Source of the DNA: an uncultured Actinomycetota bacterium | GTDB taxonomy: Bacteria > Actinomycetota > Actinomycetes > UBA12327 | Direction: 5' to 3' | NCBI GenBank assembly: GCA_963850215.1 | Contig: CAWKKI010000004.1 | Location: 72,682-136,681, forward strand | DNA length: 64,000 bases | Shown here: positions 1-64,000 of the stretch, piece after piece | How positions within the stretch are numbered: position 1 is the first letter of the stretch | How the letters are laid out: every line of letters starts with the position of its first letter | Translations under genes and position numbers: made by a program | Notes under the pieces: model-generated | What the model saw: the letters and a program-made list of their open reading frames with translations, nothing else | Database searches by the model: none | What the model was told of the DNA's origin: nothing

Positions 1-66
1 CAGAGCTGTGCCCAACCCCAACAACAGGCCGAGAACCGCCACTCTGCGCCACAAACGAATCTTCAT
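1..66 (-). CDS. partial CDS (5' end only) with a signal-peptide-like N-terminus MKIRLWRRVAVLGLLLGLGTAL, running off the window start
   Basis: ATG at 66..64 follows a G-rich SD-like stretch. Basic residues are followed by a hydrophobic run. It is co-directional with and 80 nt downstream of 146..565. It is absent from the ORF track because the window edge truncates it. Confidence 0.3.
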   Translation of the reverse strand, partial: MKIRLWRRVAVLGLLLGLGTAL

Positions 67-145
67 CGCCTAACCCCCAGATGAGAACCGCTTCCTACGC
101 AACCGTAACTTACGGGTCCGTAGGTTCACAACCCCTATCGGCCGA

Positions 146-565
146 TCATTTTGGCGGCTGTTTGCGTGCGATGTCCTGGGCAAGGTTGATGAAAGCCCGG
201 GCCAGCTTCTCGGGATCCACTTCCGGCCGGACTACGGCGCGCACCGTCACGTGCCGCTCGGCCTGCGGCTTTCGCTTGTTGACCGCTTTTGGTCGCACCT
301 GGCGCAAGGCCCAGACGGCCGCAGCCTCATCAAGTTTGGTGAGGGCCCGACCAGCCCGCTGCGGCAAACTCGGCCGAGCCGCCGAAATGGCTTGGCGATG
401 CGCCAGGAGCTGCAGGTCACTCATGTTCTTTGACGGCTGGAAGTAGTCGTGGAGGCACCACTGCTCTTGGGCGCTCAGGTAGCCGAAGGTGCCTGGGGCT
501 TTGGCCCACAAGTGCGCTAGGCGGTCGTGGATATGGAGGAAGTCGTGGTCGGTCAGGCGGGACAT
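146..565 (-). CDS. hypothetical protein; first copy of an N-terminal module that occurs three times in the window
   Basis: ORF track, 139 aa. It starts 9 nt after the stop of the RNase H-like gene on the same strand. The N-terminal DFLHIHDRLAHLWAKAPGTFGYLSAQEQWCLHDYFQPSK recurs at the N-termini of 3197..4786 and 29691..30038. The C-terminal VTVRAVVRPEVDPEKLARAFINLA resembles LSVRGLRHDPPDPKRLSRAFIGLA in 44905..45144. I recognise no family. Confidence 0.55.
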   Translation of the reverse strand: MSRLTDHDFLHIHDRLAHLWAKAPGTFGYLSAQEQWCLHDYFQPSKNMSDLQLLAHRQAISAARPSLPQRAGRALTKLDEAAAVWALRQVRPKAVNKRKPQAERHVTVRAVVRPEVDPEKLARAFINLAQDIARKQPPK

Positions 566-574
566 TCGCTCATG

Positions 575-1395
575 TCAACCGACAACCGCGGCCGTCTTTC
601 CTACTTCCCTGAAGCATTTCGCGATTTCTGGGTTCCTCGTGTCCGTGCCCATCCGAACGAAGTAGGTGTGGCCGGCCCTCAACAAAAAGGGCGCATAGGC
701 AAAATCGACCTTCTGAAAGTAGGGACTGGCCTTGGACATTACCTCGTACCTGTACTTGTAACAGCGCTGCACGCGCAGGTACTCGTCTTCGATGATGCGG
801 ATCGTCAGTCGCTGCCCCGTCAGCTTCACGCTGCCGCGCTCGACGGACTCTGATGACTTATTGCGCGAACTGCTTTGACCGTAAGAGGGCGCGGGTTGGC
901 CTTTGGCCGAACTCTTGGCGAGTTTGTCAGCCGCCTTGTTGTGAGTACTTGCCCTGTGTCCCTTGACCCACTCGATGTCAACACGTCGCGGGGTTGCGTT
1001 GCGTACGGCCTTAATGAGCTGCTTCCAAAGATCAGCATTGGCAACGGGGGCACCGTCTTTGGTACGCCAGCGGGTCTTGGGCCACGTGAACATCGCGTTC
1101 GGGTAGTTGTCCACGACATACATCGAGTCAGTTTTGATCAGAATGCGCGTGTACTGAGACCGGTTGGTGATGGGAGACCTGCGACCACAGATGAACTCGA
1201 TCGCCTCGATGCAGGCAAGCAACTCCATCTGCTGATTGGTCGCGCCTTGAACGCCTTGTGGCTGATGATCGGTTCCTCTTCGTCGCCCGCACCGTTGATG
1301 GTGATGATGCGGATCCCCATGCCCCCGACGCGGGGATGTGAGTACGACGAGCCGTCCGTGAAAACGTTGATGGCGTGCTCGTCAAGGTTGTCCAT
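575..1395 (-). pseudogene. RNase HI-like protein with a ~100-aa C-terminal extension, interrupted by one single-nt frameshift
   Basis: The N-terminal part is in one frame from ATG 1395 (MDNLDEHAINVFTDGSSYSHPRVGGMGIRIITING..KAFK). The rest is ORF 575..1228 (..GATNQQMELLACIEAIEF..ILIKTDSMYVVD..WVKGHRASTHNKAADKLA). The RNase H DEDD residues line up only if one nt is restored near 1243-1250 (CAAGGCG-TT-CAAGGCG context). ATG 1395 lies 2 nt after the DUF3892 stop. Confidence 0.7.
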
Positions 1396-1397
1396 CC

Positions 1398-1673
1398 TCA
1401 GAACCTGGGCAGCGCCAAGAGGTTGTCGGTCCAACGACCATCCTTGTATGTACGAACGTAGGGCGGTGCGTTCTCTGGTCTGACAACGCCCACGTAAACC
1501 GCTCCCTGAGCGTCCTGAACGATTGCCTGGTTGCCCTGGCTGGATAACCAATCAACTAGTTGCTGGCGAGTGAGTGTGCCAATTGCATTGGTAGCGGTGT
1601 TCTTCCACGACAAATCTGTGATGTGTTCGTGTCCAGTGCCTCCGGACTGGCGGATGGCAGTAATTTCAATCAT
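1398..1673 (-). CDS. DUF3892-like small protein
   Basis: ORF track, trimmed to ATG 1673, which has AGGAG 6 nt upstream. MIEITAIRQSGG..HEHITDL..YVRTYKDGRWTDNLLALP matches my recollection of the DUF3892 consensus, with DG.WTDNLL.LP near the C-terminus. Confidence 0.7.
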   Translation of the reverse strand: MIEITAIRQSGGTGHEHITDLSWKNTATNAIGTLTRQQLVDWLSSQGNQAIVQDAQGAVYVGVVRPENAPPYVRTYKDGRWTDNLLALPRF

Positions 1674-1815
1674 TGTTTGCTCCTGATCTCGGAGAAGTCC
1701 CACCCCGAGAAAATATCTATATGAGAGCAGTATATCACATAGTGCAAGAATATTGACATGCGCGCAAAAGCATAAGCGTTTCGTTCAATCTGTTTCGTTG
1801 CGATGGCGACAACAC

Positions 1816-1867
1816 CATCGGTACATCCACCTCTAGAGCGATGTGCCCGATCGATAATGTACCGATG
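1816..1867. repeat. 11-bp perfect inverted repeat CATCGGTACAT / ATGTACCGATG with a 30-nt spacer
   Basis: Read directly from the sequence (1816..1826 and 1857..1867). It sits in the low-GC intergenic region upstream of the DUF3892 operon. Confidence 0.6.
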
Positions 1868-2081
1868 CCAAGGACCCTAAGGGACTTAACCCTGCCATCT
1901 GGGGTCGCACAACATCGATGGGTGAAGAAGTCAAAGGACGGCTAGAGCGATAGGACGCCCGACGCGACATAAAACGGCCCCTGTTACAGAGGCCGCATAC
2001 GCGAACAATCCGGACACTGGTGGTCCGGTGGGGACAGTTGGCGAACTCGTCCCCGCCACCCCCGTTACACCGAGCCCTTGA

Positions 2082-2465
2082 GGCCTATCGCCAGCTGGAA
2101 TTCGACGGCAAGATCCCGACCGGGGGATTCGCGGGTCGACCGGGCGCAACCTGCGCCTCAACACTGGTCAAGTAGCCGAACTCATCAGGCGCTACGAGGC
2201 TGGCGACACCGTCTATCAACTAGCAGCCCACTTCGACATTCGCCGGGCCACGGTCAGCAGCATCCTCACGAAGGCCGGGGTCCAGCTGCGGCTACGGCCA
2301 CCAACACCACTGGTGATCGCCGACATGGTGCGCCTCTACGAATCGGGGCTCTCCCTAGCCGCCGTCAGCCAGTACCTGCATTTCGATCCGACCACCGTGC
2401 TGCGCTACCTACGACTGCAGGGCGTGGTCACCCGAGATTGTCAGGGACGGGAAAGGCCGTGCTAG
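2082..2465 (+). pseudogene. start-less fragment encoding two tandem HTH units (resolvase / sigma-70 region-4 type)
   Basis: The frame is open 2082..2465 with no start codon. It translates as ..TGQVAELIRRYEAGDTVYQLAAHFDIRRATVSSILTKAGVQL..IADMVRLYESGLSLAAVSQYLHFDPTTVLRYLRLQGV... The C-terminal part of 9846..10268 has the same architecture. The listed ORF 2078..2473 is a different frame. Confidence 0.45.
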
Positions 2466-2580
2466 CTGGCTAAGACCACTTCCCTCCACCGCGGCCCGAA
2501 CCAGCACCGCTGAACTCTCATCACCGCGGCTCAATGAACGGGATCCAGGCCAACTGGACCGATTTACGGGGGCCGGACAG
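2436..2580 (+). repeat. long direct repeat, copy 1 (85-nt core 2436..2520 plus an IS-end-like motif at 2552..2580)
   Basis: gattgtcagggacgggaaaggccgtgctagctggctaagaccacttccctccaccgcggcccgaaccagcaccgctgaactctca matches 17715..17799 with about 4 mismatches. It is followed, after a 30-nt insertion relative to copy 2, by aactggaccgatttacgggggccggacag. Confidence 0.85.
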
Positions 2581-2627
2581 TCCGTACACGATTCCTATGC
2601 GTTTCTCCATTGCGCGCTTGGCAACCT

Positions 2628-3200
2628 TCAGATGGCCCGGTCGCCGCCGAGTGAAAGCTTGCTGATCGTGCGCTGGAACTCATTGAGGGGTCGAACAGCA
2701 GCGTGCAGTTCGCGCCCATCAATCGTTTTCACGCGCAATTCACCGACGTCCCTAGGGCGACGTGGAAACTGCGCGACCGAGACCCGCGAGACGTCGGACC
2801 AGGTCACCTCGAGTCGCGTGCGCAGACCCATCCAGCGTCCGACGTCGTCCAGTTCAATACAAAGCCGAGTTGCGCTGATGGCTAACACGCCCGGTACGCG
2901 GCCGCCCAGCATCGCACCAAACAACCTTGCTCTCACTGTTGGTTCTAACGGCGGCGCAAGGAAGCGTCCAACTTCCTTAATTTGGAGGTCTGTTGAGCAT
3001 CGAGAGAGCACTGTTGCGTCGCCTGGCACGCTTGGGGAAGGACTCGGGTTTATGGCGCGGAGGCCGATCAAGACGCCCGCTGCAATCGCCACCAGAATCA
3101 GGCCGGTTGCGAATGGCCAACTTTGGCCCCCCGCCACCGCCAACACGATCAATATGCATCCCGCGGCGGCGAGTGCGCCGACGAAAACCTTGATCTTCAC
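2628..3200 (-). CDS. membrane protein with a soluble C-terminal domain; immunity candidate for the upstream RHS-type tip
   Basis: ORF track, 190 aa. Its start overlaps the stop of 3197..4786 by 4 nt. It has two N-terminal hydrophobic helices (VFVGALAAAGCILIVLAVAG, FATGLILVAIAAGVLIGL) followed by ~120 aa of soluble sequence. Confidence 0.55.
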   Translation of the reverse strand: MKIKVFVGALAAAGCILIVLAVAGGQSWPFATGLILVAIAAGVLIGLRAINPSPSPSVPGDATVLSRCSTDLQIKEVGRFLAPPLEPTVRARLFGAMLGGRVPGVLAISATRLCIELDDVGRWMGLRTRLEVTWSDVSRVSVAQFPRRPRDVGELRVKTIDGRELHAAVRPLNEFQRTISKLSLGGDRAI

Positions 3201-4786
3201 AACTTGTCCACATTAGGCAGCTGTTGATAATTGGGTGCTGGGGACTGATTTCTCGGGCAGCCAGGGTCCCCTGTAGCGGGAATGTCCGGACCGTTCGGCG
3301 AAGTCGTCGATGGATCGGAAAAGGGTCCGGTCAGTGACTCTACGTCCAACATTGCTTGAATCGACCGGATAAATAGGCCTGAGCCGGCCATACCTAGTAC
3401 TGCCCCCGCGACCGTCGCTGCGGCCGCAAACGCGGCAGCCTCCTCAGCGGCACTGCATTGAGCCGGCGTGCCCCAGCCGCATTGCACCTCGGCAGCATCC
3501 ACCGCGTAAACCGTCGACACCGCGCCGAGCGCCAACCCCAACGGACGAGCGCCCGCGAAGTCCGCGACGGTCGCGGCCGCACCAGCGCCTACAGCGACAG
3601 TTGTGAACGTGTCTGCAGCCAAACAGTGGATGGCGAAGCACATAAGCCCGGTCGGATCACTTCCGTTAACGGGGTCGCCGCTCGAGTAGAAATAAGGGGC
3701 GCCAGTAAGTTCGGTTCGCGGGTCGGCGCTCGCAAATTGTCCGGTGGATGGGTCGTACCAGCGGGCGCGTAGGTAGATCCAACCTGTGCTCGGGTCGCTG
3801 TATTGGCCGTCCCATCCGAGAGGCAGGGGAGTCGATCCCGAGTGCGAGGACAAACTGCCGTAGGGGTCATAACTCCACGTGGCGCTGACTGTGCCGCCAA
3901 CGTTCGTGCTGTAGATGAAGGCAACTTCGCCATTGGGTTGAACAGTCGCGCCCGGGAGTGCCGCCGCGAACTTAAGTACGTTCACAGAGGCAACTCGAAG
4001 CGCCTCACTGTTCTGATAGATCGACGCTTTCAAAGATCCTGGCGACGCCCACCGGACGTAGACCCCCCGGCTTGGCGCAGTTGGGGTCCAACCGTCTGCA
4101 CGCAAGAGGTCGTGAACCCGGCGCGCATGATCGGATCCCGTGTAACGGACGAATCGATCAATCATGAAACTGACTGCCGATGCCTGGTCGCGTCGAAAGC
4201 CGCGTTCCGTCAACTCGTCGCTGAACGTCTCAACGATCTCCTCGGCAGTCTCTGCATCCACGCGATCGACGGTGCGCTCAAGTGTGCTGAGCGCAGCCTG
4301 CGCCATCACCATTTCAGAATCACCGAATCTGAAACTGGTGGGAACCAACCCGAAGACGGCGAGAAGGAGAAACACGCCCCCGACGAGTAACAGCACCGCG
4401 GCGCCTATTCCGTTGTCTGTTGCAAAGACTGCAACGACGCCTGTTCCGAGCGCGGACGCTCCGACCACAGCAGAGACAATGCGCTCCCACCAGGGCACCC
4501 GTCGATTGATCGCCGACCTCGTTGGACCATCTGGGGTTGCCACAGACCTATGGTGACGAAAGAGTTGAAACAGCGGGGCACTTTCGTCAGCAAAGCAACG
4601 AGTCCCGGCCTCGGCGTGGCAGATCAGCAGCGCCTTGTTCGACAGATCCTTGGACGGCCGGAAGGAGTCGTGGAGGCGCCACGGCTCAGTCGGAGTTAGG
4701 TAGCAGAACACACTGTTGGCATGCGAACACAGCCGAGCTAGACGGTGGTGAATTTGGAGGTAGTCGGGGTTGGAAAGGCGGGGCAT
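3197..4786 (-). CDS. chimeric protein: repeated N-terminal module + 2 TM helices + RHS core-end motif + Ala/Gly-rich hydrophobic C-terminal tip
   Basis: ORF track, 529 aa. The N-terminus PDYLQIHHRLARL..FCYLTPTEPWRLHDSFRPSK is paralogous to 146..565. The TM region is VVGASALGTGVVAVFA / AAVLLLVGGVFLLLAVFGLV. The mid-protein segment WSYDPYGSL..GWDGQYSDPSTGWIYLRARWYDPSTGQFASADP..YFYSSGDPVNGSDPTGL is the canonical RHS core terminus, but no YD-repeat shell precedes it. The gene starts 12 nt after the stop of 4799..6316. Confidence 0.7.
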   Translation of the reverse strand: MPRLSNPDYLQIHHRLARLCSHANSVFCYLTPTEPWRLHDSFRPSKDLSNKALLICHAEAGTRCFADESAPLFQLFRHHRSVATPDGPTRSAINRRVPWWERIVSAVVGASALGTGVVAVFATDNGIGAAVLLLVGGVFLLLAVFGLVPTSFRFGDSEMVMAQAALSTLERTVDRVDAETAEEIVETFSDELTERGFRRDQASAVSFMIDRFVRYTGSDHARRVHDLLRADGWTPTAPSRGVYVRWASPGSLKASIYQNSEALRVASVNVLKFAAALPGATVQPNGEVAFIYSTNVGGTVSATWSYDPYGSLSSHSGSTPLPLGWDGQYSDPSTGWIYLRARWYDPSTGQFASADPRTELTGAPYFYSSGDPVNGSDPTGLMCFAIHCLAADTFTTVAVGAGAAATVADFAGARPLGLALGAVSTVYAVDAAEVQCGWGTPAQCSAAEEAAAFAAAATVAGAVLGMAGSGLFIRSIQAMLDVESLTGPFSDPSTTSPNGPDIPATGDPGCPRNQSPAPNYQQLPNVDKL

Positions 4787-4798
4787 GCAACTTGTCGG

Positions 4799-6316
4799 CT
4801 AAGCCCGTGATGCCGAGACCTTGTTGTCGGCTCGCGCATCGATGACAACAACGGACTCTTCACCTATCAGCTTGAGTTCAGTCAATATGGCATGCACCCG
4901 AACCTGTTCCTCTGCGGTGTAGCAGAGAATGACCTTCACGCTGCTGCGCGTGCCATTGGCCTTCTCGTAGATCTCAACCTGCTTTTGCAAATTTCGTTTG
5001 AGTTGACTGTTGCTTGCCAGTTTGAACTCGATCAACGTCTTGTCGACGGCACCCTTGCTGACCTTAAAGTCCACGGGGCCGCGGCCGTTGTTCGGCTCGC
5101 GGTTGATGTCGAACTCGGTGCCGAAGAAGATCAGTCCGAAGAATAGTTGGACGTCGCTCTCCCGAGAGAACGGCTTATCGCGGCCTTGCTTGTTGATCAG
5201 TTTGTAGCCGTCCTGATTCTCGACGTACTGCTTGAACCCAAGAACACGCTTGAGCGCTTCGCTGTAACTTGACACGTTGCCCTGAGTCAGCGCTTGACGC
5301 AGGGCTGGATCTGCGATGGCCGACTTGACCATCTCAACAAGTAGCCGCTCGGTCTCGTTGCGCTTTTCTTGGCTGACGTGGACTGCACGGTCGCCGGCAT
5401 CCTCTTGCATTCGGATGTACCGGTCGATCAGCTCAGGAAACTCTTGAAGTGTGCGATCAGCGGCTCGGACTCGGTCCTTGGCGGTGGGCTTCTGCCCCAG
5501 CTGACCGCTGAAGTAGTTGTTGATCTGCGCGCGGAGTTGGTCGTCGTCGACTGCTGCCGGCAGGCGATGAAAGTTGCGGACCATGTCGGTTCGGCTGATC
5601 CAAGTGTCGTCACGAGTGAGCATGTCCAGCGGGGTTAGAAGCACAAAGTCGCCGTCGAAGCGCGGCAGGTAGTACGACCGCGTGACCCAGGCCTCTGTGT
5701 CGTAGTTGAAGGAGGCCCTGGGCACAGCGAACATGGCACACATCTCCGCGGGGAGATGTTCCTGCGCGAACTTCTGCGTGTACTCGAGGAGGTAGTTCTT
5801 GATCAGATTGGTTGTGAAGTCACTGATGTTGTCTCGGCCAACACCTGATTTGATCAGCGCCACCTTTTCGAGGTGGCTGCCGTGCGTGATGGTTTCGGTC
5901 CCAAACGACTGCAAGATGGACCCGAGGGCGCCATGCAGTGCGCGCGCAAAGTCCTCGCCGAGACCACTTCCCGAGTTGCCCAACAGCGTGAAGCCGAACC
6001 AATTCTGCTTCACCTCTTTGAAGCAGTACAAGTTGCGGATCAGTGCCGGGTCGAGACCGTCGTCGGCCTTGTCACGGAGGAAGGTCAGGTACCTGATGAT
6101 CGCCTGATGAAGGGCCTGGTACTCGGGGCGTTCACTATGAAACAGCAGGAACGGATCTACGAAGAGAGGCAGATCCGAAACCAAGTTGATGTCGAAGGCG
6201 CCGTACTCATCGAGCACGTTGGGATCAATCCCAAACACTTGGGAAAAGTACAGATCGCCGTTCATCCGCGCCCTCGCCCAATCGATTCGGTCCGTGTAGC
6301 GCCGACGTCCCAACAC
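4799..6316 (-). CDS. large protein with a C-terminal PD-(D/E)XK nuclease-like motif; candidate effector
   Basis: ORF track, 505 aa (GTG 6316; an alternative ATG at 6265 has GAGGG upstream). The C-terminus reads SRESDVQLFF..GRGPVDFKVSKGAVDKTLIEFKLASN, giving the E / D / ExK arrangement of restriction-endonuclease-fold proteins. I do not recognise the N-terminal ~380 aa (FGIDPNVLDEYGAFDINLVSDLPLFVDPFLLF..). It lies 40 nt downstream of the JAMM-E1 gene on the same strand. Confidence 0.65.
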   Translation of the reverse strand: MLGRRRYTDRIDWARARMNGDLYFSQVFGIDPNVLDEYGAFDINLVSDLPLFVDPFLLFHSERPEYQALHQAIIRYLTFLRDKADDGLDPALIRNLYCFKEVKQNWFGFTLLGNSGSGLGEDFARALHGALGSILQSFGTETITHGSHLEKVALIKSGVGRDNISDFTTNLIKNYLLEYTQKFAQEHLPAEMCAMFAVPRASFNYDTEAWVTRSYYLPRFDGDFVLLTPLDMLTRDDTWISRTDMVRNFHRLPAAVDDDQLRAQINNYFSGQLGQKPTAKDRVRAADRTLQEFPELIDRYIRMQEDAGDRAVHVSQEKRNETERLLVEMVKSAIADPALRQALTQGNVSSYSEALKRVLGFKQYVENQDGYKLINKQGRDKPFSRESDVQLFFGLIFFGTEFDINREPNNGRGPVDFKVSKGAVDKTLIEFKLASNSQLKRNLQKQVEIYEKANGTRSSVKVILCYTAEEQVRVHAILTELKLIGEESVVVIDARADNKVSASRA

Positions 6317-6356
6317 AATTCGACTTCCAGCGAAGTCCTTCCATCCGTGATGGATG

Positions 6357-7802
6357 TCATTTCGAAGATTCCAGCTTCACGGGGAGGCGCCGCGCAGACC
6401 CTCGCCCGAGACGCCCCTCAGTGGTGCACTCTGTACAGGCCGGCGACGAACTCGGCACCTCTCTAATGAACTCATTGGTGCGCGGGTTGTGACGGATCCA
6501 GGTGAGTTCGCCCGGCTCCCGCAGCCCGGTCATGTCCATCAAGAACCCGTCCGTGGCGAGCGAGGCGGCAATCGCGTTCAAGGTGATGACGCTCGGCGCT
6601 GGCACGTCAGCGTCATCGACGTATCGCTGTCGTCGCACCTGATTTGGATCAGTGGCCTCCTCTTGAAGCTGGTCCGCGAGGATCAGACCGTTGCACCAAA
6701 GGCAACCTTGTCCGGGAAGCACTGGTCGAGTCACGGTGAAGACATCGAGAATGTCGCCGCTGTCTCTTTCGATCTGCACCTTGACACCCATCTGAACGCC
6801 CGGAATCAGGTATTGGTGCACGAGCGCGTTGAAGACCAGACGCGATTGCATGGAGTCCGCGGCGAGGAACAGGTAGTCGCAGTCACACAAGCTGCTGGCC
6901 ACTCCAGGGTCCACAACGTCGGCCCGAATCGGCACTACCTGGCCACGACCGCCCGTCTCATTTGCGTGGCGTGCTGCGATACGGACCTTTGATGTGCGCA
7001 GGCGTGGAAGCCAGTCCCCAACGAACATGAAGGCACTAAGCACCGGATGGACGTCTCGGCGGCGACTGCCCACCACGCGCGGCAGATTGGTCGGCTCGAT
7101 GGATTCCGGATCGATGACGACAACCTGGCCCACCCCCAGACGACTTAGCTGTTCGACGATCAATGACCCGGCGCCGCCAGCACCGATGACGCCCACCTTC
7201 AGTCCGGATAGGCGCGCTTGTCCTCGATCGCCAAATAGACGCGACTGACGGTCGAATCGGTCCGAGACGTGAGGTGGCGGTGCAGGCGGCGAGGACCGCA
7301 TCTCACGAATGGGCTGATTCGGCTCGACTAGAACCTGCAAGTCAGCCCGAGTCCCATCGGCGAACCAGATGTCCCCGGCGACGGCGTCGGCTGCAAACAC
7401 CAACGCCCCAACCGGTGGCCCATCGACGATGTCCAGCAGCGCCTGATATCCACGCTCGTGCGACTCCATGTCCGTGGCGGAGAAGCCGACTCGATCAGTG
7501 CCCCCGTGGCAATGAACTGCAAGGTAGGCCATCTGAAGATCGGCACATTCCAAGACGCAATCGAGCACAAAGTGGGCGGTAAGCATCCGGTAGCCATGTG
7601 TGCCCGGCAGATAGTCGATGCCATCGCGCGCAAGAAAGAGCCTGTGCACAAGCAAGCGCGTCCCGCGGGACGAGCGCAGAACGGACGCCGCCAGCACGGC
7701 GCCGTGCTCATCCCCATCGCCGGGAAAGAGGTGCTGACGCAACTGCCTCAGCAGTGTGGGCGGAAACCGCACGCTCACCGGCGTCACAGCGACTGCAGCC
7801 AT
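6357..7802 (-). CDS. JAB/JAMM metallopeptidase domain fused to an E1-like (ThiF/MoeB-family) adenylyltransferase domain
   Basis: ORF track 6357..7841, trimmed to ATG 7802. JAMM signature: GDEHGAVL (Glu) and AVHCHGGTDRVGFSATD (HxH-x8-S-x2-D). Rossmann motif: LKVGVIGAGGAGSLIVEQLSRLGVGQVVVIDPESIEPTNL. ThiF-type CxxC pairs: GCLWCNG and PACTECT. Confidence 0.85.
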   Translation of the reverse strand: MAAVAVTPVSVRFPPTLLRQLRQHLFPGDGDEHGAVLAASVLRSSRGTRLLVHRLFLARDGIDYLPGTHGYRMLTAHFVLDCVLECADLQMAYLAVHCHGGTDRVGFSATDMESHERGYQALLDIVDGPPVGALVFAADAVAGDIWFADGTRADLQVLVEPNQPIREMRSSPPAPPPHVSDRFDRQSRLFGDRGQARLSGLKVGVIGAGGAGSLIVEQLSRLGVGQVVVIDPESIEPTNLPRVVGSRRRDVHPVLSAFMFVGDWLPRLRTSKVRIAARHANETGGRGQVVPIRADVVDPGVASSLCDCDYLFLAADSMQSRLVFNALVHQYLIPGVQMGVKVQIERDSGDILDVFTVTRPVLPGQGCLWCNGLILADQLQEEATDPNQVRRQRYVDDADVPAPSVITLNAIAASLATDGFLMDMTGLREPGELTWIRHNPRTNEFIREVPSSSPACTECTTEGRLGRGSARRLPVKLESSK

Positions 7803-8197
7803 GCCAAGACCTTCTGCAGTTTGAGCGCGGCGGTGTCGCACGCTGGGTTCAACCCGTTGGAGCGCCGCGACAGTTGGATCGCGGGGAACGTCTGACCATC
7901 GATCTGATACGACCCGAGTGAACTGCCTTCGCCTAGCGGCAACCCGTTGGGCGAAGCGCCATCAGACCGTCGTACGTCAGGCCCGATGAAGTGTGGATAG
8001 ACATCCGACATTGGGTATTGAAAGGTGATGTGAAACCAAATCCACGTCGAGGCTGGCGAGTACTTGCTGCCCAAGTCGATCGGATCAACAGTCACGTAGG
8101 CGCCACCTTGGTTGTCGGCGACCGCGGTGACGGTCGCGTCCGGGAACGCCTCACGCAGCTCGGTCACCGCCATCTCGACTTCGGGGGTCAGCGTCAT
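7784..8197 (-). CDS. E2/UBC-like protein (prokaryotic E2 family)
   Basis: ORF track, 137 aa, located between the Ubl and E1 genes. It has an N-terminal helix, then WIWFHITFQYPMSDVYPHFIGP, which resembles the UBC ..F.i.FP..YP...P.v.F..HPN segment. The single Cys (C120, NPACD) lies outside the loop after YPHF, and that loop is Ser-rich (RRSDGAS, EGSS). The assignment rests on context plus pattern, not on a search. Confidence 0.6.
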   Translation of the reverse strand: MTLTPEVEMAVTELREAFPDATVTAVADNQGGAYVTVDPIDLGSKYSPASTWIWFHITFQYPMSDVYPHFIGPDVRRSDGASPNGLPLGEGSSLGSYQIDGQTFPAIQLSRRSNGLNPACDTAALKLQKVLAWLQSL

Positions 8198-8203
8198 GAC
8201 GTA

Positions 8204-8461
8204 CTACGAGTTGTCGTCGGGAGCGGTGGCGGCAAACCGGCTGCCGTCCTCAACGTGAACCACTTCGTCGTCGCCGATCAGCTTGCGCTTGTCCGGCTTG
8301 ATGAGGGCCAGTTGAAAGTTCAGTTGAATGGCAACACCGAAGGCAATGGCCGCCTCCTTGACCTCGAGCCCCGTCACATGGTGGCCGCTCACTCGAACGG
8401 CCTTCTTGTTGACCAGGATCTCGACCTCCGGCTTCGTTTTTCCTTCGTCGTCCATCGGCAT
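8204..8461 (-). CDS. small beta-grasp ubiquitin-like protein (multiubiquitin-family-like), 85 aa
   Basis: ORF track 8204..8518, trimmed to ATG 8461, which has AAGGAGG 6 nt upstream. KPEVEILVNKKAVRVSGHHVTGLEVKEAA..LIGDDEVVHVEDGSRFAATAPDDNS fits my recollection of the Pfam Multiubiquitin pattern (..I.VNg....e....tg.qi...a......L......i.dde.v.v.dG..F....d.ns). It is the first gene of the Ubl-E2-E1 array. Confidence 0.65.
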   Translation of the reverse strand: MPMDDEGKTKPEVEILVNKKAVRVSGHHVTGLEVKEAAIAFGVAIQLNFQLALIKPDKRKLIGDDEVVHVEDGSRFAATAPDDNS

Positions 8462-8559
8462 GGCGCCGCCTCCTTGATTGCAAATTAGGTAGTTGGTTGC
8501 TAATCTAGGATTCCACATTAGACGGAGAATTGCAACTTCGCAACCCAGGGGGCGCGGCG
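8462..8559. promoter_or_regulatory. 98-nt divergent intergenic region between the Ubl array and the HTH/ImmA pair
   Basis: Low-GC patch. It contains the self-complementary hexamer TTGCAA twice (gATTGCAAat near 8477 and aATTGCAAct near 8527). No promoter can be called with confidence. Confidence 0.3.
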
Positions 8560-8913
8560 GTGCCGAAACGCGGATGGTTTGACGCAGCAGGCTTCTACGA
8601 GGCCCTCGAGGCCGTTCGCCTGACCCGAAAGGTCAATTGGAAGGGCGTGGCCGCCGAGTCTGGGGTTAGCGCATCAACCCTGACGCGCATGGCGCAAGGG
8701 AAGCGGCCCGACGTCGACGGCCTCGCGGCGCTCACAGCCTGGTCTGGGCTGCGCGCCGATGACTTCGTTCGGAGCGACGACCAGATACCGGACCCAGAAC
8801 CTTTGGCGCTGATCACGACGCACCTACGCAGCGACAAGAACCTCAGCCCGGAAGCGGCGGCGGCCCTGGACGAACTCATCAAGGCCACTTACGAACGCCT
8901 GCGCCGGCAGTGA
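8560..8913 (+). CDS. XRE-type HTH regulator (CapH-like), copy A
   Basis: ORF track 8530..8913, trimmed to GTG 8560 by alignment with its paralogue 40226..40603. The HTH is NWKGVAAESGVSASTLTRMAQGKRPDVDGL. By eye it is roughly one third identical to copy B over the full length, including RPDxDG and PEP motifs. Confidence 0.75.
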   Translation: MPKRGWFDAAGFYEALEAVRLTRKVNWKGVAAESGVSASTLTRMAQGKRPDVDGLAALTAWSGLRADDFVRSDDQIPDPEPLALITTHLRSDKNLSPEAAAALDELIKATYERLRRQ

Positions 8914-8917
8914 CCAC

Positions 8918-9478
8918 GTGGCGTATCGATATGGCTTCAAGACCGAGGCCAACACGCTCGCGCTGCAAGTTCGCGACGAGCTGACGATCGGGCCACTTGA
9001 TCAACTCGATCCCCACAGGCTTGCAACACATTTGGCAGTCCCGATCTGGCCCTTGAGCGACTTCCTAGCCACTCACCCTGTCGTTCGTCATCTCTACGAT
9101 TCCGAGTCGGAGGCCTTCTCGGCGGTCACAGTCTTCTGCGGCCCTCACCGAACCATCGTTCACAACGATGCTCACTCACTCGCGCGCCAACACAGCAACC
9201 TTGCACACGAGTTGTCACATGCTTTGCTCCAACACCCGCCCACACCCGCCCTTGACGACGTCGGCTGTCGGAACTGGGACCAGGAGGTCGAGGATGAAGC
9301 CAACTGGTTGGCAGGCGCTCTGCTCGTTTCTGAGCCCTCAACCATCGCCATCGCTCGGGGCGACTGGGGAGACATCGAAAACGCGGCCGCGCGGCTGGGT
9401 GTAAGCAGACAGATGGTCCAGTTCCGGGTCAACGCAACGGGCGCGGTCAAGCGCATCCAACGCATGCGGCGTGGCTAA
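8918..9478 (+). CDS. ImmA/IrrE-family (COG2856) zinc metallopeptidase (CapP-like), copy A
   Basis: ORF track, 186 aa, starting 4 nt after the HTH stop. It has HExxH in NLAHELSHALLQH and a downstream EDEANWLAGALL (E-x-x-A-N..LL), typical of the family. Confidence 0.8.
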   Translation: MAYRYGFKTEANTLALQVRDELTIGPLDQLDPHRLATHLAVPIWPLSDFLATHPVVRHLYDSESEAFSAVTVFCGPHRTIVHNDAHSLARQHSNLAHELSHALLQHPPTPALDDVGCRNWDQEVEDEANWLAGALLVSEPSTIAIARGDWGDIENAAARLGVSRQMVQFRVNATGAVKRIQRMRRG

Positions 9479-9556
9479 GAGGGAATGCCTCGAAGGACCT
9501 GACGGGCAAACGTTGAGAACTCGGCCCACTTCACTGGTTCCAACTTCAACATTCTT

Positions 9557-9569
9557 GTGGAGCTGAGGG
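9557..9569 (+). repeat. 13-nt perfect copy of the tRNA-Ala 3' end (GTGGAGCTGAGGG); candidate left att-type repeat
   Basis: Identical to 50608..50620, which is the antisense of the tRNA acceptor 3' strand plus the start of the T-stem. Same orientation as the tRNA copy. With one indel the match extends to TT(G)GTGGAGCTGAGGG. Confidence 0.4.
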
Positions 9570-9582
9570 TGTCTGGGTTCAG

Positions 9583-9647
9583 GACATAGGCGACGGTTGA
9601 TAGGCGACAGGTGAGTCGCGACATAGGTGACAGTCACGGACTATGTC
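9583..9647 (+). repeat. three direct copies of (GAC)ATAGG(C/T)GAC plus a palindrome overlapping ATG 9643
   Basis: gacataggcgac at 9583, gataggcgac at 9599 and gacataggtgac at 9620. GACATAG..GTGAC-a-GTCAC..CTATGTC (9620..9647) is a nested inverted repeat. Confidence 0.6.
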
Positions 9648-10268
9648 TCGAGCCCGCGTTGCCGTATTGAAAGTCATCTCCGAAGAGCTATCTGTGGTCA
9701 CCGCGGCTGAGTACGGCTATAGCCGTCAGCATCTTCATCGTCTGCTCGCTCGCTACCGTGAGGGGGGCCTTGATGCGGTCGAGCCCCGCTCGCGACGACC
9801 ACAATCGAATCCGACCAGACCAGCGCGACAGTCCGCGAGGCGATCGTGTCGCTGCGGCTGGCGCTGAGTGCCTACCGTCGTTTAGATTTCGACTTTGAGC
9901 CGGTGTCCCGCCCGCAGCGGGCGGCGTGGCGGCCCCGTTCGCGGATGTCCCCCGCTTTGACGGCCAACGTCGTGGCTGCCTACGGATCCGGGGCGACAAC
10001 CCGGCGGGTCGCATCACAGTTCGGCGTGAGCCGACAAACCGTGGTCCGACAACTACGCGCCCACAACGTTCCCGTCCGGCGCACCGAGCCTCTTTCACCA
10101 GCTGCCGTGCAGGAAGTACTGCGGCTCTACGAAAGCGGCTGGTCACTCGCCCGCGTTGGTGAACGCTTCGATCGCTCCGCCAGCGGCGTGCAGCGGATCC
10201 TCATCCCTGCCGGCGTTCCCCGCCGCTCAAGCTCGACTCCCACATCAAGATCCATCGTACGCCCGTGA
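9643..10268 (+). pseudogene. IS481/IS3-type transposase N-terminal HTH remnant, frameshifted and joined to a double-HTH segment; no DDE domain
   Basis: ORF 9643..9867 reads MSRARVAVLKVISEELSVVTAAEYGYSRQHLHRLLARYREGGLDAVEPRSRRPQSNP, the typical transposase HTH plus RSRRP motif. It continues in another frame (..TSATVREAIVSLRLAL..) into ORF 9846..10268, which has two HTH units (ATTRRVASQFGVSRQTVVRQL and LYESGWSLARVGERFDRSASGVQRIL). No catalytic domain follows. Confidence 0.5.
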
Positions 10269-10352
10269 GGCAAACAACCAAAGAGTTCTCTATTGCTGCG
10301 AACGCTTGCGGGCTCGCTCTTCAGCAATCCGCATGAACGCTCGAGCCAACTG

Positions 10353-10388
10353 CTCACACGAAATGGACCGAAATACGGGGCCGGACAC
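10353..10388 (+). repeat. IS-end-like ~36-nt motif, copy B (ctcacacgaaatggaccgaaatacggggccggacac)
   Basis: Related copies lie at 2552..2580, 17796..17833 and 18069..18106. Copy D directly precedes (on the minus strand) the ATG of an IS3 OrfA remnant, as a terminal inverted repeat would. Confidence 0.6.
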
Positions 10389-10445
10389 TACCGTCGTTTA
10401 GATATAAGATTCATTGTTAGCGGGTTGCTGCAAGACCAGTGATCG

Positions 10446-10706
10446 TCAGTCGGCGCTGAGGTTTCGTGAACGCAGGTACAGGAAGACAACTTTCCCGGCG
10501 ACCACAACCATGACACAACCTGCCGCGCACATAATAATTCCCGTCAAGTTCGCCTTGCCTTCAGAAATCATCGGCAGGACTCCAAAAATCACCAAGAGCG
10601 AACCCAGAAAAAGTACAACAAAAACAATCGTCTGATTCAGGTGATTGCTCAGATCAACTGAGTTCAAAGTTCGCCTCATGACTCTCGCTCTCATATCGCT
10701 CGACAT
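10446..10706 (-). CDS. small two-TM protein; immunity candidate for RHS1
   Basis: ORF track, 86 aa. It starts 12 nt after the RHS1 stop. It has two hydrophobic helices (TIVFVVLFLGSLLVIFGVLPMI, GIIMCAAGCVMVVVAGKVVFLYL). GC is visibly lower than in the RHS core. Confidence 0.5.
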   Translation of the reverse strand: MSSDMRARVMRRTLNSVDLSNHLNQTIVFVVLFLGSLLVIFGVLPMISEGKANLTGIIMCAAGCVMVVVAGKVVFLYLRSRNLSAD

Positions 10707-10718
10707 TTTGCAGCCGAC

Positions 10719-13700
10719 TCAGCATCCTGGGGCTCGATATACTCGAAATCGCCCAGCACCCGTTCGATGGCAACCCGGGTTGAAAACAAGACCCGAGCCA
10801 TAGAAATCAACTAAGGTCGCCAGCACGCCCACCGGCCAGTCTACCAAATGGGATCCTACCCTAAATAGCAAGTACTTTGCGAGGCGCCTCTCGCCCAGCT
10901 TTGCTAACGGGATCGTATAATTGCTGCTCTCCCCCAGGAAGTCGTAAATAGCTCGGCGAAAGTGCCTCTGGCCCAACTCAGCAAGACTAGATATCCACGA
11001 ACGATAACTGAAGAAAGAAACGATTCCATGGAGATGGGGGTGGCGTCCCCACACCCCAATGATGCGAGTTGGATTCTTCTCTCCGCCCGGCTCGCGCTCC
11101 GTATATCTGCCACTGATATCATTGTTATTGATTGGATCGTCGGGGTAGTTGTATGCGTTTTCATTTCCACCCACCTCTGGATCAAGTGAAAGAAAACGTC
11201 CCAGTATCGGGTTGTAGAGTCGATCGCCCATCAGGACGATCCCCGCTACCGCGTCGTTCGAGCGCTGCTTGTCACCGAGCCAGCCGTACGGGGACTGCTG
11301 TGTGTCGGTGCCACGAGCGAGACCGAACTCGGTTGATTCGCTGTACGAGTTCGGTCCAACGCAGGAGGGGTCCGCCGCGTTGGCACTGTTGGTGCAGTCG
11401 ATGCCCGCACCTGACGCGAAGTCGAGCGGCACGGTCGCAACGAGGTCACCGTGTGGATTGCTTAACTCGAGTTCTGCGGTGCCGGTGGAGTTGGCTTCGA
11501 TGGCCATGTCCCCGCCGAGATCATCGACGTATTGCTGCCACGTCCAGGTGGACCCCAAGTTGGTGGAGGTGGTGATGTAGGCGGGGGCATCGCCAGCGCC
11601 GTCGAAATAGTTGACGGTGCGGCGGGTCTCGGTGCCGCCGGTGGTGTAGGTGGTTTGGGTGAACCGGTCGGTTGGATCCAAGGCCATGCTCATCGCCGTG
11701 GCACTTCCGCCGGTTCCTGCCGTGATGGTGGCGGACTTGTCGTTGGCGTAGTAGGTGAACGCGGTTGCCGCTCCACCGGTCACGTCGCCGGCGGGTAGGC
11801 CGAGGGTGCGGCCGAGTGCGTCGTAGCTGATGCCGGTGCCGGTGAGCTGGTCGGCAGTGTTGTAACTGTAGGTCGCCGAGGTGGAGTCGGGCGTCGTGGA
11901 GGTCGAGCACGTACCGTCAGAGGCTGGCGGATATTCGGTGTACGCGGTGCGGTTCCCGTCGGCAGCTTGCGCGGAGCTCGATGCGCTAAAGGCGTAGGCG
12001 CGGGTGGTGCAGCCGTTGGCTCCGTCGCTGTCTTGAGTCTGTGTGAGGCGCCCGTCGTTGTCGTAGGTAAACGCTTGTGAGGACTCGGATGAGGACTGGG
12101 AGACCGTCTGTCCGAACTCGTCGCGAGTGATGCTGAAGGTCATCCACGGGGTCGTCACAGGTGGGCTGCCTGCAACAGTCAGGGCGTAGGTTTGAGACGT
12201 GACTGCGCCGTCGGGGTCGATAGTGGACGACCCGACGAGGCCGGTCGGATAGGTCTGGGACACCAGCGTGCCGTCGGCGTTGTAGCTGCCCTTGAACGTG
12301 GCGGTGCCGCCGAGCAGAGCGACCGACTCGGCCGTGACGACCCCACGGTGCTCAGCGTTACCGTTGGAGTCGGTGGCGTTGACGGTGTAGGTCGTCGCAC
12401 CATGCGCGTCGTCACGGGAGGTCAGGTTCCCGTCAATGTCGTAGCCGCTGCTGGTGGTGTTCCCCTGAGCGCTGTAAGAGGTCGTTTCACCGATCGCGTT
12501 GTAGCCAGTCGTGATCGTCCCGGTCGAGTCGGTCACCGTGGTCTGCAGGCCGGTCGAGCTGTCGTAGCCGAGCGTGCGGGTGGGCACTGCTGTGGTCGTG
12601 ATCCCTGATGTGGTGATCGAGGTAGAGACCAGCCGAGCCCCAGCGGAGTTGGCGTCGGTGTAGCCGTTGGTCGTGGTCCGGGTGGTCGACGAACCTGACG
12701 TCTCGGTCTCGGTCAGCACGTGCCCGTACAGGTCGTAGGTGTAGACCGTCGTGGGCAACGTGGAACTACCGCCACTGGACGGTGCGGCCGCCGGACCTTG
12801 CTGACACATCAGCCCGGCCCACTCAATCGCATTGGCGTTGGAGCCAGTCCCGGTCGACCCGCACTCGGGGGCAGCGGTCTCAGGGCCGACCACGTAGTAA
12901 TACGTCCGAGTGGTGCCGGCGTCGCTGCCGTTCGACGCTGGCTGGGAAGTGGCATAGGTGTCCCCGTCGTCGTAGTAGGTCGTCGAGGAGGTGATGTCGT
13001 TACTCGAGGAGGCCCCGCCGACTCCCATACGCACCGTGGTGGAGGTGGGCTGACGCAACGTCCAACCAGTCGCGGTGCCATCCGTTTGGATCGCGCCACT
13101 CGAATTCACATACACGTCGGACCCGCCGTAAGCGGTGACGGTGACCCGTTGATCGGCCGCACCTGGTGCTGCGCCGTTGGCGACGAGTGGGCTCATCGTC
13201 GCTTGTGTCAGCAGGCGGTACGGCCCACCTGAGGGTTCACTGGCGTCGTAGGAGTTGGTGGTCTGCGCCTGCGCGTCTGCCACCCCGGTCGACAGCTGCA
13301 CCTGATGCGTTGGGCCCAGAGTGGAAAGCACCTCGGACTCATCAGCACTGTAGGTCGTTGTCGAGGACAACAGGGCAGCGCGCTGTGCCGACGTGGCGAT
13401 GTCGTTGACGTAGCCATCTCCGGAGGTGGCGTTCAGTGCGTCTGCCCGGTTCTGAGCTGACAGCGACCAGACCGAGTTTCCAGCGAGGTCATAACCGGTG
13501 GAGTTGATGTTCCAACCAGTGGCGCCGCCATTGTTCGCGCTGTTCACGACGCGACCATTGGCGTCGATGTAATCGATCGAGGCGTAGGGCCATTCCGTTG
13601 ACGTCGGCTGCCACGAAGTTGACGAAGCCAGAAATAGTGACGGCGCATGCGATGCCGGAAACACCGCTGTGCCGTACAACGCGTTGTCGCTGGTCTGGTC

Positions 13701-16700
13701 CCACGACGCCGCGGTCGCGGCCGTAACATCGGGTTGGCCCGAACCGCTGAGCCCAACGCCGTACTCAACGACCTGCTCGGCTACCCCGTTGACAGGGTCG
13801 GTGCGCTTAACATCGGCGACCATCCCTGCCTGGTCCGCACCGGTTCCATCGGTCCCGGTGTAGTAGTCGATCGTCCAGGCCGCCTGACCGGGCGGGGTGA
13901 TGGTGAGCAGTCGGCCGCTTGTGGGGTCGTAGGTGTAGCTAGTGACCAATAGCGGCGTTATCCGCGGATCCCGTTCCTGCAGCAGTTGACCCGAGGTGCT
14001 GTAGGCGTAGTCGGCGATGAACGCTCCACTGGCCATCGCCCCCGTGGACGGATCCCAAGCATTCAGTTGGATCGACTTGAGACGGCCGACGAAGTCACCC
14101 GGGGTTCCCGCAGTCGCCGTGGTACTCGTCGCGTAGGTCAGGGTTAGCCCCTGGCAGCCCTGGACCAGCGGCGTTGGGTAGGCGGGACATGTGATGCCGG
14201 CGGGCGTGGGTGCGAGGATCCGGACGACCTGGCCGTTCACGTAGGTATACGACGTGCTCGCCCCGCCGGGTTGCGCGATCGAAGCGACCTCCCACTGCGA
14301 CGTGGATGCGTCCCACGTCCAAGTCGTCACGGTGCCGTCAGTGTCCGTGAGTGTGTCGCTGTATGCGTAGGCCGGTGAGGTCCCGGTCCGCGTGGCGGTG
14401 AGCACTGAGCCGTCATCGGCGTCACCAACGCCATAGAACGTGTACGGGTACGTGGTGTTGCTCGTGTCATACGTGGACACTGACCCGGTCGAGTCGGTCA
14501 ACGTGGCGTAGCCCTTAGAGGCGAAGTCGGCGAGCGTCTCATCGCCCGCACCGGCGTCCACTCCTGGGATATCCGCGACCCAGCCGGGGCCGAAGATCCC
14601 GGTCGCGCCAGATGTGTTCGTCGAGGGCGACAGCGTGGTGAAGGTGCGCCCAACGCTCATACCGAACACGCTCGCGTCGGTGGCGGACACGGCGAAGTCA
14701 CCCGTCACTTCCGACAAGGTCCCCGGACCTAGTTGCGTTGTGGCGGCGGACGCGGAGAAGGTGTGGGTGGCCATCGTCACGTCGGTGGGCGTCGAACAAT
14801 TGGTGAAGGGGCCCGCCGATGTGGTCGCGAAGCAGGCCTCGATCTGCAGTGGTCCGTCCACCGGGTTACCTTTACCCAGCAGCGTCTGCAGCGTGCTCAG
14901 GGCGTTCCATGTCAGTTGCCCGTAGACCCCGCCGGAGGCTGCGTACGGCCACGAACTCAGACCCGTTCCGCCGGGGACCTTCACATCCCCGACCGGGACC
15001 AACGACCACGGGTTACTCGAGGAGCTTTCGACGCCCCGGACGTAGTTGTATTCGACATAGTTGTTTCCAGAGGCCGCCTTGGTGTTCAGCGTCACATCGA
15101 GCTGCGTCGTAGCCGCCTCGGCCGGCGTCACAATCCCACCGGGCCCCGTGCCGAAAGTGAAGGTGCCAGTCGTTTCGTTGCTGGCCCGGTCCAGTGCCTG
15201 CACCGTCAATGTGTGCAAGCCCGCCGGCAAATTGGATAGCACTGACACACTCGTCGCGCTCGAGGTAATCGGCTGCTGACCGTCAATCCAGTACGTGTAC
15301 TTGGTGACATCGCTCGACGTGTCAGACCAGTTGATCGAGCCCGTGGCGCCCTTGCCGACCCAGCCGCCCGACGTGAACGTGGACGAGCTGAAGGTGGGAA
15401 TGGCGGGGGCGGTGTTGTCGGCGTAGAAGTCTTGCCACGCCGTCAAACCCGAGCCCATATAGACCCCGCCCGAGTAGTCCTCAGATTTGACCTGCCACTG
15501 ATAGTGATCGCCATTGATCAATGGACCGGGCACTTGGTAGGCCGATGGACCGCCCGACGCCGCAGTGGTCCCGACCGAGCCGCTCGAGGAACTCACCCAC
15601 GTGGTGGTGCCACCTGTGACGTCCTTGACGTAAAAGCGCCCGTATGCCGATCCACCGTCTTGGTCGGCCACGACCGCCGACAGATCAGGGGCCGACGCCG
15701 TGTAGGTGCCGGTCGCTGGTGACAGCCCTGTCGGCAGCGTCGGGTAATGGTTGTAAGTGATGTAGATCGCCGGAGCTCCCGATCCGATGTCGTCGGAGTA
15801 GAACTGCCGATACCCATATACGTCGGTCTCTTCGGTGTACATCTCCAGCTGGTGCGCGGTGTAGGTGGCATTCGCCCAGTCCTGCGCGGCCGGGGTGATG
15901 GTGATGTTCTGATACGCCTCCCCCGGACACGACGGCCCGTTGTGCACAAACTGCGCCGATCCCACCGTGGTGCCTGCACTGGGGACGTTGGACCAGTCGG
16001 TTGAGGAGTTCCAGGTGGTCGAGGGGATCGACACATTGATCGTCGCTGCGGTCGCCGAGCACGTGGACGAGTAGGAGTTGTAGACCTGCAAATAGGCGGA
16101 GTCGATATAGGTGCCCACGATCGTCGAGGGCACCGGGAACGTGAAGAACGACCGGTACTTCGCCGCAGACCCGTCCTTACCGGTGTACAGGTAGTCCGCC
16201 GAGTCATACGTCGTCGATGGAGTCGCCGAGTCGACATACGTGTCAGCCGTGTCGTGGAAGTTCGTGGACGGGTCAACCGTCACCGGATACGTGACTGAGC
16301 CCGAGAGCAGCGATTCTGCTGGCGATATCAACTGCACCGCCGACGTCATCGCGGTACCGGGCGCAACAACAGACAGGCCAGGGAAAGCGGCAGCCAACGA
16401 GGAGACTGACGGGAGCGAGCCAGGTACGGCAGGCCCTGCCGTGCCCACAGAGATTGAGGCTGACGGGCTCGGCGCGGCCGAAGAACTGGTTGCCGTGCTG
16501 ACACTTGGCGAACTGCTCGGGCTCGGCGATGCCGACGGAGTCGCTGAACTCACCGGGGTCGCTGCCACTGGGATGGACGAGGACGCACTGACGGTGCTTA
16601 CCGAGCCAGTCGCTAACCCTTGAGCCACCGCACCAGCAACAAGCGGATCCCCCGCCGCCGCACCGTCCGCACCGAACACCGCACCGGGTGACCCCGACGC

Positions 16701-17420
16701 CACGACATCGCCACTTGTGTTGGTGAAAGCCAGAGTGGAATCCGAATTGGACGACACACTCAACCCGGAGGTGTGAATCGGCAGCGCGAACACCGGCACG
16801 GTCGAGGGGCGGGCCTTGATCACCCACGACAACTCATACCCGGTGTCGCCCGCGATCACCTGCAAATCGATGTTCGGGGCCACGTTCGCGTACGTGGCGA
16901 TATTGCCGTCAACCGTCGGGACCGGCAACGAACCAGGCCAAGACACCGTGACACTCTTGCCGTCCTGCGACAGCCGGATCAGATCCCCTGTGCCCCCGTC
17001 GGACAACGACAATGCTGCGGTCGTCGCACCGGTATGAAGGCGACCATCCGAACTGTCACTTAAAGATTTGTCGACCTTGGCCCACGACCCATCGTTCGCG
17101 TGCACCCAGATCGGACCTGCTGAGGCTTGTAACGACAACGAACCGTCCGCATTCGCAAACGTCGACGACGTCGTTGTTCGATCGGCGACGATTTCAACCG
17201 GCGCGTTCTGACTCCGCGCCGCAATCATCGCCGACACCTCATCCGGCTCAGTCGTGACCTTCACCGCAGGTTTCGCCGCGGCAGACGCGGACTGTGCACC
17301 CGCCAACGAGACGGCAGGCACGATGGCCACGAGCACTGCCATGGACGTGATCGAGGCTGCGATCGACACGCGACGTGACGAGGATCGCGCAGAACCGAAC
17401 CGGCGACATGCAGAAGACAT
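10719..17420 (-). CDS. RHS/YD-repeat polymorphic toxin, intact (2233 aa)
   Basis: ORF track. The N-terminus is signal-peptide-like (SITSMAVLVAIVPAVSLAGAQSASA). There are many YD-type repeats (YTYDPTSGRLLTI, YTYDLYGHVLTETE, YNADGTLVSQTYPTG, FTYDNDGRLTQTQD). The core end is LMGDRLYNPILGRFLSLDPEVGGNENAYNYPDDPINNNDISGR, followed by a 127-aa C-terminal tip (10722..11102) that I do not recognise. Confidence 0.9.
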   Translation of the reverse strand: MSSACRRFGSARSSSRRVSIAASITSMAVLVAIVPAVSLAGAQSASAAAKPAVKVTTEPDEVSAMIAARSQNAPVEIVADRTTTSSTFANADGSLSLQASAGPIWVHANDGSWAKVDKSLSDSSDGRLHTGATTAALSLSDGGTGDLIRLSQDGKSVTVSWPGSLPVPTVDGNIATYANVAPNIDLQVIAGDTGYELSWVIKARPSTVPVFALPIHTSGLSVSSNSDSTLAFTNTSGDVVASGSPGAVFGADGAAAGDPLVAGAVAQGLATGSVSTVSASSSIPVAATPVSSATPSASPSPSSSPSVSTATSSSAAPSPSASISVGTAGPAVPGSLPSVSSLAAAFPGLSVVAPGTAMTSAVQLISPAESLLSGSVTYPVTVDPSTNFHDTADTYVDSATPSTTYDSADYLYTGKDGSAAKYRSFFTFPVPSTIVGTYIDSAYLQVYNSYSSTCSATAATINVSIPSTTWNSSTDWSNVPSAGTTVGSAQFVHNGPSCPGEAYQNITITPAAQDWANATYTAHQLEMYTEETDVYGYRQFYSDDIGSGAPAIYITYNHYPTLPTGLSPATGTYTASAPDLSAVVADQDGGSAYGRFYVKDVTGGTTTWVSSSSGSVGTTAASGGPSAYQVPGPLINGDHYQWQVKSEDYSGGVYMGSGLTAWQDFYADNTAPAIPTFSSSTFTSGGWVGKGATGSINWSDTSSDVTKYTYWIDGQQPITSSATSVSVLSNLPAGLHTLTVQALDRASNETTGTFTFGTGPGGIVTPAEAATTQLDVTLNTKAASGNNYVEYNYVRGVESSSSNPWSLVPVGDVKVPGGTGLSSWPYAASGGVYGQLTWNALSTLQTLLGKGNPVDGPLQIEACFATTSAGPFTNCSTPTDVTMATHTFSASAATTQLGPGTLSEVTGDFAVSATDASVFGMSVGRTFTTLSPSTNTSGATGIFGPGWVADIPGVDAGAGDETLADFASKGYATLTDSTGSVSTYDTSNTTYPYTFYGVGDADDGSVLTATRTGTSPAYAYSDTLTDTDGTVTTWTWDASTSQWEVASIAQPGGASTSYTYVNGQVVRILAPTPAGITCPAYPTPLVQGCQGLTLTYATSTTATAGTPGDFVGRLKSIQLNAWDPSTGAMASGAFIADYAYSTSGQLLQERDPRITPLLVTSYTYDPTSGRLLTITPPGQAAWTIDYYTGTDGTGADQAGMVADVKRTDPVNGVAEQVVEYGVGLSGSGQPDVTAATAASWDQTSDNALYGTAVFPASHAPSLFLASSTSWQPTSTEWPYASIDYIDANGRVVNSANNGGATGWNINSTGYDLAGNSVWSLSAQNRADALNATSGDGYVNDIATSAQRAALLSSTTTYSADESEVLSTLGPTHQVQLSTGVADAQAQTTNSYDASEPSGGPYRLLTQATMSPLVANGAAPGAADQRVTVTAYGGSDVYVNSSGAIQTDGTATGWTLRQPTSTTVRMGVGGASSSNDITSSTTYYDDGDTYATSQPASNGSDAGTTRTYYYVVGPETAAPECGSTGTGSNANAIEWAGLMCQQGPAAAPSSGGSSTLPTTVYTYDLYGHVLTETETSGSSTTRTTTNGYTDANSAGARLVSTSITTSGITTTAVPTRTLGYDSSTGLQTTVTDSTGTITTGYNAIGETTSYSAQGNTTSSGYDIDGNLTSRDDAHGATTYTVNATDSNGNAEHRGVVTAESVALLGGTATFKGSYNADGTLVSQTYPTGLVGSSTIDPDGAVTSQTYALTVAGSPPVTTPWMTFSITRDEFGQTVSQSSSESSQAFTYDNDGRLTQTQDSDGANGCTTRAYAFSASSSAQAADGNRTAYTEYPPASDGTCSTSTTPDSTSATYSYNTADQLTGTGISYDALGRTLGLPAGDVTGGAATAFTYYANDKSATITAGTGGSATAMSMALDPTDRFTQTTYTTGGTETRRTVNYFDGAGDAPAYITTSTNLGSTWTWQQYVDDLGGDMAIEANSTGTAELELSNPHGDLVATVPLDFASGAGIDCTNSANAADPSCVGPNSYSESTEFGLARGTDTQQSPYGWLGDKQRSNDAVAGIVLMGDRLYNPILGRFLSLDPEVGGNENAYNYPDDPINNNDISGRYTEREPGGEKNPTRIIGVWGRHPHLHGIVSFFSYRSWISSLAELGQRHFRRAIYDFLGESSNYTIPLAKLGERRLAKYLLFRVGSHLVDWPVGVLATLVDFYGSGLVFNPGCHRTGAGRFRVYRAPGC

Positions 17421-17714
17421 AAAGAAACTCCGGGTCAGTAGGGAGACCCGTCTGGTCGTCGGGGCGAGCGGACAATAGCACTATTTCGGGTGTATCGGTA
17501 AATTCGCCCAGCCAACCCACGAAACCACTCGAGGTGATCTCCCCCAAGCGGGCCCCCAGTTCGGCAGCGGATCGCTGGACGGTACAACGGAGTGTGGTCC
17601 TTTGCCCGTTGAAGTGACGACGACGTAAAGAATCTTAGAAATGCTTGGGGGATAGCCAGCGGCTTGCTACATAGGAGGCAGCGTCCAGAGACCACGCTCT
17701 GGGGTAGCCGAACG

Positions 17715-17833
17715 GATTGTCAGGGACGGGAAAGGCCGTGCTAGCTGGCTAAGAGCACTTCCCTCTACCGCGGCCCGAACCAGCACCGCTGCACTCTCAC
17801 CCGAACTGGACCGAAACTTGGGGGGCCGGACAC
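17715..17833 (+). repeat. long direct repeat, copy 2 (85-nt core 17715..17799 plus IS-end-like motif 17796..17833)
   Basis: Matches 2436..2520 with about 4 mismatches. It continues with cccgaactggaccgaaacttggggggccggacac. Confidence 0.85.
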
Positions 17834-18032
17834 CAACGAATGCTCCAACGCCCGCAGTCGGTGCGCCTCATCCTCCTTCAGCGCCCCGTACTTCGTGCGC
17901 CACCGATAAACGTCTGCTCCGAAACGCCGAGCCGCTTGAACACCTGCGGGATCGTGTGACCCTGCCCCGCAGCTTCTCAGCCTCACGAAGCTTCGCCACG
18001 ATCTGCTCAGTCGAATAACGCTTACCAGGCAT
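17834..18032 (-). mobile_element. IS3-family OrfA remnant (two frameshifts, truncated)
   Basis: From ATG 18032: MPGKRYSTEQIVAKLREAEKL, then in shifted frames GQGHTIPQVFKRLGVSEQTF and YRWRTKYGALKEDEAHRLRALEH. This is the canonical IS3 OrfA HTH. It ends abruptly at the repeat 17796..17833, and no OrfB is present. Confidence 0.65.
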
Positions 18033-18068
18033 CCCCACCCCCACAGACGGTCACAACACTCGCGGCAC

Positions 18069-18106
18069 TCTCACACGAAATGGACCGACACAGGGGTACG
18101 CGACAG
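18069..18106 (+). repeat. IS-end-like motif, copy D (ctcacacgaaatggaccgacacaggggtacgcgaca)
   Basis: It lies just outside the IS3 OrfA remnant's start, consistent with a left terminal repeat of that element when read on the minus strand. Confidence 0.5.
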
Positions 18107-18111
18107 ACAGG

Positions 18112-18678
18112 TTACCGCTCGGGCACAACACATGATTCATTTGCATTTGCCTCGATAAGCAATGAGTGGCGGCCATCGGCCAGGACCGTAGTGGAAGGTA
18201 GTTTAACGGCGAATCCACCGGTGGGGATTTGGCCAAATGAGAAAGTCTCTACGGGGACCATCGAACGCACGACCATGGTCACTTTAGCCTGCCTCGTAAC
18301 ATACCCCCGGACATTAACCGCATCGCCCTTCCTGGACCACGAATATTTGGAAGGATCGCACGGGCGAGCGCCGCCCGTGGGCGAAGCAGCCGCATAGACA
18401 AGGACAGTGGACGAGCTTGATGTCCTCGCGGGGCTTTGGCCCACCTGAAATCCCGGCGTGCCCAGATCGTCAATGCACCGAGTTCCTGCGGGGAGATATT
18501 TACAGGCACCCTCAGGGGAACTCGACGGTGAACTCGTCAAGGTGGGTGAGGGACTTCTCAGAAGAGCTGCTGACTGCTGCGACGCGCAGCCCGTGGAAGC
18601 GAGGCAGACTAAGATCGCGCTGAGCCTGCAAACCCACTGCCACCATGACAGGCGCCCGTTGGCTCGAGGCCTCACCAC
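18112..18678 (-). CDS. putative secreted/lipoprotein; immunity candidate for RHS2
   Basis: ORF track 18112..18771, trimmed to GTG 18678, which gives MVRPRANGRLSWWQWVCRLSAILVCLASTGCASQQ (basic n-region, hydrophobic core, Cys after STG). That start overlaps the stop of the RHS2 tip frame (18672) by 7 nt. Confidence 0.4.
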   Translation of the reverse strand: MVRPRANGRLSWWQWVCRLSAILVCLASTGCASQQSAALLRSPSPTLTSSPSSSPEGACKYLPAGTRCIDDLGTPGFQVGQSPARTSSSSTVLVYAAASPTGGARPCDPSKYSWSRKGDAVNVRGYVTRQAKVTMVVRSMVPVETFSFGQIPTGGFAVKLPSTTVLADGRHSLLIEANANESCVVPER

Positions 18679-21600
18679 GGCTCCCACACCCGTGCCGGCA
18701 CAGATTTGAATGTATATACCTGAAGTGGGTACGCGCCGTCTGGGGTCAGCCTGGCACACTCCTCGAAACAAACCTCAATGTCCGCATATGACGAAGTGAC
18801 CGTCATAAATGACCAATTGAATGCGTCGGAATGGATTTCGACTGAATCGCCAGGCCTCAATTCATAACTGAATTTCCTCGAGAATGAGCCGCTGTACACC
18901 TTGCCAGAGACGTCGCCCCAGCTTAATCCATTAGCCACCAAGAGCCAAAGAATTGACCCGAAATTGGCGACAAACTTGTACCGCCGTTGCCCGCATATAG
19001 ATGACACGTTTCGTGGCTGCACGACCCACCGACGCGGACGCGTACCCAGAGTGTTGTTAGAACCCAATGGCCGCCGGAACCGCCACCGTTCGGCGGTTCG
19101 GTCGTCTCGCCTGACAGGTCCGATCCCGTAACGGGATTCTGGTTGACGTAGTCGTAGGCGTTTGCGCTGCCTTCGAATATCGGGTCAGGCGAGTCGAAGC
19201 GCCCGATGTTGGAGTTGTAGGCGCGCCGCCCCATGAGGATGGTTCCGCCGAGGGCGGCACCGGATCGCTGGTTTCCCCCAGGTAACCGTAGGCACCCGGC
19301 GCCGAAGAGGTTGGTTCGGGAGTGCCGAATTCCGTGTAGGTGTATGTGGCGGTCGGAGCGGTGTCGCTCGACGGGTTGACGGTGGCCACAACGTCACCAC
19401 GCAGGTCGGTCAACTGGAGGCTCACCGCGCCCGATTGGGTCACTTGGGCACCCAGGGTGCCATCAAGACCCGTGACGTCGGCGGTCCAGACGCTGTTTGT
19501 TGTCGTCCAGCTTGGTGAATCCCCAGGATCAGAATAGTCCGTGACGGTCGTGTAGCCGGTTGTTGAGTTTGTTTGACTGGTGTACCGAGACAAACTGCCG
19601 TCGAGGCTGTAAGTGTCGGTGGTGGATCCTTGGGTTTGGGTGTTCAGCATGCCATTGCCGTAGTAACTGGCGCTCAACGCTCCGGCCCCCCAGCATCCGC
19701 CGCGGGCGTCACGGTGACGTCGCCCTGAGTGTCGTAGGTGTAGGGACTGGTCGTGCCAGCAATGGTGCTCGAGGCCAGCCTGTCTGCCGAGTCGTAGTTG
19801 TAGCTTTCGTTCGAGGCGCTGGTGGTGTTTGGCACCCGCCCCCTGTTGCAGCGTTATAGACGGTAAGTGTCGTGCGGTTGGAGTCGGAGTCGTATCCGTA
19901 GGCTCGTGTTGTGCACGAAGTGGCGTAGGTGTCTTGCACGCTGGTCAGGCGATCAGCGACGTCATAGGTGTAAGTCTTGGAGTCGTTCGGCGTGCTTTCG
20001 TTGGTCCAGTCGCCTTGCGCGTTGGCGGATACGGCGTCGCTGATGGAACTTGCCCATTTGAGTTGGAGTACGTCAACTGGGTTGGCGTGCCCGTTGCATC
20101 GATCGTGTATGTGGCAACTGTGCCGTCTGGGTACGTTTGATTCTGAATCTCGGTATCGGGGTCGTAGGTCGCGGTGAATGTGCCGGCCAATTGGTCGACT
20201 TCCTTAACCGGCTGTCCACCGGGTGAATACGTCATGGTGTCGACATCGTGGGGCGTCGTGCGCGTCGCGACCTGACCGTTGAGGTTGTAGGTGTAGCTAG
20301 TCGCCTGGTTGTTGGCGTCCGTGTATGTGACCCCTTGGCCGAAGTCGTCGTATGCGGTTTTGATGTCACTCGTCACGGTGCCAGAAGAGTTAAGCGTTTC
20401 GGCGTCGGTCGGCAATCCGCTGTTGCCGCTGTAGACCGCCGCAGTCCTCGGCGGCGCGGCACCCATTCCAGTTCCCATCATCGTCACCGTCTGTCCCGTG
20501 GGCCGATTCAGCGAGTCGTAGCCCGAGCTGATGGTTTCGGTACCCGTAGTGCCGTACGTCTTGGTCTGAGTCAGCACGGTCAAGTAGTCGCTATAGGTGA
20601 AGGTCACGGTAGGAATGGCGCTGGTGTCGGCGGGCTGCGCGGCCGGAGAGACTTGGCATTTCAGATTCGCCCACTCGGGTTTGTTTCCGCAGGAGGCGAC
20701 CTGGCTGTTGGTGGAGGCCGTGTAGTAGACGATGTGGGTGTCTCCGGCTGTTCCACCGGTGGGATCTGAGGGTTGGTCCTGGTCGATGACGAGGTTGTCG
20801 CCGTTGTAGAGCGACGAGTTCTCGTTGTAGGCGACAGTCGAGGCCAGGTTCAAACCATTGGGATCCGTAATGGTTTGCAGTGGCGTGCCCAGGGTCCAGC
20901 CGGTGTTGTCCGAACCTGCCGTGTAGACGTACTTCGTGGTTCGAGTATCCGCGGTGGAAGATCCTGGAATCGACGAGCCAACGCTTGCCGAAGTGGTTGT
21001 GCTCGTCGGAAGCATGTAGGGATTCCCGTTAACGTTCGTGTCGCTGTTGGGCGCTCCGGCATCGTACGTGATCGCGGTATGGGTGCGACCCCCTTCAACC
21101 ACCCCGTCAACGTTGATGGTGTGCGTTGGTGAGTAGCTGTCGGTCTCGACTTGGTAGGACTGATCCGCGCTCGTGCAGGCGCCGATGGTGCCGTAGTTGT
21201 CGCAGGCGAAGAGGTTGATGGTGCTCAGCGACAGTGCGGTGGCGGCCGGGGAGCCCGAGTTTAGTGCGGTGGCACGGTCAGCGGCCAACAGCGTCGAAGT
21301 GACATTGCCGTATGCGTCGTACTGGGTTGTGGTCACGGCCCATGCTCCATTTACATACGCGGCGGTATTGACCTGATGACCTGACGCGTCGAAGTAGTCG
21401 ACGGTGGCGTACTGATAGTCGGTCTGGGTAGGCGACGCTGTCGAGCTTGGTACGTATCCACCGGGCCAAACCGCGACCGCAGAGGTTGGCGTATCGGTCT
21501 GGTTCCAGGTCGCGGCTGTGGTTCCGTCCATGTTCACCGGGCCACCAGCCGACGACGGTGAGGGGGACGGCGTAGTCGATGGTGTTTGTCGCGGTCGTTC

Positions 21601-24600
21601 CGCCGTAGGTCGATGAGTGAGTTCGCGACACGGAGACGAGTTTTCCGTAGTTCACGTCGGTTGCGGTGTCGTCGTAGGTGAAAGTCCACGCGGCGAAGGC
21701 GCCGGATGAGCTGGCCTGGGCTGGGGAGTAGGCGGTGATGCGCCCGTAGTCGGCGTCAGTGCTCGTCTCATCGTAGGTGTACCCGGAAGCCAGGGGGGTG
21801 GACAGTCGCGGGTCCCACTCGCTGGTCAGTCGACCGCTGGAGTCGAAGGTGTATTTCGCGACGACGACGTCGTGGTAGGTGGCCGAGTTGTCGACGTACA
21901 CGAAGTCGATTTGCGACACCGCTGTGGCGGCGTTGTACGTAAATGACAGACCACGGCAGCCGGCCGTCCAGGTGGTGGAGGACGGCGGGTTCGGGCAGAT
22001 AGTGGTAGACGCGCTCGTCGAGGTGGGATCGGGCGCGTCTACCAGCAACGGGTGCCCCGCCGTGTTGTAGACAATCCCTGTCGAGCTTGAGGTCCCGGGT
22101 GACGTGATCGTGGCTGGCAAATAGTTGCCCGCACCGGATGAATAATTGAACGCGGTGATGTTGTTCGAGGCGTCGACCAGGCTGAAGGTGTTGGTGGTCG
22201 TGTTCTTGGTCAAGGACAGGCCGGCAGTCACCGCATTGGCGTCCGCCGTGTAGGAGACGGTGGATCCGCTAGTCGAGGCTTGCGTGAAGGTGTACGTAGA
22301 CCCATCCGCGGCGGTCAATACCGCATACGAGCTGTCGTCCGTTACAGAGGTATAGCTCGTCGCTTGGGTGGATCCGATCCCCGACACCCAGCCGGGTCCG
22401 AAGATTCCTGTTGCCGAAGGATTGACCGAGTTGAACGTGCGCGACACCAGTAGGTCGGCGCCGTAGGACGGTATGTCGACGTCGGCCGTTGAAAGGGCCG
22501 CGTTGCCCGATTGCAATCCGACGGTAACGGGTCCCGAGCTTGTAGTGCCGAAGTCGACGCCCGACCCGGTGCGTGACAGGGTCACCGACACCGGTGGGGT
22601 GGTGAGCGTGGGGCCTGTCGAGTTGGAGAAGACGGCTTCCACTTGAACCAAGCCGTCATTGGCGATGGTGCGATTCACGTACCAGGTCAGTGTGCCGGTT
22701 TGCACTCCGGCCGCGTTTGTAGTCGTGGCGGTGGGCCAGGTCACGTTGCAGCCACATGAGTCAACCGTCACGTGGTTCGGGATCGTCGTGAAGCTGCCCG
22801 TCGTGCCGAGTCGGTACTGAAAAGTTGCACCAGTGTAGGAACCGGGAACAGCTGCTTGCAGGCTGACCGACGCGGCGGTCTGGCTTCCGTCTGATGGCGC
22901 GAGCATGGCGCCGCTGGTCCCCACGCCGAATACATACGTCTTCGATGCTCCGTTGACGTTGGCGTCGTCAACAGCGGTGACGGTGAGCGTGTACAGGCCA
23001 TTGCTTGTGGGATTGAGGTTGAAGGTGCCGCTCGAACCGGTGACCCAGGACCACACCGGACTGCCGGATCCGTTCTGCAATTCGGTCGTGTAGCCCTCAA
23101 CCAGCGTCGTGGTGTCAGAGAATGAACAGGTTGTCCCGCCCGAGATGAGGGCGGTCCAAGCACCAGCCGGGTAGCCGCTACACGTGACGGTGGGAGCAAC
23201 AGGTGCTGTCGCATCGGTGGTGAACGACTGTGCCGATGTCCACGGCCCATACACCGTTCCGTCATACGGCCGAATGTAAAGCTGATACGTCGTGTTGTTG
23301 CTGAGCGCAGTAGTTGTGGCCAGCGAGCCTGTCGCGCCCGAGGCGAAATAACCGCTCGTGACATCCTCGATGACCGTTGAGCCCTGCTGGACCTTGAATT
23401 CGTACTCCAGCGGGTTGCTCAGCGGGTCGTACGCGTGGGCCTGCAGCGTCGGGGTCAGCGACGAGGTGTACAGGCCGCCATTCGCAGCCCAGTTCTGCGG
23501 ACTTAGCCCCAGGCTGTCCGCCCCGTACGGTGCTTGGTCGTAAGTGATGGACAGAGTTGGGGAAGGACCGAACTCAACAAACTGGTTGCCGTTGGTCTCA
23601 CTCGAGTTGATGAGACCCAGGGTGAACTGCCAACCGTTGGCCTGCAGGTCGGTTTGCACCCAGGACGCGACGTTGATCGGGACCGCCAGATTCGGGCTGG
23701 TCGAAGCGGTGGTGAAGTTCACCGCCGTTGGGCCGGCGATCGAAGTCGGCGGACTGCTCCAGCTAGTAGTTGACGTCGCCTGACTCGTGTAGCTGGCATT
23801 GATGGTGTGATTGATCGAACTATTGGTGAATGTCGTAACGGCGGTTGCCGTGACTGTTGCTGACAGGACTTGCGTCGTCGGGCCCTGCGCAGCGGTCGGT
23901 AGCCCAAAGACGTAGTAGCCGCGGTCGATCCCGCCCCCGTCATAGCCCACGGACACATTCCCGTTGTACGTGGCGTTCAGCTCCTCGGCGGTCGGATACG
24001 CAGACTGGGTCTCGTCATAGGCCGTCCACGACTGCGCCACTGTGTAGGAGGGGTCGATGATCACCGGGAACGTCGTTGACGGCGAGTTCAGCAGAGCCGT
24101 TGGCGCTTGCATGGTTGCCGTGGTTCCCGAGTAGGTCACGGCCACGGCCACCGGCTTGGGGTTGGCTGATGAATCCCACGCCCGAGGCGCGGGAGAGGTG
24201 AACACAATCTGACCGTCGGCATTCTTGACCGTGACGTTGCCCGACGCATCGGCGCTTTGGCTCAATCCCTTACTCAGGGCCGAGCTCAGCACCAACCGCG
24301 CCAACCCTGGATTGCTGGCCGCCTGAGGCGTTTCGACAACGAGGCTGTCTTCGAATCCGCCCGACGTGTCGGCCGTGACGACGAGGTTGACGCCGGGGAG
24401 AACATTCGCGTAGTTGGCCGATGGCCCGGACACCGTGGGGACCGGCAGTACGGTCGGCCACGACACGGTCCATGAGCCCTTTGGTGTCGTGACGTTAGCC
24501 AGCGAAGTGTTGTTGCCGGCCGACAACCTCAGGCCGTCCTCGGCCGCCGCGGGCGAAAAGGTCCCGTCCGAAATTGGCAACGAGATCGGCATCGGCTGCG

Positions 24601-24929
24601 ACCCACGAACCGTTTCGCTGTACCCATCGCGGTGTCGGCGTGGACGTGTAGGTCCGCGTGCCATCGCTATTAACGCTCACCTGAGAATAGGCCGTCTGAT
24701 CGGCATCGATGTCTACTGCTTTGCCGCATTCCTTGGCCAACATCGTCGCCGTCACGGCGTCCACCGCGGCGCTGGCAGCACACGCGGCGGCCTTCGCGCT
24801 GCTTGTCGCCGTTGCCTGCGTCGCGGCTTGGGCCGTCCCCACGCCGCCTGCGACGAGCGCCAGACACAGCCCGCCGATGAGCCAAATGCGGCGGTTTGCA
24901 GCTCCGATGGGACCGCGACGCAGATTCAT
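18672..24929 (-). pseudogene. second RHS/YD-repeat gene, broken by about five single-nt frameshifts
   Basis: Collinear fragments in different frames: 24929..~24590 (signal peptide MNLRRGPIGAANRRIWLIGGLCLALVAGGVGTAQA), 21278..24664, 19945..21537, 19057..19677, 18923..19234 (core end YNSNIGRFDSPDPIFEGSANAYDYVNQNPVTGSDLSGE) and 18672..19067 (low-GC tip). The fragments are paralogous to RHS1 (for example SWPTVLPVPTVSGPSANYANV versus SWPGSLPVPTVDGNIATYANV). Confidence 0.8.
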
Positions 24930-25148
24930 GAATTCCCCTTGGGTTTCGAATCGCACCTCGTGCGAACAACTCCCGCACGCAGCGAACCCAATCGGTGAAA
25001 CACGGGTCATGTCAAGCAAATACACACTATTTGTGACTTGCGTGTACATCGTGACATTCTGTTTGGATCGTCTGGGCGAACCGCGGGCCCAGTTCCGACG
25101 CATCCGTTCGGTTCTAGGCCCGCGGCGCTGGGCTGACCAGGGGACGGG

Positions 25149-25280
25149 TCAGCAGCAGTTCGGCCAATCCAAGGGGTGAACCTTGGGCACGGTCATCGCA
25201 CTGGCACCGGAGGTGGCCACCCCGCTCAAGCTTCCGGCCAGCAACAGGGTGATCAGAATCGCCAGAACCCGGGATTTCAT
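25149..25280 (-). CDS. unannotated small secreted-peptide ORF (43 aa): MKSRVLAILITLLLAGSLSGVATSGASAMTVPKVHPLDWPNCC
   Basis: Found by hand because it is below the ORF-track size cutoff. ATG 25280 has GGAGGAG 8 nt upstream. It has a classic signal peptide with an ASA cleavage-type motif, leaving a ~15-aa C-terminal peptide ending in CC. It is co-directional with and 220 nt upstream of the RHS2 start, and divergent from the HTH-TPR regulator. Confidence 0.5.
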   Translation of the reverse strand: MKSRVLAILITLLLAGSLSGVATSGASAMTVPKVHPLDWPNCC

Positions 25281-25423
25281 GACTCGCTCCTCCACTCGAC
25301 AACACGGATGATGTGATGTCTAGTGGATCGACTACACAAAGTGTGTGTCTTGGAGTTGAACAACACACGTGTCGGGCTCTCACAGGTACGGTGCCGGAAC
25401 GGCCGACCTGGAGAGGAACGGGC

Positions 25424-26755
25424 ATGGGTTCAGAATTCGGGCGTCGGCTGCGGGCACTCCGCACCGAACAAGGCCTCCAACAGTCGGACTTGGCTGGTCC
25501 GGGTATATCGATTTCCTACGTGTCTATGCTGGAAAACGGCAACCGCGAGCCAACCGAACGGGTCGTGCAACACCTGGCCCAGGTCCTTAAGGTCCAGCCC
25601 CATGAGCTGACCGGACCCGTCCCCGCCGAACGGCTCGACCACGCACAGCGTCTTCAGATCGCGTCTGCCGAGTTCGCGTTGGGCAATGGCGAGGCTCACA
25701 AAGCGGCTAGCGAGTTCGCCTCGCTGGAGCCCACCCTGGGGTTGCCGGCCACGTGGGGGTTGGCTCGGGCCCTTGAAGGAATGGGCGATCTCGAGTTAGC
25801 TCTCAAGACACTCGAGCGTGTGGTGCATCTGGCTACCGAGGCGGGCGACTATCCCCTCTTGATACGAGCACACATCGCGCAGAGCCGGTGCATGGGCGAA
25901 ACTGGTGAGCACTCCGACGCCCTTAAAGCAGCCCTGAGGGCAACGAACACCGCCCACGAGCATGGATTACAGGGCACCGACGAACACGCCCAGGCAATGT
26001 CCACCCTGATCGCTCGCTACTACTGGCTAGGCGACATGACAAACGCGGAAGCGGCCGCGCATGAACTGCTCAAACTCGTCGACGCCGGCTCGTCGTGGAA
26101 GGCGCGCGGCTCGGCCTATTGGAATGCAGCCGGGGTCGCCGAGGCCAGTGGGGATCTCCCTCGAGCAGTTCAGTACGCACAACGCGCCGTGGCGCTGCTC
26201 AGTGAGGGCGACGACGAACGCATGTCGGGCCGCTGCGCCGTGGCGTGCGCATGGTTCTGGATGCGACAAGTCGACGCGACCGATCACCTCACCGAGATCC
26301 AAGCAATGCTTGAGCAAGCCAAACGCAAGTTGTCCCTGAGCGGTACTGAGACCGATCACGCTTACCTCGAAACGGAGCAGGCCCGCGCGGCGCTGCTCGG
26401 TGGAAATCCAGCAGAAGCAATCGAATTCTGCAACAGAGCACTGGATCGGCTCGAAACCAAACCCCGCGCCGAAACTGCTACCACCCTGCTCGTACTAGCG
26501 CAGTCACAGGTCGAAGTCGGCGAACAGGCAGACGCCCTAGCAACAGCGGATCGCCTGGAGATGACGCTGCATAGCCTTCAACACAACCGCAGTGCCGCCA
26601 ACAGTTGGCGAGGTCTCGCGGACCTGTACAAGAGGCTCGGTGCCGACGACGCCGCCTACCGTTCCCTCGAATACGCGCTCAATGCCCACGCCATATCGGT
26701 CAGTCCGACGCCGCAGGAGCGCAAGGCCGAGAGCTTGGCGCAGCCGGACAACTAG
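25424..26755 (+). CDS. XRE-HTH + TPR-like repeat transcriptional regulator (443 aa)
   Basis: ORF track 25313..26755, trimmed to ATG 25424, which has GGAGAGG upstream. The HTH is FGRRLRALRTEQGLQQSDLAGPGISISYVSMLENGNREPTERVVQHLAQVL. The remaining ~370 aa are Ala/Leu-rich helical repeats typical of TPR-like sensors. Confidence 0.8.
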   Translation: MGSEFGRRLRALRTEQGLQQSDLAGPGISISYVSMLENGNREPTERVVQHLAQVLKVQPHELTGPVPAERLDHAQRLQIASAEFALGNGEAHKAASEFASLEPTLGLPATWGLARALEGMGDLELALKTLERVVHLATEAGDYPLLIRAHIAQSRCMGETGEHSDALKAALRATNTAHEHGLQGTDEHAQAMSTLIARYYWLGDMTNAEAAAHELLKLVDAGSSWKARGSAYWNAAGVAEASGDLPRAVQYAQRAVALLSEGDDERMSGRCAVACAWFWMRQVDATDHLTEIQAMLEQAKRKLSLSGTETDHAYLETEQARAALLGGNPAEAIEFCNRALDRLETKPRAETATTLLVLAQSQVEVGEQADALATADRLEMTLHSLQHNRSAANSWRGLADLYKRLGADDAAYRSLEYALNAHAISVSPTPQERKAESLAQPDN

Positions 26756-27137
26756 ATCGCGCACGAGGGCGAGCGAAGTTGAATGGCGACATGGCCGAGC
26801 ACGCAATGCGCCTCGCCCTAGCCGCCTCCACCTGGAGAGATTTGCTGATCTATGGGTTGGCTTCGGGCACTAAAGTGCGCTCAGACCCACACCACCTTCG
26901 CAGCCACCACTGAATGGCTGTCCGAGTTCCGACAGGTGGGTACCGCCGAGCAAGCCGCGCCCTCGCGGCGAGCAATCCGAGCCCACTCATCCGTTGACTC
27001 AAGCCCGAAGGCACTTCACACTTCTAGTGTTGCGTCGTGAGAGCGCTTCCTCACGACATGAAGAACGGTCGCGCTGCTCCTTGGGACGCGCACCGCCAAG
27101 AACTCAGTCCCTCGTGGACACTCCAACTGGGGGACAC

Positions 27138-28672
27138 ATGTCTGATCCGTACGGGCCACCGCCTGCTCCGCAGCCACAACCACCCGCGCTGCCAGTCGTG
27201 CGCCCGATACCTACCGGCACGCCTCTGAAGACTGATACCAATATTCAAGGCAATGTTCTTGCAGCCTTCAACAAGGACTGGCAGACATTCCTCCTTCTTC
27301 AGTGGCCCAACGCTGATCAGGCGCGAGCCTGGCTGACCGCCCTGCTTCCACGCTTGTCGAACAACGCCTCGGTGGCTGCCTTCAACGCGGACTTCAGCGC
27401 AAAAAGACACGCCGGAGGCGGAGATCCCGAGGATCTCGCGGCGCTCTGGGTGAACGTTTCCATCACTGGAGCCGCTCTGGCCATGCTCGCACCCGACGCA
27501 TCCACGGCACTCAACGCATTGCCAGTAGACCCGGGAGTGAATCACTTCACGGCGGGCGCGCCGAACGACGCCGCGGCGGTCGGCGATGTGGGCCCAGCGA
27601 TCCCATGAACTGGCTGTTCGGCAAAGACCCGAACAGCATTCATGCCATCGTCACCATCGCCGCTGATCGGGAGAGCGATCTAGCGGTAGAGATTGCGCAC
27701 CAACGGGAACTAGCGGCCCAGAATGGCCTCGCTGTCATCTTCGAACAAGATGGCGCCACACTCCCCCACGAGTCGGCCGGGCACGAACACTTCGGCTTCA
27801 AAGATGGCATCTCGCAACCGGGCGTCATCGGCTTCGACGATGCCGACCCCGACAACCCAAGTCAGGTCAACGGAAAGCCGGGCACGGAACTTCTGCCCAC
27901 AGGTCTGTTTGTGCTCGGCTACCCGGCGACCACTGACGGCGCGGTGAGCGTGGCCGTACCGAAGTGGATGTGGGACGGCAGCTTTCTTGTTCTCCGCCGG
28001 CTCGCCCAAGACGTCCCAGGCTTCTGGGAGGGCGTTGAGACCGCCAACTCAACCCTTCAACCCGCCGACCGAAGCGATGCAACCGGGATTCCGAACGCGG
28101 ACACGTTGGCCGCGCGCTTGGTCGGTCGCTGGCGCAGCGGGACGCCCACCGATGACTCACCAACAGCCGATCACCTCCTGCCGTCGGGCCCAGGTCTCAA
28201 CGATTTCGACTTCACGAGCGATCTGGACGGGCAGAAGACGCCTCACGCCGCGCACATCCGCAAGGTCTACCCGCGGAAGGGAAACAGCGGCCTGAATGAG
28301 CTTCAGACACAAGCGCGGCGGATCCTGCGCCGTGGCATTCCATTCGGCGAGCCATTCGATCCGTCATCTGGGCGGGGGGAGGGCATCGACGCCGAACGTG
28401 GATTGATCTTCCAGTGCTACCAGGCCAGCATCTTCCAGCAGTTTCTCTTCCTCCAGCAAGCGTGGATCAACAACGCAGCCTTTCCGGAACCGGGTGCAGG
28501 AAACGACGCCCTGATCGGCAACGCGTCACAGGTAACGGTCAACCCAAACGGGGTTGCGCGCTCGCTCAGTCTGGCCGATTTCGTCACCACGCAAGGTGCC
28601 GTGTACGCCCTGACACCCTCGCTTTCGACTCTCGCGCTGCTCGCGTCCAGCGGTGCCCTGCCCGTGACGTAA
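27138..28672 (+). pseudogene. DyP-type peroxidase split into two ORFs (27138..27608 and 27605..28672)
   Basis: The C-terminal ORF carries the DyP hallmark HEHFGFKDGISQPGV. The N-terminal ORF has NIQGNVLAAFNKDWQTFLLLQ, typical of DyP N-termini. The junction ..GDVGPAIP* / MNWLFGKDP would read ..GDVGPSDPMNWLFG.. if one C were added to the CCC run at 27593-27595. The stop and start overlap as ATGA. Confidence 0.75.
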
Positions 28673-28704
28673 TGCGAGCCAGCACATAGGCAGGAAGGTC
28701 CTCC

Positions 28705-29208
28705 ATGCCAGCAGCTCGTGAAGACGCCGTCGAGGTTCTCGCTTTGGTCACCGATGCCGTGCAGGTACTGGACTGGGCGGCCAGCAATGACGCATATGTA
28801 CTCGACGACGAGCTTGAACGCGCACAACGTCTGATGCCGGAATCACTTCTCGGCGCCTACCAAGAGGCATTGGACCAAGCCAGGCAAGAGGCCTTTGCGC
28901 TCGCGATCTTGACTTTGTCCGGAGAGAATCCGACCTTTCCGATCGAAGCCGTTCTTGCCACGCTGCAACTTGCTGGGTGGACCGGCGCACTTCGCGCGTT
29001 CAAGTTACAGGTGCTCGAAGAGAGCGGCCGAAGTGAAGTGCGTCAGGCAACCTCAGGCGGTCGACGAGGAGGTGGCGGCATCCGCGGTCGCGTCTTGGGC
29101 GGCTTTCTTGGCGCACTGAACGCGGCCCTTGACAGCTTGAGCGGAGTCCCCGGTGTGGCCGTCATCAAGGAACTCAAGGACTTCCTCGAGCGTGCGGCCG
29201 AACGCTGA
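28705..29208 (+). CDS. hypothetical protein (167 aa)
   Basis: ORF track only. It starts 33 nt after the DyP stop, is helical/acidic and has a Gly/Arg-rich patch. I recognise no family. Confidence 0.4.
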   Translation: MPAAREDAVEVLALVTDAVQVLDWAASNDAYVLDDELERAQRLMPESLLGAYQEALDQARQEAFALAILTLSGENPTFPIEAVLATLQLAGWTGALRAFKLQVLEESGRSEVRQATSGGRRGGGGIRGRVLGGFLGALNAALDSLSGVPGVAVIKELKDFLERAAER

Positions 29209-29690
29209 CCAAGATCGGACGCAGCAACTCATCAAGCGGTGGCGCGCCGTCCGATAGGTCTGCGTGAGTAATGCAATCCCAAGCGGAGCGCGATCGTCGT
29301 GGGTGTGGTCGCACAGCAAGTCACGAAGAGAGAGGCCCTAGCGCTGGGACTCACACATCTGGAGTTTGCTTTGCTCGTGACGGCGAGCTCGGCATTCGTT
29401 ACACACGCAATCGCGGAGCACTGATAACACGAAGGGGTCGACTGAGGCGAACTTAGAGACAACGACCGTAGGTTCACGGCTCAACCATTCGCCGACTCCA
29501 AGGAGGGCGGGCCGACTCCTGACCGCTGGACCCAACGCGCAATGGACGATTCGCGTTGGGTCTGTTAGCCCAATCGGAGAAGAGATCTTGCGAGAGATCG
29601 CATCCGAGGTGGGAGCAACACTGACACGCATCGAATCGCCTTGACAGGACGCATAGTGAACACGAACCACCTTCAACTCACAATTTGGAT

Positions 29691-30038
29691 CTAGAGGCGA
29701 GAGCAGTCATCGACTGACAGGCCAGCAGGGCCAAGGGCGCGATCGAACGCGGCCGTCCGCGTGGGCTGGCCGGCACCAGCGAAGCGCAACAACGGCCAGT
29801 GGCCCACCGACTTCTCCAAAATCTTGACCGAGGTTGCACACATCGGCCGTTGGTGCTGCACAATCCAGTCAACTCCGCACGGCCGGAACGTCGATTTCAC
29901 CGAACCACCCACGGTTGTGCGGTTAATTTCCTGCAAGCACCCCTGCTCTTGGGCAGTCAGATAGCCGAAGGTGCCAGGCGCCTTGGCCCACAGACGAGTC
30001 AGCCGGTCATTTCGCGATCGTCGATATGGGTCATTCAT
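29691..30038 (-). CDS. third copy of the repeated N-terminal module (divergent or decayed paralogue)
   Basis: ORF track, 115 aa. NDRLTRLWAKAPGTFGYLTAQEQGCLQE matches 146..565. At DNA level, atagccgaaggtgccaggcgccttggcccaca (29961..) versus gtagccgaaggtgcctggggctttggcccaca (478..) is ~85% identical. Similarity is lost after the module. Confidence 0.4.
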   Translation of the reverse strand: MNDPYRRSRNDRLTRLWAKAPGTFGYLTAQEQGCLQEINRTTVGGSVKSTFRPCGVDWIVQHQRPMCATSVKILEKSVGHWPLLRFAGAGQPTRTAAFDRALGPAGLSVDDCSRL

Positions 30039-30118
30039 GACACCCTAAGTCTACCCGATTTGATTGAAAATTCAAGCAAAGTTTCACCTGGTTTCGCGAT
30101 GCTGATTTGCTCGGGGCG

Positions 30119-30415
30119 CTAGAGACTGGTCACTCCCTCGCGATCCCTATGGCGCTCATCGATGCGGACGCGACCGGCGTTCCGGGGCTGACACTCCTTC
30201 CCCAAACCATGCCCCAGCCAGAAGCGGATGGCCCGGAATCGCGCTGACACGGCGGTGGCATCAGTCGGCGTTCCCGGTGGTGTGCTGGCGTGTGCCGCGG
30301 TGGGCACTGCAATCGGGGCGACCACTAGGCCCAAGACGGCGACGAGCATGGTGGCCGCGGATCGCCTACGCGACTGCCAGCGAGTTCCGAGCCTGCGTGT
30401 GGTGGCTGGGGGCAT
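30119..30415 (-). CDS. small secreted protein candidate
   Basis: ORF track 30119..30553, trimmed to the Met giving MPPATTRRLGTRWQSRRRSAATMLVAVLGLVVAPIAVPTAAHAS (an Arg-rich n-region plus an AHA cleavage motif). Coding support is weak otherwise. Confidence 0.35.
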   Translation of the reverse strand: MPPATTRRLGTRWQSRRRSAATMLVAVLGLVVAPIAVPTAAHASTPPGTPTDATAVSARFRAIRFWLGHGLGKECQPRNAGRVRIDERHRDREGVTSL

Positions 30416-31306
30416 CTGATGCAAACCTCCCGCTGGGTACAACGCGATCCCCACGCTCCCCGACGTGAAGGCTTCGACCCTTGCGTTAGTGATCAAGTCG
30501 CCGCGCCGTGAAGTCGCCGCGCAGCTCGGTCGATACTGAGTTGTGATCAGCACGGTGTGCGCGCGTTGCGGCGTGTATGGGGCGGGCGGGGAGCCCGGAC
30601 TCTCAGATCACCGACATCGCCCAGTCGATGGTTGACAACCCCAACAGCGTGCTAGCAGGAGCGATCGCTAGCCAGTCGATTGCATCGACCACGTCGTTGA
30701 CGATCGCGACTGACGACACACCGGTCGAGGGTGGCGGCACAACCAACACCGCGTTCCTGGCTGGAAGCTAGCGGACCCAACGCCCTCGCAGCGACCGTGA
30801 GTGCAACCTTCTGGCTCGAAACGGTGACGGCACCCACCGAGTTCCTGCAACTGCAGTACTCCCAGACGGTATTACTCAACTTCAACGGCTTGAGCTGGCC
30901 ACACGTAACCGTCGGGACACTGGCCCTCACGCCGTCCTTCTGAGCGGTGGATCGCGGCAAATCTGTGAGATGCGACCGCTTAGTGATGATCAAAGGGTGA
31001 TGGTTTGGCGATCACGACGCCATCCCTTGACAACCGGCGACAAGGTGGGCAAGAACCACAGTGTCGCCTCAAAGCTGGTGCACGCGGCTGACGGCACCGA
31101 CCGGGGCTCCGAGAGGTCTTGTCAGGGGTTGGACCTACGGTCTGGACATGCGGTGGAGACCAACGTGTGAACACGGAGGAAACAGACGTTCCCACGATAA
31201 CAACTTCTGCAGATATTGCGGTTCGCGCTCGTCCGAGATGCGTCGACGTGCCATCATTCCGACCACTTGGAGGGCGGCTAGGGGCATCTCGGGGGCAGGG
31301 CAGCGC

Positions 31307-33124
31307 ATGATCAACGATCAAGACCAGCAAGCCGCAAGCGCCTTGTTTGATTGGGTGCCGGACGAGCAGATCGCTGCCGTCACGCAGCAGTTCTCCGAAA
31401 TCCTTCCGGAACTGGTCATCGGCATGACCAGGCCACAAGGCACGAATGACAAGCACGTGCTGAAGCGCATAAAGGAGAACCTTGAAGCGCATCACTACCT
31501 CGTCGAGTACGTGCAGGTCGCGGATCTCATAGAACGCGTCGCGGATGAGCTATCCGGGACAGGTCAGGCAAGCAAGTCCCTCAAGGGACATGCACGGATC
31601 ATCCATCTCATGCAGTGGGGTGACGATCTGAGGCAACTCATCGATCCGTCGGTCGCGGCGATGCTCGCAATATTCGACATATATGAACGACGCGGTGAAT
31701 TGACCGCAAAGGCTAAGGAAGAGTCCCGGGTTGGAGTGGCCTACGTCGTTCGCAATTTGATGCATCCCCTCGAGGTATCGTTATTGCGATCGGTCTACAA
31801 GCAACGGTTCTTCCTGGTCGGCGTACAGCAGGACAGCAATGTGCGTATTGAGAATCTCAAGAAAAAGCTCATAGAGGGCGGTGTGGTGCCTCAGGATGCG
31901 GACGAGAAGGCACGAGAGATTCTTACGGTTGACGCAGGTTTCCGGTCCGTAAACGAACAGACATCGTCAGGTGCGTCGCTAAGCATCAACAAGACGTTCC
32001 ACCAGGCCGACGTCTTTGTCCGCGCCGACGAGGTCGCCGATCTTGAGATCGTGACACGCTGGCTCCGCCAGGTGTTCGGGAATCCCTTCGGCACGCCCAC
32101 GCCACCCGAACTGGGCATGGCGGCTGCGTTCCTGGCCGCAAGATCGTCTGCGTCGCTAGGCAGATCCGTCGGTGCAGCGATCGTTGACAAGGGTGGATCG
32201 CTCACCGCTATTGGATGGAATGATGTCGCGAAGCCTCACGGAGGACTGTTCCGAGAAGGCGACAATCCCGATGGCCGCGACCACATCAAGGGCTCCGACC
32301 CGAGCGATGGTCATCGCATCGAGGCTCTAACCGACTTCTTGCGCGCACTCATCGACGAGGATTGGACAGAGGAAGAATGGAAGCTCCTTGGCCCGGATGC
32401 GCGCGTTTGGCTTGAGTCATTGCGAAGGGTCAAGGAAGACGTAGGCCCGGTGGACACCCAGATCGTCCGGCGCCTACCTGTCGTTCGCTCAGTGGCATCG
32501 ACCCGTCTTCTCAATCTCATCGAGTTTGGGCGTTCTGTTCACGCGGAGATGGCCGCTATCACTGACGCCGCCCGGCGAGGCGTCAGTACGCAGGACTGCA
32601 CGCTCTACGTGACTACGTTCCCTTGTCACGAATGCACGCGCAACATCGTCGCGGCCGGCATTACTGCCGTCTACTACGTCGAGCCCTACGCAAAGAGCAT
32701 GGCGTCCGATCTTTACGACGACCTCGTGAAATTCCCGTCTTCGACCGGTGCTGGTTCACAGCAGCGGGTCACTTTCGACGCCTACTCAGGCATCTCCCCG
32801 AAGCGATTCGACGAGGTATTCTCCGCCGTCGCCAGAAAGTACTCGCTTGGTGAAGTGGCTCAAGGGGCTAAGGCGTACCCGGGAGACGCGTTGCCTTGGA
32901 GCGAAACAAGTAGCGCACTTCGCAGCTCCATTCGTGGGTATGTCAACGGTGAGGCTGAAACCGACCCACATTTCGAGGTGGCGAAACGGTTTGCAGAAGA
33001 GAGTGCGATTCGCCAACTGGTGGCCGCGCTGACCGAAGAACGAGCGTCCTTCGAGGTAGCCGAGAAGGAGATCATCCGGTTGCCGGAGAAGGCAGATGTT
33101 GTAAATTCCCACGGCCGGAAATGA
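31307..33124 (+). CDS. anti-phage-type dCTP deaminase (degenerate kinase-like N-domain + cytidine/dCMP deaminase domain)
   Basis: ORF track 31061..33124, trimmed to ATG 31307. The deaminase zinc motifs are SVHAEMAAI and TTFPCHECTRNIVAAGI (HAE ... PCxxC). The N-terminal ELVIGMTRPQGTNDKHVLKRIKENL resembles the degenerate P-loop start that I recall for the defensive DCD family. Confidence 0.75.
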   Translation: MINDQDQQAASALFDWVPDEQIAAVTQQFSEILPELVIGMTRPQGTNDKHVLKRIKENLEAHHYLVEYVQVADLIERVADELSGTGQASKSLKGHARIIHLMQWGDDLRQLIDPSVAAMLAIFDIYERRGELTAKAKEESRVGVAYVVRNLMHPLEVSLLRSVYKQRFFLVGVQQDSNVRIENLKKKLIEGGVVPQDADEKAREILTVDAGFRSVNEQTSSGASLSINKTFHQADVFVRADEVADLEIVTRWLRQVFGNPFGTPTPPELGMAAAFLAARSSASLGRSVGAAIVDKGGSLTAIGWNDVAKPHGGLFREGDNPDGRDHIKGSDPSDGHRIEALTDFLRALIDEDWTEEEWKLLGPDARVWLESLRRVKEDVGPVDTQIVRRLPVVRSVASTRLLNLIEFGRSVHAEMAAITDAARRGVSTQDCTLYVTTFPCHECTRNIVAAGITAVYYVEPYAKSMASDLYDDLVKFPSSTGAGSQQRVTFDAYSGISPKRFDEVFSAVARKYSLGEVAQGAKAYPGDALPWSETSSALRSSIRGYVNGEAETDPHFEVAKRFAEESAIRQLVAALTEERASFEVAEKEIIRLPEKADVVNSHGRK

Positions 33125-33133
33125 GGCGGAGGC

Positions 33134-33394
33134 ATGAGAAAATACCGTAGTAACAAAGGAAAACCAGCTCCGATGAAGAACGACGTAGGCAACCACGAAT
33201 CTGCGGATACCCGTGACTACGTGGTGCTTGTAGGCATCGATGATAGCGACGTCTACGTCATGAGCCGGAACAAGGATGCAGTGCGCAGAGAATTGGTGCG
33301 TCGCGTCGTAAAGCATGAGGTGGCGATCGTGCCACAAGACGTTCGAAGTGCATCCGAACGCCTATTCATCCGTCCGAGCATCGAAAGTTGCTAA
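33134..33394 (+). CDS. small hypothetical protein (86 aa)
   Basis: ORF track. ATG lies 10 nt after the deaminase stop, with GGAGG upstream. I recognise no family. Confidence 0.4.
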   Translation: MRKYRSNKGKPAPMKNDVGNHESADTRDYVVLVGIDDSDVYVMSRNKDAVRRELVRRVVKHEVAIVPQDVRSASERLFIRPSIESC

Positions 33395-33435
33395 ACGGGC
33401 GCATCACACCGGATCTGGCAGCGCTCTTCAGAGTG

Positions 33436-34284
33436 ATGATCGCTTCCCCAGGGGATATGGCTGCCGAGCGAGACGCTACCGAGCAAGTCATTGACTCCTG
33501 GAATCGCCTACACTCCGCCAACCTGAACTCAGTTCTGTTGGCATCTAGGTGGGAGTACGCCGCTCCAGTCATCGAGAATGTCGATGGCCAGCAGATCCTC
33601 AATCGAGATCTGCTCAACCGATCCCACATGCTCGTCGCGCTGTTTGGCGAAAGGATCGGCACGCAAACACCTCGTGCGTTGTCAGGCACCGTCGAGGAAA
33701 TTGATGAAGCCGTCGCCCGTGGCATGGCGGTCCATGTCTTCTTCAGCACCGCGCCTCTGAGCCGAAGCTTCGATCCAGTTCAACTGCGCCGACTCAAGGA
33801 GTACGAGGAGCAACTCAAGGAACGTGGCCTGGTTGGCTATTTCGAGAAGCCATCGGACCTTTCCGAACAAGTCATGCAATGCCTGGTCCGCGATGTCTAC
33901 GTATTCCTCGGCGGAAGTCAGTCAGCCCGCACCGATCCCCGAGGGCTGCTTCGCGTGTCGGCCGCGACTGACTCGATCGGCAGAACCGTCCTCACCGTTC
34001 GCAACGAAGGCACTTCTACTGCAGATGCCGTAGAGGTCGTGGTCCGGTCTGACGCAAGAACGAAGCCATTCACCCTCCTCAATCAGTCCCTGCGCCCTTC
34101 GATCCAACCTGGTGCGAACGTCCATTATGTGTTCAAGGACAAGATTGATCCGAAAGACGTTGTGTGGGTGGACTTGCGCTGGCGTGAGGAAGGCAAAGCC
34201 CGCGACGCTCGACTAAATCTAAGAACCAGTGCCGCAGTACCAAAAGGGGCGCTAGGTACAACCTCTGTGAACGTCGAGTCTTGA
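33436..34284 (+). CDS. DUF4062-like (TIR/deoxyribosyltransferase-like) N-domain protein with a beta-rich C-domain
   Basis: ORF track 33388..34284, trimmed to ATG 33436. MIASPGDMAAERDATEQVI..W..LVALFGERIGT..SGTVEEIDEAV..VHVFF follows the DUF4062 pattern as I recall it (vFiSSp.D...ER......i......W........D....i.g.ryG.....TE.E...A.......ff). Confidence 0.65.
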   Translation: MIASPGDMAAERDATEQVIDSWNRLHSANLNSVLLASRWEYAAPVIENVDGQQILNRDLLNRSHMLVALFGERIGTQTPRALSGTVEEIDEAVARGMAVHVFFSTAPLSRSFDPVQLRRLKEYEEQLKERGLVGYFEKPSDLSEQVMQCLVRDVYVFLGGSQSARTDPRGLLRVSAATDSIGRTVLTVRNEGTSTADAVEVVVRSDARTKPFTLLNQSLRPSIQPGANVHYVFKDKIDPKDVVWVDLRWREEGKARDARLNLRTSAAVPKGALGTTSVNVES

Positions 34285-34347
34285 ACGCGCTCGACGCCTG
34301 ACTCCCACTTGAAACTGTATGTGTCGCTACCGCGAAACAGTGCAAAT

Positions 34348-34992
34348 TCATCTAGCCGTTGGAAGACCTACGACACGATTAAGCAAAGTGCAGTCTGTAA
34401 GCCGCACAAGGTATGGGGGGGCCAGGTCGGCCGTGAATGCAACCCGGTAGCTGGACGGCAGGCTTCCAAGCGCGCACGCAATCCGCCGAACAACCGACGT
34501 AACCTGCGACGCGCCCACCTTCGAGCCGGACCGGAGGTTCTGCACGTGGCAGGCCGCGAACGCTGGACTATTGGCTCCGCCAATTTGCAGCGGGACGTCG
34601 CGCGTACAGACGAGCGCGTAGTGGCTACGGGTCGTTGGGTTGTAGCGACTGGTTACACGGGAATGGACGGGCACTTCATAGGGGGCGCCATCCAGGCCAA
34701 GACCGCCAAGCCAGATTGCAACTTGTGCAGGTGCAACGTCTTTTGCCGACGCACGCGAGAGCATCGGGGTGAACACCACCCGCGGCTGGCACGTTAACTC
34801 AAGCAACGACCCGACCGACGGGCCGATCGCGTTTCCGATTCCCCAGAGGAAGAGTCCTTGATTGGCTTGGCGCTCGGCTTCCTTACGGGCCAGGATCGCA
34901 TCGGCATGCTCCCCCGACTCGTTTCCGTACTTGGTCCAGCAAAACACCTCTGGGATATCTTCGGTAGGACCAATGAACTGGTGATGGCCCAT
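34348..34992 (-). CDS. unrecognised family, paralogue X1 (214 aa)
   Basis: ORF track. By-eye alignment with 36739..37284 over most of the length: CWTKYGNESGEHADAILARKEAERQANQGLFLWGIGN vs LFMKVGTHANEDLSKIIVRKRAEIDAVGFAFWGYGGN; SHYALVC vs SRFALLI; RSGSKVGASQVTSVV vs PSRGKVGTDYIQGRV; APPYLVRL vs IEPYAAFL. Confidence 0.6.
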   Translation of the reverse strand: MGHHQFIGPTEDIPEVFCWTKYGNESGEHADAILARKEAERQANQGLFLWGIGNAIGPSVGSLLELTCQPRVVFTPMLSRASAKDVAPAQVAIWLGGLGLDGAPYEVPVHSRVTSRYNPTTRSHYALVCTRDVPLQIGGANSPAFAACHVQNLRSGSKVGASQVTSVVRRIACALGSLPSSYRVAFTADLAPPYLVRLTDCTLLNRVVGLPTAR

Positions 34993-35078
34993 TTTCTAAC
35001 ACTAGTCGCGCCAACCATGTCCAGCTGGGAGGACTCCCGGCGTGTTCCCTCGGTGACGCTTCTCAGGGAGATCCAACG

Positions 35079-36080
35079 ATGACGCTGTCTGCGCAGAACC
35101 TGCGCATCGAACTCCGCCGCGCCGGCATTGCCAATGCGGCAGTCGACGCGGTGTGGCCGCAGTGGTGGAGTTCCGATGCAGAGTCGTCACTTTCGGCCAC
35201 GGCCGAGTTGACGTTCACCGTCGCTAAACGCCTTGGGCTCTCGCCCGAAAGCTTGCTCGACGGCGAGGCGAAATTCATCTGGCGCGACGAGACGAAGTAC
35301 AAGCGCCTGAGCGCGAAAGTATCTCGAGAGGAGGCGGCCCTCTCCTCGTTCGGTTGCGCACTGGCGAGAGCCGCAGTCAAGGGGACCGGGCAGCCCGAAG
35401 GTCTCGCGCTAGAGGCCCGAACGATACGAGATGCGATCCTGGGTGGCAGCTCGGTTGTGGATGCGCTATCCGTTTTGTCATTCGCGTGGGGCATCGGCAT
35501 TCCGGTCCTCCAGCTTCGCGTCTTTCCACTCAACCAAAAACGCATGCACGCCATGTCAGTTGGCGTTCGCGGGCGCGCTGTGATTCTGCTCGCGCGCGAA
35601 GAGTCTTACTTGGCACCGATGGCCTTCACGGTTGCGCACGAACTCGGCCATGTCATGCTCGGCCACCTTTCCAGTAGTGGCGCGGTTGTGGACGTCGAAG
35701 CACCGATGGATTGGACAGATCCTGGCGACGATGAAGAGGGAGCCGCAGACCGGTTCGCTCTGGAGCTTCTAACTGGGCAAGTGGCCCCTGAGGTGATAGC
35801 CAGCACAGGCGTCTTCTCTGCCACCCAACTCTCGCGGGCGGTCCGTGAACAGGGCCCTGCTCTAGGGATCGATCCAGGCATGCTCGCCTTGTGCGCCGGT
35901 TACACGACCAAGCAGTGGGACAAGGCGTTCGGAGCCTTGAAAACAATCCCGCCCGGTCAGCAGGACGTTGCCGCGTTTGTTAATGCGATCGCCAATTCGC
36001 AGTTGGCTTGGTCGGAATTATCTGTCGACGCAATTGACTACCTGCGGGCGGTTATGGGGCTGTGGGAAGATCGTGTGTGA
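35079..36080 (+). CDS. ImmA/IrrE-family metallopeptidase with an extended N-terminal region (333 aa)
   Basis: ORF track. HExxH in FTVAHELGHVMLGH and a downstream EEGAADRFALELL. I do not recognise the N-terminal ~170 aa. Confidence 0.75.
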   Translation: MTLSAQNLRIELRRAGIANAAVDAVWPQWWSSDAESSLSATAELTFTVAKRLGLSPESLLDGEAKFIWRDETKYKRLSAKVSREEAALSSFGCALARAAVKGTGQPEGLALEARTIRDAILGGSSVVDALSVLSFAWGIGIPVLQLRVFPLNQKRMHAMSVGVRGRAVILLAREESYLAPMAFTVAHELGHVMLGHLSSSGAVVDVEAPMDWTDPGDDEEGAADRFALELLTGQVAPEVIASTGVFSATQLSRAVREQGPALGIDPGMLALCAGYTTKQWDKAFGALKTIPPGQQDVAAFVNAIANSQLAWSELSVDAIDYLRAVMGLWEDRV

Positions 36081-36750
36081 AATCCTTCTCGACGTTGATG
36101 TCGTCATCAAGCTGACTGCCTATGACCTCTTGGACAAGATTGCACACCCCGGATGCGAGACACCATGCGAGCAAAGAGCCGGGGTTACAGCCGCTACCCG
36201 ATACGTTGCGACGAGTCAACTGAAGCGGCGGGCGGCCGACCCCAAGGTTGCCATTGCGCGTCTCGAAGGGTACTTGGACGTCGCGAGCATTCTCGAGCCG
36301 ACGCAGGAGGAAATTGAGTTCGCCGCCCGTCTCGAGAGTGCGGCCACCAGACAAGACCTCGAGCTTGGTACCGGGGAAAGCCAGATCTGCGCCATCGCCA
36401 TTTTCCGCGCTGTCCCGGCAATCCTGACGGGCGACAAGCGTGCAATTGCGACCGCGGAACTGCTCCTGCATTCAGTTCCCCAACTAAGTCAACTGGCAGC
36501 GCGCGTAGCGTGCCTGGAACAGGCTGTCCAACTCACTGTCGAACGCATCGGTGCGGCCACGGTCCGAAATCACGTCTTAGCCGAGCGGAACATGGACACC
36601 GCCCTTGGCGTCTGTTTTGAGGCCACGAGAGTGTCTGTGCCGGCGAACTTCGAGCCAGTTGGTTTGGCCAGTTACATAAGCAGCATGCGAGTGACGGCAC
36701 CGACTCTACTGATGTCGGGAGATTCGCTACATCTGCGGTCAGTTACGTAG
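36073..36750 (+). CDS. PIN-like domain protein candidate (225 aa)
   Basis: ORF track 35968..36750, trimmed to GTG 36073, which overlaps the ImmA stop by 8 nt. Acidic PIN-type positions: ILLDVDVVIKL (first Asp), GTGESQICAIA (Glu) and ILTGDKRAI (Asp). Assignment is by pattern only. Confidence 0.5.
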   Translation: MCEILLDVDVVIKLTAYDLLDKIAHPGCETPCEQRAGVTAATRYVATSQLKRRAADPKVAIARLEGYLDVASILEPTQEEIEFAARLESAATRQDLELGTGESQICAIAIFRAVPAILTGDKRAIATAELLLHSVPQLSQLAARVACLEQAVQLTVERIGAATVRNHVLAERNMDTALGVCFEATRVSVPANFEPVGLASYISSMRVTAPTLLMSGDSLHLRSVT

Positions 36751-37284
36751 GAAAGCCGCGTATGGCTCGATGACATTTGCGCGCAGTTCAATGTTGAGAA
36801 GTTTTGGATCACCCGCGGGTTCGTCGACAACATCGAGGCAGGCCTTGTCTACACGGCCCTGGATGTAGTCGGTCCCTACCTTGCCGCGACTGGGTCCGAT
36901 GGCCACGCGAGTCAATGAAAGGTCGACCTCGTCATCCACTTCTTCCAAGGAGTTGATCAACAGCGCAAATCGGGAGCCAACACAGTTGATTTCTGGGGGG
37001 ACAGGCATCCAATTAATCCCATCCGACGAATACTCTTCCGCACGCACCTGTTCCGCAAAGTGGTTCGAGACCATTGGGTGCATCGCCAAGACGATTGGGC
37101 CGGGCGCGGCGAGGGCGAAGGGCTGAACCATGCTTGTCGGGTTGCACGTGTTGCCCCCATAGCCCCAGAACGCGAAGCCGACGGCATCGATCTCCGCACG
37201 CTTGCGCACGATGATCTTCGACAAGTCCTCGTTCGCGTGGGTTCCGACCTTCATGAACAAGATGTGGTCACCGGCCTGGATCAC
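36739..37284 (-). CDS. unrecognised family, paralogue X2 (181 aa)
   Basis: ORF track. Its start overlaps the stop of 37281..38315 by 4 nt. It is homologous by eye to 34348..34992 (see that entry). Confidence 0.65.
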   Translation of the reverse strand: MIQAGDHILFMKVGTHANEDLSKIIVRKRAEIDAVGFAFWGYGGNTCNPTSMVQPFALAAPGPIVLAMHPMVSNHFAEQVRAEEYSSDGINWMPVPPEINCVGSRFALLINSLEEVDDEVDLSLTRVAIGPSRGKVGTDYIQGRVDKACLDVVDEPAGDPKLLNIELRANVIEPYAAFLRN

Positions 37285-38315
37285 GCCTCAGCCTCCACGT
37301 CCAGCAATGCAAACTCGTATTCCGAACTGTTGGCCTTGCCATAGTCGACACGCTTCTTCTCCAGGACATAGTGCACCTTCGGACTGGCAGACTCACCGTA
37401 GAAGTGCCGCAACTGAACTGGGTCAGTGATCCCGAGGCTCTGAGGCACATGACCCGCACCGGGGATGGAAGCGATCATGAGGTTGCAAGATTTCAGGTCG
37501 GGAGCATCGTCAAGGTGATAAGCGTGCAAGCGCGGCATCATTCGACTTATGTAGAAATGCTCGTTTAGCGCGAACTCCTGCACCCGATGGAGCACGGTTC
37601 TGGGCCAATCCAAATCGGGGTCGTCCGCGATCACCACCGCCCCTTCCCCCGAATAGTGAAGGGCCTCCATCCCGCGCCGCATGAAGACCTTGACGCTCTC
37701 CCCCTCGTTACTGGCTCCCCAGGGCGGATTCGTGTAGAAGCAGTCGAACGGCTCAGCCGCGGGGAACGCATCGAGACAGTTGTAGAGCACCGCATCCAAC
37801 GTTGAGAGGCCCTCGCGGTCAGCGAACCGCTTTACCGCCATCACAATCCGCTCATCGAAGTCGTAGACGGTGATCTGGGCCGGAGCGGTTCGAAGGATTC
37901 GTTTCGCAGACAAGTAGGCGGTGCAGACGCTGATTGCATCACCGTCTCCAATGAACGCAAGTCGCTTGCCGTCTGCCCACCGCGAGACGAACTCACTCTG
38001 CATCACCATGTCACCGGTCTTCATATAGATCTGGTCGAACTCGCGGAGCGGCCTCGGGCGGTTTTGCACCACGTCCGAGACCGCGTTGATCGCGGCCTTC
38101 AGATCAATCTCTTCTGGCATGACCTGCCTGCCTAACTGGAGAATTGGCATACGATGGATGCTGTCCTGAAGATCCTGACTTGCACACGTCGTCCACCAGC
38201 GGTCAACGCGATTCGGCACGTGCGAAAGTAGTGGATCCTTGCGCGCAAGGTGGGCGATCTTCGCGTGACTGCCCAGATACAACGCCGAACCGCGTGTAAT
38301 GCGCGGGTCAACCAC
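37281..38315 (-). CDS. DUF43/BpsA-like class I SAM-dependent transferase with an NPPW motif
   Basis: ORF track, 344 aa (internal alternative start at 38120). Motif I-like KRLAFIGDGDAISV, acidic beta-2 end ITVYDFDERIV, and motif IV FDCFYTNPPWG. The upstream REFDQIYMKTGDMVMQSEFV resembles the DQ..T.eT segment of DUF43 proteins as I recall them. Confidence 0.65.
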   Translation of the reverse strand: MVDPRITRGSALYLGSHAKIAHLARKDPLLSHVPNRVDRWWTTCASQDLQDSIHRMPILQLGRQVMPEEIDLKAAINAVSDVVQNRPRPLREFDQIYMKTGDMVMQSEFVSRWADGKRLAFIGDGDAISVCTAYLSAKRILRTAPAQITVYDFDERIVMAVKRFADREGLSTLDAVLYNCLDAFPAAEPFDCFYTNPPWGASNEGESVKVFMRRGMEALHYSGEGAVVIADDPDLDWPRTVLHRVQEFALNEHFYISRMMPRLHAYHLDDAPDLKSCNLMIASIPGAGHVPQSLGITDPVQLRHFYGESASPKVHYVLEKKRVDYGKANSSEYEFALLDVEAEA

Positions 38316-38624
38316 CCGTGGATCGAGCCGTAGCGGGCCCCGAAATTTGTTCTCACTTCAGTTGCGCTTAGTACCGGCGCGGCAAGGAACTTCGGGGCGC
38401 GTCTACCAGACGTTGACCGAGGTTGCCGCGCCGGTCGATCAGCGGGCCGTGACTGCGGTTCCGCGCGGAGCGGTCCGGCTCGCCCGGCGCCGCCGAAGGT
38501 ATCGCCTCGATGACCACGTCACTAACCCACCAGCCCTCGTTTCAATAGTCGCCTCTCACGAACCGCTTCGTGACCCGCGGGCAGAGCCCTCCCATTCTCT
38601 TCGCGAGCAGACGAAGGCTCGTCC

Positions 38625-38828
38625 TTACTGCCTCGACGAAAGCTGCCCCAAAACTGCGATTAGCTGGTTCGCCGTGGCGTCGCCCTTGGCATGCGCGTAA
38701 AGAAGCAACCACGTGATCCCGGGGTGACCAGGCAATAGTGCGGCAACCAGGATGCCCCAAGCAATCCACCGCAAGAGCCAAGGCGGTGCAAAGCCCACCG
38801 CGACGTCAACGTCGCTAGTCCAATTCAC
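38625..38828 (-). CDS. small hydrophobic ORF (67 aa), doubtful
   Basis: ORF track. It lies 54 nt downstream of the DUF6527-like gene and has two hydrophobic stretches (PPWLLRWIAWGILVAALL, ITWLLLYA). There is no other support. Confidence 0.25.
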   Translation of the reverse strand: MNWTSDVDVAVGFAPPWLLRWIAWGILVAALLPGHPGITWLLLYAHAKGDATANQLIAVLGQLSSRQ

Positions 38829-38882
38829 GTCGACTTCCTCCAGTCGTTAGGAGTGAGGCGGTCATGGCAGGCTCTGAATGCA

Positions 38883-39272
38883 CTACCTGCCGATGAAACG
38901 CAGGAGGCGAGAGGACCAACTGGCCCCATCGGAATCTTGTTGCTGTCGAAGAGCGTTCCGGTCGATTGCATACCCGCGCGCCACTTGTCGGCGGTCTAGC
39001 GGTCGACGCCAGTCGACTCGACCCCGGCTGATGAAGTAGTGCGAATTGCAGCGAAGTCCGCTTGCCGCGACGCTCGGTGACAGCGAGACCTCCCCATCGA
39101 AGGAAACCGTGTACCGCGCCGGTGAAAGTTTGGTGACGACGACGCCCGCGCAACCGCACGGACACAGGTGTCCAGCAGTCGAGTACTTCAGGGAGACGTA
39201 GAGAGTTCCGGAGTCGAGCGGAGATGGGAACGACTCGACCACCTGAATGTCGTATCGATCGATGCGACTCAC
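38883..39272 (-). CDS. DUF6527-like Cys/His zinc-ribbon protein
   Basis: ORF track 38883..39368, trimmed to GTG 39272, which overlaps (GTGA) the stop of the restored E1-like reading frame. LYVSLKYSTAGHLCPCGCAGVVVTKLSP..SLSPSVAASGLRCNSHYFISRGRVDW matches my recollection of DUF6527 (CxCGC ... PS.......C.SHY.I..G.V.W). Confidence 0.6.
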   Translation of the reverse strand: MSRIDRYDIQVVESFPSPLDSGTLYVSLKYSTAGHLCPCGCAGVVVTKLSPARYTVSFDGEVSLSPSVAASGLRCNSHYFISRGRVDWRRPLDRRQVARGYAIDRNALRQQQDSDGASWSSRLLRFIGR

Positions 39273-39845
39273 TTGACGTCCCCATTGCGCATCTCGTTGA
39301 GATAGAGCTTGTACACCGTCTCGCTCAGTTCTTCGTGGGACGCGTAGAGCTCGACGTACTTCTTCCACCGAATGACCGCGAGGAGTGCGTTCAAGGCATT
39401 GGGGTCTGCGATCTGGATGTTGCTGCCGTAGTCATCCTTCCCGAGTGGAATAGCCCGGCCCGGTGGGCATCGCGATGTCGAATTCGGGGAAGTAGCAGGT
39501 GACCTTTACGAGGCCCGTGAGGGCTCCTTCAGCCTCGCTGATTCCCATCCCGACGTCGATGAAGGGCACGTCCCGGGCTCGCAGCCATTCCATGATTGCC
39601 GGTCGCTCGACCGCTTCGGCCGCCGCGAGGAAGACAAACGTGGCGCTCTCGATCACATGCAGGTTGCTGACCGTGAGATGTTCGGGGTGAGCGGTGATCT
39701 GAGTGTGCATCCGCGAGTATTCGGTAGCGAAATGCTCCGCCTTGTTCGGCCGAGCCTGCAGAACCAGCACGGACGCGGCGCCGTCGTAGCCGTCACCGAG
39801 AAGCCGAGCGACCGGGTCGCTAGGAGCGGATGGCAGGTTCAACAT
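39269..39845 (-). pseudogene. ThiF/E1-like protein, N-terminally short and frameshifted near 39440
   Basis: Frame 1 (39845..39432): MLNLPSAPSDPVARLLGDGYDGAASVLVLQARPNKAEHFATEYSRMH..ATFVFLAAAEAVERPAIMEWLRARDVPFIDVGMGI..LTGLVKVT. It continues in the +1 frame as KDDYGSNIQIADPNALNALLAVIRWKKYVELY..NEMRNGDVK* and ends at 39269. It retains GDGYDG (GxGxxG) but lacks the helix and second strand with the acidic residue of a normal Rossmann ATP site. Confidence 0.55.
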
Positions 39846-40080
39846 CGAAGACCATGCCGTCCTTGACCTTGACGCTCTCGCCTGGGCGCATTGACTTGTC
39901 TGCGCCGTGGCCGCGGCTGTACTCCACGGTCGTGCCAGCTGGGTCGTAGGGCTGTCCTGGCGAAGCCAACTCGACCACTTGCTCGAACGTGATGGCCTTC
40001 TCATTCCACTGGTGCGAAATGGTGTTGACGATGATGGTTGCGGTAGTGACCCGCGCATCGATCGCTTCAAGGTCGGTCAT
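39820..40080 (-). CDS. small beta-grasp ubiquitin-like protein, copy B (86 aa)
   Basis: This is the C-terminal part of ORF 39820..40584, from ATG 40080, which has GGAGAG 7 nt upstream. TTATIIVNTISHQWNEKAITFEQVVELA..MRPGESVKVKDGMVFDVEPAIRS has the same pattern as 8204..8461. Confidence 0.6.
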   Translation of the reverse strand: MTDLEAIDARVTTATIIVNTISHQWNEKAITFEQVVELASPGQPYDPAGTTVEYSRGHGADKSMRPGESVKVKDGMVFDVEPAIRS

Positions 40081-40225
40081 GAGGTTCTCTCCATCTCTGG
40101 GGCTCGAGGGATCGTGCATGTCGCTTTCGACCCGCTGACTCAAGTTTAGAACACTTGTGCGTCGAGTTTCAACCAATGCACCGAAAGTGCGACACTGGAG
40201 TGAGTCGATGCTCTTGGGGGGGCCC

Positions 40226-40603
40226 ATGACCAAGACGAAGATCGATGTGGAAGGTCTGTACGCAGCACTCGACGCCCAACGGGATGCCCAGGGCTTGTCC
40301 TGGCGCCAACTCGCGCGCGAGGTCGGAGTCAGCCCGTCGCTGTTGTCGCGTTTGGGTAACCAGTTACGCCCGGACGCCGACGGGTTCGCCACCTTGGTCC
40401 GCTGGCTGAACATGCCTGCTGAAAAGTTCATGGTCGATAGCGCTGGGGCGTCACGAGCCCGGCCCGAACCTGATCTAGTAACCCAACTCGCACCGCTGCT
40501 GAGGGCGCGCCGGGATCTGGACAAGGGCGACGTCGCGTACCTGGAGGAAGTGATCCGTGCCACCGTCCGACATGCGAAGCACACACGTGAGGAACCCGAG
40601 TGA
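40226..40603 (+). CDS. XRE-type HTH regulator (CapH-like), copy B
   Basis: ORF track 40157..40603, trimmed to ATG 40226. The HTH is SWRQLAREVGVSPSLLSRLGNQLRPDADGF. It is a paralogue of 8560..8913 and is divergent from Ubl copy B across 145 nt. Confidence 0.75.
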   Translation: MTKTKIDVEGLYAALDAQRDAQGLSWRQLAREVGVSPSLLSRLGNQLRPDADGFATLVRWLNMPAEKFMVDSAGASRARPEPDLVTQLAPLLRARRDLDKGDVAYLEEVIRATVRHAKHTREEPE

Positions 40604-40679
40604 GCCGTGCGGGCAACTTCAACAAGTCAGCCTGTCGGCGAGTTGCCGTTGAATTGCGCGAGAAATTGGTCTGCAGGCT

Positions 40680-41531
40680 ATGGATGCCTTCGACCCATGG
40701 GGTCTGGCTGCGCTATATGGGATCGACGTCGTCTCGCTGAGCGAACTACCGATCGACGACGAAGTAGTCAGCTACTTCACGATTGATCGCCCTGAGGTGT
40801 TTTCCGGTGCATTGATCCCCATCGGCCACGGCGCGGTCATCGTAGAGAACGACTCCCATCCGCTAGTACGCCGTCGCTCCACGATGGGTCACGAACTCGC
40901 CCACGTGGTTGCTGAGCATCAATTCGATGCACGGCTGACGAACGACCGAGGGTGTCGCCTCGCGAACCAAACACAGGAGGACGAGGCGGCTGAGATTGCG
41001 GGTGAACTCCTCGTCCCGTTCGACGCTGCCCGAAGCCTCGCTCGGAGCAAGGCCACGAACGAGGAGGTCGCGCTCCAGTTCGGCGTCAGCGTCGGGCTAG
41101 CCCGCTGGAGGATGGAGGCCACTGGGGCTCGCATCATCGCTCGACGCGAAGGCGCCGCCCACCAGCGGGCAATTCGCTCGTGGGCCGTTCGTTGGAGCCA
41201 CCCCTGCAGTCAGCGCAGTGCGCGATCTACGCAAGGCCCCTCGCGAGCGCGCTGCGGTGCCGGGATTTGCGTGCGCGCTCACCGGAAGTTGCACGTTCCC
41301 AGGGCGGGTGTCGTGACGCGGCAATCGAAACTGACGCGCGCAGTGACTGGCTGGGCGGAGCCGCATTCGTGTGGCTATTGTCGGCGAACTCATCACCCAA
41401 GCAAGGCCTCAACTTGGCTGTCGAATTGCGGAGGTACACGTGCGCTTGCTCATCAGTCGAACTCAGCAGGATGTGAAGGGGATGCTAGGAGGTCACAAGG
41501 GCGTGCAGTTCACGTTGTCGCATCGACTTGA
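40680..41531 (+). CDS. ImmA/IrrE-family metallopeptidase (CapP-like), copy B, with a suspect C-terminal tail
   Basis: ORF track, 283 aa. HExxH in STMGHELAHVVAEH, and EDEAAEIAGELLVP. Homology to copy A ends near aa 160 (~41160). The remaining Arg/Ala-rich tail looks like read-through or out-of-frame sequence. Confidence 0.65.
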   Translation: MDAFDPWGLAALYGIDVVSLSELPIDDEVVSYFTIDRPEVFSGALIPIGHGAVIVENDSHPLVRRRSTMGHELAHVVAEHQFDARLTNDRGCRLANQTQEDEAAEIAGELLVPFDAARSLARSKATNEEVALQFGVSVGLARWRMEATGARIIARREGAAHQRAIRSWAVRWSHPCSQRSARSTQGPSRARCGAGICVRAHRKLHVPRAGVVTRQSKLTRAVTGWAEPHSCGYCRRTHHPSKASTWLSNCGGTRALAHQSNSAGCEGDARRSQGRAVHVVAST

Positions 41532-41796
41532 ACTGACGGCCGACGAAATAGAGTTGGTGCAGCGCTACAAGCTTGGCGACTACGCCTTGACCTGGTCGAC
41601 CGTTCAGGGCACTCAGATCCCGAATGACACCATCGCGAACACGGCAGCTGGTCGAAGTCAGACAGTTACCGATGTGACGACCCTCCCGAGCAACGAGGAG
41701 ATTGTTAAGAAGGCGTGCGACGAACTTCCCGTTCTGTTCGAGGTGTGCCAATCGTTTGGCGGGACCGAAGTGATCGACTATCCACGCGCGTCGTAA
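41482..41796 (+). CDS. hypothetical protein (104 aa)
   Basis: ORF track 41371..41796, trimmed to ATG 41482, which has GAAGGGG upstream. MLGGHKGVQFTLSHRLELTADEIELVQRYKLGDYAL.. has balanced composition. I recognise no family. Confidence 0.35.
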   Translation: MLGGHKGVQFTLSHRLELTADEIELVQRYKLGDYALTWSTVQGTQIPNDTIANTAAGRSQTVTDVTTLPSNEEIVKKACDELPVLFEVCQSFGGTEVIDYPRAS

Positions 41797-41851
41797 GGGT
41801 CCACGCTTGCGGGCGACGGTCACCGGCACCGAGGGTGCAGCCCGCACGCGA

Positions 41852-43114
41852 TTATCGGGTCGTCTCACTGGGCTCGGCGAGTGATGCGAGTTGCACGGCG
41901 ACCTGGTGCCGTCGATGCGGGCCGAGCGGCCACATCCCGGTTTGCAGGCTTCGCCTAAATTGCTCTGCCGCCAGCAGGTTCTGGCGATCCTCTTTGAGAC
42001 ATAGACCGCGCCAATAGTGCAGCCAAGAGGACTGGGGTATGCCCCGCTCGGCCTTTTCGAACTCGCGCAGTGCGGTGTCGATGTGTCCCGTCATGCCGAG
42101 GGTGTAAGCGCGGGCCGAGCAGGCGATCGCTTTTGAGTGGGCGGACCGCGGAATGCGTAGGGCCTCGTCTAGGTCAACGAGCGCGTCCTCGTGACGTCCC
42201 CACTCAGCGAGTACCTGCCCGCGAACATGCAGCACGCGCGACATGTCGTAGCCACTATGGAGTGCTTGGTTGATCGCCGCGTATGCGGTCGGGAAGTCCC
42301 CGGCGTACCAAGCAATGACGGCGTAACGGCGCCAGAGCCATCGACCTTCAATGAACACGGCAAGTGCGCGGCTGGTGATGGCTCGTGCCCGTTCGTGGTG
42401 TTCCAGCTCGGTGAGCCGTTTGGCGTAGCGATCGATCGCCATCGCCAACTTCTCGCCAGCGCCCACGGGCTCACTGAGAGCGAGCGCAGTTTCGAACGCA
42501 GCGTCCGCGGCGTCGAAGTCGTTTGCTGCAGCATGCAGGTTGCCAAGCTCTCGCCAGGCATCGATGGCGACTGGCTCATCAGCGTGCGTCTCGGTAGCTT
42601 GTCGCAGTGTGCTGATGGCCGGCGCGGTCTGGTGCTGACTGACGTAGCGCGCTGCGAGTTGCAAGAAGTCTGCTGGTGGGTTGGGCCGGTGGCTGACCGA
42701 CTTGCCCCCGGCCAGACGCCATGCAAGTTCGGGAATGAGGGTGGCCCGGTAGTAGCCGGTTGCTGATTCGGGGTCCAGGTAGTGCGGGCTGCGCTCACCG
42801 ATGTCGTTGATGAGTACTTCGGTGATGCGTCCTTCGAAGGACTTGATGGGCAAGCCGTCCAAGTTGAGCCCGGCACGCAGGAGCCGCCGGTCACGCAGGT
42901 TGGCAAACGAGTTGACCTGCCTCTTGATGGCGTCTTCGACCGCTCTGGCGTCCTCAGCATCACTTGTCTTTGTACCGCCGCCCCGCGCGAGTTGCAGCAG
43001 CTCGGGGTTAAGCGCTATCGCAGTGCGTGACATGCCTTCGCGGCGCGAAAGGGCCATGAGCGCATTCGCGATAGCTGCGATGTTGGCGGGCAGGTTTGTG
43101 TTAGCGCGAGCCAT
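41852..43114 (-). CDS. TPR-repeat protein (420 aa)
   Basis: ORF track 41852..43141, trimmed to ATG 43114. The C-terminal two thirds carry repeated A..A...Y..AL helical-pair motifs (AWRELGNLHAAANDFDAADAAFETAL, WYAGDFPTAYAAINQAL, GRHEDALVDLDEAL, GHIDTALREFEKA). Confidence 0.7.
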   Translation of the reverse strand: MARANTNLPANIAAIANALMALSRREGMSRTAIALNPELLQLARGGGTKTSDAEDARAVEDAIKRQVNSFANLRDRRLLRAGLNLDGLPIKSFEGRITEVLINDIGERSPHYLDPESATGYYRATLIPELAWRLAGGKSVSHRPNPPADFLQLAARYVSQHQTAPAISTLRQATETHADEPVAIDAWRELGNLHAAANDFDAADAAFETALALSEPVGAGEKLAMAIDRYAKRLTELEHHERARAITSRALAVFIEGRWLWRRYAVIAWYAGDFPTAYAAINQALHSGYDMSRVLHVRGQVLAEWGRHEDALVDLDEALRIPRSAHSKAIACSARAYTLGMTGHIDTALREFEKAERGIPQSSWLHYWRGLCLKEDRQNLLAAEQFRRSLQTGMWPLGPHRRHQVAVQLASLAEPSETTR

Positions 43115-43153
43115 GGCTGATCTTTGCAGGCCGCCACACATGTAGGGGGTCGT

Positions 43154-43183
43154 GTTCGTACCGCTTCGACCCCGGTTCGTACC
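43154..43183 (+). repeat. 9-nt direct repeat GTTCGTACC x2, 21 nt apart
   Basis: 43154..43162 and 43175..43183, in the divergent intergenic region between the TPR gene and the transfer module. Confidence 0.5.
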
Positions 43184-43248
43184 TGTACCGGCTGACAGCG
43201 CCTGCTTCAGGGTGCTCCCTACCGCCCACTTGGGGTGGTAACAGACAC

Positions 43249-43593
43249 ATGGAGACGGTCATGACAACAGAACTGGATTTGTTCACGTCGGGGGGTGCGG
43301 GCCGGCGGGACGCGAGCCGGGCTTCTCGGGTGATCAGCCGCTACCGGACCGGCGCTCAGATTCGAGTGGGCGCTGTGGATGCCGACACGGACATTGCGGC
43401 CGCGAAGGTCGACGGCATTACCCACGCCACAGGCCAGGCGATGGGTGCGGTGGTTCGAGTCGCTCAGGCCCAACGCCAGTTAGAGACGCTGGCCCCCGAG
43501 GCCAGCGGACGCCTGGCATTGCTGGCCGACGCTCACGTCTTGGCGCTCTCGGACCTGCTCTCCGATCTGCGCCGCGACCTGCGCCGCAAGTAG
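43249..43593 (+). CDS. hypothetical protein (114 aa), first gene of the transfer module
   Basis: ORF track only. Helical and Ala-rich. I recognise no family. Confidence 0.4.
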   Translation: METVMTTELDLFTSGGAGRRDASRASRVISRYRTGAQIRVGAVDADTDIAAAKVDGITHATGQAMGAVVRVAQAQRQLETLAPEASGRLALLADAHVLALSDLLSDLRRDLRRK

Positions 43594-43603
43594 GGGGTCG
43601 ACG

Positions 43604-43825
43604 ATGGGGTTCTTCTTCCTGCTTGCGTTGCTGCTGGCGGTCTCCTCGACCGCGGTCTTTAGTGGATTCGCCGTCTTCGAACTTCACAGGACTCGTCGTG
43701 ACGTTCAAGCCGTGCGTCTGCTGGCGGAGGATCGGGTGAACATGCTCACTCGGGCCACAATCACCGCAATGCGTCGCACTGCCACAGATCCGTCCTCGCC
43801 CTACGACTCACAGAGCCGGTACTAG
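43604..43825 (+). CDS. small single-TM protein
   Basis: ORF track, 73 aa, with the N-terminal helix GFFFLLALLLAVSSTAVFSGFAVF. Confidence 0.4.
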   Translation: MGFFFLLALLLAVSSTAVFSGFAVFELHRTRRDVQAVRLLAEDRVNMLTRATITAMRRTATDPSSPYDSQSRY

Positions 43826-43827
43826 AC

Positions 43828-44040
43828 GTGGCTTCCGGAGACAGAGGCTCGGGCGCCGAGCGGGTCTTGGCGTGGTGCCTCAAGGTGCTGCTGGCTGCGG
43901 CGGCGCTGGTTGTGGCCGTCCGGCTGATCGTGTCCATTGCGGCAGCGCTCACGATCATCGTCGCCCTGATCGGCACACTTCTAATCACTGCTCTGGTAGG
44001 CCGCGCAGCTTGGCGAGCCCATAGATCAAATCGTTGGTAA
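43828..44040 (+). CDS. small two-TM protein
   Basis: ORF track, 70 aa. GTG lies 2 nt after the previous stop. Helices LKVLLAAAALVVAVRLIV and LTIIVALIGTLLITALV. Confidence 0.45.
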   Translation: MASGDRGSGAERVLAWCLKVLLAAAALVVAVRLIVSIAAALTIIVALIGTLLITALVGRAAWRAHRSNRW

Positions 44041-44315
44041 TTCACAAATCGTTGACTATTCCACAACGCAATATTACGACTACACGCACCCCATTTTCTC
44101 GCTGAATTTCAAGAGATTTTGGGACTTGCCTGTTGTCCGACCGGTCGTCCGATCGCGCATTCGGGGACTTGCATTTGGTCCCGGGATGTTCTTTAACAGT
44201 AATCACCCCGGGAATGCTCCTCGCACTTTCACGGGCGACTTCTACATCAACCTTTTTTTTGAAACGTCCCACGACGCCGAAGGCAATCGGCGACCGGGAA
44301 GAAAGGAGCTTTTGT

Positions 44316-44921
44316 ATGGTAACACGAAATTGTGTTGGCTCGAATATCAAATTCACTAAGCCGAAGTTTCAGACGATTCTGGCGGATCCGCCGTGGGACG
44401 TGCAGCAACTTGGCGACCGTGGCGCGCAAGCGCACTACGCGTTGATGGACCTGGAGTCCATCAAGCGGATGCCGGTGGCCCAGTTGGCGGCCGCAGATGC
44501 ACATCTGTGGTTGTGGGTGACGAACGCGACGCTGCGCGCGGGCTACGACGTGATGGAGGCATGGGGCTTCACGCCTCGTTCACCGCTGACTTGGATCAAG
44601 CCCCGCCTCGGGCTTGGGACCTACCTGCGCAACGCGACCGAGCACCTGATCCTCGGCACCCGCGGATCGGCGCCGGTTGCTTACCGGGCGCAGCCGACGT
44701 GGATGTTCGCGCCGTTGCAGGAGCACTCGCATAAGCCGGAAGAGCAGTACGCCGTGATCGAGCGGATCAGCCCCGGGCCTTACCTGGAGCTGTTCGCCCG
44801 TCGTCGCCAGCCGGGCTGGGCGGTGTGGGGCAATCAGATCGACAGCGACATAGCCATCCCCGGCTACCCGGTTCCCTCGGACACCAGCGGCGGTCAAGGG
44901 GGTCTTGATGCCACGGCGTAG
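44316..44921 (+). CDS. MT-A70-family N6-adenine methyltransferase
   Basis: ORF track 44133..44921, trimmed to ATG 44316, which has AAAGGAG 7 nt upstream. Catalytic ILADPPWDV (DPPW), plus HLWLWVTN and TWIKPRLGLGTYLRNATEHLILGTRG, typical of MT-A70. Confidence 0.85.
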   Translation: MVTRNCVGSNIKFTKPKFQTILADPPWDVQQLGDRGAQAHYALMDLESIKRMPVAQLAAADAHLWLWVTNATLRAGYDVMEAWGFTPRSPLTWIKPRLGLGTYLRNATEHLILGTRGSAPVAYRAQPTWMFAPLQEHSHKPEEQYAVIERISPGPYLELFARRRQPGWAVWGNQIDSDIAIPGYPVPSDTSGGQGGLDATA

Positions 44922-45144
44922 GGCGCGGACCACCAACCGTCGACCCCGTGATGAACGGCGACTAAGTGTGCGCGGACTACGGCACGACCCACCTGACCCG
45001 AAGCGACTCTCACGAGCGTTCATCGGGCTGGCGCTGGCTCGGGCCGAAGCCGAAGCCCGCGCACAGCAAGTAAGCGATCCCGGAGCGACTCGAGTTGACG
45101 ATCACGACGCCCAGAAGGACGGGGGTCACGATGGAATCAGCTGA
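44905..45144 (+). CDS. small basic protein (79 aa)
   Basis: ORF track. It overlaps the MT-A70 stop. LSVRGLRHDPPDPKRLSRAFIGLALARAE shares a motif with the C-terminus of 146..565. Confidence 0.4.
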   Translation: MMPRRRARTTNRRPRDERRLSVRGLRHDPPDPKRLSRAFIGLALARAEAEARAQQVSDPGATRVDDHDAQKDGGHDGIS

Positions 45145-47317
45145 CACGACCGCAGTCCCCCGCGACGGCTGGGTGCATTCGGAGTTGCATCTGCCGCGTC
45201 CACTTGAGGTCGAGCAGGTCGAAACGATGCTGCTTCGCCTGGCGGCCGACCGGGCTGCTCCCCCGCTGGTGTTCGAGGCCCGCGCCGAACAAGGGCAACT
45301 GGTGCAGCACCTCGTGGGATGCCCTGCCGAGCATGTGGTCTGGGTGCAGCGCACGCTGCGCGACCTGCTTCCCGGTCTCGACATCGACACCCTCACCACA
45401 CCACGACGGGCGGTGCAGCGATCGGTCCGGCTGCGCATGCGGCCACGCGCCCTAGCGTTGTCGACCAAACGCGCCGAAGCAGTCGGGCTCACTCTTCTCT
45501 CCGCGCTGGATGCCCGGCTGCATCAAGGCGATCGGCTGGTGCTGCAAGTCATGCTCGGTCCGCGCCTGACCCCGAAGCACCTGCCACGCACCGTCACCGA
45601 CCCGACAGCACCCTGGTGGCAGTTGCTCAGCCACGGGGAGGTCGATGCGACCACGCCGGTGCGCGAGCAGATCGACGCCCGTTCCGGGCAGCACGGCTTT
45701 GCCGCCACCGTCCGCATCGGTGCCAGTGCCCACACCGCTGAACGTCGTCAGCAGCTGATCATTGGTGTCCTCGGCGCACTGTCAACATCGCAGGAACGCG
45801 GCACCTACCTCGATCTGACATTCGAACCGGCGCGACGCATAAACGAACCGAAAACGCCATGGCGATGGCCCCTTCGACTCGGCGCCAGCGAAGTCACCGG
45901 ATTGTTGGCATGGCCGCTGGGCGAACGCGACCTTCCCGGCGTCGCGCCCCTACATCCCCGGCCGCTACGGGTACCGGAGGGAGTCTGCGGATCCGAACGC
46001 ATCTTCGCCGTCCCCGCAGCCCCCGGGCCACCGCATCCGGTCGGCATCTGGGCTCGCGACATCACCTCACACCTGGTGACCACAGGGCCGACCGGTTCGG
46101 GCAAGAGCACCGTGCTTGAGGCACTCATCCGCGCCGATATTGCCGCAGGTCGTCCCGTGTTGGTGATCGACCCGAAACGCCAGCTCGTCGATGACGTCAT
46201 CGAACGGGCCGTGCCGGCCGATCGGGTAGACGACGTGGTGGTGATCGATCCAGCCGATGCCGCCGCTATCGGTCACGTGGTTGGGTTCAACCCCCTCGAC
46301 GTGGGCGATCGCGATCCCGACGTGGTAGTCGACGGACTGGTTGCCGTGCTCAAGGCGGTGTTTCACGACGGGTGGGGTCCACGCACCGAAGACGTAGTGC
46401 ATTCCGGTTTGCTCACACTGGTGCGAGCGAGCACAGAACGCGCGGAGCCGTTCACGCTGCTCGACCTGCCCCGGCTGCTGACCGACGAACGCTTCCGCAC
46501 ATCGGTGATCGGACATGTGCTCGGCGATCCCGGTCTGGATTCGTTCTGGGCCTGGTACCTCGCGCTGAGCCCCGGCGCGCAAGCCCACGCCATCGCCGCA
46601 CCGCTGAACAAGCTGCGCCAATACCTGCTGCGACCCAGCCTGCGCGCCATCCTCGGCCAACCCCGCCCGAAGTTTCGGCTGCGCGACTTGTTCACCGACA
46701 ACAAGGTGGTGCTGGTCCCGCTCAACGAGGCACTCATCGGGCCACTGACCGCCCAGCTCCTCGGGTCGCTCATCGTGGCGGAAACGTGGTCAGCCACCTT
46801 GGAGCGCGCCAAGGAACGTAAGCCAGGCAGCCGCCCGGCCAGCGTCTACATCGATGAGGTGCAGCAGTACTTGCACCTTCCAACGTCTATCGATGACGCG
46901 CTGAGCCGTAGCCGCTCGCTCGGAGTGGGCTGGCACCTGGCGCACCAGGCACGTGCTCAACTGACGACCTCCACCCGGGCCGCGATCGACTCCAACGCCA
47001 AGTCGAAGATCGTGTTCCGGCCACTGGACCCTGACGACGCGCACGCCATGGCCAAGCAAGCACCTGACTTGCAGCCGGTCGACTTCTTGAGTCTCGGCCA
47101 ATTTCAGGCCTACGCGCACCTGACTGCAGACGGCGCACCCACCGGATGGGCGCTGGTGCGGACCCTGCCGCCACCCGAGCCCACCGGACTGGCCGCACGC
47201 GTGCGCGCTGCCAGCCGCGAGCACTATGCGTCGCCGATCCCAACCTCTGCCCACAGCGCCGCCGCAGCCGAGGCGGATGGGCATCTGCCGGTGGGCCGCA
47301 AGCGGAGGCAGGGATGA
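45095..47317 (+). CDS. coupling-protein-like (TraD/TraG/VirD4-type, FtsK/HerA-superfamily) P-loop ATPase
   Basis: ORF track, 740 aa (alternative start at 45131). Walker A is TTGPTGSGKSTVLEAL and Walker B is ASVYIDEVQQY, followed by GVGWHLAHQARAQL. The size and the neighbouring replication-relaxation gene fit a conjugative DNA-transfer ATPase. Confidence 0.75.
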   Translation: MTITTPRRTGVTMESADTTAVPRDGWVHSELHLPRPLEVEQVETMLLRLAADRAAPPLVFEARAEQGQLVQHLVGCPAEHVVWVQRTLRDLLPGLDIDTLTTPRRAVQRSVRLRMRPRALALSTKRAEAVGLTLLSALDARLHQGDRLVLQVMLGPRLTPKHLPRTVTDPTAPWWQLLSHGEVDATTPVREQIDARSGQHGFAATVRIGASAHTAERRQQLIIGVLGALSTSQERGTYLDLTFEPARRINEPKTPWRWPLRLGASEVTGLLAWPLGERDLPGVAPLHPRPLRVPEGVCGSERIFAVPAAPGPPHPVGIWARDITSHLVTTGPTGSGKSTVLEALIRADIAAGRPVLVIDPKRQLVDDVIERAVPADRVDDVVVIDPADAAAIGHVVGFNPLDVGDRDPDVVVDGLVAVLKAVFHDGWGPRTEDVVHSGLLTLVRASTERAEPFTLLDLPRLLTDERFRTSVIGHVLGDPGLDSFWAWYLALSPGAQAHAIAAPLNKLRQYLLRPSLRAILGQPRPKFRLRDLFTDNKVVLVPLNEALIGPLTAQLLGSLIVAETWSATLERAKERKPGSRPASVYIDEVQQYLHLPTSIDDALSRSRSLGVGWHLAHQARAQLTTSTRAAIDSNAKSKIVFRPLDPDDAHAMAKQAPDLQPVDFLSLGQFQAYAHLTADGAPTGWALVRTLPPPEPTGLAARVRAASREHYASPIPTSAHSAAAAEADGHLPVGRKRRQG

Positions 47318-47472
47318 CACGTTTGTTCTCCTACTTCCTCACCGTTACGGGTCGTTCTTGGTCGTGCCCCGGTGATCGATGCGGCGTCCTACCGGGTGTC
47401 CGGTCGCGAGCCTCAGGCCCTCCTCATATGGCCAGGTGGGCTCCGCTGCTCCGGCCCTGGGCGGAGGGGACT

Positions 47473-47491
47473 GACCCCGCTCAGCGGGGTC
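47473..47491. promoter_or_regulatory. GC-rich hairpin GACCCCGC-tca-GCGGGGTC upstream of the replication-relaxation gene (oriT-like candidate)
   Basis: An 8-bp perfect stem with a 3-nt loop, read directly from the sequence. It sits in the 232-nt intergenic gap between the ATPase and 47550..48359. Confidence 0.35.
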
Positions 47492-47549
47492 TACATGCTC
47501 AGCTGAACAGGAGCAGCTATGGGGCGGGCATGCCCCACGGAGCTGGGCG

Positions 47550-48359
47550 ATGAGGTCCTCACACACCGACCAGCTGCTCGCACAGCTGAGCGAGCACGAC
47601 AGGGCTGTGCTGCTCGATGTGTTCCGCTTCCGATTGCTGACCACCCGCCACATCCAGCGGCTGCACTTCGATGAGGCGCATCGCTCACGCGTGGCGTCGA
47701 CTCGCGCTTGCACCCGAACGCTGAGCCGGCTGCGAACAGCCGGCGTGCTGCGCCCGTTGGAGCGTCGCATCGGAGGAGCGCGTGCGGGGTCGGCAAGTCA
47801 CGCGTGGTTCGTGGGGCCCGCCGGTGAAGGAGTGCTGCGAGCACTCGACGTGGGACGCGGTGGTCGCCACAACTACCAGGAGCCGTCACGCCACTTCGTG
47901 GAACACACCCTCGCCGTCGCCGAAGCGGCGGTGCAGATCATCGAAGCCCACCGAGGGCACCTGTTCGAATTACTGGACCTGAGAACGGAGCCCGGCAACT
48001 GGCGGCCATCACTCTCACGCTTCGGAACCACGCAATGGCTCAAGCCTGATCTGCATCTAGTGAACGCCGACGGCGAGTACGAACACCACTGGTTCATCGA
48101 GATCGACCTGGCTACCGAGCACCTGCCCGTCGTGCTGCGCCAGTGCGCCGCGTACGAGTCGTATCGCGCGACGGGGCGCTATCAGGCCGCACATGGGCTG
48201 TTTCCGATCGTGCTGTGGGTAACACCGACCCAGGCGCGAAAAGCCGCCCTGTCCGGCGCGATTGCGGCCACAGCGAGTCTTAGCTCCGAGCTGTTCCAGG
48301 TCCGCCAAGCCGAGGAGCTGCTCCAAACCCTGACGGGCCCGCGCAGCGAGGGCACCTGA
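47550..48359 (+). CDS. replication-relaxation family protein
   Basis: ORF track, 269 aa. LSEHDRAVLLDVFRFRLLTTRHIQRLHF.. and HTLAVAEAAVQI..WFIEIDLATE match my recollection of the Replic_Relax family. Confidence 0.75.
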   Translation: MRSSHTDQLLAQLSEHDRAVLLDVFRFRLLTTRHIQRLHFDEAHRSRVASTRACTRTLSRLRTAGVLRPLERRIGGARAGSASHAWFVGPAGEGVLRALDVGRGGRHNYQEPSRHFVEHTLAVAEAAVQIIEAHRGHLFELLDLRTEPGNWRPSLSRFGTTQWLKPDLHLVNADGEYEHHWFIEIDLATEHLPVVLRQCAAYESYRATGRYQAAHGLFPIVLWVTPTQARKAALSGAIAATASLSSELFQVRQAEELLQTLTGPRSEGT

Positions 48360-48495
48360 CCGGTGTTCAGGCAGGTCAAAGCCACTTTTCGGACTGGACT
48401 TCTGCGGCGAGAAGAGCGTCACTGTCAGAGCGGTCGCGGCCCGCCGCCCAGGCCCCGCGATCGCAAATAGCAAGCAATACAAGGAAGGAGGCCAT

Positions 48496-48873
48496 ATGCC
48501 TACACCCAACGAACACCCAACCAATCAACTTGAGGGCATGCCCAGCGCGGCGGAAGAATCCCGCTTTCGCACCATCGCGGTGCGCGTCGACGAGGACCTG
48601 CACGCCCAGCTGCGCTTCATCGCGCAACTGTCCGGCACCAGCATTTCTGACGAGATCCGCCAGGCCATCGAACGACGCATCACCACCGCGCAGGACGACC
48701 CAGAACTGATCACCCGCGCACAAGAGGTACGCGATGAGATCGAACGGGAAGCCGCGACCCGCAAGGCCGCGATCGCCGGTTTCATGGGCCAACAAACACT
48801 CGACGTGAAGGTACCCACCAAGTCAGCGGCACAGCGCAGGGCACGTAAAGCACCAGCAAGCTCGGGCGATTAG
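48496..48873 (+). CDS. ribbon-helix-helix (CopG/MobC-like) protein
   Basis: ORF track, 125 aa, with AAGGAGG upstream. FRTIAVRVDEDLHAQLRFIAQLSGTSISDEIRQAIERRI is an RHH beta-alpha-alpha pattern. Confidence 0.6.
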   Translation: MPTPNEHPTNQLEGMPSAAEESRFRTIAVRVDEDLHAQLRFIAQLSGTSISDEIRQAIERRITTAQDDPELITRAQEVRDEIEREAATRKAAIAGFMGQQTLDVKVPTKSAAQRRARKAPASSGD

Positions 48874-48885
48874 GCGGCGGGAGCG

Positions 48886-50694
48886 ATGAACTCGACGACA
48901 AGCACCCCACCAACACCGGGCGGGCAGGCATCGAAGACTGCCGTGTCCTACCTGCGCGTCAGCACCGCCGATCAAGCCACCCGGGGTGGGCGGGAAGAGG
49001 GTTTCTCGATTCCCGCGCAACGTGAAGCGAACCTGCGCAAAGCGGCTGGCCTCGACGCCACCGTCATCGCCGAGTTCGTAGATGCTGGCGAATCGGGAAC
49101 CTCCGCCAGCAAGCGGCCCGAACTGCAGAAGATGCTGACGTATGTTCGTGAACACCACGTCGACTACTGCATCGTGCACAAGCTTGATCGGCTCGCGCGC
49201 TCACGCGCCGACGACGTCGCGATCCACTTCGCGCTCACACAAGCCGGAGTAACGCTGGTATCCACCAGCGAGAACATCGACGAGACGCCGTCCGGGATGC
49301 TCATGCACGGCATCATGAGCAGCATCGCCGAGTTCTACTCCCGCAACCTCGCCAACGAAGTCACCAAAGGGCTGGTCCAAAAAGCCAGCCTCGGTGGCAC
49401 CGTCACCCGAGCACCCGTCGGCTACCGCAACATTCACGTCACCGACGAACTCGGCCGCGTCAACCGCACCATCGAACTAGATACCGACCGCGCTGACCTC
49501 GTCGCATTCGCGTTCTACCGCTACGCCGACGGCGACATGACCCTGTCCCTGCTGCTGGAGGAACTCACCGATCGTGGACTGACCAGCCGGCCCACCCCGA
49601 AATGGCCAAGCAAACCGCTGTCGACAACAAGCCTGCACAAGCTGCTGCGCAACCCCTACTACAAAGGTGAAGTCCACTACCGAGGCGTGCAATACAACGG
49701 AACACACACCGCCCTAGTCGACCCCGTCACCTGGCAGAAAGTGCAAGACCTGCTGGCAGCAAACCGGATCGGCGGCACCCACCAACGCACCAACCAGCAC
49801 TACCTGCGGGGCAGCGTCTTCTGCGGCGAATGCGGCTCACGTCTCATGCTCACCACCGCACGCAACCGATGGGGCACCAACTATCCCTACTTCATCTGCT
49901 CAGGGCGCGCCCGCCGCACGACAACGTGCGAACGCCAAGCCATGCCAGTCGATCTGGTCGAGGAACTCATCGAGGACGAATACGCCACCATCGCGCTGTC
50001 CCCCGAACTGCGCGACCAGACAGAAGCCCTGATCCTCGACGACTTCGACAAACTCCACGCCGACTCCAGCAAGGACCGGCGCACCGCCGAACGCAGACAA
50101 TCCAAACTGCTCGCCGAACGCGACAAACTCCTGCAAGCCCACTACGCAGGCGCGGTGCCCCTCGACCTTCTCAAGACAGAACAAGACCGCATCGCAGGCC
50201 AACTCGCGGCCGTCCAGCAGTCACTGAATACCGCGCAAGCCAACTACGACCACATGCGCACAACCCTGGCCGACTGCCTCGACCTCACCCGCGACTGCCA
50301 CGCCGCCTACCTACAAGCCGACGACAACACCAGACGCACCTTCAACCAAGCGTTCTTCTCAAAGATCTACATCGATGAAGACGACACAAGCCGCCAACGC
50401 TCAATTCACGTCGACTACAACGAGCCGTTCAACCAACTCCTCAACCGGCTCGTCCCCGCCCACGAGCACCGCACGATGCAAGAAAAACAACGGGCGATGG
50501 CGAAAACACAACATGCACAAACGGCGAACCACGCGTCAAGCGGCGCCACGACCCCTGGCGGAAACTCCCGCGTCGCGGAGGTCCAGGGTTCTCATACTGA
50601 CACTTTGGTGGAGCTGAGGGGATTTGAACCCCTGACCCCCTCGATGCGAACGAGGTGCGCTACCGGACTGCGCTACAGCCCCCGGAGGCAGTGA
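48886..50694 (+). CDS. large serine recombinase (integrase)
   Basis: ORF track, 602 aa. Resolvase catalytic domain: AVSYLRVSTADQ..GFSIPAQRE..VDAGESGTS..CIVHKLDRLARS. Recombinase domain and zinc ribbon: CGECGSRLM..YFICSGR. A coiled-coil tail follows. The last ~30 codons read through the antisense of the tRNA gene. Confidence 0.9.
   Translation: MNSTTSTPPTPGGQASKTAVSYLRVSTADQATRGGREEGFSIPAQREANLRKAAGLDATVIAEFVDAGESGTSASKRPELQKMLTYVREHHVDYCIVHKLDRLARSRADDVAIHFALTQAGVTLVSTSENIDETPSGMLMHGIMSSIAEFYSRNLANEVTKGLVQKASLGGTVTRAPVGYRNIHVTDELGRVNRTIELDTDRADLVAFAFYRYADGDMTLSLLLEELTDRGLTSRPTPKWPSKPLSTTSLHKLLRNPYYKGEVHYRGVQYNGTHTALVDPVTWQKVQDLLAANRIGGTHQRTNQHYLRGSVFCGECGSRLMLTTARNRWGTNYPYFICSGRARRTTTCERQAMPVDLVEELIEDEYATIALSPELRDQTEALILDDFDKLHADSSKDRRTAERRQSKLLAERDKLLQAHYAGAVPLDLLKTEQDRIAGQLAAVQQSLNTAQANYDHMRTTLADCLDLTRDCHAAYLQADDNTRRTFNQAFFSKIYIDEDDTSRQRSIHVDYNEPFNQLLNRLVPAHEHRTMQEKQRAMAKTQHAQTANHASSGATTPGGNSRVAEVQGSHTDTLVELRGFEPLTPSMRTRCATGLRYSPRRQ
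50606..50682 (-). tRNA. tRNA-Ala (anticodon CGC), 77 nt with encoded CCA
   Basis: The reverse complement is GGGGCTGTAGCGCAGTCCGGTAGCGCACCTCGTTCGCATCGAGGGGGTCAGGGGTTCAAATCCCCTCAGCTCCACCA. It has a 7-bp acceptor stem with a G3:U70 pair (the Ala identity element), an anticodon stem CCTCG/CGAGG with loop TTCGCAT, and a T-arm AGGGG-TTCAAAT-CCCCT. Confidence 0.9.
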
Positions 50695-50881
50695 GGTTAC
50701 CAGCGCGCACGCACGCGCCCGAATCGCCGCCTCTGGCAGCGACATCGCGCGGAATGGCGCGCGATTCCAAGGACGGAGCGAGCCAAATTGCCGGAACCGT
50801 CTGCGGAATCGGGGCGTATATGCCTCGAAGATGCAGACGGTCGGAGGTGGGATGAGCGTTGCGTCGCGATTGGGCTGGCGA

Positions 50882-51817
50882 CTAGTCGCCGGCGGCGCGG
50901 CGCTTGAGCAGGTCCTCGACCTCGCGGTCGTACACCTGGTCGAGATCGATGTCGTCCTCGAAGAAGGGCGGAGCCGCTGCAGTGCGCCCGTCCTCGGACA
51001 TCCCCGCAGCCATTCGACGTTGGTATGCAGCTTCCGCCGCTTCGTACTCCGCCTGCTCCAGCATCCGCGCGGTCGTCCACGAACCCGGATGCGTAAGGTC
51101 GATGATCCGCGGGATCGCAGTCGCAGTCGGTGCGGTGACGTAGGTCGGCAGCGGCACCGGCACCGGCTCCCAACCACCCTCCACCACGACCTGGGTGTCG
51201 AGCTGATCGGCCCTGGCGGAGGCGTAGGAAGCAGAACGAGCACCGCTTCGTGCGACCCGCGCCGGCCGAGCACCTGCAGCACCGGAGCGCCGTCGTGCAC
51301 GCGTGCGCGCCATCGACGCGCGCTTTGTCGCACTGCGCAGCAGCCACACGTAACCAACCAACAGCGCTGTCGGGATCGCAATGACCCACATCGGGGCGAC
51401 GCCGATGACACCCGACACGACCGCAATCACCGTCGCCAAGAAGAGGACAGACAAGACAACTACCTTGCGTCGCGCTTGTCGTTGACGAACCAACGAAGCC
51501 GACGACACCGGCCGCGACACCGGACGTGAAGCCGCGGCACGAGCCGCAGAAACCCGGGCTGCGGACCGCTGAGCCCGACGCAACTGTTGGCGCGAACGCC
51601 GCGTCGCCCGGGGCGGCGCCGACTCCTCGCCGCGGGCTGGCATGACGAGCGGGTTCTTCTTCGCCTCGTTGTCCCGACGCGACAGCGAACGCATCGCGCT
51701 CGAGAATCGATCAACCGACCGCGTCTCGGTGTTCGCGTCGTGCCGGTTGAGCCACATGGGGACGAGCACCACCGCCCATAGGGCGACGATGACTGCATAA
51801 ATAAGGCCGCTCCCCAT
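50882..51817 (-). CDS. SepX/GlpR-like divisome membrane protein
   Basis: ORF track 50882..51841, trimmed to the Met giving MGSGLIYAVIVALWAVVLVPMWLNRHD, the conserved N-terminal helix I recall for actinobacterial SepX/GlpR. It has a basic Arg-rich middle, a second TM segment, and lies beside moeA/glp as in Corynebacterium and Mycobacterium. Confidence 0.65.
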   Translation of the reverse strand: MGSGLIYAVIVALWAVVLVPMWLNRHDANTETRSVDRFSSAMRSLSRRDNEAKKNPLVMPARGEESAPPRATRRSRQQLRRAQRSAARVSAARAAASRPVSRPVSSASLVRQRQARRKVVVLSVLFLATVIAVVSGVIGVAPMWVIAIPTALLVGYVWLLRSATKRASMARTRARRRSGAAGARPARVARSGARSASYASARADQLDTQVVVEGGWEPVPVPLPTYVTAPTATAIPRIIDLTHPGSWTTARMLEQAEYEAAEAAYQRRMAAGMSEDGRTAAAPPFFEDDIDLDQVYDREVEDLLKRRAAGD

Positions 51818-51950
51818 GGTCTCGAACGTTACGACGCGCACTTGCGCGCTCGAAGGAGGCGACTCGGTGTGTCGCGAGATACGCAGCGAGTCTTGTGTGA
51901 CATCGACCCCAACGGGCTAATGCCAGCACTCGACCACCACCGACCGCGCT

Positions 51951-52559
51951 TCATGGCTCCACCGGTCGGGCGCTGCGCCATCGCGCGAGCAGACCGTTGG
52001 GCCCGACCTCATCGGCCGTCAGCGCAAAGGTCCGGTGATCACGCCAAGCGCCGTCGATGTGCAGGTATTTCTCGCGCAATCCCTCGTCGCGGAAGCCGAG
52101 TTTCTCGACGATCCGAAGGCTCGCAGCGTTCTCAGGGCGGATGTTGACCTCGAGCCGGTGCAGGCCCATCGTGTAGAAGCAGTGATCGACCGTCAGCGCC
52201 ACCGCGGTGGGCATGACCCCGCGACCAGCTACCTCCTGCGAGATCCAGTAGCCGACGAATCCCGACCGCAGCGACCCCCACGAGATGCCACCGACGGTCA
52301 GCTGACCGACGAGCACGCCGTCGTACGTGACCACGAGCGGCAACGTGTGCCCGACCTTGGCCTCGCGCCGCAGTCGGCGCACCATGTCGGTGAACGTCCC
52401 TGGCGCACCAGCGCCAACGATCGGCGAAGTGGCCTCCCAGGGGCGAAGCCACTCCATGTTCGCGGTCCGCACGTCCATCCAGCGCGAGCCATCTCGCTGC
52501 CGGATGCCGCGCACACCCACCCGACCGTCATGCAACTCGACGGGCCAGCCCGGGCTCAC
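51951..52559 (-). CDS. GNAT-family N-acetyltransferase (RimJ/RimL-like)
   Basis: ORF track, 202 aa. It has the acetyl-CoA motif QEVAGRGVMPTAVALTV. Its stop overlaps the moeA neighbour arrangement seen in actinobacteria. Confidence 0.75.
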   Translation of the reverse strand: MSPGWPVELHDGRVGVRGIRQRDGSRWMDVRTANMEWLRPWEATSPIVGAGAPGTFTDMVRRLRREAKVGHTLPLVVTYDGVLVGQLTVGGISWGSLRSGFVGYWISQEVAGRGVMPTAVALTVDHCFYTMGLHRLEVNIRPENAASLRIVEKLGFRDEGLREKYLHIDGAWRDHRTFALTADEVGPNGLLARWRSARPVEP

Positions 52560-53776
52560 GTGCGGCGCCTTTCGAGCACCATCACCTCGACGGTCGAGCC
52601 AGCGGCCAGATGCGTGACGGCGTCAGGGACGATGACGAACGAGTTCGTCTCCGCGAGGCCGGCGAGAGCCGAGCGGTCAGCCCCCAGCGGATGCACCACG
52701 TAGTGCCCCTGCTCAAGCGAGAGTTTCGCGCGCACATAGTCGCGACGACCCTCCACCGATGCGATGTCACCAACCAGCCGACCGCGCACTGTCTGTCGCG
52801 TCACCGGCGAGACGTCAAGCATCCGTCGCAGGCACGGCCCAACGAAGATCTCAAACGCGACGAATGCCGACACTGGATCGATCGGCAGCAAGAAGAACGG
52901 CGTCGCATCAGGCCCGATCGCACCACGTCCCTGTAGGCCCGTCGGAGCCATCGCGACATCGGCGAGTTCAACCTGACCGAGTCGGCTCAACGTCTCAGCC
53001 AACGCACCCGACGACCCGATCCCGACTCGACCAGCAAGCACGACTGCATCCGCACGGACGAGTTGGTCCTCGATCGTGTCCAGCAGCACGCGCGGCTCGT
53101 CCGACACGATGCCCACGCGATACGCATCGGCGCCCGCGTCACGCGCCGCACTTGTCAATACATACGTCGTCGCATCACTGACATGACCCGGCCGCAACGG
53201 AACCCCCGGCTCGGACAGATCGCGGCCAGTGGCCAGCACGACCACACGCGGTCGCGGCCGAACCGCGACGCGTTCGCGTCCGGCAGCCGCGAGCAGACCC
53301 ATGTGGCCCGCGCCGAGTCGAGTCCCACGACGCACCAGAACCTGATGCGCGCGCGCATCGGCGCCCATGTAGTGCACAAAAGTCGAGGTGTCCCCCGCAT
53401 GCCTGATCTCGACCCGCGCGATCCCCGCATCCGTCCACTCGACCGGGATGAAGGCCTCGGTGCCCACCGGCAACGGACCGCCGGCCAGCACGCGCGCGCA
53501 GAACCCCGGCTGGACCGACACCGTCGGCGCATCACCTGGGTAGACGTCCCCAACCACGGGCAACGTGACCGGCGCGCTCGGAGTCGCAGACGCCACGTCT
53601 TCAAGTCGAACGGCGTAACCGTCGAGCTCGGCGGAGTCGAAGGGCGGCAGGTCGTGGGTCGCGACGACGTCCTCGACCAAGGTGCAGCCCTGCGCCTCAA
53701 GCAGATGAAGGTCGAGCGGCTCGATGGGCCGCACCCCCGCGAGACAGGCGGAGAGGTGCGCGTCGACCGTTGTCAC
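52556..53776 (-). CDS. moeA: molybdopterin molybdenumtransferase MoeA / gephyrin-like Glp
   Basis: ORF track, 406 aa. LPPFDSAELDGYAVR, the MoeA domain order, and GSTVEVMVL at the C-terminus are typical. Confidence 0.85.
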   Translation of the reverse strand: MTTVDAHLSACLAGVRPIEPLDLHLLEAQGCTLVEDVVATHDLPPFDSAELDGYAVRLEDVASATPSAPVTLPVVGDVYPGDAPTVSVQPGFCARVLAGGPLPVGTEAFIPVEWTDAGIARVEIRHAGDTSTFVHYMGADARAHQVLVRRGTRLGAGHMGLLAAAGRERVAVRPRPRVVVLATGRDLSEPGVPLRPGHVSDATTYVLTSAARDAGADAYRVGIVSDEPRVLLDTIEDQLVRADAVVLAGRVGIGSSGALAETLSRLGQVELADVAMAPTGLQGRGAIGPDATPFFLLPIDPVSAFVAFEIFVGPCLRRMLDVSPVTRQTVRGRLVGDIASVEGRRDYVRAKLSLEQGHYVVHPLGADRSALAGLAETNSFVIVPDAVTHLAAGSTVEVMVLERRRT

Positions 53777-54657
53777 GAAGTCCGCTCCGAGAGCCAGCGC
53801 GCGAAGTCATCGCCGAGGTTCGGTGATCGGAGCCCGTACTCGACGTTTGCCCGCAGCCAGCCGTCTGGCGTCCCGATGTCATCGCGCCGACCGCGATAGA
53901 TGACGCCGAGCATCCCGTTCGTTCCACCTTCGCACCGCGCACACGCTGCCATCGCATCTGTCAGCTGAATCTCGCCGAGCGCACCGGGCTTCGTCTGTGC
54001 GAGTCGCTCAAAGATCGCCGCCTCGAAGACGTAGCGACCGATCACCGCGAGCTGACTCGGTGCGTCTTCTACTGATGGCTTCTCCACCAACGACGTGATG
54101 CGCACAACGTCCTGGGCATCGGTTGGTTCGACCGCTGCGCAGCCGTACCTGCTGATCTCCTCGCCCGGCACCTCGATCAGCGCGACCACCGAGCCACCGC
54201 GCGCGGCCTGCACATCGAGCAGGCGGGCAAGCAGCGCGTCATCCACCAGGTCGTCGGCCAGCATGACCGCGAACGGCTCGTCGCGCACCGCCTCACTCGC
54301 CGACAGCACGGCGTGCCCGAGCCCCAGGGGATCTGGCTGCACCGCCTCACGCACCTTCGCCAGCGAGTCGAGAGTGGCCAGGCGCGCGAGCGCCTTCTCG
54401 TCGCCACGCTCACGCAGAGTTCGCTCCAACGAATCGTCCGTGAAGTGGTCGATGACGCCACGGCGCTCTCCGTTGGTCACTATGACCACGTCATCGATGC
54501 CAGCGGACGTCGCTTCTTCAACGATGACCTGGATCGCCGGCCGATCCAGCAGCGGCAGCAACTCCTTCGCGACCACCTTCGTCTCCGGCAGGAATCGAGT
54601 GCCGAGGCCAGCAGCGGGGACCACTGCCGTGTGCGCACGCGCTGGCGATGAAGTCAC
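53773..54657 (-). CDS. galU: UTP-glucose-1-phosphate uridylyltransferase
   Basis: ORF track 53773..55164, trimmed to GTG 54657. AVVPAAGLGTRFLPETKVVAKELLPLLDRPAIQ is the GalU N-terminal signature. VEKP and IGRYV motifs are also present. Confidence 0.85.
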   Translation of the reverse strand: MTSSPARAHTAVVPAAGLGTRFLPETKVVAKELLPLLDRPAIQVIVEEATSAGIDDVVIVTNGERRGVIDHFTDDSLERTLRERGDEKALARLATLDSLAKVREAVQPDPLGLGHAVLSASEAVRDEPFAVMLADDLVDDALLARLLDVQAARGGSVVALIEVPGEEISRYGCAAVEPTDAQDVVRITSLVEKPSVEDAPSQLAVIGRYVFEAAIFERLAQTKPGALGEIQLTDAMAACARCEGGTNGMLGVIYRGRRDDIGTPDGWLRANVEYGLRSPNLGDDFARWLSERTS

Positions 54658-54720
54658 GTTGGGCAGCCTATCGACGCAAACTGAACGCATCCTCCACGAA
54701 GATCTGGGCACAATCCCGAC

Positions 54721-55344
54721 ATGACCAACGAGGACGGGGACGCGACCAACGCCGCGGTCAGCGCGAAGGTCGAGGCTAAGCAGGCCTTGCGCAATCGGCT
54801 GCGGGCTGCGCGCAGCGAGCGCACGCCTGCCGATCGGGAGACGGCGAGCCTTGGCATCGCGACGAACGCGATGAACCTGGTGCGTGGCCTCAGCACGAGT
54901 TTCGTCGCGGCCTACGCCTCCGACGGAAGCGAGCCGCCGACCACGCAGTTGATCACCGAACTGCACGGTGCTGACGTGCGGGTCCTGCTGCCGATCGTGC
55001 GCGAGGACCGCGAACTCGACTGGGCCATCTTCGAAGGTTTCGACGAGCTCGCTCCCGGTGCACAAGGGATCCCGGAGCCACTCGGCACACGACTCGGGCT
55101 CGTCGGGATCGAGCAGGCCGCGTTGCTCTTCGTCCCCGCGCTCGCGGTCGATGCCTCTGGCCATCGGATCGGTCAGGGCATGGGCTGCTACGACCGCGCC
55201 CTAGCCCGTTATCCCAACGGTGTCGTGGTGGCGATCGTCTTCGACGACGAGGTGCTCACGGGCGAAAGTGAGATCCCGGTCGAGGCGCACGATCGTGCGG
55301 TCAACGCCGTCCTCACGCCGTCTCGAGTCCAGTGGTTCAGGTGA
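54721..55344 (+). CDS. 5-formyltetrahydrofolate cyclo-ligase
   Basis: ORF track, 207 aa. KQALRNRLRAARS.., the ..SEPPT.. segment and GHRIGQGMGCYDR are typical of the 5-FCL family. Confidence 0.8.
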   Translation: MTNEDGDATNAAVSAKVEAKQALRNRLRAARSERTPADRETASLGIATNAMNLVRGLSTSFVAAYASDGSEPPTTQLITELHGADVRVLLPIVREDRELDWAIFEGFDELAPGAQGIPEPLGTRLGLVGIEQAALLFVPALAVDASGHRIGQGMGCYDRALARYPNGVVVAIVFDDEVLTGESEIPVEAHDRAVNAVLTPSRVQWFR

Positions 55345-55461
55345 ACGAAATAGACGAAACAGCCCCGGGTGTTGCACCATTAGCACTCGGCCTGCGGGAG
55401 TGCCAGCGCGGCGGTTCGATCGCCGGAGCTCGTGCGGGCCGTTCGCTATCTGGAGGACTCA

Positions 55462-55908
55462 GTGCCGACCTACCAATACGCATGCACGGCGTGCGACCAC
55501 CGCTTCGATGCGGTGCAGGCCTTCAGCGACGGCTCCCTCACCGAGTGTCCTGAGTGCGGCGGAGTCCTGCGCAAGGTCTTCTCGTCGGTCGGGGTGGTCT
55601 TCAAAGGGCCGGGGTTCTACCGGACCGACAGCAGGGACAAAGCTGCGGCCGGGGTCGGAGCTTCGGCTCCCGCCAACGGATCGGCTGAATCGGCCTCGGC
55701 GAAGGAGTCCGGGGCTTCCTCATCGAAGGAGTCAGGCTCCGGCTCGTCGTCCGAAGCAAGTTCGGGCTCGTCAAAGGAGTCCGGCTCTTCCTCGTCGAGG
55801 GAGTCTGGTTCTGGCTCGTCGAACGGCTCGGGTTCGGATTCCTCGACATCAGCGGCCTCGGCGGCCCCTGTGCACAAGTCGACGCCTGCGAAGAGCACGG
55901 GCGCATAA
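55462..55908 (+). CDS. FmdB-family zinc-ribbon protein with a Ser/Gly-rich tail
   Basis: ORF track 55432..55908, trimmed to GTG 55462, which has TGGAGGA upstream. MPTYQYACTACDHRFDAVQAFSDGSLTECPECGGVLRKVF is the FmdB CxxC..CxxC core. Confidence 0.8.
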   Translation: MPTYQYACTACDHRFDAVQAFSDGSLTECPECGGVLRKVFSSVGVVFKGPGFYRTDSRDKAAAGVGASAPANGSAESASAKESGASSSKESGSGSSSEASSGSSKESGSSSSRESGSGSSNGSGSDSSTSAASAAPVHKSTPAKSTGA

Positions 55909-55917
55909 CCTCCGCCC

Positions 55918-56610
55918 GTGCTTCGGGCAAACACACGGGCAATCCCCTACGACGACCTTCGTCGCGACCCGCGGTTTCGTCAGATTGCCCGGGCCGTGCG
56001 CAGCCGTCGACGCCTGCTCGGCGCCGCGTGTGTGGCACTTGCGGTCTTCCTCGTTGTAGGCGTGCTGCGACCTTCCGCACCGCCCACGCGCACAGTCGTT
56101 GTTGCCGTGCACTCGATCGCGGCCGGTCATGTGGTCGCCGCCGCGGACGTGAAGCTCAGCGCCGTGCCTGCGGCAATCACACCCGCCACGGCGCTACGTG
56201 ACCTTGCGGCGGTGCTCGGCAGAACCACTGCCAACGCCATGGATGCCGACGAGGTCGTGACCCCATCGCGGCTGATCGGCCCCGGCCTGCTCGCCGGCAC
56301 TAGCCAGCTGGTCGAAGCCCCCGTGCGACTCGCGGATGCGGCTAGTGCCTCGTTGCTCGTACCAGGACAACTGGTGAATGTGATCGCCGCCTCCGACAGC
56401 GATGCCTGGACTGTCGCCGCCTCGGTACGAGTGCTTGCGATCCCGGGTGCACAGGGTGGCGGGTCGGCGGGAGTGTTCGCGACGAGCTCGGCCAGCGACG
56501 AAACAACCGGTGGACTGATCGTGCTCGGCGTCGATGCGAAAACCTCGGTTGCGCTGGCCAAGGCGAGCGTGCGCTCGCGGCTGTCGGTGACTGTGCTCGC
56601 TGACCCCTAG
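55918..56610 (+). CDS. SAF-domain (CpaB/RcpC-like) protein
   Basis: ORF track, 230 aa. It has an N-terminal TM helix followed by VVVAVHSIAAGHVVAAADVKL, typical of a SAF domain. The position matches the conserved actinobacterial neighbourhood. Confidence 0.55.
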   Translation: MLRANTRAIPYDDLRRDPRFRQIARAVRSRRRLLGAACVALAVFLVVGVLRPSAPPTRTVVVAVHSIAAGHVVAAADVKLSAVPAAITPATALRDLAAVLGRTTANAMDADEVVTPSRLIGPGLLAGTSQLVEAPVRLADAASASLLVPGQLVNVIAASDSDAWTVAASVRVLAIPGAQGGGSAGVFATSSASDETTGGLIVLGVDAKTSVALAKASVRSRLSVTVLADP

Positions 56611-56697
56611 TGGTCAACACCAGGACTGTCGCTACCGGCTCAGGCCCCAACCGCGCGCTACGTTGCCGATGAAGCGTCGTCAGTGAGGGGGTCGTTC

Positions 56698-57123
56698 ATG
56701 CTCAAGGGCTTTCGCGAGTTCATCTTCCGCGGCAATGTCATCGACCTCGCCGTCGCGGTTGTCATCGGCGCCGCGTTTACCGCACTTGTCAATTCGTTCG
56801 TGAACGCCGTCATCAACCCACTGCTCGGCGCGGTGGGCACCAAGAACCTCAACAACTACGTGTGGTGCCTGAAAGGCCCGTGCAGCACGGCAGCCACAGC
56901 CCCGCACCCGGGTGTGTACGTCGCGACGGGTTCGATCCTCAGCGCACTCATTACCTTTCTCATCACGGCGACCATCGTCTACTTCGTCATCGTGCTTCCG
57001 TACACGCGAGCCCGTGCATTCATGGATCGCAACAAGCCCGAGGCCGACCGCGAACTCACTGAGGTCGACCTGCTCGTCGAGATCCGGGACGAGCTGCGCG
57101 CCGGGCGAGACGCGGGAGGCTAG
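56698..57123 (+). CDS. mscL: large-conductance mechanosensitive channel
   Basis: ORF track 56683..57123, trimmed to ATG 56698, which has GAGGGGG upstream. MLKGFREFIFRGNVIDLAVAVVIGAAF is the MscL signature. Confidence 0.9.
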   Translation: MLKGFREFIFRGNVIDLAVAVVIGAAFTALVNSFVNAVINPLLGAVGTKNLNNYVWCLKGPCSTAATAPHPGVYVATGSILSALITFLITATIVYFVIVLPYTRARAFMDRNKPEADRELTEVDLLVEIRDELRAGRDAGG

Positions 57124-57320
57124 GACCCGTGGTGCGGCGGAACCTCGCGAAGGAATCGCTCATCGTCTGATTCGTCGCGCGGGACCTCGCCCCAGCCCAC
57201 GGCATCCTCATCCGCGGAGTGGACCCGTTCCTTGTCCACGCGTGGCTTCTTTGCCGGCGGGCGAGGCGGGATATTCGCGTTCTTTGCTCCCGGCTCTTGC
57301 GGATCGGTGCTCACTCGCCC

Positions 57321-58319
57321 ATGATCTCGCGAATGCCCGTCCACGCCCTCAACCATGTGGGCATCAGCACTCCAGACCTGGACAGATCGCTCGCCTTCTG
57401 GCGCGATTTGCTCGGCTTTGAGCAGGTCAGCGGCTTCTCCTGGGACGTGGGCACGACACCCGCGGACGAAGGCCTCGGCTTGGTCGATTCGGCGGCGGAG
57501 GTGGCGATCCTCAACGCCTGCAACGTCTTCCTGGAGATACTGCACTTTCGATCACCTGCACCGAGGCCGCAACCCATCGACCATCTTCGCACCGATCGCG
57601 GCATCAACTACGTGGCCCTCGAAGTCGCCGATGTCGACGTCGTACTTCAACGACTACGAGACGCCGGGGTGGTCGTCGAACGCGATCCCTCCATCTCCGT
57701 CGACGGTACGGTCCGCACCGCGACCGTGCGCGATCCCGATGGCAACGTGGTGGATCTGCGTGCAACGATCGCGCCCGACTCCGCGCTTGCCGGAGCACGA
57801 CTGCACGTGACCGCAACTCCGCCGCGCGATGATCAACCGCCCCAGACGACCGATGCTTCGGCCGGCGAGATCAGTCGCGATGTGCTCGGCATCAGCATCG
57901 TCGGGGTCTGCACGCCCGACATGGAGCGGCATACAGCCTTCTACCGCGACGCGGCAGGACTTGCCCAAGTAGTCGACCGCCGCGACGACACGAGCCCATC
58001 GATTGCATTGAGTGCTGGCAACGTGTTCGTTGACTTCGCTCGCTACGAATCCGAGGGCACCTCGTACCAGTCAGGACCGAAGCGCGTCCATGACCACGGC
58101 TTCAACCATCTGTGCTTCGACGTTTCGGAAATCGACGAGTTGCATGCGCACCTCGTCGAGAGCGGGATGACGTATCACCGCGCGCCCGCAGCGATGCCTG
58201 CAGGCAACTCGATCATGGGCTACGCGACCGACCCGCTCGGGATCCCCGTCGAGTTATTGGAAAACCGCAGCACCAAGGCCTTCTTGTGGTGCGGACTCCT
58301 GCGCTACGACGCCGGGTAG
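57321..58319 (+). CDS. two-domain VOC (glyoxalase/dioxygenase-fold) protein
   Basis: ORF track 57219..58319, trimmed to ATG 57321. It has two repeats of the H..(I/L)....D...(S/T)..FY motif (LNHVGISTPDLDRSLAFWRDLLGF and ISIVGVCTPDMERHTAFYRDAAGL). Confidence 0.7.
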   Translation: MISRMPVHALNHVGISTPDLDRSLAFWRDLLGFEQVSGFSWDVGTTPADEGLGLVDSAAEVAILNACNVFLEILHFRSPAPRPQPIDHLRTDRGINYVALEVADVDVVLQRLRDAGVVVERDPSISVDGTVRTATVRDPDGNVVDLRATIAPDSALAGARLHVTATPPRDDQPPQTTDASAGEISRDVLGISIVGVCTPDMERHTAFYRDAAGLAQVVDRRDDTSPSIALSAGNVFVDFARYESEGTSYQSGPKRVHDHGFNHLCFDVSEIDELHAHLVESGMTYHRAPAAMPAGNSIMGYATDPLGIPVELLENRSTKAFLWCGLLRYDAG

Positions 58320-59041
58320 GCGAACCGCTCTGCGTCGATGGCAGCGGCGGCCTCGCGGACCGACGCGAGTTGATTGGTGTCGACGAGCAACCCGCGCAAC
58401 ATAAAGCTCGCCGCACGATCGGACTCGATCGCCAGATCTACCGTGACGTGCTTGTTCGCGGGCGTGAGCATGTGCGCGTTGAGGACCGACATGACCAGGT
58501 CGCGGATCATCTGCACATCCAGCACGACGAACTCGCCGTCCTCGACACCCTTCGCCGCGAGCGATGACACGCCAGCGTTGAGCGCATCTCGTTGCGCCTT
58601 CCAGGCCACGAACTCGTCGGTGTTGATGACGTCGTCGCGGATGATCCCGACTGCGTCAAAGGGCAAGGTGCGCAAGAAGACGACCGCCCACTGGATGTAG
58701 GCAAACAGTCGCGGAGCGACTGGCCCGTCGAGATCGTTGATGCTCGTGATGACGCGGACCGGCGGCATCAGACCCGCGGTCAGCAGCTCGTCGGCAATGG
58801 CGGCCTTGGACGTGAAGTGGTGAAAGAGCGAGGGCTGGCGCACCCCGACCTCGGTCGCGATATCGCGGGTCGAGGTGCCGAAGTAGCCGCGCCGGGTGAA
58901 CATCTCCGACGCGACTCGCAGGATTCGTTCGCGGGTCGGCTCTGTCCCTGAGCCAGCTGCGGTCGTAGCATCCGCGGACGCGATCGAGCCAACGGTCGAG
59001 GAAGCGATCTCCGCAGAGGCCGCAGACGCGGACGCAGGCAC
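58304..59041 (-). CDS. TetR-family transcriptional regulator
   Basis: ORF track 58304..59206, trimmed to GTG 59041 (17 nt after the upstream stop). The HTH is RERILRVASEMFTRRGYFGTSTRDIATEVGVRQPSLFHHF. Confidence 0.8.
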   Translation of the reverse strand: MPASASAASAEIASSTVGSIASADATTAAGSGTEPTRERILRVASEMFTRRGYFGTSTRDIATEVGVRQPSLFHHFTSKAAIADELLTAGLMPPVRVITSINDLDGPVAPRLFAYIQWAVVFLRTLPFDAVGIIRDDVINTDEFVAWKAQRDALNAGVSSLAAKGVEDGEFVVLDVQMIRDLVMSVLNAHMLTPANKHVTVDLAIESDRAASFMLRGLLVDTNQLASVREAAAAIDAERFAYPAS

Positions 59042-59058
59042 AACCCGAGCGTAGTCGG

Positions 59059-59871
59059 TCAGGCGCCGGGAGTGCCGTACACGTCGGCTCGCCGGTTGGC
59101 GACACTCGGCAGTTGCTCGCGAATCTGTCGCTGCTCGTCCAGGTCGATGTCGGCAATCAAGACCTGGTCGGCGGCCTCGGTCGTGCCCGCGAGGGCTCTG
59201 CCCCACGCATCGACAATCAACGAATGCCCGAAGAAACGCGGCCCGTACTGATTCGGCGCGATCATCACCACCTGCTCCTCGACCGCCCGCGCGCGAACCA
59301 GCAGCTCCCAGTGCGCCGCGCCGGTGCGCGCCGTGAAGGCCGACGGCGCCGAGACGATGTCAGCGCCTCGAACGGCCAGGGCGCGGTATAGCTCGGGGAA
59401 ACGCAGGTCGTAGCAGATGCTCATGCCGAGGCGCGCATGATGATCGGACAGGTCGGCGGTCACGATGTCGTCGCCAGCACGCACGGTCCCCGACTCGAAG
59501 TACTGCGCACCCGGGACAGCGATGTCGAATAGATGCAGCTTCCGGTAGGTGGCCGCGAGCTGACCATCCGGGCCGAAGAGCGTCGAGGTGTTCGCGATGT
59601 GGCTGTCGTGACTGAGTCGTTCGGAAAAGCTGCCGGCAACGAACCAGACCCCGTGCCGCTTCGCCAGTCCCGCCGCCCACTGAGTGACCGACCCGTCGAA
59701 TGGCACTGCTCGTTCGACCATCTGCTCTGGCTTGCCAGTGCAGTCGAAGATCTCGGGGAGCACGACGAGCGCCGCGCCCTGCGCGGCCGCCTCGTCGACC
59801 AGACCTTCGGCAACCTGGAGGTTGCGGTCACGGTCGAGGGTCGCCGCCATCTGAATCGCCGCTACCCGCAT
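59059..59871 (-). CDS. carbon-nitrogen hydrolase (nitrilase-superfamily) protein
   Basis: ORF track 59059..59940, trimmed to the Met giving MRVAAIQMAAT. The E-K-C triad context is LVVLPEIF, YRKLHLFD and MSICYDLRFPELY. Confidence 0.85.
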   Translation of the reverse strand: MRVAAIQMAATLDRDRNLQVAEGLVDEAAAQGAALVVLPEIFDCTGKPEQMVERAVPFDGSVTQWAAGLAKRHGVWFVAGSFSERLSHDSHIANTSTLFGPDGQLAATYRKLHLFDIAVPGAQYFESGTVRAGDDIVTADLSDHHARLGMSICYDLRFPELYRALAVRGADIVSAPSAFTARTGAAHWELLVRARAVEEQVVMIAPNQYGPRFFGHSLIVDAWGRALAGTTEAADQVLIADIDLDEQRQIREQLPSVANRRADVYGTPGA

Positions 59872-59903
59872 GTGCAGCAGCCTAGAAGCCTTACAGTCAC
59901 GGC

Positions 59904-61400
59904 GTGAGCGTCGAGAGCGAGCCCAATCAGGACTACCCACGCGCCCCTTACGACGACATCCGCAGCTACATCGAGGCGTTGCGCGCCACCGGCAACCTCA
60001 TCGACATCGACTCGTTGAATCAAGATGGGTACGAGAGCACCGCCCTCGCCTACCGGCTCACCGAGCGTTATGGCATCTCGAAGGCGCCGGCCTTCCTGAT
60101 CCGCGAAATCGTGCAAGACGGCCGCACGTACGGTCCGTTGCTCGGCAACGCCTACGGTCCGTGGGCGGCCGAGGCAATCGGCTTCGGCGTCGAGGACATC
60201 ACGGACGACCACACCGCGATGTATCGCGCGGCTCAAGGACGGGTTTCGCAGTCGCTCGGTCGGATGGGCTTCGAGCGCATCGCGCCGGTAGAGGTGGCGC
60301 CCGGGGCTGCCCCGGTCAAGTCGGTGGTTCACACCTCGCCCGAGGACGTGGACCTCTTCAACTACGGCTTCATCAAGTCGAATCCGGCGGACAACGGTCG
60401 TTACATCACGACCCCGGCAGTGATCCTGCACGACGAGAAGCTCGGCTACAACGTCGGCACCTACCGCTGTCAGATCAAATCGGGCCAACGAATCGGTGCG
60501 AACATCGGTGTTGGCCAAGACGGCTGGAACATCTTGATGGCGCACAAGGCACGCGGTGCGACGTCGGTGCCGTGCGCCATCGCCATCGGCACCGATCCGA
60601 TCCTGTGGGGCGCGTCCTGCTCGAAGCTCGGGGGCCCTGGCAGCGACGAGTACAGCGTGGCGGGCGGGCTGCGAGGACGTGCGATCGAAGTCGTGAAGGC
60701 CGAGACCTCGGATCTGCTCGTGCCCGCGCATGCCGAACTGATCGTTGAAGGTGAGATCCCGCTCTACGAGATGGAGCCGGAAGGTCCATTTGCCGAGTTG
60801 TACGGCCATCTGGGGCCCGGGTACGACGAGAACTTCTTCATGAACGTGCGCGCCATCACGCATCGCGTGAACCCGATCATCGTCAACGCCTATACCGGAA
60901 TCGAGCGCGGCTTTCTCAACGCGCCCGCCGAGGTGGCCATGCGCGCCCGATACTCGATGTCCATTCCCGGCTTGGTCGGCATCCATCTGCCGATCCAGTC
61001 GATGGGCGTGCATGTGATGTCGGTGAAGAAGACCCAACCCGGTCAGGGACTGGCGGCCGGTCTTTCTTACTCGTCCAGCTTCACGATGGCGAAAGTCGTC
61101 ATCGTCGTCGACGATGACGTCGACATCTACTCCTACGACGCCGTGATGCGGGCGCTCTCCGCGCGCTGGCAACCCTCGGCAAGCGTGATGCTTCCGCAGA
61201 CGCAAGGCGGTAAGGCCGATCCGTCGATCACTACCCCCGGTCTCTCGTCGAAGATGGTGATCGACGCGACTCGGCAGTGGCCGATCGAGGGCGGACCCGT
61301 CGACTTCGCCCCAGTGTCGCGGCAGTTGCTGCTCGCCGAGGAGCCGGACATCTTCGCGCGCATCGACTCGATGTGGCCTTCGCTGTTCAACGATCGTTGA
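59904..61400 (+). CDS. UbiD-family (prenylated-FMN-dependent) decarboxylase
   Basis: ORF track, 498 aa. The length, the YDDIRSYIEALRATGNL start and the GTYRCQI..GQDGW segments fit UbiD-like decarboxylases. Confidence 0.8.
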   Translation: MSVESEPNQDYPRAPYDDIRSYIEALRATGNLIDIDSLNQDGYESTALAYRLTERYGISKAPAFLIREIVQDGRTYGPLLGNAYGPWAAEAIGFGVEDITDDHTAMYRAAQGRVSQSLGRMGFERIAPVEVAPGAAPVKSVVHTSPEDVDLFNYGFIKSNPADNGRYITTPAVILHDEKLGYNVGTYRCQIKSGQRIGANIGVGQDGWNILMAHKARGATSVPCAIAIGTDPILWGASCSKLGGPGSDEYSVAGGLRGRAIEVVKAETSDLLVPAHAELIVEGEIPLYEMEPEGPFAELYGHLGPGYDENFFMNVRAITHRVNPIIVNAYTGIERGFLNAPAEVAMRARYSMSIPGLVGIHLPIQSMGVHVMSVKKTQPGQGLAAGLSYSSSFTMAKVVIVVDDDVDIYSYDAVMRALSARWQPSASVMLPQTQGGKADPSITTPGLSSKMVIDATRQWPIEGGPVDFAPVSRQLLLAEEPDIFARIDSMWPSLFNDR

Positions 61401-61443
61401 TCACTGCTGGCCCACGGCTGCGAGTTCGTCGGACGGCACCTCC

Positions 61444-62556
61444 TCAGGCCAGTGCCGCTTCGATCTCCCGCATCGGGCGGGTGTCGTCCCACTCCTTGAT
61501 GTTGTGCAACGGCCGCGCGCCTGCATACGGACCCATCCGAACGATCACGGTGTCGAGCGATCGCGACACCCAGGTGCGCTGACCGCCGTAACCGGCCAAG
61601 TACACGAGATCACCGCCCGGTCGTTCAAGACCGCCGCGGGTGCCCGCCTCGATGCCTGGGCCGGGATAGCCAGGTGAGTCCAGCCACGTGAACAGGCCGT
61701 AGTTGCGCGTCTCCGCAACACTCGGCGTCAGCATCTGATCGACCCAGGCGGCCGGAAGCACCTGAACGTCACCGAAGCGACCGCCGTCGCGCAGCAGCAT
61801 CCCAAGTCGGATCCACGTATCCGGTGTCGCGATCAGGCAGCACTCCGTGTGCGGCCGACGGGTCTGCTCATCGGACAGCCACACATGCGCCTCACGCACA
61901 CCCAGCGGCTCGATCAGCACCTCGTTGAGAAACTGCGCATACGACATGCCGCTCGCGCCCTCGATCGCCATACCGAGAAGCGCCGCATTCACATCGTTGT
62001 ACTCGAACTTGCTTCCAGGCTCCCCGACAGCGGCAGCCGAGAGCACCACGGAACGACTGTCTGACGCGAAGAGCATCCGCCAGAACGCAGAGGTCGGGGA
62101 CGGGCTTATCTTGAACCGCTGCAGTCCCGACCTCATGCTCATGAGCTGCAGCAACGTGATGGCACCGCGCGGGTCATGTGCCCACTCCGGCACGTAGGCA
62201 CCCACGCGATCGGCAGGCGAGCCGATCAGGCCTCGTTCGATCGCCGCGCCAATGAGCATGGCCTGCACGGTCTTGTGCATCGACTGCGACTGCATGAAGG
62301 TGTCCGCGGTCCGCGATTCGTCGTACCAAGACCGCACCACATTGGGACCGTGAGCGACCACGACAGCCTGAGTCCGGAAGCGAGCCAGATACTCAACGAT
62401 CTGGTCCAGCGCACCATCGAGTGCCGCATCACTCCCCACGGGCAGCGCAAACGGCTGAGAGGAAGCAACCGCATCAAACGGTTCGTACCACTCAGGTGGG
62501 AGGTTGCCGCCTGAGGGAATCTGCGAGAAAAAGCGCTTCGCCAGCCGAGAGTCCAC
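61444..62556 (-). CDS. beta-lactamase-family serine hydrolase
   Basis: ORF track 61444..63219, trimmed to GTG 62556, because the upstream 221 codons lie antisense to the type III PKS gene. It has an SxxK motif in QSQSMHKTV, and a YND segment (FEYNDVNAALLG). Confidence 0.7.
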   Translation of the reverse strand: MDSRLAKRFFSQIPSGGNLPPEWYEPFDAVASSQPFALPVGSDAALDGALDQIVEYLARFRTQAVVVAHGPNVVRSWYDESRTADTFMQSQSMHKTVQAMLIGAAIERGLIGSPADRVGAYVPEWAHDPRGAITLLQLMSMRSGLQRFKISPSPTSAFWRMLFASDSRSVVLSAAAVGEPGSKFEYNDVNAALLGMAIEGASGMSYAQFLNEVLIEPLGVREAHVWLSDEQTRRPHTECCLIATPDTWIRLGMLLRDGGRFGDVQVLPAAWVDQMLTPSVAETRNYGLFTWLDSPGYPGPGIEAGTRGGLERPGGDLVYLAGYGGQRTWVSRSLDTVIVRMGPYAGARPLHNIKEWDDTRPMREIEAALA

Positions 62557-62565
62557 GGGCCCATC

Positions 62566-63681
62566 ATGTCCTTTGGTCTGGCGGTTCGGCCGGGCGCGCC
62601 TAGTATCCGAAACGTGGCGCACATCGCCGCGGCGCGGGGCGTGGTGGCGCCGCACCGTTATCGGCAACGCGAAATCACTGAGGCATTCGCACGCCTCGTG
62701 ACGCACGACAGCGCACATCGGGTGATCTTGGAGCGGCTGCACGCTAATGCGGGTGTGGAGACCCGCTACCTCGCGCTGCCCCTCGAGCGTTACCCCGACC
62801 TCAGCGGCTTCGGCGAGGCCAATGACGTCTTTATCGCAACCGCACTCGACCTCGGCGCAGCAGCGATCACCGGCGCACTGGATTCGTGCGGTCTGGCGCC
62901 ACGCGACGTTGACCTCCTGGTGAGCACATCGGTCACGGGGATCGCGACGCCCTCGATCGATGCTCGACTGGTCGAACGAATCGGGCTGCGCTGCGACCTC
63001 AAACGCATCCCGATCTTCGGGCTCGGCTGTGTGGCCGGCGCGAGCGGCATCGCGCGCGTCCATGACTACCTGCTTGGGCACCCTGACGATGTCGCGGTGC
63101 TGCTCTCGGTCGAACTGTGCTCGCTGACCATTCAGCCCGACGACGACTCGATGCCCAACCTGGTCTCGAGCGCGCTCTTCGGGGACGGTGGCTCGGCCGT
63201 GGTGATGGTCGGCGCTCAACGGGCCGAGAGGATGGGGCTGACCGGTCCTCGAGTGCGCGCCAGCACATCCCGCATCTATCCCGACTCCGAGCGCGTGATG
63301 GGGTGGGACATCACCGGCTCTGGTTTCCGGATCGTGCTGTCGTCGAGCGTGGCTGAGATCGTTGAGCAGTATCTGGCCGAGGACGTTGAAGGGTTCCTAG
63401 AACCGTTCGGCCTGAAGGCAGGCGACATCGAAACCTGGGTCTGCCATCCAGGTGGCCCCAAGGTGCTTGATGCGGTCGAGCGCTCGCTCGCGCTCTCCCC
63501 TGATGCACTTGCACTGAGCAGGCGCTCACTCGCAGCGGTCGGCAACCTGTCGTCGTCTTCGGTGTTGCATGTGCTCGCCGCGACCCTCGACCGCGAGCCG
63601 CAGCCCGCCGCGGAGTCGCCCGGGATGCTCATGGCGATGGGCCCGGGGTTCTGCAGCGAGCTCGTGCTGCTCGAGTGGTGA
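62566..63681 (+). CDS. type III polyketide synthase (chalcone/stilbene synthase family)
   Basis: ORF track, 371 aa (alternative GTG at 62614). Active-site Cys is in FGLGCVAGASG, with His in WVCHPGGPKVLD and Asn in AVGNLSSSSVLHVL. Confidence 0.9.
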   Translation: MSFGLAVRPGAPSIRNVAHIAAARGVVAPHRYRQREITEAFARLVTHDSAHRVILERLHANAGVETRYLALPLERYPDLSGFGEANDVFIATALDLGAAAITGALDSCGLAPRDVDLLVSTSVTGIATPSIDARLVERIGLRCDLKRIPIFGLGCVAGASGIARVHDYLLGHPDDVAVLLSVELCSLTIQPDDDSMPNLVSSALFGDGGSAVVMVGAQRAERMGLTGPRVRASTSRIYPDSERVMGWDITGSGFRIVLSSSVAEIVEQYLAEDVEGFLEPFGLKAGDIETWVCHPGGPKVLDAVERSLALSPDALALSRRSLAAVGNLSSSSVLHVLAATLDREPQPAAESPGMLMAMGPGFCSELVLLEW

Positions 63682-63691
63682 GGTCGCGCAG

Positions 63692-64000
63692 ATGACCTGG
63701 TACGCGCTGCTCATCGCAGCAGTAGCAGTCGAGCGACTGATCGAACTGGTGGTGTCGACGCGCAACGCGCGTTGGGCCTTCGCGCACGGTGGAGTCGAGT
63801 ACGGACGCGGCCACTACCCCTTCATGGTCGTGCTCCACATCGGTCTGCTGGTGGGTGCGCTGGTCGAGGTCGACGTGGCGAATCGACCGTTCATCCCCGC
63901 TCTCGGCTGGCCGATGTTGGCGCTCGTGCTGGCGGCACAAGGACTGCGGTGGTGGTGCATCGCGACTCTCGGTCATCGTTGGAACACCCGAGTGATCGTG
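63692..64000 (+). CDS. isoprenylcysteine carboxyl methyltransferase (ICMT)-family membrane methyltransferase, partial (3' end beyond the window)
   Basis: Hand-translated from ATG 63692, 10 nt after the PKS stop: MTWYALLIAAVAVERLIELVVSTRNARWAFAHGGVEYGRGHYPFMVVLHIGLL..LRWWCIATLGHRWNTRVIV. This is the typical partner gene of bacterial type III PKSs (SrsB-like). It is absent from the ORF track because no stop lies within the window. Confidence 0.75.
   Translation, partial: MTWYALLIAAVAVERLIELVVSTRNARWAFAHGGVEYGRGHYPFMVVLHIGLLVGALVEVDVANRPFIPALGWPMLALVLAAQGLRWWCIATLGHRWNTRVIV

What the first reader, a model, noticed from the sequence alone, without database searches (positions are those of the whole stretch)
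4799..9478. Ubl / Cys-poor E2-like / JAMM-E1 fusion array coupled to a large PD-(D/E)XK protein, with a divergent CapH/CapP-like HTH + ImmA pair
**Seen in the sequence**
- Four co-directional minus-strand genes are packed tightly: Ubl 8461-8204, a 6-nt gap, E2-like 8197-7784, a 19-nt overlap, JAMM-E1 7802-6357, a 40-nt gap, then a 505-aa protein at 6316-4799.
- The E1 fusion has a full JAMM motif (E, HCH-x8-S-x2-D), a GAGGAGS Rossmann motif and two CxxC pairs.
- The E2-like protein has its only Cys (C120) far from the loop after YPHF. That loop is Ser-rich.
- The 505-aa protein ends in an E/D/ExK restriction-endonuclease-fold motif (ESDVQ, GPVDF, IEFK). I cannot place its N-terminal 380 aa.
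- Across a 98-nt intergenic region lie an XRE HTH gene and an HExxH ImmA/IrrE peptidase gene.

**Established knowledge**
- Ubl+E2+E1+JAB operons were predicted by Iyer, Burroughs and Aravind (2006, 2011).
- Related Bil systems and CBASS Cap2/Cap3 conjugate proteins during anti-phage defence (2023-2024 work from the Sorek and Corbett labs).
- A further Bub class was reported to use oxyester (Ser) chemistry.
- CapH/CapP HTH-plus-metallopeptidase pairs de-repress CBASS after DNA damage (Lau et al. 2022).

**Inference**
- This looks like a multiubiquitin-type conjugation module whose output or target is a dedicated nuclease, under CapH/CapP-type control.
- I do not know of a described system with this combination.
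Basis: partly seen in the sequence, partly recalled or inferred. Interest (0 to 1): 0.85.

Follow-up and report, generated by a model that had tools for sequence, protein, structure and literature searches.

The report
Bub-like ubiquitin operon beside unrelated nuclease
The window holds a real five-gene bacterial ubiquitin-like conjugation module, a relative of the described "Bub" systems that lacks their extra protease, but the large nuclease-like gene next to it is an independent defence-island gene that normally follows restriction-modification operons.

Summary
All six ORFs exist as described, except that the 505-aa protein most likely starts at 6265 (488 aa), leaving a 91-nt gap after E1.

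**The conjugation module (6357-9478).** The gene set HTH + ImmA / Ubl - E2-like - JAB-E1 recurs in 80 genomes from many phyla.
- The JAB-E1 protein is a homologue of Citrobacter BubCD, including the crossover-loop Tyr that BubCD needs for conjugation.
- The Cys-less E2-like protein models confidently. Its only significant PDB fold match is BubB.
- The Ubl is a Multi_ubiq beta-grasp.

So this belongs to the known 6e / Type I Bub kind, and the Bub paper already reports CapH+CapP pairing. Two things differ from described Bub. No BubE/DUF6527 gene was found in the window or in any relative. The Ubl ends in a near-invariant DDNS rather than Gly.

**The nuclease link is not supported.**
- Homologues of the 505-aa protein (DUF8370+DUF8371) are absent from 79 of 80 E1 loci.
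- None of 80 loci holding its homologues has Ubl, E2 or E1.
- In six annotated contexts it is the last gene of a type I or type III-like restriction-modification operon. In a seventh it overlaps an HsdR-like fragment.

**Verdict:** a new variant of a known kind, next to an unrelated gene.

The parts
8918..9478 (+). ImmA/IrrE-type Zn metallopeptidase (HELSH motif), the CapP-like member of the regulator pair
   Evidence: - Pfam Peptidase_M78, E 1.2e-18.
- PADLOC capP, E 1.7e-7.
- A homologue sits in the same position in 29 of 80 related loci and in the two closest annotated relatives, L172 and L173.
8530..8913 (+). XRE-type HTH protein, the CapH-like putative repressor. The start may be the GTG at 8560.
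   Evidence: - Pfam HTH_31 1.6e-4 and HTH_3 2.7e-3, both below the gathering score.
- PADLOC capH, E 4.4e-3.
- Present divergently upstream of the Ubl gene in 49 of 80 loci. In most actinobacterial-type relatives that also carry ImmA it is 66-76% identical, the best-conserved protein of the module there.
8462..8529 (.). Divergent intergenic region between the Ubl operon and the HTH/ImmA pair; presumed promoter and operator region
   Evidence: The position follows from the ORF map. No sigma-70-like promoter or inverted repeat was detected, so its role as an operator is inferred only.
8204..8461 (-). Single beta-grasp ubiquitin-like protein (85 aa) ending in DDNS directly before the stop codon
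   Evidence: - Pfam Multi_ubiq, E 3e-7, above the gathering score.
- Found in 74 of 80 loci.
- The C-terminus is DDNS in 73 of 74 relatives and in 110 of 150 cluster representatives.
7784..8197 (-). Cys-less E2-like (BubB-like, Prok-E2_E-type) protein, 137 aa. The candidate catalytic Ser is S110.
   Evidence: - AlphaFold2 model, mean pLDDT 94.
- The only significant PDB fold match is Citrobacter BubB 9eae_C (E 8.5e-5, TM 0.69/0.73); Atg3, Atg10 and Ubc12 follow only weakly.
- Invariant D65, Y67, P68, Q108, S110, R111; no conserved Cys.
- Some homologues carry a precomputed PF14462 hit.
6357..7802 (-). JAB/JAMM peptidase fused to an E1 adenylation domain (BubCD-like), 481 aa
   Evidence: - Best PDB sequence hit is Citrobacter BubCD 9ea4, E 1.7e-22, spanning both domains.
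- Pfam ThiF, E 6.5e-22.
- Conserved in the family: the JAMM residues, G.GG.GS, crossover-loop Y394 (100%) and two CxxC pairs.
4799..6265 (-). Neighbouring gene that is not a conserved part of the module: a DUF8370+DUF8371 protein (488 aa; an upstream GTG at 6316 would give 505 aa) with a probable C-terminal PD-(D/E)XK domain
   Evidence: - Homologues carry precomputed PF28123 and PF28130.
- The N-terminus matches PADLOC candidate PDC-M36A, E 3.6e-18.
- PDDEXK_9 hits are sub-threshold in 22 of 40 members.
- E369, D399, E413 and K415 are invariant.
- Elsewhere the gene follows restriction-modification operons.
- It is absent from 79 of 80 E1 loci.

Best explanation
**What it is.** Window 6357-9478 is a self-contained five-gene module of the 6e / Type I Bub kind.
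- A CapH-like HTH repressor and a CapP-like M78 peptidase are transcribed divergently from a three-gene operon.
- That operon encodes a one-domain Ubl, a cysteine-free BubB-like E2 and a BubCD-like JAB-E1 fusion.

**How it most likely works (inferred by homology to the biochemically characterised Citrobacter Bub system).**
1. The E1 domain adenylates the Ubl C-terminus.
2. The invariant crossover-loop Tyr394 takes the Ubl as an oxyester.
3. The Ubl passes to the invariant Ser110 of the E2-like protein.
4. It is then conjugated to lysines of still unknown targets.

**Differences from described Bub.**
- The Ubl is translated already ending in its conserved mature tail (DDNS, not Gly).
- The module has no BubE (DUF6527) protease. 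The JAB domain is therefore probably the only deconjugating enzyme here; it would act as a processing enzyme only in rare relatives that have C-terminal extensions or Ubl-E2 fusions.

**Regulation (inferred).** Expression is probably de-repressed on DNA damage or phage infection, when the peptidase cleaves the HTH protein.

**The adjacent gene.** The 488-aa DUF8370/DUF8371 gene is an independent defence-island gene that usually sits at the 3' end of restriction-modification operons. Its position here is a juxtaposition, not a conserved part of the system.

**Shown versus inferred.**
- Shown: homology, folds, conserved residues and gene-neighbourhood statistics.
- Inferred: the chemistry, the regulation and any defence role.
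For: **Homology to Bub components.**
- BubCD homology covers both domains, with the Tyr aligned. Y394 and the JAMM residues are conserved in 81 sequences.
- The E2-like model (pLDDT 94) matches only BubB significantly. S110 is invariant and there is no conserved Cys.
- The Ubl hits Multi_ubiq.

**The module is conserved.**
- It recurs in 74-77 of 80 loci across Actinobacteria, Chloroflexi, Proteobacteria, Cyanobacteria, Acidobacteria and Nitrospirae.
- The same five genes appear in the independently annotated relatives L172 and L173.

**No BubE.**
- No Pfam DUF6527 hit in the window's genes or in the downstream or convergent ORFs scanned singly.
- None of 83 co-directional ORFs after E1 matches DUF6527.
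- The CxxxC...HxxC signature is not found near any module.

**DDNS tail.**
- Seen in 73 of 74 relatives and in 110 of 150 representatives.
- DDNS is kept at the junction of two Ubl-E2 fusions and before rare extensions.

**The neighbouring gene is independent**.

**Published background.**
- Bub mechanism and the CapH/CapP association: doi 10.1101/2024.11.21.623953.
- Class 6e: PMC1779556.
Against: - No biochemical or phage-defence data exist for this clade. Even canonical Bub operons have not been shown to protect against phage.
- The catalytic partner residues differ: the motif is S-R-R here, against S-x-H in BubB.
- The Ubl ends in Ser rather than Gly, so E1 adenylation of this tail is assumed, not shown.
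- The E2-like and JAB domains get no Pfam hit of their own.
- A BubE gene elsewhere in these genomes cannot be excluded.
- The 488-aa gene is on the same strand only 91 nt downstream, with no convincing terminator, so co-transcription is possible.
- The CapH-like assignment is weak.
Confidence: 0.75

Rival explanations
1. The 488/505-aa DUF8370/DUF8371 protein has been locally recruited as an effector, target or accessory of the Ubl operon and is co-transcribed with it. More generally, it could be a plug-in 3' module that works with whatever defence operon lies upstream (type I R-M, type III-like R-M, and here Bub-like).
For: - It is on the same strand, 91 nt after E1, with no significant terminator.
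- In other genomes it is always the last, tightly linked gene of different defence operons. In L170 and L171 its start shares one base with the end of the Res gene.
- Sinomonas carries a degraded gene of the same N-terminal superfamily directly beside the ImmA gene of its module.
- The N-terminus matches a PADLOC multi-gene candidate component, PDC-M36A.
Against: - Only 1 of 80 E1 loci (a pseudogene fragment, at the opposite end of the module) and none of 80 homologue loci show co-occurrence.
- The closest E1 relatives have Shedu or nothing downstream.
- The closest homologues of the protein (73% identity) still follow R-M genes.
- GC content over the gene is lower than over E1/E2 (0.57-0.58 against 0.62-0.63).
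Confidence: 0.1
2. The operon is not a protein-conjugation system. The E2-like protein would be a catalytically inert RWD-like Ubl-binding adaptor, as Iyer et al. 2006 originally proposed. The E1 would then perform a different C-terminal chemistry on the DDNS tail, for example an MccB-like modification of a C-terminal Asn/Ser or sulfur transfer.
For: - The E2-like protein lacks Cys and lacks the S-x-H motif of BubB.
- The Ubl tail is DDNS rather than Gly.
- MccB, an E1-like enzyme, appears among the weaker PDB hits; from my own knowledge it modifies a C-terminal Asn.
- The family keeps the ThiF/MoeB-type double CxxC Zn site.
- Iyer 2006 predicted an inactive E2 for class 6e.
Against: - The same 'inactive' prediction was overturned experimentally for Bub.
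- The crossover-loop Tyr needed for Bub conjugation is invariant here.
- An invariant Ser (S110) follows the last beta-hairpin of the BubB-like model, at a sequence position comparable to BubB S333. This is judged by position; no residue-level superposition was available.
- A conserved active JAMM peptidase domain fits a conjugation/deconjugation cycle.
Confidence: 0.1
3. The module is a decaying or incomplete Bub operon that lost BubE, with the neighbouring gene inserted in its place, and is no longer functional in this genome.
For: - The paper on described Bub operons states that they all encode BubE directly beside E1. Here that position is occupied by an unrelated gene.
- The locus sits in a variable region with Rhs genes and orphan toxin cassettes.
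Against: - All five genes are intact, with catalytic residues conserved.
- BubE is absent from all 80 relatives in many phyla, not just here. Its absence is therefore a clade trait under purifying selection, not a local loss.
Confidence: 0.05

Closest known systems
Type I Bub (bacterial ubiquitination-like) operons, formerly 6E.1/DUF6527; Ye, Gong, Chambers & Corbett 2024, doi 10.1101/2024.11.21.623953
   Same: - A JAB-E1 fusion homologous to BubCD, with the conserved crossover-loop Tyr.
- A cysteine-free E2 with the BubB fold and a conserved Ser.
- A Multi_ubiq Ubl.
- A frequent divergent CapH+CapP-type pair.
- Separate Ubl and E2 genes also occur among listed Type I Bub operons.
   Different: - No BubE/DUF6527 gene was found in the window or in 80 relatives, whereas 'all Bub operons encode BubE'.
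- The Ubl ends in a near-invariant DDNS at the stop codon, not a Gly exposed by JAB cleavage.
- The E2 motif is S-R-R, not S-x-H.
- The E1 keeps two CxxC pairs. Citrobacter BubCD has no Cys at the aligned position of the first pair.
- E1 identity to Citrobacter BubCD is low, and the E2 and Ubl are not detectable by sequence against the PDB.
Class 6e operons of Iyer, Burroughs & Aravind 2006 (PMC1779556)
   Same: - PolyUbl or solo Ubl, an 'inactive' E2/RWD-like protein and a JAB-E1 fusion.
- The E2-like domain sometimes occurs as a stand-alone gene between the Ubl and JAB-E1 genes.
- Sporadic, mobile distribution, including Actinobacteria and Cyanobacteria.
   Different: The 6e description includes a metal-binding protein 'Y' (C-x3-C-x35-38-H-x2-C), which is absent here. 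The DDNS tail and a Y-less subclade are not described in the passages I read.
CapH/CapP regulator pairs. Lau et al. 2022 is cited from my own knowledge; the association with Bub is taken.
   Same: An HTH gene is followed by an M78/ImmA-type HExxH peptidase gene, and the pair is divergent from a defence-type operon. PADLOC capP and capH hits are weak.
   Different: - The peptidase is shorter (186 aa against a 242-position capP profile, with only positions 36-150 matched).
- The capH score is marginal.
- 20 of the 49 relatives with the HTH gene show no detectable ImmA homologue.
- Cleavage and DNA-damage sensing are untested.
DUF8370+DUF8371 proteins (PF28123/PF28130) and PADLOC candidate PDC-M36A, for the 488-aa neighbouring gene
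   Same: It is a full-length member of this family: more than 5,700 homologue clusters, and 60-75% identity across actinobacterial genera. The N-terminal 42-256 matches PDC-M36A.
   Different: - Elsewhere the gene follows type I or type III-like R-M operons. Here it follows the E1 gene.
- No paper mentions these families.
- The function is unknown; the C-terminal PD-(D/E)XK assignment is sub-threshold.
Bil (BilABCD) and Type II CBASS Cap2/Cap3
   Same: All are bacterial Ubl/E1/E2/JAB conjugation machineries found in defence contexts.
   Different: - Bil has a separate JAB protein, a multidomain E1 with a catalytic-Cys domain and a Cys E2.
- Cap2 is an E2-E1 fusion that acts on a CD-NTase.
- PADLOC E1-E2 profiles match the window's E1 mainly around the Rossmann nucleotide-binding region, residues about 195-260, reaching about 390 in two models.

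Membership tests
Type I Bub / 6e | JAB/JAMM peptidase fused N-terminally to an E1 adenylation domain, homologous to BubCD | tested here: met
   phmmer against the PDB gives Citrobacter BubCD 9ea4, E 1.7e-22, query residues 19-428 against chain residues 17-406. The JAMM residues and the Rossmann motif are conserved.
Type I Bub / 6e | E1 crossover loop with an invariant Tyr instead of a catalytic Cys | tested here: met
   Y394 aligns with the BubCD crossover-loop Tyr ('RQRYVDD' against 'LERGYITG') and is 100% conserved in 81 sequences. The only invariant cysteines are two CxxC pairs. I read these as a structural Zn site; that reading is an inference.
Type I Bub / 6e | Cysteine-free E2-fold protein (BubB / Prok-E2_E) with a conserved catalytic Ser | tested here: met
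   - The AF2 model (pLDDT 94) matches BubB 9eae_C, E 8.5e-5, TM 0.69/0.73.
- S110 is invariant and no Cys is conserved.
- The partner His of the BubB S-x-H motif is replaced by Arg.
- Some homologues carry PF14462.
Type I Bub / 6e | Multi_ubiq-type beta-grasp Ubl | tested here: met
   Pfam Multi_ubiq, E 3e-7, 31 bits against a cut-off of 24.5. Relatives have 1-3 such domains, and these are homologous to solved multi-ubiquitin structures.
Type I Bub / 6e | Ubl C-terminal Gly, exposed by JAB cleavage of a BubAB precursor | tested here: not met
   The Ubl ends ...PDDNS directly at the stop codon. DDNS is found in 73 of 74 relatives and 110 of 150 representatives. The conserved Gly (G229) of Bub is described.
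Type I Bub / 6e | BubE (DUF6527, Zn-binding Ser-His protease) encoded in the operon | tested here: not met
   - No DUF6527 hit in the window's genes or in the ORFs scanned singly near E1 in relatives.
- None of 83 co-directional ORFs after E1 matches it.
- No CxxxC..HxxC signature lies near the module.
- It is absent from the precomputed Pfam annotation of L172 and L173.
- A copy elsewhere in the genome was not examined.
Type I Bub / 6e | Conjugation through Tyr and Ser oxyester intermediates | not testable with these tools
   This needs in vitro reconstitution with Y394F and S110A mutants.
CapH/CapP regulator pair | HTH repressor gene followed by a Zn-metallopeptidase (HExxH, M78/ImmA) gene, divergent from the regulated operon | tested here: met
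   ORF map. Peptidase_M78, E 1.2e-18, with an HELSH motif; HTH_31 and HTH_3 hits are weak. The same arrangement is seen in 29 of 80 relatives.
CapH/CapP regulator pair | Sequence membership in the capH and capP profiles | tested here: inconclusive
   PADLOC capP E 1.7e-7 (29 bits, partial profile coverage) and capH E 4.4e-3 (16 bits). RmrA-type profiles score about as well as capP.
CapH/CapP regulator pair | DNA-damage-triggered cleavage of the HTH protein by the peptidase | not testable with these tools
   Needs a biochemical cleavage assay or reporter assays.
PD-(D/E)XK nuclease (C-terminal domain of the 488-aa protein) | Restriction-endonuclease-like alpha-beta-beta-beta-alpha-beta core with the D...(D/E)xK catalytic motif | tested here: inconclusive
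   - E369, D399, E413 and K415 are invariant.
- The predicted secondary structure of residues 369-476 fits the core.
- PDDEXK_9 hits are sub-threshold in 22 of 40 members, best E 0.0015.
- Fold matches are weak only: EndoMS, MUS81, PaqCI, DdmD, Cap4, with E 0.1-0.4, from a model of pLDDT 65.
   - None of 80 homologue loci has the genes.
- Only 1 of 80 E1 loci has any similarity, and that is a degraded fragment.
- None of the seven annotated contexts has them; six are R-M operons and one has only an HsdR-like fragment.
Bil (BilABCD) | Separate JAB protein, multidomain E1 with a catalytic-Cys domain, and a Cys-containing E2 | tested here: not met
   JAB is fused to a single-domain E1, there is no CYS domain, and the E2 has no conserved Cys.

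The most novel reading that the evidence does not exclude
The BubE-less, DDNS-tailed clade could be a mechanistically distinct third type of Bub-like pathway.
- The Ubl would be made ready to use, with a C-terminal Ser.
- The fused JAB domain would be the sole deconjugase.
- An S-R-R E2 active site would replace the S-x-H site of BubB.

In this genome the pathway would, in addition, have captured the R-M-associated DUF8370/DUF8371 nuclease-like protein as a co-transcribed downstream partner. That protein would then be a general 'plug-in' effector that attaches to the 3' end of unrelated defence operons.
Probability: 0.1. Interest if true: 0.75.

Novelty: new variant of a known kind. Interest (0 to 1): 0.42.

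Why it matters
**The conjugation module.**
- Bub pathways are the only known ubiquitin-like cascades that run on oxyester rather than thioester chemistry, and their biological role is still unknown.
- This clade is widespread: 168 matches among the GTDB species-representative genomes, across many phyla.
- It dispenses with the BubE protease and uses a Ser-ended Ubl. That would narrow down which components are truly essential for Bub-type conjugation.
- It would give a simpler three-protein system for reconstitution.
- It would also question the use of DUF6527 as the marker for cataloguing such operons.

**The neighbouring gene.**
- Showing that it is an abundant, uncharacterised tail gene of restriction-modification operons removes a false lead.
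- It also points to a separate family worth testing: more than 5,700 clusters, a PADLOC-candidate N-terminal domain and a probable PD-(D/E)XK C-terminus.

Tried and rejected
1. **Nuclease as a conserved fourth gene.** Rejected by neighbourhood counts from both directions and by the annotated contexts.
2. **Ubl-E2 as a split or pseudogenised BubAB fusion.** The two ORFs are in frame, separated by TAG plus two codons. I rejected this because a stop separates Ubl and E2 in 71 of 74 relatives, usually in different frames, and the tail DDNS-stop is conserved.
3. **A hidden BubE.** I looked by Pfam scans of neighbours and by a motif regex, and found nothing. One Bub Table S1 entry (Bradyrhizobium sp. 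BR 10303) appears to be the same strain as L042. L042 has no DUF6527, so the listed operon is presumably elsewhere in that genome; I could not check.
4. **Positive control for DUF6527 detection.** I wanted a canonical BubCD neighbourhood, but the homologue list returned only the close subfamily.
5. **The convergent ~526-aa family might be related to the 505-aa protein.** hhalign probability is 0.2%. It has no hits in PDB, NCBIfam, PADLOC or Pfam.
6. **Operator or promoter in the divergent intergenic region.** Nothing found.
7. **Cassette boundaries from flanking repeats.** Nothing convincing.
8. **Fold assignment for the 505-aa N-terminus.** The model was too poor (pLDDT 65, and residues 70-150 below 50) and no fold match reached E <= 0.001; a sequence-profile search of the PDB also found nothing.
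9. **C-terminal alignment of this Ubl to solved Bub or Bil Ubl structures.** No sequence hit for the last beta-grasp domain.
10. **Literature on PDC-M36, DUF8370 and DUF8371.** None found.

Full report
**1. The observation**

The six ORFs are present as described.
- On the minus strand: Ubl 8204-8461, E2-like 7784-8197, JAB-E1 6357-7802, and a large ORF ending at 4799.
- On the plus strand, divergently: an HTH ORF 8530-8913 and an ImmA-type ORF 8918-9478.
- The public protein collection holds exactly these gene products from one 265-kb contig: 85, 137, 481 and 488 aa.

The 488-aa call, together with the ~484-498-aa length of nearly all listed homologues, places the start of the large protein at M18 (6265). 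The gap after E1 is then 91 nt, not 40 nt.

- JAMM E32, H97-x-H99-x8-S108-x2-D111.
- GAGGAGS.
- Two CxxC pairs.
- A single, non-conserved Cys in the E2-like protein.
- Invariant E369, D399, E413-x-K415 in the large protein.

**2. What the Ubl/E2/E1 genes are**

*Family searches.*
- Pfam recognises Multi_ubiq in the Ubl (E 3e-7), ThiF in the E1 (E 6.5e-22) and Peptidase_M78 in the ImmA protein (E 1.2e-18).
- Pfam finds nothing for the E2-like protein or for the JAB half of the E1 fusion.

*JAB-E1.*
- Against all PDB sequences its best hit is Citrobacter BubCD (9ea4, E 1.7e-22).
- The alignment runs through both the peptidase and the adenylation domains.
- It places the window's Y394 on the crossover-loop tyrosine. 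Ye et al. showed that this tyrosine (BubCD Y370) is required for conjugation.

*E2-like protein.*
- It has no sequence hit in the PDB.
- An AlphaFold2 model built from 48 homologues is confident (pLDDT 94).
- Its only significant structural match is BubB from the BubCD-BubB complex (9eae_C, E 8.5e-5, TM 0.69/0.73). Atg3, Atg10 and Ubc12 follow far behind.
- A few homologues carry precomputed Prok-E2_E (PF14462) hits.
- Family invariants are D65, Y67, P68, Q108, S110 and R111, with no conserved Cys.
- The likely catalytic Ser is therefore S110 in Q-x-SRRSN.

**3. The conserved unit**

A scan of one genome per GTDB species with the JAB-E1 protein found 168 relatives. The best 80 (46-63% identity) come from Actinobacteria, Chloroflexi, Alpha- and Gammaproteobacteria, Cyanobacteria, Acidobacteria, Nitrospirae, Planctomycetes and others.

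tblastn with the window's proteins gives these counts:

| Window protein | Loci with a homologue (of 80) |
|---|---|
| Ubl | 74 |
| E2-like | 77 |
| HTH | 49 |
| ImmA | 29 |

- The order and orientation always match the window. The misses for Ubl and E2 are at contig ends.
- Nothing is conserved after E1: downstream genes differ from locus to locus.
- Two closest relatives with independent gene calls (L172 and L173, 62-63% identity) show the same five genes. One is followed by a convergent Shedu gene, the other by nothing recognisable.

The unit is therefore 6357-9478: a regulator pair plus a three-gene operon.

**4. Comparison with known systems**

*Prior descriptions.*
- Iyer et al. 2006 described class 6e as polyUbl or solo Ubl, an 'inactive' E2/RWD-like protein (sometimes a separate gene between the Ubl and JAB-E1 genes), a JAB-E1 fusion, and a metal-binding protein Y.
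- Ye et al. 2024 renamed this class Bub.
  - They showed oxyester chemistry: E1 Tyr, then E2 Ser.
  - They identified Y/DUF6527 as the serine protease BubE.
  - They state that all Bub operons encode BubE.
  - They report that 31% of Bub operons carry CapH+CapP.
  - Their catalogue was built from DUF6527-containing operons and includes Type I operons with separate Ubl and E2 genes.

The window's module therefore works like, and is homologous to, Type I Bub. The CapH/CapP-type pairing is already known for that kind.

*Two defining features are not met.*
1. **BubE is absent.**
   - No DUF6527 hit in the window's genes.
   - None among the downstream and convergent ORFs scanned singly.
   - None among 83 co-directional ORFs after E1 in the relatives.
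   - No CxxxC...HxxC signature near any module.
2. **The Ubl does not end in a Gly exposed by cleavage.**
   - It ends ...DDNS directly at the stop codon.
   - This holds in 73 of 74 relatives and in 110 of 150 representatives of 50%-identity clusters. Most of the rest end DD[HK]S or DDNA.
   - Rare relatives have a short extension after DDNS.
   - Two are Ubl-E2 fusions with DDNS at the junction. This mirrors BubAB processing and suggests that the JAB domain cleaves after DDNS.

Also, the E2 motif is S-R-R rather than S-x-H.

I therefore class the module as a BubE-less, Ser-tailed variant of the Bub/6e kind, not as a catalogued Type I Bub operon.

**5. The large neighbouring protein**

*What it is.*
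- It belongs to a very large family: more than 5,700 clusters, 60-75% identical across actinobacterial genera. Members carry precomputed Pfam DUF8370 and DUF8371.
- Its N-terminal 42-256 matches the PADLOC candidate PDC-M36A (E 3.6e-18).
- The C-terminal PD-(D/E)XK assignment is plausible but sub-threshold:
  - the motif residues are invariant;
  - PDDEXK_9 hits are weak in 22 of 40 members;
  - fold matches to EndoMS, MUS81, PaqCI, DdmD and Cap4 are weak, from a model of pLDDT 65.

*Where it occurs.*
- In six annotated contexts the gene is the last, tightly linked gene of a restriction-modification operon. The operon is either type I (HsdM-HsdS-HsdR-YgjP) or type III-like (SNF2 / N6_N4 methylase / ResIII-RE_endonuc). 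In a seventh context it overlaps a short HsdR-like (EcoR124_C) fragment. These contexts include homologues at 73% identity to the window's protein.
- Among 80 metagenomic loci of its homologues, none has Ubl, E2, E1, HTH or ImmA.
- Conversely, 79 of 80 E1 loci lack it. The single exception, Sinomonas L006, is a degraded fragment with only 24% identity. It has an in-frame stop, is truncated, and lies beside ImmA at the opposite end of the module.
- GC content over the gene is slightly lower than over E1/E2.

Co-transcription in this particular genome cannot be excluded: the gene is on the same strand, the gap is 91 nt, and there is no significant terminator. I give local recruitment about 10%.

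**6. Mechanism**

- Shown: homology, folds, conserved residues and neighbourhood statistics.
- Inferred from the Citrobacter work:
  1. E1 adenylates the Ubl C-terminal Ser.
  2. Tyr394 forms an oxyester with the Ubl.
  3. The Ubl is transferred to E2 Ser110.
  4. The Ubl is conjugated to lysines of unknown targets.
  5. The JAB domain reverses or edits conjugation, and processes precursors in the rare fused or extended relatives.
- Also inferred: the HTH protein represses the operon until the M78 peptidase cleaves it after DNA damage.
- A defence role is suggested only by context.
  - Shedu, DUF499/BREX-like, Uma2, DarT and toxin-antitoxin genes occur near relatives.
  - Rhs toxin genes flank the locus in the window.
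  - No phage protection has been shown even for canonical Bub.

**7. Verdict**

- The sequence observation is largely correct.
- The headline interpretation, a nuclease-coupled and undescribed combination, is not supported.
- What remains is a widespread but uncatalogued variant of a known kind, sitting next to an unrelated but itself uncharacterised gene that is linked to R-M operons.
- Interest is moderate.

Noticed in passing
L029:11398-12972 (-) and 20 other E1 loci (alignment A3): - In 21 of 80 relatives a conserved ~526-aa gene lies convergent to JAB-E1. In most of them its stop overlaps the E1 stop by 4 nt.
- All but two of these loci (L055, L058) have a detectable HTH gene, but none has ImmA.
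- The family has invariant C175 (GACAQ), H272 (GHA) and D302/D303 (HDDQ), reminiscent of a papain-like Cys-His peptidase.
- It has no Pfam, NCBIfam, PADLOC or PDB sequence hit and is unrelated to the 505-aa protein.
- It could be an alternative deconjugase or regulator for BubE-less operons.
   Followed up: partly
window 8204-8218 (Ubl C-terminus) and 74 related loci: The Ubl ends in a near-invariant Asp-Asp-Asn-Ser directly before the stop codon, where described Bub Ubls end in Gly. Variants are DDHS, DDKS and DDNA. I found no published mention in the Bub papers I read.
   Followed up: yes
L001, L002-L004, L085, L087/L088, L170/L171, L169; L089-L168: - The DUF8370+DUF8371 family is typically the terminal gene of type I (HsdMSR+YgjP) or type III-like (SNF2 / methylase / ResIII-RE_endonuc) restriction-modification operons.
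- Its start sometimes overlaps the Res gene's stop.
- It is often followed by an AAA_13/SMC_N ATPase.
- No paper mentions these DUFs or PDC-M36.
   Followed up: partly
L006:7700-8283 (-), Sinomonas sp. P47F7: A degraded gene of the same N-terminal superfamily as the 505-aa protein lies immediately after the ImmA gene of the second-closest module. It has an in-frame stop and is truncated after about 200 aa. It shares the motifs 'FIDPLLLL' and 'GIGADRISDATANVI'. This hints at recurrent co-residence of the two in the same island type.
   Followed up: partly
window 3197-4786 (-) and 146-565 (-): - The 529-aa ORF just downstream of the 505-aa gene carries an RHS-repeat-associated core domain (TIGR03696, residues 306-381) followed by a variable C-terminus, like an orphan Rhs toxin cassette.
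- Its N-terminal ~60 aa resemble the N-terminus of the unrelated ORF 146-565 (DNA repeat 428-487 / 4649-4708, 77% identity).
- A 190-aa ORF (2628-3200), a membrane protein judging by its hydrophobic sequence, follows and may be an immunity gene.
   Followed up: no
window 9846-10268 (+); repeats at 9872-9887 and 10388-10403: - A 140-aa protein with two HTH_23/HTH_7-like motifs lies beyond ImmA.
- Homologues (38-41% identity) recur next to DUF8370/71 genes in L001, L094, L106, L133, L136, L137 and L170, and in the Demequina E1 locus L005.
- A perfect 16-nt direct repeat (CTACCGTCGTTTAGAT) occurs at the gene's 5' end and about 120 nt after its stop.
   Followed up: partly
window 10719-17420 (-), 19945-24664 (-), 31061-33124 (+): - A 2233-aa Rhs/YD-repeat protein lies upstream of the module, and a second Rhs-like region lies at 19.9-24.7 kb.
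- A 687-aa protein at 31061-33124 has a cytidine-deaminase / MafB19-like deaminase domain.
- The module therefore sits in a polymorphic-toxin-rich variable region.
   Followed up: no
L005-L084: Among most actinobacterial-type relatives that also carry ImmA, the HTH protein is the most conserved component of the module: 66-76% identity, against 45-63% for Ubl, E2, E1 and ImmA. This is unusual for a repressor of a mobile defence operon.
   Followed up: no
L026, L070, L074, L080, L083 (cyanobacterial E1 loci): In cyanobacterial relatives the module is followed by a convergent pair: a DUF7680 gene (142 aa) and a DUF499 gene (about 1,080-1,100 aa). DUF499 is BrxC/PglY-like by my own recollection. 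This is another defence-type neighbour that differs from the one in the window.
   Followed up: no

Follow-up and report, generated by a model that had tools for sequence, protein, structure and literature searches.

A conserved Cys-Cys leader peptide and its HTH-TPR regulator in Actinomycetota: a locus resembling Bacillus-type peptide signalling

In a 64,000-nucleotide stretch of DNA from an uncultured Actinomycetota bacterium (the window, meaning the whole stretch analysed), we found a locus that looks like peptide signalling of the Bacillus type, in a phylum thought to use only small molecules. The resemblance follows from two results: a small leader-peptide gene and an HTH-TPR regulator gene are conserved as a pair in about 100 loci, and in the window they have a likely operator in common with a neighbouring RHS gene. 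In textbooks and reviews up to 2026, pheromones that are gene-encoded peptides sensed by cytoplasmic TPR proteins are presented as peculiar to the Firmicutes, and reviews up to the same year list for Actinomycetota only small molecules, such as the gamma-butyrolactones. No paper on an actinobacterial HTH-TPR/peptide system was found in the literature searched, in agreement with a preliminary description of this DNA, which had called such pairs not well described in the phylum.

A small gene with a predicted export leader lies divergent from an HTH-TPR regulator

The peptide gene, the regulator and the adjacent RHS gene are arranged as follows:

19945..24929, minus strand: RHS2, a putative giant secreted protein with RHS/YD repeats (from translations; the gene runs on below 19945)
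25081..25125, minus strand: G+C-rich hairpin (I1), an inverted repeat with 18-nt arms, 24 nt past the peptide stop
25149..25280, minus strand: pro-peptide gene of 43 codons, predicted Sec-type leader plus 15-aa tail MTVPKVHPLDWPNCC (from translation)
25149-25196, minus strand: tail segment, the last 15 codons and the stop
25287-25293, minus strand: Shine-Dalgarno sequence GGAGGAG, 6 nt before the peptide ATG (read from the sequence)
25424..26755, plus strand: regulator, 443 aa (Pfam, AlphaFold2 model)
25433-25609, plus strand: XRE-type HTH (HTH_3/HTH_31), residues 4-62 (Pfam, E about 1e-10)
25640-26689, plus strand: TPR superhelix of 17 helices, residues 73-422 (AlphaFold2 model)

The 43-codon ORF starts with ATG and is translated as MKSRVLAILITLLLAGSLSGVATSGASAMTVPKVHPLDWPNCC, followed by the stop codon. 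Its signal peptide was predicted from leader features and from the conservation of those features: an n-region with K2 and R4, a 12-residue hydrophobic core and an A-S-A site, where cleavage would leave the 15-aa tail of the 43-aa product. The preliminary description had read this ORF as a well-preceded signal-peptide gene with a 15-aa tail behind the ASA site; translation, leader features and their conservation bear this out, the cleavage being a prediction, and all its coordinates at the locus hold. Neither Pfam nor NCBIfam matched the 43-aa product. The ORF is unannotated in most records. A look for paralogues in the same genome gave a single regulator and a single Cys-Cys peptide, and an exact look-up of the peptide in a gene catalogue returned carriers from the lineage of one homologous locus (L009) only.

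The hairpin past the peptide stop folds as RNA at -43 kcal/mol (z = -3.46; none of 200 shuffles as stable), with stems that are conserved in L009. It is likely the terminator of the peptide gene, which would then be monocistronic. Simple scans of 24850-25500 for sigma-70 consensus promoters and for terminators returned nothing; the hairpin escapes the simple terminator scan because it lacks a U-tail.

On the opposite strand, across a gap of 143 nt, the regulator starts at 25424, just where an XRE HTH plus TPR protein of 443 aa had been proposed. Besides the N-terminal HTH, Pfam detected TPR_12 (E=6e-17), with TPR_MalT below its cut-off, and the AlphaFold2 model has a mean pLDDT of 90.1. The protein is devoid of signal peptide and membrane segment. 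A motif conserved throughout the family, AYWNA, corresponds to residues 231-235, and conservation of Arg 228, 266, 270 and 389 and of Cys 156 is higher in loci linked to a peptide gene; C156 is conserved family-wide at 74%. The CxxxC of the regulator (C271, C275) was considered as a partner of the peptide cysteines and set aside, not being conserved family-wide.

The regulator is an analogue of the RRNPP receptors

The preliminary description had proposed an RRNPP-type switch. The architecture stood: the regulator has the N-terminal XRE-type HTH (residues 4-62) and the TPR-type sensor (TPR_12, 17-helix model) of a cytoplasmic RRNPP receptor, and a gene for a pro-peptide with a predicted export leader lies 143 nt away. 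Homology beyond the HTH was not detected. No RRNPP-specific family of Pfam or NCBIfam was found in the regulator at E<0.1, no RRNPP structure was among the Foldseek PDB top 50 for its model, and no AimR-like match was obtained in BFVD. In structure, the sensor domain came closest to the peptide-binding TPR superhelices of LGN/Pins (TM about 0.5-0.67) and domain III of MalT (1hz4, TM 0.55-0.64). A family-profile search of the PDB matched PlcR, SinR, 434 repressor and Rgg (5w4m/5w4n) at the level of the HTH, the PlcR and Rgg chains aligning to residues 1-78 only. Sensor-domain homology to known receptors was thus found neither by Pfam and NCBIfam nor by the PDB profile search and Foldseek, and RRNPP membership by homology was rejected, since Foldseek gave only generic TPR superhelices and the PDB profile only HTH-level matches. 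RRNPP systems occur in Bacillota and their mobile elements, whereas the named relatives of the present regulator all belong to Actinomycetota. A TPR domain that lacks detectable RRNPP homology makes the system an analogue, not a member, of that family.

The peptide gene and the regulator gene are conserved as a pair

Conservation of the small ORF beside regulator homologues, on which the preliminary description had made its reading depend, was found: a leader-peptide ORF ending in Cys-Cys lies within 900 nt in 103 of the 128 regulator-homologue loci with full flanks. Of 149 homologous loci, 62 have a divergent Cys-Cys-terminated ORF no more than 600 nt away; the controls gave 6/149 (opposite strand of the same stretch) and 3/132, and the baseline of ORF segments ending in CC was 0.76% of all those in homologous loci. 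The peptide ORF accompanies regulator homologues over an identity range of 81% to about 31%, and where it lies and which tail motif it has are in line with the phylogeny of the regulator. The named relatives are Jiangella, Phytoactinopolyspora, Nocardioides, Streptomyces, Frankiaceae and Nanopelagicales MAGs. Three loci from a sub-clade of close regulators (L017, L018 and L094) have no peptide gene nearby.

Across the peptide family the leader is variable and the C-terminal Cys-Cys invariant, with AxA-type sites 7-20 residues before the C-terminus throughout. The L009 orthologue differs from the window peptide at one residue, and those of L010, L012, L014, L015, L036 and L051 end in (D/S/N)WPxCC. 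All eight clade members have an ATG and an SD-like purine run, and they keep the leader features, despite sequence divergence, and the C-terminal WPxCC. The tail residues before CC change fast among close relatives, as in Jiangella (PGDFCC, PGEFCC, PGQYCC and PVDMCC). Between the Phytoactinopolyspora orthologues, differences at codon positions 1/2/3 numbered 85/45/197. By these comparative criteria the 43-codon ORF is a real gene.

Taking all such CC peptide ORFs in the fetched loci, 71 were divergent, 44 convergent and 9 co-directional. That the two genes stay together while their orientation changes points to a functional partnership and away from hitch-hiking in an operon. The earlier view that a divergent peptide gene departs from the classical layout does not hold, as the family shows all three arrangements and the peptide genes of Rgg/SHP and PrgX/PrgQ are divergent too. 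The other neighbouring genes vary by clade (RHS, DyP, ribonucleotide reductase, dehydrogenases, aminotransferase), and DyP-type peroxidase genes recur beside the regulator, in the window, L010, L090/L091 and L065.

One tract of the locus is almost unchanged in L009:

25131..25446, no strand: near-identical tract, about 98% to L009, with surroundings 75-84% identical (comparison with L009)

It extends over the peptide gene and the intergenic region and reaches 22 nt into the regulator gene. A nucleotide-level constraint was considered for this tract and dropped: the pairs L010/L012 and L014/L015 have no such pattern, which makes recombination as likely an explanation.

A candidate operator is common to the intergenic region and the RHS upstream region

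The RHS2 gene had been placed 220 nt downstream on the strand of the peptide gene; we find its ATG at 24929, 219 nt downstream, and a signal peptide is predicted at the N-terminus. The fragments gave weak matches to YD repeats (TIGR01643, E=3.8e-5; PF05593, E=7.7e-4, below cut-off). In the assembly the gene occupies at least three frames. Compared with the intact L009 orthologue, a gene of more than 2070 aa with which it is 84% identical in nucleotides, it carries five single-nucleotide indels, at 19689, 19826, 20052, 21553 and 24568; these five frameshifts may mean that the presumed target gene is decaying or that the assembly is prone to errors. In L010, L012, L019, L036 and L051 the neighbouring proteins have RHS_repeat, TEN_YD-shell or DUF6531 domains. 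Overall, seven distinct loci of the window's clade have RHS/DUF6531 giants next to the regulator, against 0 of about 150 others.

Palindromes of the form CACA-N5-TGTG occur on both sides of the peptide gene:

25303..25315, no strand: O1, CACG-GATGA-TGTG, one mismatch, within a larger imperfect palindrome (I5) at 25291-25327
25335..25347, no strand: O2, CACA-AAGTG-TGTG, 32 bp from O1, in the peptide/regulator intergenic region
25023..25035, no strand: O3, CACA-CTATT-TGTG, 94 nt upstream of the RHS ATG
25015-25010, minus strand: TTGACA hexamer, with O3 7 nt upstream of it

The motif has 17 sites in the 2.47-Mb genome, 2 of them within 312 bp at the locus; with one mismatch allowed, 5 of the 19 sites in the window fall in 370 bp. 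The number of palindromes in the whole window is not above that in shuffles, and only the clustering and the conservation across loci carry weight. In L009 the motif is found at the same two places as in the window, O3 being kept where the intergenic region is otherwise 75% identical. The motif is also present in the intergenic regions of L010, L012, L014, L015 and L017, and the CACA and TGTG columns are invariant in an alignment of six intergenic regions. The equivalent of O1 in L010 and L012 is a perfect palindrome with 12-bp arms, CTATACAACACA-N5-TGTGTTGTATAG, and the O1-O2 spacing in both is the same 32 bp. In a second sub-clade (L036 and L051) a different motif, GAGTTAAC, is common to the intergenic region and the RHS promoter, and L019 has a near-match palindrome 5 nt before the TTGACA ahead of its RHS gene. 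The RHS genes of L010 and L012 lie 1.5-2.5 kb away and have no operator in front.

Judging by these sites, the stretch between the peptide and regulator genes likely has a candidate operator in common with the DNA upstream of the RHS gene, and RHS2 is likely a target of the regulator. Control of a toxin, raised as a possibility in the preliminary description, gains support from the palindrome common to both regions and from GAGTTAAC in the second sub-clade.

Comparison with known signalling systems

The closest likeness is to NprR-NprX and PlcR-PapR of the B. cereus group, the Sec-exported class. There, too, a cytoplasmic regulator with an XRE-type HTH and C-terminal TPRs (about 9 of them in NprR, a protein of similar size) has beside it a small gene encoding a pro-peptide that is exported by Sec and has its active part at the C-terminus, as predicted here, and a palindromic box stands in its own promoter region and before secreted toxin or virulence genes, as the candidate box does here. 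The present system differs in belonging to Actinomycetota rather than Bacillota and in showing no detectable homology beyond the HTH; its peptide gene is divergent, whereas papR and nprX lie downstream, and its likely target is an RHS polymorphic toxin. Its peptides also carry an invariant C-terminal Cys-Cys, and we know of no RRNPP peptide that does. The streptococcal Rgg-SHP and ComR-XIP systems likewise combine an HTH plus TPR-like receptor with a very small peptide gene, which is transcribed divergently in SHP groups I and III, and they regulate themselves through a common intergenic region and control adjacent targets, both putative here. Unlike the present peptide, SHPs are hydrophobic, have no Sec signal and no Cys-Cys, and are exported by PptAB; the sole sequence relation found to Rgg-SHP is the similarity of the HTH (5w4m/5w4n).

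The gamma-butyrolactone/ArpA-type systems of Streptomyces resemble the proposed system in that cells of the same phylum signal to each other by way of a receptor-repressor acting on palindromic operators. Their signal, however, is a small molecule that the enzyme AfsA synthesises, and their receptor is of the TetR type, in contrast to a gene-encoded candidate signal and an HTH-TPR receptor. Of MalT domain III and LGN-Pins, which match the sensor domain best in structure, LGN binds extended peptides in its inner groove. LGN-Pins is a eukaryotic scaffold and MalT a STAND-ATPase regulator, and neither has a directly fused HTH or a partner peptide gene.

A possible signalling mechanism and its alternatives

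We consider it probable, on balance, that the two genes form a peptide-signalling cassette operating in the manner of the Firmicute RRNPP systems and regulating an RHS toxin. The 43-aa pre-peptide would be exported by Sec and cut by signal peptidase after ASA28, giving a peptide of at most about 15 aa that is conserved at its C-terminal end, ...(D/N/S)-W-P-x-C-C. This peptide would build up outside the cell and be re-imported, possibly by way of an Opp-type binding protein; the genome, 76% complete, encodes one SBP_bac_5 (Opp/Dpp-type) protein. Inside, it would bind the TPR superhelix of the cytoplasmic XRE-HTH regulator and change its occupancy of the CACA-N5-TGTG palindromes. Through the two sites of the divergent promoter region, the peptide gene and the regulator would be auto-regulated, and through the one just upstream of the RHS -35 hexamer, toxin expression would follow the peptide signal. 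In this scheme export and cleavage, re-import, receptor binding and the direction of regulation are all inferred; as neither sequence nor specifics of fold were found to relate the TPR domain to the RRNPP receptors, peptide binding is argued from architecture and synteny. The two cysteines might form part of the signal through their free-thiol/disulfide state or through metal binding. A bolder and more doubtful version is that Actinobacteria own independently evolved Cys-Cys peptide pheromones, with the thiol/disulfide or metal-bound state in the message, here gating an RHS toxin.

The peptide could instead be a secreted effector, a metal/redox thiol peptide outside the cell or a small antimicrobial, that the HTH-TPR protein regulates while its TPRs sense something else. 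The only invariant feature of the family is a chemically reactive, metal-binding Cys-Cys, the recurring DyP-type peroxidase neighbours hint at extracellular redox chemistry, and no RRNPP homology was found in the regulator (Pfam/NCBIfam, Foldseek). Yet the fast diversification of the Jiangella tails suits signal specificity better than generic chemistry, the pair stays adjacent through inversions, and exporter, immunity and modification genes are not conserved nearby, which leaves an effector unlikely. It is more improbable still that the product is never released and acts as a membrane-anchored mini-protein or at the outer face, with the regulator controlled indirectly by sequestration or another sensor. 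Cleavage is a prediction, the c-region of the window peptide is long (12 residues) with several alternative small-residue sites, and in L012 a Pro directly follows the best AxA-like site; against this, AxA-type sites stand at a similar place family-wide, the regulator has no membrane segment, and most of the conservation lies in the extracytoplasmic tail.

A RiPP precursor, its Cys-Cys enzymatically modified into a natural product, would also look like this short ORF with cysteines conserved at the C-terminus. We regard this as very improbable, because the leader is a predicted Sec signal peptide instead of a RiPP leader, the neighbours differ between clades, and radical-SAM, LanD-type, cyclodehydratase and other tailoring genes are not conserved beside the ORF. 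That the ORF is a chance, untranslated open frame in a promoter region might be suspected from its 43 codons, its absence from most annotations and its lack of a Pfam or NCBIfam match; this is effectively refuted by the comparative data, about 100 loci keeping the frame, the Shine-Dalgarno site, the leader features and the terminal CC-stop, with substitutions biased to third codon positions.

Implications

What is new for this locus is a concrete candidate output, an RHS toxin gene with a candidate operator in common with the peptide/regulator pair, and the Cys-Cys gives the peptide family a distinct chemical signature. The pair occurs in cultured Jiangella, Phytoactinopolyspora, Nocardioides and Streptomyces as well as in freshwater lineages; Jiangella muralis DSM 45357, Haloactinopolyspora alba DSM 45211 and Nocardioides guangzhouensis are among the cultured carriers. 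This family may bear on an old question in Streptomyces development, namely what extracellular peptide signals the oligopeptide permeases import. Should the bolder version hold, cells in the freshwater lineage of the window would antagonise one another according to population density and perhaps redox state. A widespread actinobacterial counterpart of peptide signalling would make a new set of "communication codes" readable in the phylum from which most antibiotics come.

Organization of the peptide locus

The locus comprises three genes:

25149-25280, minus strand: 43-codon peptide gene
25424 (start), plus strand: regulator with an XRE HTH and TPR repeats, 443 aa
24929 (ATG), minus strand: RHS2, encoding a giant protein with a signal peptide and YD repeats

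The peptide ORF translates as MKSRVLAILITLLLAGSLSGVATSGASAMTVPKVHPLDWPNCC. GGAGGAG lies 6 nt 5' of its ATG. In the leader, a basic n-region precedes a hydrophobic core of 12 residues, and predicted cleavage at an A-S-A site leaves 15 residues. The regulator starts 143 nt away on the opposite strand, and the ATG of RHS2 follows 219 nt downstream on the peptide's own strand; RHS2 is spread over several frames in the present assembly. Translation bears out the preliminary description of a signal-peptide-like ORF with a Shine-Dalgarno site, an ASA site and a 15-aa tail, next to a divergent HTH-TPR regulator (XRE HTH and TPR_12 matches) and upstream of an RHS gene.

Conservation of the peptide gene

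Regulator homologues form a graded series from 81% to about 30% identity, and their locus contexts were obtained by exact protein look-up. In homologous locus L009 (regulator identity 81%), a 43-aa gene is already called and its product differs from the window peptide by one residue. L010 and L012 (about 64%) encode, at the equivalent position, tails ending in ...SSPKVHPMSWPQCC and ...TPRTDSWPLCC, respectively. A further 160 loci from metagenomes and GTDB genomes were scanned. A divergent Cys-Cys-terminated ORF was present within 600 nt in 62 of 149 loci, against 6/149 for the opposite strand of the identical stretch, and just 0.76% of all ORF segments of these loci end in CC. In most other loci (Nocardioidaceae, Streptomyces and others) the Cys-Cys ORF is downstream and convergent, mostly with a WCC end; over all fetched loci, 71 such ORFs are divergent, 44 convergent and 9 co-directional. 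The conserved small ORFs sought beside regulator homologues were thus found: a Cys-Cys gene lies within 900 nt in 103 of the 128 loci whose flanks were complete.

An ATG and a Shine-Dalgarno site occur in each of the eight members of the window's clade, and Phytoactinopolyspora orthologues differ at codon positions 1/2/3 in the numbers 85/45/197. Leaders vary freely across the family, with charge, hydrophobic core and AxA-type sites retained. The tail motif is clade-specific (WPxCC in the window's clade; elsewhere WPGMCC, PG(D/E)FCC, GP(L/I)GCC, AGPPxCC or xWCC), and both motif and peptide position agree with clades on the regulator tree. On this comparative evidence, the ORF is a genuine gene. 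Jiangella muralis (L143; 3760-3882 and 5435-5599) and J. endophytica (L147; 3766-3888 and 5439-5603) each have one regulator flanked by two Cys-Cys peptide genes. Within a genome both peptides carry an identical residue before CC, and this residue changes from one genome to the other (..GSYCC/..SDYCC versus ..GDFCC/..SDFCC), which hints at co-variation with the receptor.

A variant class, in which 2-15 further residues extend the C-terminus beyond ..AGPGGCC or ..GPGPCC, was seen in L022, L048, L070, L111, L119 (Actinoplanes sp. KI2), L096 and L100 (Streptomyces); where the peptide is upstream, 430-500 nt separate it from the regulator. No peptide gene was found near the regulators of the L017/L018/L094 sub-clade. 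Upstream of these regulators is a conserved hairpin, CCTACCTGACCCCCGTGCAGGTAGG (about 3840-3870, 2165-2195 and 3835-3865, respectively), followed by the block GTGTCACAGAC(A/G)TGACA(T/G)AT(G/C)TTGTCATG.

Architecture of the regulator

The XRE HTH occupies residues 4-62 and TPR_12 matches with E=6e-17. AlphaFold2, run on a 37-sequence alignment, gave a confident model (pLDDT 90.1) of the HTH followed by 17 helices. Foldseek against the PDB retrieved consensus-TPR designs, the peptide-binding TPR superhelices of LGN/Pins and MalT domain III; RRNPP receptors were absent from the top 50, and a viral structure library held nothing AimR-like. In a PDB profile search, PlcR and Rgg-type chains aligned with the HTH only, and no RRNPP-specific family matched in Pfam or NCBIfam. 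The RRNPP-like layout suggested earlier therefore stands for the architecture, which resembles that of NprR and PlcR, but these searches detected no homology between its sensor domain and RRNPP receptors. AYWNA (231-235) is 98-99% conserved across the family. Loci linked to a peptide show higher conservation of R228, R266, R270, R389 and C156 than the remaining loci do, a contrast confounded by phylogeny and only a lead towards a possible binding site for an anionic C-terminus.

Operator-like palindromes

The 2.47-Mb genome contains 17 CACA-N5-TGTG palindromes. Two of them, together with a one-mismatch copy, lie at the present locus:

25335-25347: exact copy, between peptide and regulator
25303-25315: one-mismatch copy, 32 bp from the preceding site
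25023-25035: exact copy, 94 nt before the RHS2 ATG and 7 nt before a TTGACA hexamer

Five of the 19 window sites with at most one mismatch fall inside 370 bp. The CACA and TGTG columns are invariant when the intergenic regions of six clade members are aligned, the 32-bp spacing recurs in L010 and L012, and both exact sites lie at equivalent places in L009 despite only 75% identity in the RHS-side intergenic region. A third site directly follows the regulator in L010, where it lies between the regulator stop and a DyP-type peroxidase (DyP) gene, and in L012, before an Lsr2 gene. None precedes RHS1 (10719-17420), the second RHS gene of the window, and no consensus promoter was found at the locus. 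Since a strong hairpin (-43 kcal/mol, z -3.5) follows the peptide stop, the peptide gene is probably monocistronic and RHS2 probably has its own operator-bearing promoter.

RHS genes beside the regulator

Seven distinct loci, all within the window's clade, have RHS/DUF6531/CBM96 giants next to the regulator (window/L009, L010, L012, L019, L036 and L051); three arrangements occur among them, and none of about 150 other loci has such a neighbour. The RHS genes of L019 and L051 are 80% identical, whereas the regulators before them are only 40% identical. A motif other than CACA-N5-TGTG marks the intergenic region of L036 and L051: GAGTTAAC, in two exact copies, with the sole other copy in each locus directly before the RHS gene. 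Of all the evidence for control of the toxin gene by the regulator, this independent repeat of the arrangement is the strongest. In L010 and L012 the RHS genes are distant and lack the palindrome in front. Another XRE-like gene, smaller than that of the HTH-TPR regulator, separates the regulator from the RHS gene in L036 (5321-5890, minus strand) and L051 (3023-3547, minus strand). It is divergent from the RHS gene, and the promoter region that these two genes share contains GTTAACTC.

Compared with its intact L009 orthologue (>2070 aa), RHS2 has five single-nucleotide indels (19689, 19826, 20052, 21553 and 24568), several outside homopolymer runs, and the neighbouring DyP gene is likewise split. 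The RHS2 indels could reflect gene decay or assembly error.

DyP genes and a near-identical tract

DyP genes lie beside family regulators in four separate contexts:

26994-28672: window
7400-9031: L010
972-2315: L090/L091
2-1126: L065

This recurrence may have to do with the peptide's thiol chemistry.

A 315-nt tract (window 25131-25446, L009 5708-6023), spanning the peptide gene and the intergenic region and reaching 22 nt into the regulator, is about 98% identical in genomes otherwise 75-84% identical across 7.3 kb. Coding constraint alone is insufficient, because the 132-nt ORF has only 2 differences; recent recombination of a peptide cassette or nucleotide-level constraint could account for the tract.

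Discussion

Sequence comparison shows that these genes and sites are present and jointly conserved; from there on, we infer the steps. A secreted peptide acting on a cytoplasmic receptor is the most economical reading, and one we hold to be more likely than not. The peptide would be exported by Sec, cleaved by signal peptidase, build up outside the cell and be taken up again (one Opp-type oligopeptide-binding protein is encoded in the genome); binding in the TPR groove would then change palindrome occupancy, and with it auto-regulation and RHS control. Because the terminal Cys-Cys never varies, recognition may involve the free C-terminus and the thiols; alternatively, the signal may be modulated by redox or metal state.

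The same cysteines would also suit a co-regulated thiol effector, which we consider unlikely. A membrane mini-protein that is never released is less probable again, a RiPP precursor is improbable even beside that, and a chance ORF, given the family-wide conservation, is scarcely credible.

The secreted-peptide circuit resembles RRNPP systems in logic; phylum and peptide signature differ, and no homology was detected. Actinomycetota are credited with small-molecule signals in both the RRNPP_detector paper and a 2026 quorum-sensing review. In a literature search spanning some 8.4 million papers we found no description of an actinobacterial RRNPP-like system and no report of such a pair, which fits the earlier view that they are little described in this phylum. 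The Cys-Cys peptide/HTH-TPR pairs form a recurring and, it appears, unpublished family, to which the present locus adds a putative operator and RHS output.

What the first reader, a model, noticed from the sequence alone, without database searches (positions are those of the whole stretch)
34348..38315. Two paralogues of an unrecognised family flanking an ImmA + PIN-like pair, one of them translationally coupled to a DUF43-like NPPW transferase
**Seen in the sequence**
- 37281..38315 is a Rossmann transferase (GDGD motif I, DFDE, FYTNPPWG).
- It overlaps by 4 nt the start of 36739..37284 (X2, 181 aa).
- X2 aligns by eye over its whole length with 34348..34992 (X1, 214 aa). Shared blocks are K.G.E..E....I..RK.AE, F.WG.G(G)N, S(H/R)(Y/F)AL(V/L), G(S/R).KVG and (A/I)(P/E)PY.
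- Between them, on the other strand, an HExxH ImmA/IrrE protein (35079..36080) overlaps by 8 nt a protein with PIN-like acidic positions (36073..36750).

**Established knowledge**
- NPPW/NPPY motifs mark amino-group methyl or alkyl transferases.
- DUF43/BpsA enzymes transfer aminopropyl groups.
- COG2856 peptidases paired with PIN-like proteins were predicted to be toxin-antitoxin or abortive-infection modules (Makarova et al. 2009).

**Inference**
- This is a compact locus of five unexplained genes inside a defence island, between a dCTP deaminase cluster and a Ubl locus.
- It may be a modification-plus-sensor system or two stacked systems. I cannot name the X family.
Basis: partly seen in the sequence, partly recalled or inferred. 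Interest (0 to 1): 0.75.

Follow-up and report, generated by a model that had tools for sequence, protein, structure and literature searches.

The report
Mobile protease–PIN–alkyltransferase conflict cassette
The five genes form one horizontally mobile cassette found in at least seven bacterial phyla: an ImmA-type protease and a PIN RNase (a toxin–antitoxin-like pair) always joined to a BpsA-like alkyl-transferase and two paralogues of a protein family with no recognisable relatives. It is probably an undescribed anti-phage or addiction system.

Summary
All five ORFs exist. X1 and X2 are true paralogues (hhalign 93.9 %, E 1.6e-7, full length). The transferase is BpsA_C-like with invariant GDGD and NPPW motifs. 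The "PIN-like" protein is a PIN domain by fold (VapC matches, probability 1.0). The peptidase is an ImmA/IrrE/CapP/RmrA-type HExxH zincin.

This is one system, not two stacked ones.
- 53 of 57 evaluable genome loci seeded with X1 carry all partner genes in fixed order. So do 28 of 28 metagenome loci seeded with X2.
- Pairwise distances of the five genes correlate (r 0.73–0.90).
- The MT/X2 and PEP/PIN start–stop overlaps are conserved, as are the face-to-face 3' ends of X2 and PIN.

Three points were missed.
- Most relatives carry a sixth gene, an Xre-type HTH upstream of the peptidase. The window's actinobacterial clade lacks it.
- About 17 % of loci add an adenylate-kinase-like gene.
- The transferase probably starts at 38120, not 38315.

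X has no Pfam, PADLOC, NCBIfam, PHROG or PDB sequence match. A confident X2 model has no Foldseek match in PDB or BFVD.

Best model: a Rosmer-like protease/PIN arm gated by a writer (MT–X2) and a paralogous reader (basic X1). The substrate is unknown.

The parts
34348..34992 (-). X1: 214-aa basic paralogue of the X family, transcribed divergently from the peptidase gene
   Evidence: ORF. 295 close homologues; 812 clusters at 50 % identity with E<=1e-3. Homologous to X2. No Pfam, PADLOC, NCBIfam, PHROG or PDB sequence hit. Family median pI 8.8. SQVT motif in 92 of 94 loci.
34993..35078 (.). 86-bp divergent intergenic region between X1 and the peptidase. In most other lineages this gap is 330-450 bp and holds an Xre-type HTH gene that is absent here.
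   Evidence: No consensus promoter found.
35079..36080 (+). PEP: 333-aa ImmA/IrrE/CapP/RmrA-type HExxH zinc peptidase
   Evidence: Pfam M78 5.2e-4, below cut-off. PADLOC capP 4e-9 and RmrA 1.7e-6. phrog_18577 1.5e-48 over the full length. CapP 7t5t 3.3e-4. H187, E188, H191, D217, E220 and D224 invariant. A homologue is named ImmA/IrrE family metallo-endopeptidase by NCBI.
36073..36750 (+). PIN: 225-aa VapC-like PIN-domain nuclease (about residues 1-150) with a C-terminal helical extension. It overlaps the PEP stop by 8 nt.
   Evidence: AlphaFold pLDDT 94.4. Foldseek top ~49 hits are all PIN/VapC. D7, D9, K13, E102, T119, D121, K122 and E149 invariant in both alignments; D175 invariant in A4 and nearly invariant in A3. 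phrog_15597 4.5e-8. No Pfam hit for 24 members.
36739..37284 (-). X2: 181-aa X-family paralogue, translationally coupled to the transferase (GTGA overlap). Its 3' end overlaps the 3' end of PIN by 12 nt.
   Evidence: 1660 homologues. AlphaFold pLDDT 89.8, pTM 0.86. No Foldseek hit with E<=0.001 in PDB or BFVD. WGYGG in 94 of 94 loci. MT stop and X2 start lie within -13..+17 nt in 146 of 146 loci, with a 4-nt overlap in 66. One in-frame MT-X2 fusion in L068.
37281..38120 (-). MT: 279-aa BpsA_C-like Rossmann N-alkyl-transferase (motif I GDGD, DFDER, motif IV NPPWG, acidic C-terminal tail). The ORF stays open up to the GTG at 38315, but homologues start at the ATG at 38120.
   Evidence: Pfam BpsA_C 2.2e-19. 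PDB 2qm3 8e-14, BpsA 5xnc 3.9e-13, METTL5 0.007. PADLOC mad2 1.4e-9. Alignment and start. Motifs in 94 of 94 loci. Family pI 5.1.

Best explanation
The five genes are one horizontally mobile conflict system with two arms joined by a pair of paralogues. It probably acts in anti-phage abortive infection or as an addiction module.

**Arm 1 (effector).** An ImmA/RmrA-type zinc peptidase (PEP) is co-translated with a VapC-like PIN RNase. In most relatives an Xre HTH gene precedes them, which gives the known HTH/COG2856/PIN (Rosmer-like) toxin-antitoxin design. PIN is the toxic effector. PEP, with HTH where present, holds it in check or releases it.

**Arm 2 (writer).** A BpsA-like transferase with an invariant NPPW acceptor motif works as a heteromer with X2. 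It alkylates (methyl, or aminopropyl if it uses dcSAM) an amino or amide nitrogen on a conserved target.

**Link (reader).** X1 is the basic paralogue of X2 and always sits at the 5' end of the PEP gene. I propose that it binds the same target as X2, reads its modification state, and passes this to PEP and PIN.

**Proposed sequence of events.** When infection or loss of the cassette stops the modification, or unmodified target appears, PIN is unleashed and cleaves RNA.

**Shown:** gene families, catalytic-motif conservation, paralogy, fixed synteny, coupling, co-inheritance, mobility.

**Inferred:** the MT-X2 complex, a shared ligand for X1 and X2, the direction of signalling, the substrate, and the defence phenotype.
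For: **One unit**
- 53 of 57 evaluable X1-seeded genome loci have MT, X2, PIN and PEP. So do 28 of 28 evaluable X2-seeded metagenome loci. MT lies upstream of X2 in 73 of 73 loci, and PIN downstream in 64 of 65.
- Pairwise distances of all five genes correlate, r 0.73-0.90, over 94 loci.
- MT/X2 and PEP/PIN start-stop overlaps are conserved.
- The X2 and PIN stop codons overlap or lie within 14 nt in 144 of 146 loci.
- One MT-X2 fusion exists.

**Active enzymes**
- GDGD, NPPW and HExxH are present in 94 of 94 loci, and the PIN acidic motifs in 80-94 of 94.

**Effector arm**
- PIN fold confirmed.
- PEP matches capP, RmrA and CapP.
- An HTH gene sits upstream of PEP in about 60 loci.
- The HTH/COG2856/PIN and Rosmer precedents are in PMC5499597 and PMC10440598.

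**Writer arm**
- MT aligns with BpsA. GDGD falls on GDDD, and N of NPPW falls on Asp225, the residue that activates the acceptor amine (PMC12979288).
- The nearest non-BpsA relatives are amino-methyltransferases: MTS, METTL5 (which needs the partner TRMT112) and mad2, an m6A DNA methyltransferase.

**Reader link**
- X1 and X2 are homologous.
- X1 is basic while MT, X2, PIN and PEP are acidic.
- X1 takes the place of HTH as first gene of the PEP-PIN operon in 10 of the 28 evaluable X2-seeded metagenome loci (13 loci in all).

**Mobility and defence context**
- The cassette occurs in 7 phyla, on plasmids and on two IMG/VR contigs.
- Neighbours are integrases, transposases, resolvases and scattered defence genes.
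- The window is a defence island.
Against: - There is no experimental phenotype. The system is absent from PADLOC 2023 and from the searchable literature.
- The X fold gives no functional clue, so ligand binding by X1 and X2 is pure inference.
- Many loci sit among ordinary metabolic genes. Only a minority of immediate neighbours are defence genes.
- No hit was found in sequenced phage genomes.
- The window clade lacks the HTH, so the Rosmer-like regulatory logic may differ here.
- PIN could be controlled without any input from the MT-X2 arm.
- The acidic MT-X2 pair is not what one expects of a nucleic-acid methyltransferase.
Confidence: 0.45

Rival explanations
1. Restriction-modification logic on nucleic acid. 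MT-X2 is a base amino-methyltransferase (m6A, m4C or m2G) in which X2 is the target-recognition subunit. X1 directs the PIN nuclease to the unmodified site on invader DNA or RNA. PEP (with HTH) only regulates expression.
For: - The NPPW motif IV is typical of exocyclic-amino methyltransferases.
- PADLOC gives mad2 at 1.4e-9, and mad2 is the m6A DNA methyltransferase of MADS.
- MTS and METTL5 are the next relatives.
- MT lacks any recognition domain of its own (279 aa).
- X1 is basic.
- Operons combining a PIN-like nuclease with HsdM/HsdS have been noted in PMC5499597.
Against: - MT (61 % mean identity) and X2 (56 %) are uniformly conserved across phyla, with no hypervariable specificity region. 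This is unlike restriction-modification specificity subunits.
- MT-X2 is acidic.
- VapC-like PIN domains are RNases, and host and phage share the host's RNA machinery.
- A dedicated protease is not part of any known restriction-modification design.
Confidence: 0.2
2. Enzymatic-antitoxin (type VII-like) logic. MT-X2 modifies a protein of the system itself and keeps the toxin arm silent. One candidate is the invariant Gln of the X1 'SQVT' loop, methylated as HemK/PrmC does. The PIN domain itself is another. X2 docks on its paralogue X1 as a pseudo-homodimer.
For: - NPPY/NPPW enzymes include the glutamine methyltransferases HemK/PrmC (own knowledge).
- SQVT is present in 92 of 94 X1 proteins and absent from X2.
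- Paralogues commonly heterodimerise.
- MT and X2 are acidic and X1 is basic.
- BpsA itself forms covalent adducts on protein carboxylates (PMC12979288).
Against: - No direct evidence exists for a protein substrate.
- The nearest relatives of known substrate act on polyamines, rRNA or DNA.
- X1 occurs alone in a few genomes (L061, L063, L078).
Confidence: 0.15
3. Small-molecule signalling or metabolite logic. MT-X2, helped by the optional adenylate-kinase-like protein, makes a modified nucleotide or polyamine. X1 senses it to control PEP and PIN, or the product is itself antiviral.
For: - MT has BpsA ancestry, and BpsA is a polyamine aminopropyltransferase.
- The D160-equivalent Asp and the acidic C-terminal tail are retained.
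- An adenylate-kinase-like gene sits in or next to the MT-X2 operon in 29 of 171 loci.
- The conserved glycine-rich loop WGxGGN follows a beta-strand and precedes a helix in the X2 model, as in phosphate-binding loops (inference).
Against: - The kinase is absent from more than 80 % of loci, including the window.
- Asp159 and Asp225 of BpsA are replaced by Gly and Asn.
- The BpsA N-terminal domain is missing.
- No nucleotide-binding family matches X.
Confidence: 0.1
4. Two independent systems that merely sit side by side: a transferase-X2 pair, and an ImmA-PIN toxin-antitoxin pair with X1.
For: - ImmA-PIN(-HTH) modules exist on their own elsewhere.
- PHROG families matching PEP and PIN exist, while X2 is absent from phage genomes.
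Against: - Complete co-occurrence whichever gene seeds the search.
- Correlated divergence.
- Stop codons of the two operons overlap or lie within 14 nt in 144 of 146 loci.
- Paralogues are split between the two halves.
- In the Pseudomonas rearrangement both halves move together.
Confidence: 0.03
5. A housekeeping polyamine-biosynthesis locus (a bacterial BpsA) with unrelated neighbours.
For: - The Pfam BpsA_C match.
- The NCBI name 'bis-aminopropyl spermidine synthase family protein'.
Against: - GDDD is changed to GDGD and DPPE to NPPW, and there is no N-terminal domain.
- The hosts are mesophiles.
- Distribution is patchy and mobile, on plasmids and beside integrases.
- The gene is obligatorily linked to a PIN toxin and a protease.
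Confidence: 0.02

Closest known systems
RosmerTA (RmrT/RmrA) and the HTH / COG2856 (ImmA, DUF955) / PIN-like three-component toxin-antitoxin modules (Makarova 2009; Matelska 2017, PMC5499597; Ernits 2023, PMC10440598)
   Same: An ImmA-type HExxH peptidase gene is co-transcribed with a toxin, here a PIN nuclease. An Xre HTH lies upstream in most relatives. The elements are mobile and associated with defence. PADLOC RmrA models hit PEP.
   Different: - The HTH is a separate gene, and is absent in the window clade, rather than fused to the peptidase.
- The PIN is not DUF4411 or any Pfam PIN family by sequence.
- Three further genes (MT, X2, X1) are obligatorily attached, which no described Rosmer or three-component module has.
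BpsA, N4-bis(aminopropyl)spermidine synthase (PDB 5xnc, 6j27; Pfam BpsA_C/DUF43)
   Same: Same catalytic Rossmann domain. Shared features are the 'RPxPxxxFDQxY' segment, Asp-rich motif I, the DxDER motif, a PP-containing motif IV and an acidic C-terminal tail.
   Different: - GDGD replaces GDDD: the Asp159 equivalent is Gly.
- NPPW replaces DPPE: the Asp225 equivalent is Asn, followed by an aromatic residue as in base or glutamine amino-methyltransferases.
- The roughly 110-residue N-terminal domain is missing.
- The hosts are mesophilic and the gene lies in a mobile toxin-linked context.
- The donor (SAM or dcSAM) and the acceptor are unknown.
MADS mad2 and other N6-adenine / N4-cytosine methyltransferases of modification-based defence (R-M, BREX, MADS)
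   Same: (N/D)PP(Y/F/W) motif IV. PADLOC mad2 1.4e-9 over the catalytic core. A modification enzyme is encoded with a nuclease.
   Different: - No recognition domain or S subunit is present.
- The partner is the unknown X2.
- The sequence is uniformly conserved rather than diversifying in specificity.
- The nuclease is a VapC-like PIN, and a protease is present.
METTL5-TRMT112 and HemK2-TRMT112 (small amino-methyltransferases that need a small obligate partner)
   Same: A compact NPP(F/Y/W) methyltransferase is paired with a small co-expressed protein. METTL5 is the best non-BpsA PDB hit (E 0.007).
   Different: X2 is unrelated to TRMT112 by sequence or fold search. The analogy is architectural only.
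ImmR/ImmA and CapH/CapP regulatory pairs
   Same: An Xre HTH plus a COG2856 peptidase. CapP is the closest solved relative of PEP.
   Different: Those pairs regulate a neighbouring element (ICE, CBASS). Here the peptidase is translationally coupled to a PIN toxin, and the HTH is dispensable in a whole clade.
PrrC-EcoprrI (a latent anticodon nuclease kept silent by a modification enzyme complex)
   Same: The concept of an RNase effector physically or genetically tied to a modification enzyme and released on infection (own knowledge).
   Different: The proteins are unrelated. There is no evidence here for a physical complex or for a phage trigger.

Membership tests
PIN domain superfamily (VapC-like) | Three-layer alpha/beta/alpha PIN fold | tested here: met
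   AlphaFold pLDDT 94.4. Foldseek hits to VapC/PIN: 3tnd_A E 5.8e-4, probability 1.0, TM(target) 0.69. About the top 49 hits are all PIN proteins.
PIN domain superfamily (VapC-like) | Three to four conserved acidic active-site residues | tested here: met
   D7, E102 and D121 are invariant in 24 and 36 sequences, as is E149. D175 is invariant in A4 and nearly invariant in A3. Motifs present in 80-94 of 94 loci.
Pfam DUF4411 / other Pfam PIN families | Match to the family HMM | tested here: not met
   No Pfam PIN or DUF4411 hit for any of 24 members, even at E<=1. Only phrog_15597 matches, at 4.5e-8.
ImmA/IrrE (Peptidase_M78, COG2856) | HExxH plus a downstream acidic ligand within the M78 core | tested here: met
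   H187, E188, H191 and D217, E220, D224 are invariant. HExxH in 94 of 94 loci. The profile aligns with CapP 7t5t across 'AHELGH...EEaAD.FA' at 3.3e-4.
ImmA/IrrE (Peptidase_M78, COG2856) | Pfam gathering score | tested here: inconclusive
   PF06114 scores 20.3 bits against a cut-off of 22. Precomputed hits on homologues are to Peptidase_U49 (Lit), several of them weak. NCBI names a homologue ImmA/IrrE family.
RosmerTA | RmrA: HTH fused to an ImmA-like peptidase, acting as antitoxin to an adjacent toxin | tested here: inconclusive
   RmrA models hit only the peptidase core (best 1.7e-6). There is no fused HTH. A separate HTH gene occurs in about 60 relatives and is absent in the window. Antitoxin activity was not tested.
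BpsA_C (DUF43) domain family | Match above the Pfam gathering score | tested here: met
   70.1 bits against a cut-off of 27, E 2.2e-19. PDB 2qm3 8e-14, 5xnc 3.9e-13.
BpsA enzyme (EC 2.5.1.128) | GDDD motif with Asp159/Asp160 holding the dcSAM aminopropyl group | tested here: not met
   GDGD in 94 of 94 loci: the Asp159 equivalent is Gly and the Asp160 equivalent is kept (residue roles from PMC12979288).
BpsA enzyme (EC 2.5.1.128) | Asp225 (in TDPPE) activating the polyamine acceptor, and the N-terminal domain | tested here: not met
   NPPW replaces DPPE. The protein aligns only to the C-terminal catalytic domain and is 279 aa, against about 350 aa for BpsA.
BpsA enzyme (EC 2.5.1.128) | dcSAM-dependent aminopropyl transfer | not testable with these tools
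   Needs an enzyme assay that distinguishes MTA from SAH as by-product.
Exocyclic-amino / glutamine N-methyltransferases (gamma/beta class) | Motif IV (N/D/S)PP(Y/F/W) | tested here: met
   NPPW in 94 of 94 loci. Hits to mad2 1.4e-9, MTS 1.1e-3 and METTL5 7e-3.
Exocyclic-amino / glutamine N-methyltransferases (gamma/beta class) | Canonical glycine-rich SAM motif I (GxGxG) and a target-recognition domain | tested here: not met
   Motif I is GDGD. No extra domain lies beyond the Rossmann core and a roughly 75-residue C-terminal segment.
X family (X1/X2), as one family | Significant full-length homology between the two paralogues | tested here: met
   hhalign probability 93.9 %, E 1.6e-7, 164 aligned columns. 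Shared motifs are G-T-x-A-x-E, I..RK..E, WGxG(G)N, PMxS, YAL and PY.
PUA-like readers (YTH/EVE/ASCH), considered for X | Significant structural match | tested here: not met
   Only scattered YTH/THYN1 hits with E about 1, probability <=0.10 and TM <=0.23.
Known defence systems (PADLOC-DB 2.0) | HMM hits to all components of a described system | tested here: not met
   X1, X2 and PIN have no hit. PEP and MT hit only generic catalytic cores.

The most novel reading that the evidence does not exclude
The transferase keeps the dcSAM-type acidic motif I and the acidic tail of BpsA. It would then aminopropylate, rather than methylate, an amino group on a macromolecule (RNA, DNA base or protein), with X2 as the substrate adaptor. 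X1 would be a new-fold reader of that mark that gates a protease/PIN suicide switch. This would be a self-marking chemistry and a reader/writer paralogue pair not known in any immune system.
Probability: 0.1. Interest if true: 0.92.

Novelty: new variant of a known kind. Interest (0 to 1): 0.7.

Why it matters
If the cassette is an immune or addiction system, several things follow.
- It adds a widespread member to the prokaryotic defence catalogue. The X1 family alone has 812 clusters at 50 % identity, and the cassette occurs in seven phyla, on plasmids and on viral contigs.
- Current tools (PADLOC 2023, Pfam, NCBIfam) cannot see it.
- It would define a new protein family whose fold has no match in the two structure libraries searched. 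The family is used twice in one system.
- It would link the Rosmer/ImmA-PIN toxin-antitoxin world to a modification enzyme derived from polyamine aminopropyl-transferases. This raises the testable possibility of a modification chemistry or target not previously seen in defence.
- The strict architecture gives clean genetic predictions: deletion of MT or X2 should be toxic only when PIN is catalytically active.

Tried and rejected
**Naming the X family**
1. Pfam, PADLOC, NCBIfam and PHROGs on the window proteins gave nothing.
2. Pfam on all 28 members of each alignment at E<=5 gave nothing.
3. PDB sequence profiles gave only noise: an antibody VH chimera and malic enzyme.
4. Foldseek of a confident X2 model against PDB and BFVD gave nothing with E<=0.001.
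5. The repeated weak YTH/THYN1 hits were considered as a PUA-like reader lead. I rejected it as non-significant.

**Domain fusions of X1**
- I scanned ten long representatives. Only one had a known domain, P0375 with a ROS/MucR zinc finger.

**Ideas about X2 considered from sequence**
- X2 as a pyruvoyl SAM decarboxylase: there is an invariant Ser in PMxS, but no fold or motif support, and X1 shares the motif.
- X2 as the detached BpsA N-terminal domain: no BpsA structure appeared among the Foldseek hits shown.

**Literature**
- No paper links BpsA-family genes to defence, and none mentions accessions of homologues.
- The DefensePredictor systems containing PIN domains (DS-3, DS-5) are different.

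**Source contig**
- An exact look-up of X2 failed.

**DNA features**
- Promoter/terminator scan, repeats, Rfam and tRNA searches around the cassette showed nothing above chance.

**Phage genomes**
- tblastn of X2 and PEP against phage genomes gave no match.

**Second HTH/ImmA pair at 40157..41531**
- No PDB sequence hit.

Full report
**Checking the observation.** The ORF list and a codon check confirm the five genes.
- X1: 34348..34992 (-), 214 aa.
- Peptidase (PEP): 35079..36080 (+), 333 aa.
- PIN-like protein: 36073..36750 (+), 225 aa, GTG start, 8-nt overlap with the PEP stop.
- X2: 36739..37284 (-), 181 aa.
- Transferase (MT): its TGA stop overlaps the GTG start of X2 (GTGA), behind a GGAGG Shine-Dalgarno sequence.

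X2 and PIN converge, and their 3' ends overlap by 12 nt. One correction is needed. In an alignment of 25 homologues, every MT starts at the position of the ATG at 38120 ("M..EIDLKAAINA"). The real product is therefore probably 279 aa (37281..38120), and the 344-aa ORF from 38315 is over-extended.

**Paralogy of X1 and X2.** Pairwise BLASTP sees only the N-terminal 59 residues (29 % identity, E 4e-4). Alignments of 28 homologues of each give a full-length profile-profile match (hhalign probability 93.9 %, E 1.6e-7, 164 columns). The two proteins are true, old paralogues.

**Gene families.**
- *MT.* It is a BpsA_C (DUF43) domain protein (Pfam E 2.2e-19, 70 bits against a cut-off of 27). Its family profile finds the archaeal and Thermus BpsA structures (2qm3 8e-14, 5xnc 3.9e-13) and then METTL5 (0.007). 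PADLOC gives the catalytic core of mad2 (1.4e-9), which is the m6A DNA methyltransferase of MADS.
- *MT compared with BpsA.* GDGD lies on the GDDD motif, so the Asp159 equivalent is Gly while the Asp160 equivalent is kept. The Asn of NPPW lies on Asp225 of "TDPPE", the residue said to activate the acceptor amine (residue roles from PMC12979288). An acidic C-terminal tail is also retained, but the BpsA N-terminal domain is absent. MT is therefore a BpsA relative whose acceptor motif has become the NPPW of base or glutamine amino-methyltransferases. Whether it uses SAM or dcSAM cannot be told from sequence.
- *PEP.* It has invariant HExxH and D/E ligands. It matches capP (4e-9) and the Rosmer antitoxin RmrA (1.7e-6) in PADLOC, CapP 7t5t by profile (3.3e-4) and phrog_18577 over its full length (1.5e-48). 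Pfam M78 is just below its cut-off.
- *PIN-like protein.* It has no Pfam or PDB sequence match, even across 24 members. An AlphaFold model built on 36 homologues (pLDDT 94.4, pTM 0.90) matches VapC/PIN toxins almost exclusively (3tnd_A E 5.8e-4, probability 1.0, TM 0.69). D7, E102, D121 and E149 are invariant, and D175 is invariant or nearly so. It is a PIN domain with a roughly 75-residue helical C-terminal extension.

**The X family remains unnamed.** Neither paralogue, nor any of 56 aligned members, matches Pfam. The two window proteins have no PADLOC, NCBIfam or PHROG match, and the two family profiles match no PDB sequence. A confident X2 model (pLDDT 89.8, pTM 0.86) has no Foldseek match with E<=0.001 in PDB (best 0.87) or BFVD (best 0.51). 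The scattered YTH/THYN1 hits (probability <=0.1, TM <=0.23) are not evidence.

The model starts with a beta-alpha-beta-alpha-beta unit. The invariant WGYGGN loop sits between strand 2 and helix 2, where phosphate-binding loops usually sit. This is only a hint. The family is large: 1660 X2-like and 295 X1-like 90 % clusters by word search, and 812 clusters at 50 % identity for the X1 profile (345 with E<=1e-30). Nearly all are stand-alone proteins of 180-290 aa. One carries a C-terminal ROS/MucR zinc finger.

**One system, not two.** Contexts of three X2 homologues (Jiangella, Streptomyces, Mycobacterium) already showed the same five genes in the same order within unrelated neighbourhoods. I then fetched 80 genome loci seeded with X1, 80 metagenome loci seeded with X2 and two IMG/VR contigs. 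All were annotated with family HMMs.
- Of 57 X1-seeded loci with enough flank, 53 have MT, X2, PIN and PEP.
- The four exceptions are two solitary X1 copies beside Mu-like transposases in one genome, one decayed locus and one other locus.
- Of 28 evaluable X2-seeded loci, 28 are complete. MT is upstream of X2 in 73 of 73 loci, and PIN follows in 64 of 65.
- Across 94 complete loci, the pairwise distances of the five proteins correlate (r 0.73-0.90).
- MT stop and X2 start lie within -13..+17 nt in 146 of 146 loci, with the 4-nt overlap in 66.
- PEP stop and PIN start mostly overlap by 8 or 4 nt.
- The stop codons of the two convergent operons overlap or lie within 14 nt in 144 of 146 loci. This leaves no room for terminators.
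- One Solirubrobacterales MAG has an in-frame MT-X2 fusion.
- Catalytic motifs are kept everywhere: GDGD, NPPW and HExxH in 94 of 94 loci.

1. *A sixth gene.* In most lineages the gap between PEP and X1 is a constant 330-450 bp. It holds a conserved gene of about 110 aa on the PEP strand. This gene encodes an Xre-type HTH ("GVSQxTVSRAL") with a conserved C-terminal "WDGSxEHAxAIA" motif (HTH_37 5e-6 and HTH_3 1.6e-4). The canonical cassette is thus MT-X2 > < PIN-PEP-HTH | X1 >. Its effector arm is the HTH/COG2856/PIN three-component module described by comparative genomics (PMC5499597), and it is close to RosmerTA (PMC10440598).
2. *The window clade lacks the HTH.* Its relatives are mostly Actinomycetota, such as Nocardioides, Jiangella, Mycobacterium and Streptomyces. 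They have only an 86-140 bp gap and no HTH.
3. *A third architecture.* X1 is co-directional and takes the HTH's place as first gene of the PEP-PIN operon in 10 of the 28 evaluable loci.
4. *A Pseudomonas rearrangement.* MT-X2 sits on the other side but stays attached.
5. *An optional kinase-like gene.* An adenylate-kinase-like P-loop gene (PDB 1ki9, 5e-7) lies in or beside the MT-X2 operon, or converges on X1, in 29 of 171 loci. It is not in the window.

**Mobility and context.**
- The cassette occurs in Actinomycetota, Acidobacteriota, alpha-, beta- and gamma-Proteobacteria, Cyanobacteriota, Chloroflexota, Armatimonadota and Nitrospirota.
- It is on five plasmids and two IMG/VR contigs.
- It is not found in sequenced phage genomes.
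- The 123 immediate neighbours are dominated by the kinase-like gene, integrases, transposases, resolvases, VapE/Toprim and conjugation genes. A scatter of defence genes is also present: Mokosh, Shosta, Shedu, type I S subunit and viperin.
- On the Agrobacterium plasmid the cassette sits between an AAA-ATPase/helicase pair and a Tn7-like transposon. There NCBI names MT "bis-aminopropyl spermidine synthase family protein" and PEP "ImmA/IrrE family metallo-endopeptidase". X2 and PIN are listed as hypothetical, and X1 is absent from the gene table.
- In the window the cassette lies between an anti-phage dCTP deaminase plus a DUF4062/PDC-S60-like gene and a DUF6527/E1/Multiubiquitin locus. Further defence-like genes lie on both sides.

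**Clues to mechanism.**
- MT (61 % mean pairwise identity) and X2 (56 %) are the most conserved genes. X1 (44 %), PEP (42 %) and PIN (35 %) evolve faster.
- Neither MT nor X2 has a hypervariable segment. This argues for a fixed, conserved substrate rather than diversifying DNA specificities.
- MT, X2, PIN and PEP are acidic (median pI 5.1, 5.9, 4.9, 5.5). X1 is basic (8.8), like the HTH (9.4).
- X1 always abuts the 5' end of the PEP operon and can replace the HTH there.
- X1 carries an X1-specific, nearly invariant "SQVT" loop (92 of 94 loci).

**Interpretation.** The simplest reading of one paralogue in each arm is that both bind the same thing.
- X2 presents a target to the transferase and acts as a writer adaptor.
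- X1 reads that target, or docks on X2, and couples its state to the ImmA-type peptidase and the PIN RNase.
- The effector arm then behaves like a Rosmer-type toxin-antitoxin or abortive-infection switch.

My estimates are about 0.9 that this is a single functional system and about 0.65 that it serves defence or addiction. For the writer/reader logic including the stated arm assignments I estimate about 0.45. The nature of the target is open: an RNA or DNA base, a protein glutamine such as the one in X1's SQVT loop, or a nucleotide or polyamine. These appear as rival sub-models. "Two stacked systems" and "housekeeping polyamine synthesis" are contradicted by the co-occurrence and motif data.

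**Comparison with known systems and novelty.**
- The PEP-PIN(-HTH) arm is a member of a known kind, the ImmA/COG2856-PIN three-component (Rosmer-like) modules.
- MT is a member of the BpsA_C domain family. It fails the defining features of the BpsA enzyme: GDDD, Asp225 and the N-terminal domain.
- X1, X2 and the PIN subfamily are absent from the libraries searched here.
- No PADLOC system and no paper in the searchable library describes the combination.

I classify it as a new variant of a known kind: a toxin-antitoxin/abortive-infection module elaborated with a modification arm. A minority reading, macromolecule aminopropylation with a new-fold reader, would be categorically new.

**Limits.**
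- Gene calls in fetched loci are my own ORF and HMM heuristics.
- Structural novelty of X is relative to PDB and BFVD only, because no AFDB search was available.
- No multimer prediction, enzyme assay or phenotype was possible.
- The source organism of the window was not identified. The closest homologues are actinobacterial.

Noticed in passing
L015-L087 and L113-L167 (e.g. L020:7608-7946, minus strand); absent at window 34993-35078: A conserved Xre-type HTH gene of about 110 aa ('GVSQxTVSRAL' plus a C-terminal 'WDGSxEHAxAIA' motif) sits directly upstream of the peptidase in most relatives. It is missing in the window's actinobacterial clade, where the gap is only 86-140 bp.
   Followed up: yes
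e.g. L031:8612-9208 (-), L021:3718-4332 (+), L066:8722-9393 (-), L090:7550-8134 (+): An adenylate-kinase-like P-loop gene (Pfam AAA_17/AAA_18; PDB 1ki9 5e-7) is attached to the cassette in 29 of 171 loci. It usually lies in the MT-X2 operon or converges on X1. It is not present in the window.
   Followed up: partly
L068:4421-5971 (+): In-frame fusion of the transferase and X2 in a Solirubrobacterales MAG. It may be a true Rosetta-stone fusion or an assembly error.
   Followed up: partly
P0375 (396 aa): An X1-family protein with a C-terminal ROS/MucR zinc-finger DNA-binding domain (Pfam 1e-7). It is the only informative fusion found.
   Followed up: no
L061:7872-8588 and L063:7872-8588 (one Bryobacterales chromosome); L078: Solitary X1 genes without the rest of the cassette. 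In L061 and L063 they lie beside Mu-like transposase genes, so they are possibly remnants or an independent use of X1.
   Followed up: partly
window 40157-40603 (+) and 40680-41531 (+): A second Xre-HTH plus HExxH ('MGHELAHV') pair lies next to the DUF6527/E1/Multiubiquitin locus. By position it looks like a CapH/CapP-type regulator of that system. It has no PDB sequence hit.
   Followed up: partly
window 8509-8913 (+): A stop-to-stop ORF with a weak match (E 4.5e-5) to the cassette's HTH family, 25 kb away from the cassette. Its neighbours were not examined.
   Followed up: no
window 4799-6316 (-), 6357-7841 (-), 45095-47317 (+), 25313-26755 (+): Further defence-like genes in the window: PDC-M36A (3.6e-18), an E1-E2-like protein (2.6e-11), a mad8-like protein (2e-17) and an HTH_VI/control-protein-like domain. 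The island extends well beyond the finding.
   Followed up: partly
window 38373-38385 / 38423-38435: A perfect 13-nt inverted repeat with a 37-nt spacer lies in the 760-bp gap between the DUF6527 gene and the transferase start. It could be a terminator of the minus-strand Ubl operon or an operator.
   Followed up: no
window 33388-34284 (+): A DUF4062 / PDC-S60-like gene (PADLOC 1.4e-17 over its N-terminal 160 residues) converges on X1, with 63 bp between the two stop codons. It does not accompany the cassette in other genomes, so it is probably a separate single-gene system.
   Followed up: partly
146 loci; window 36739-36750: The X2 and PIN stop codons overlap (91 loci) or lie within 14 nt (53 loci). 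The two convergent operons must therefore transcribe into each other, which may provide antisense or collision-based regulation.
   Followed up: partly
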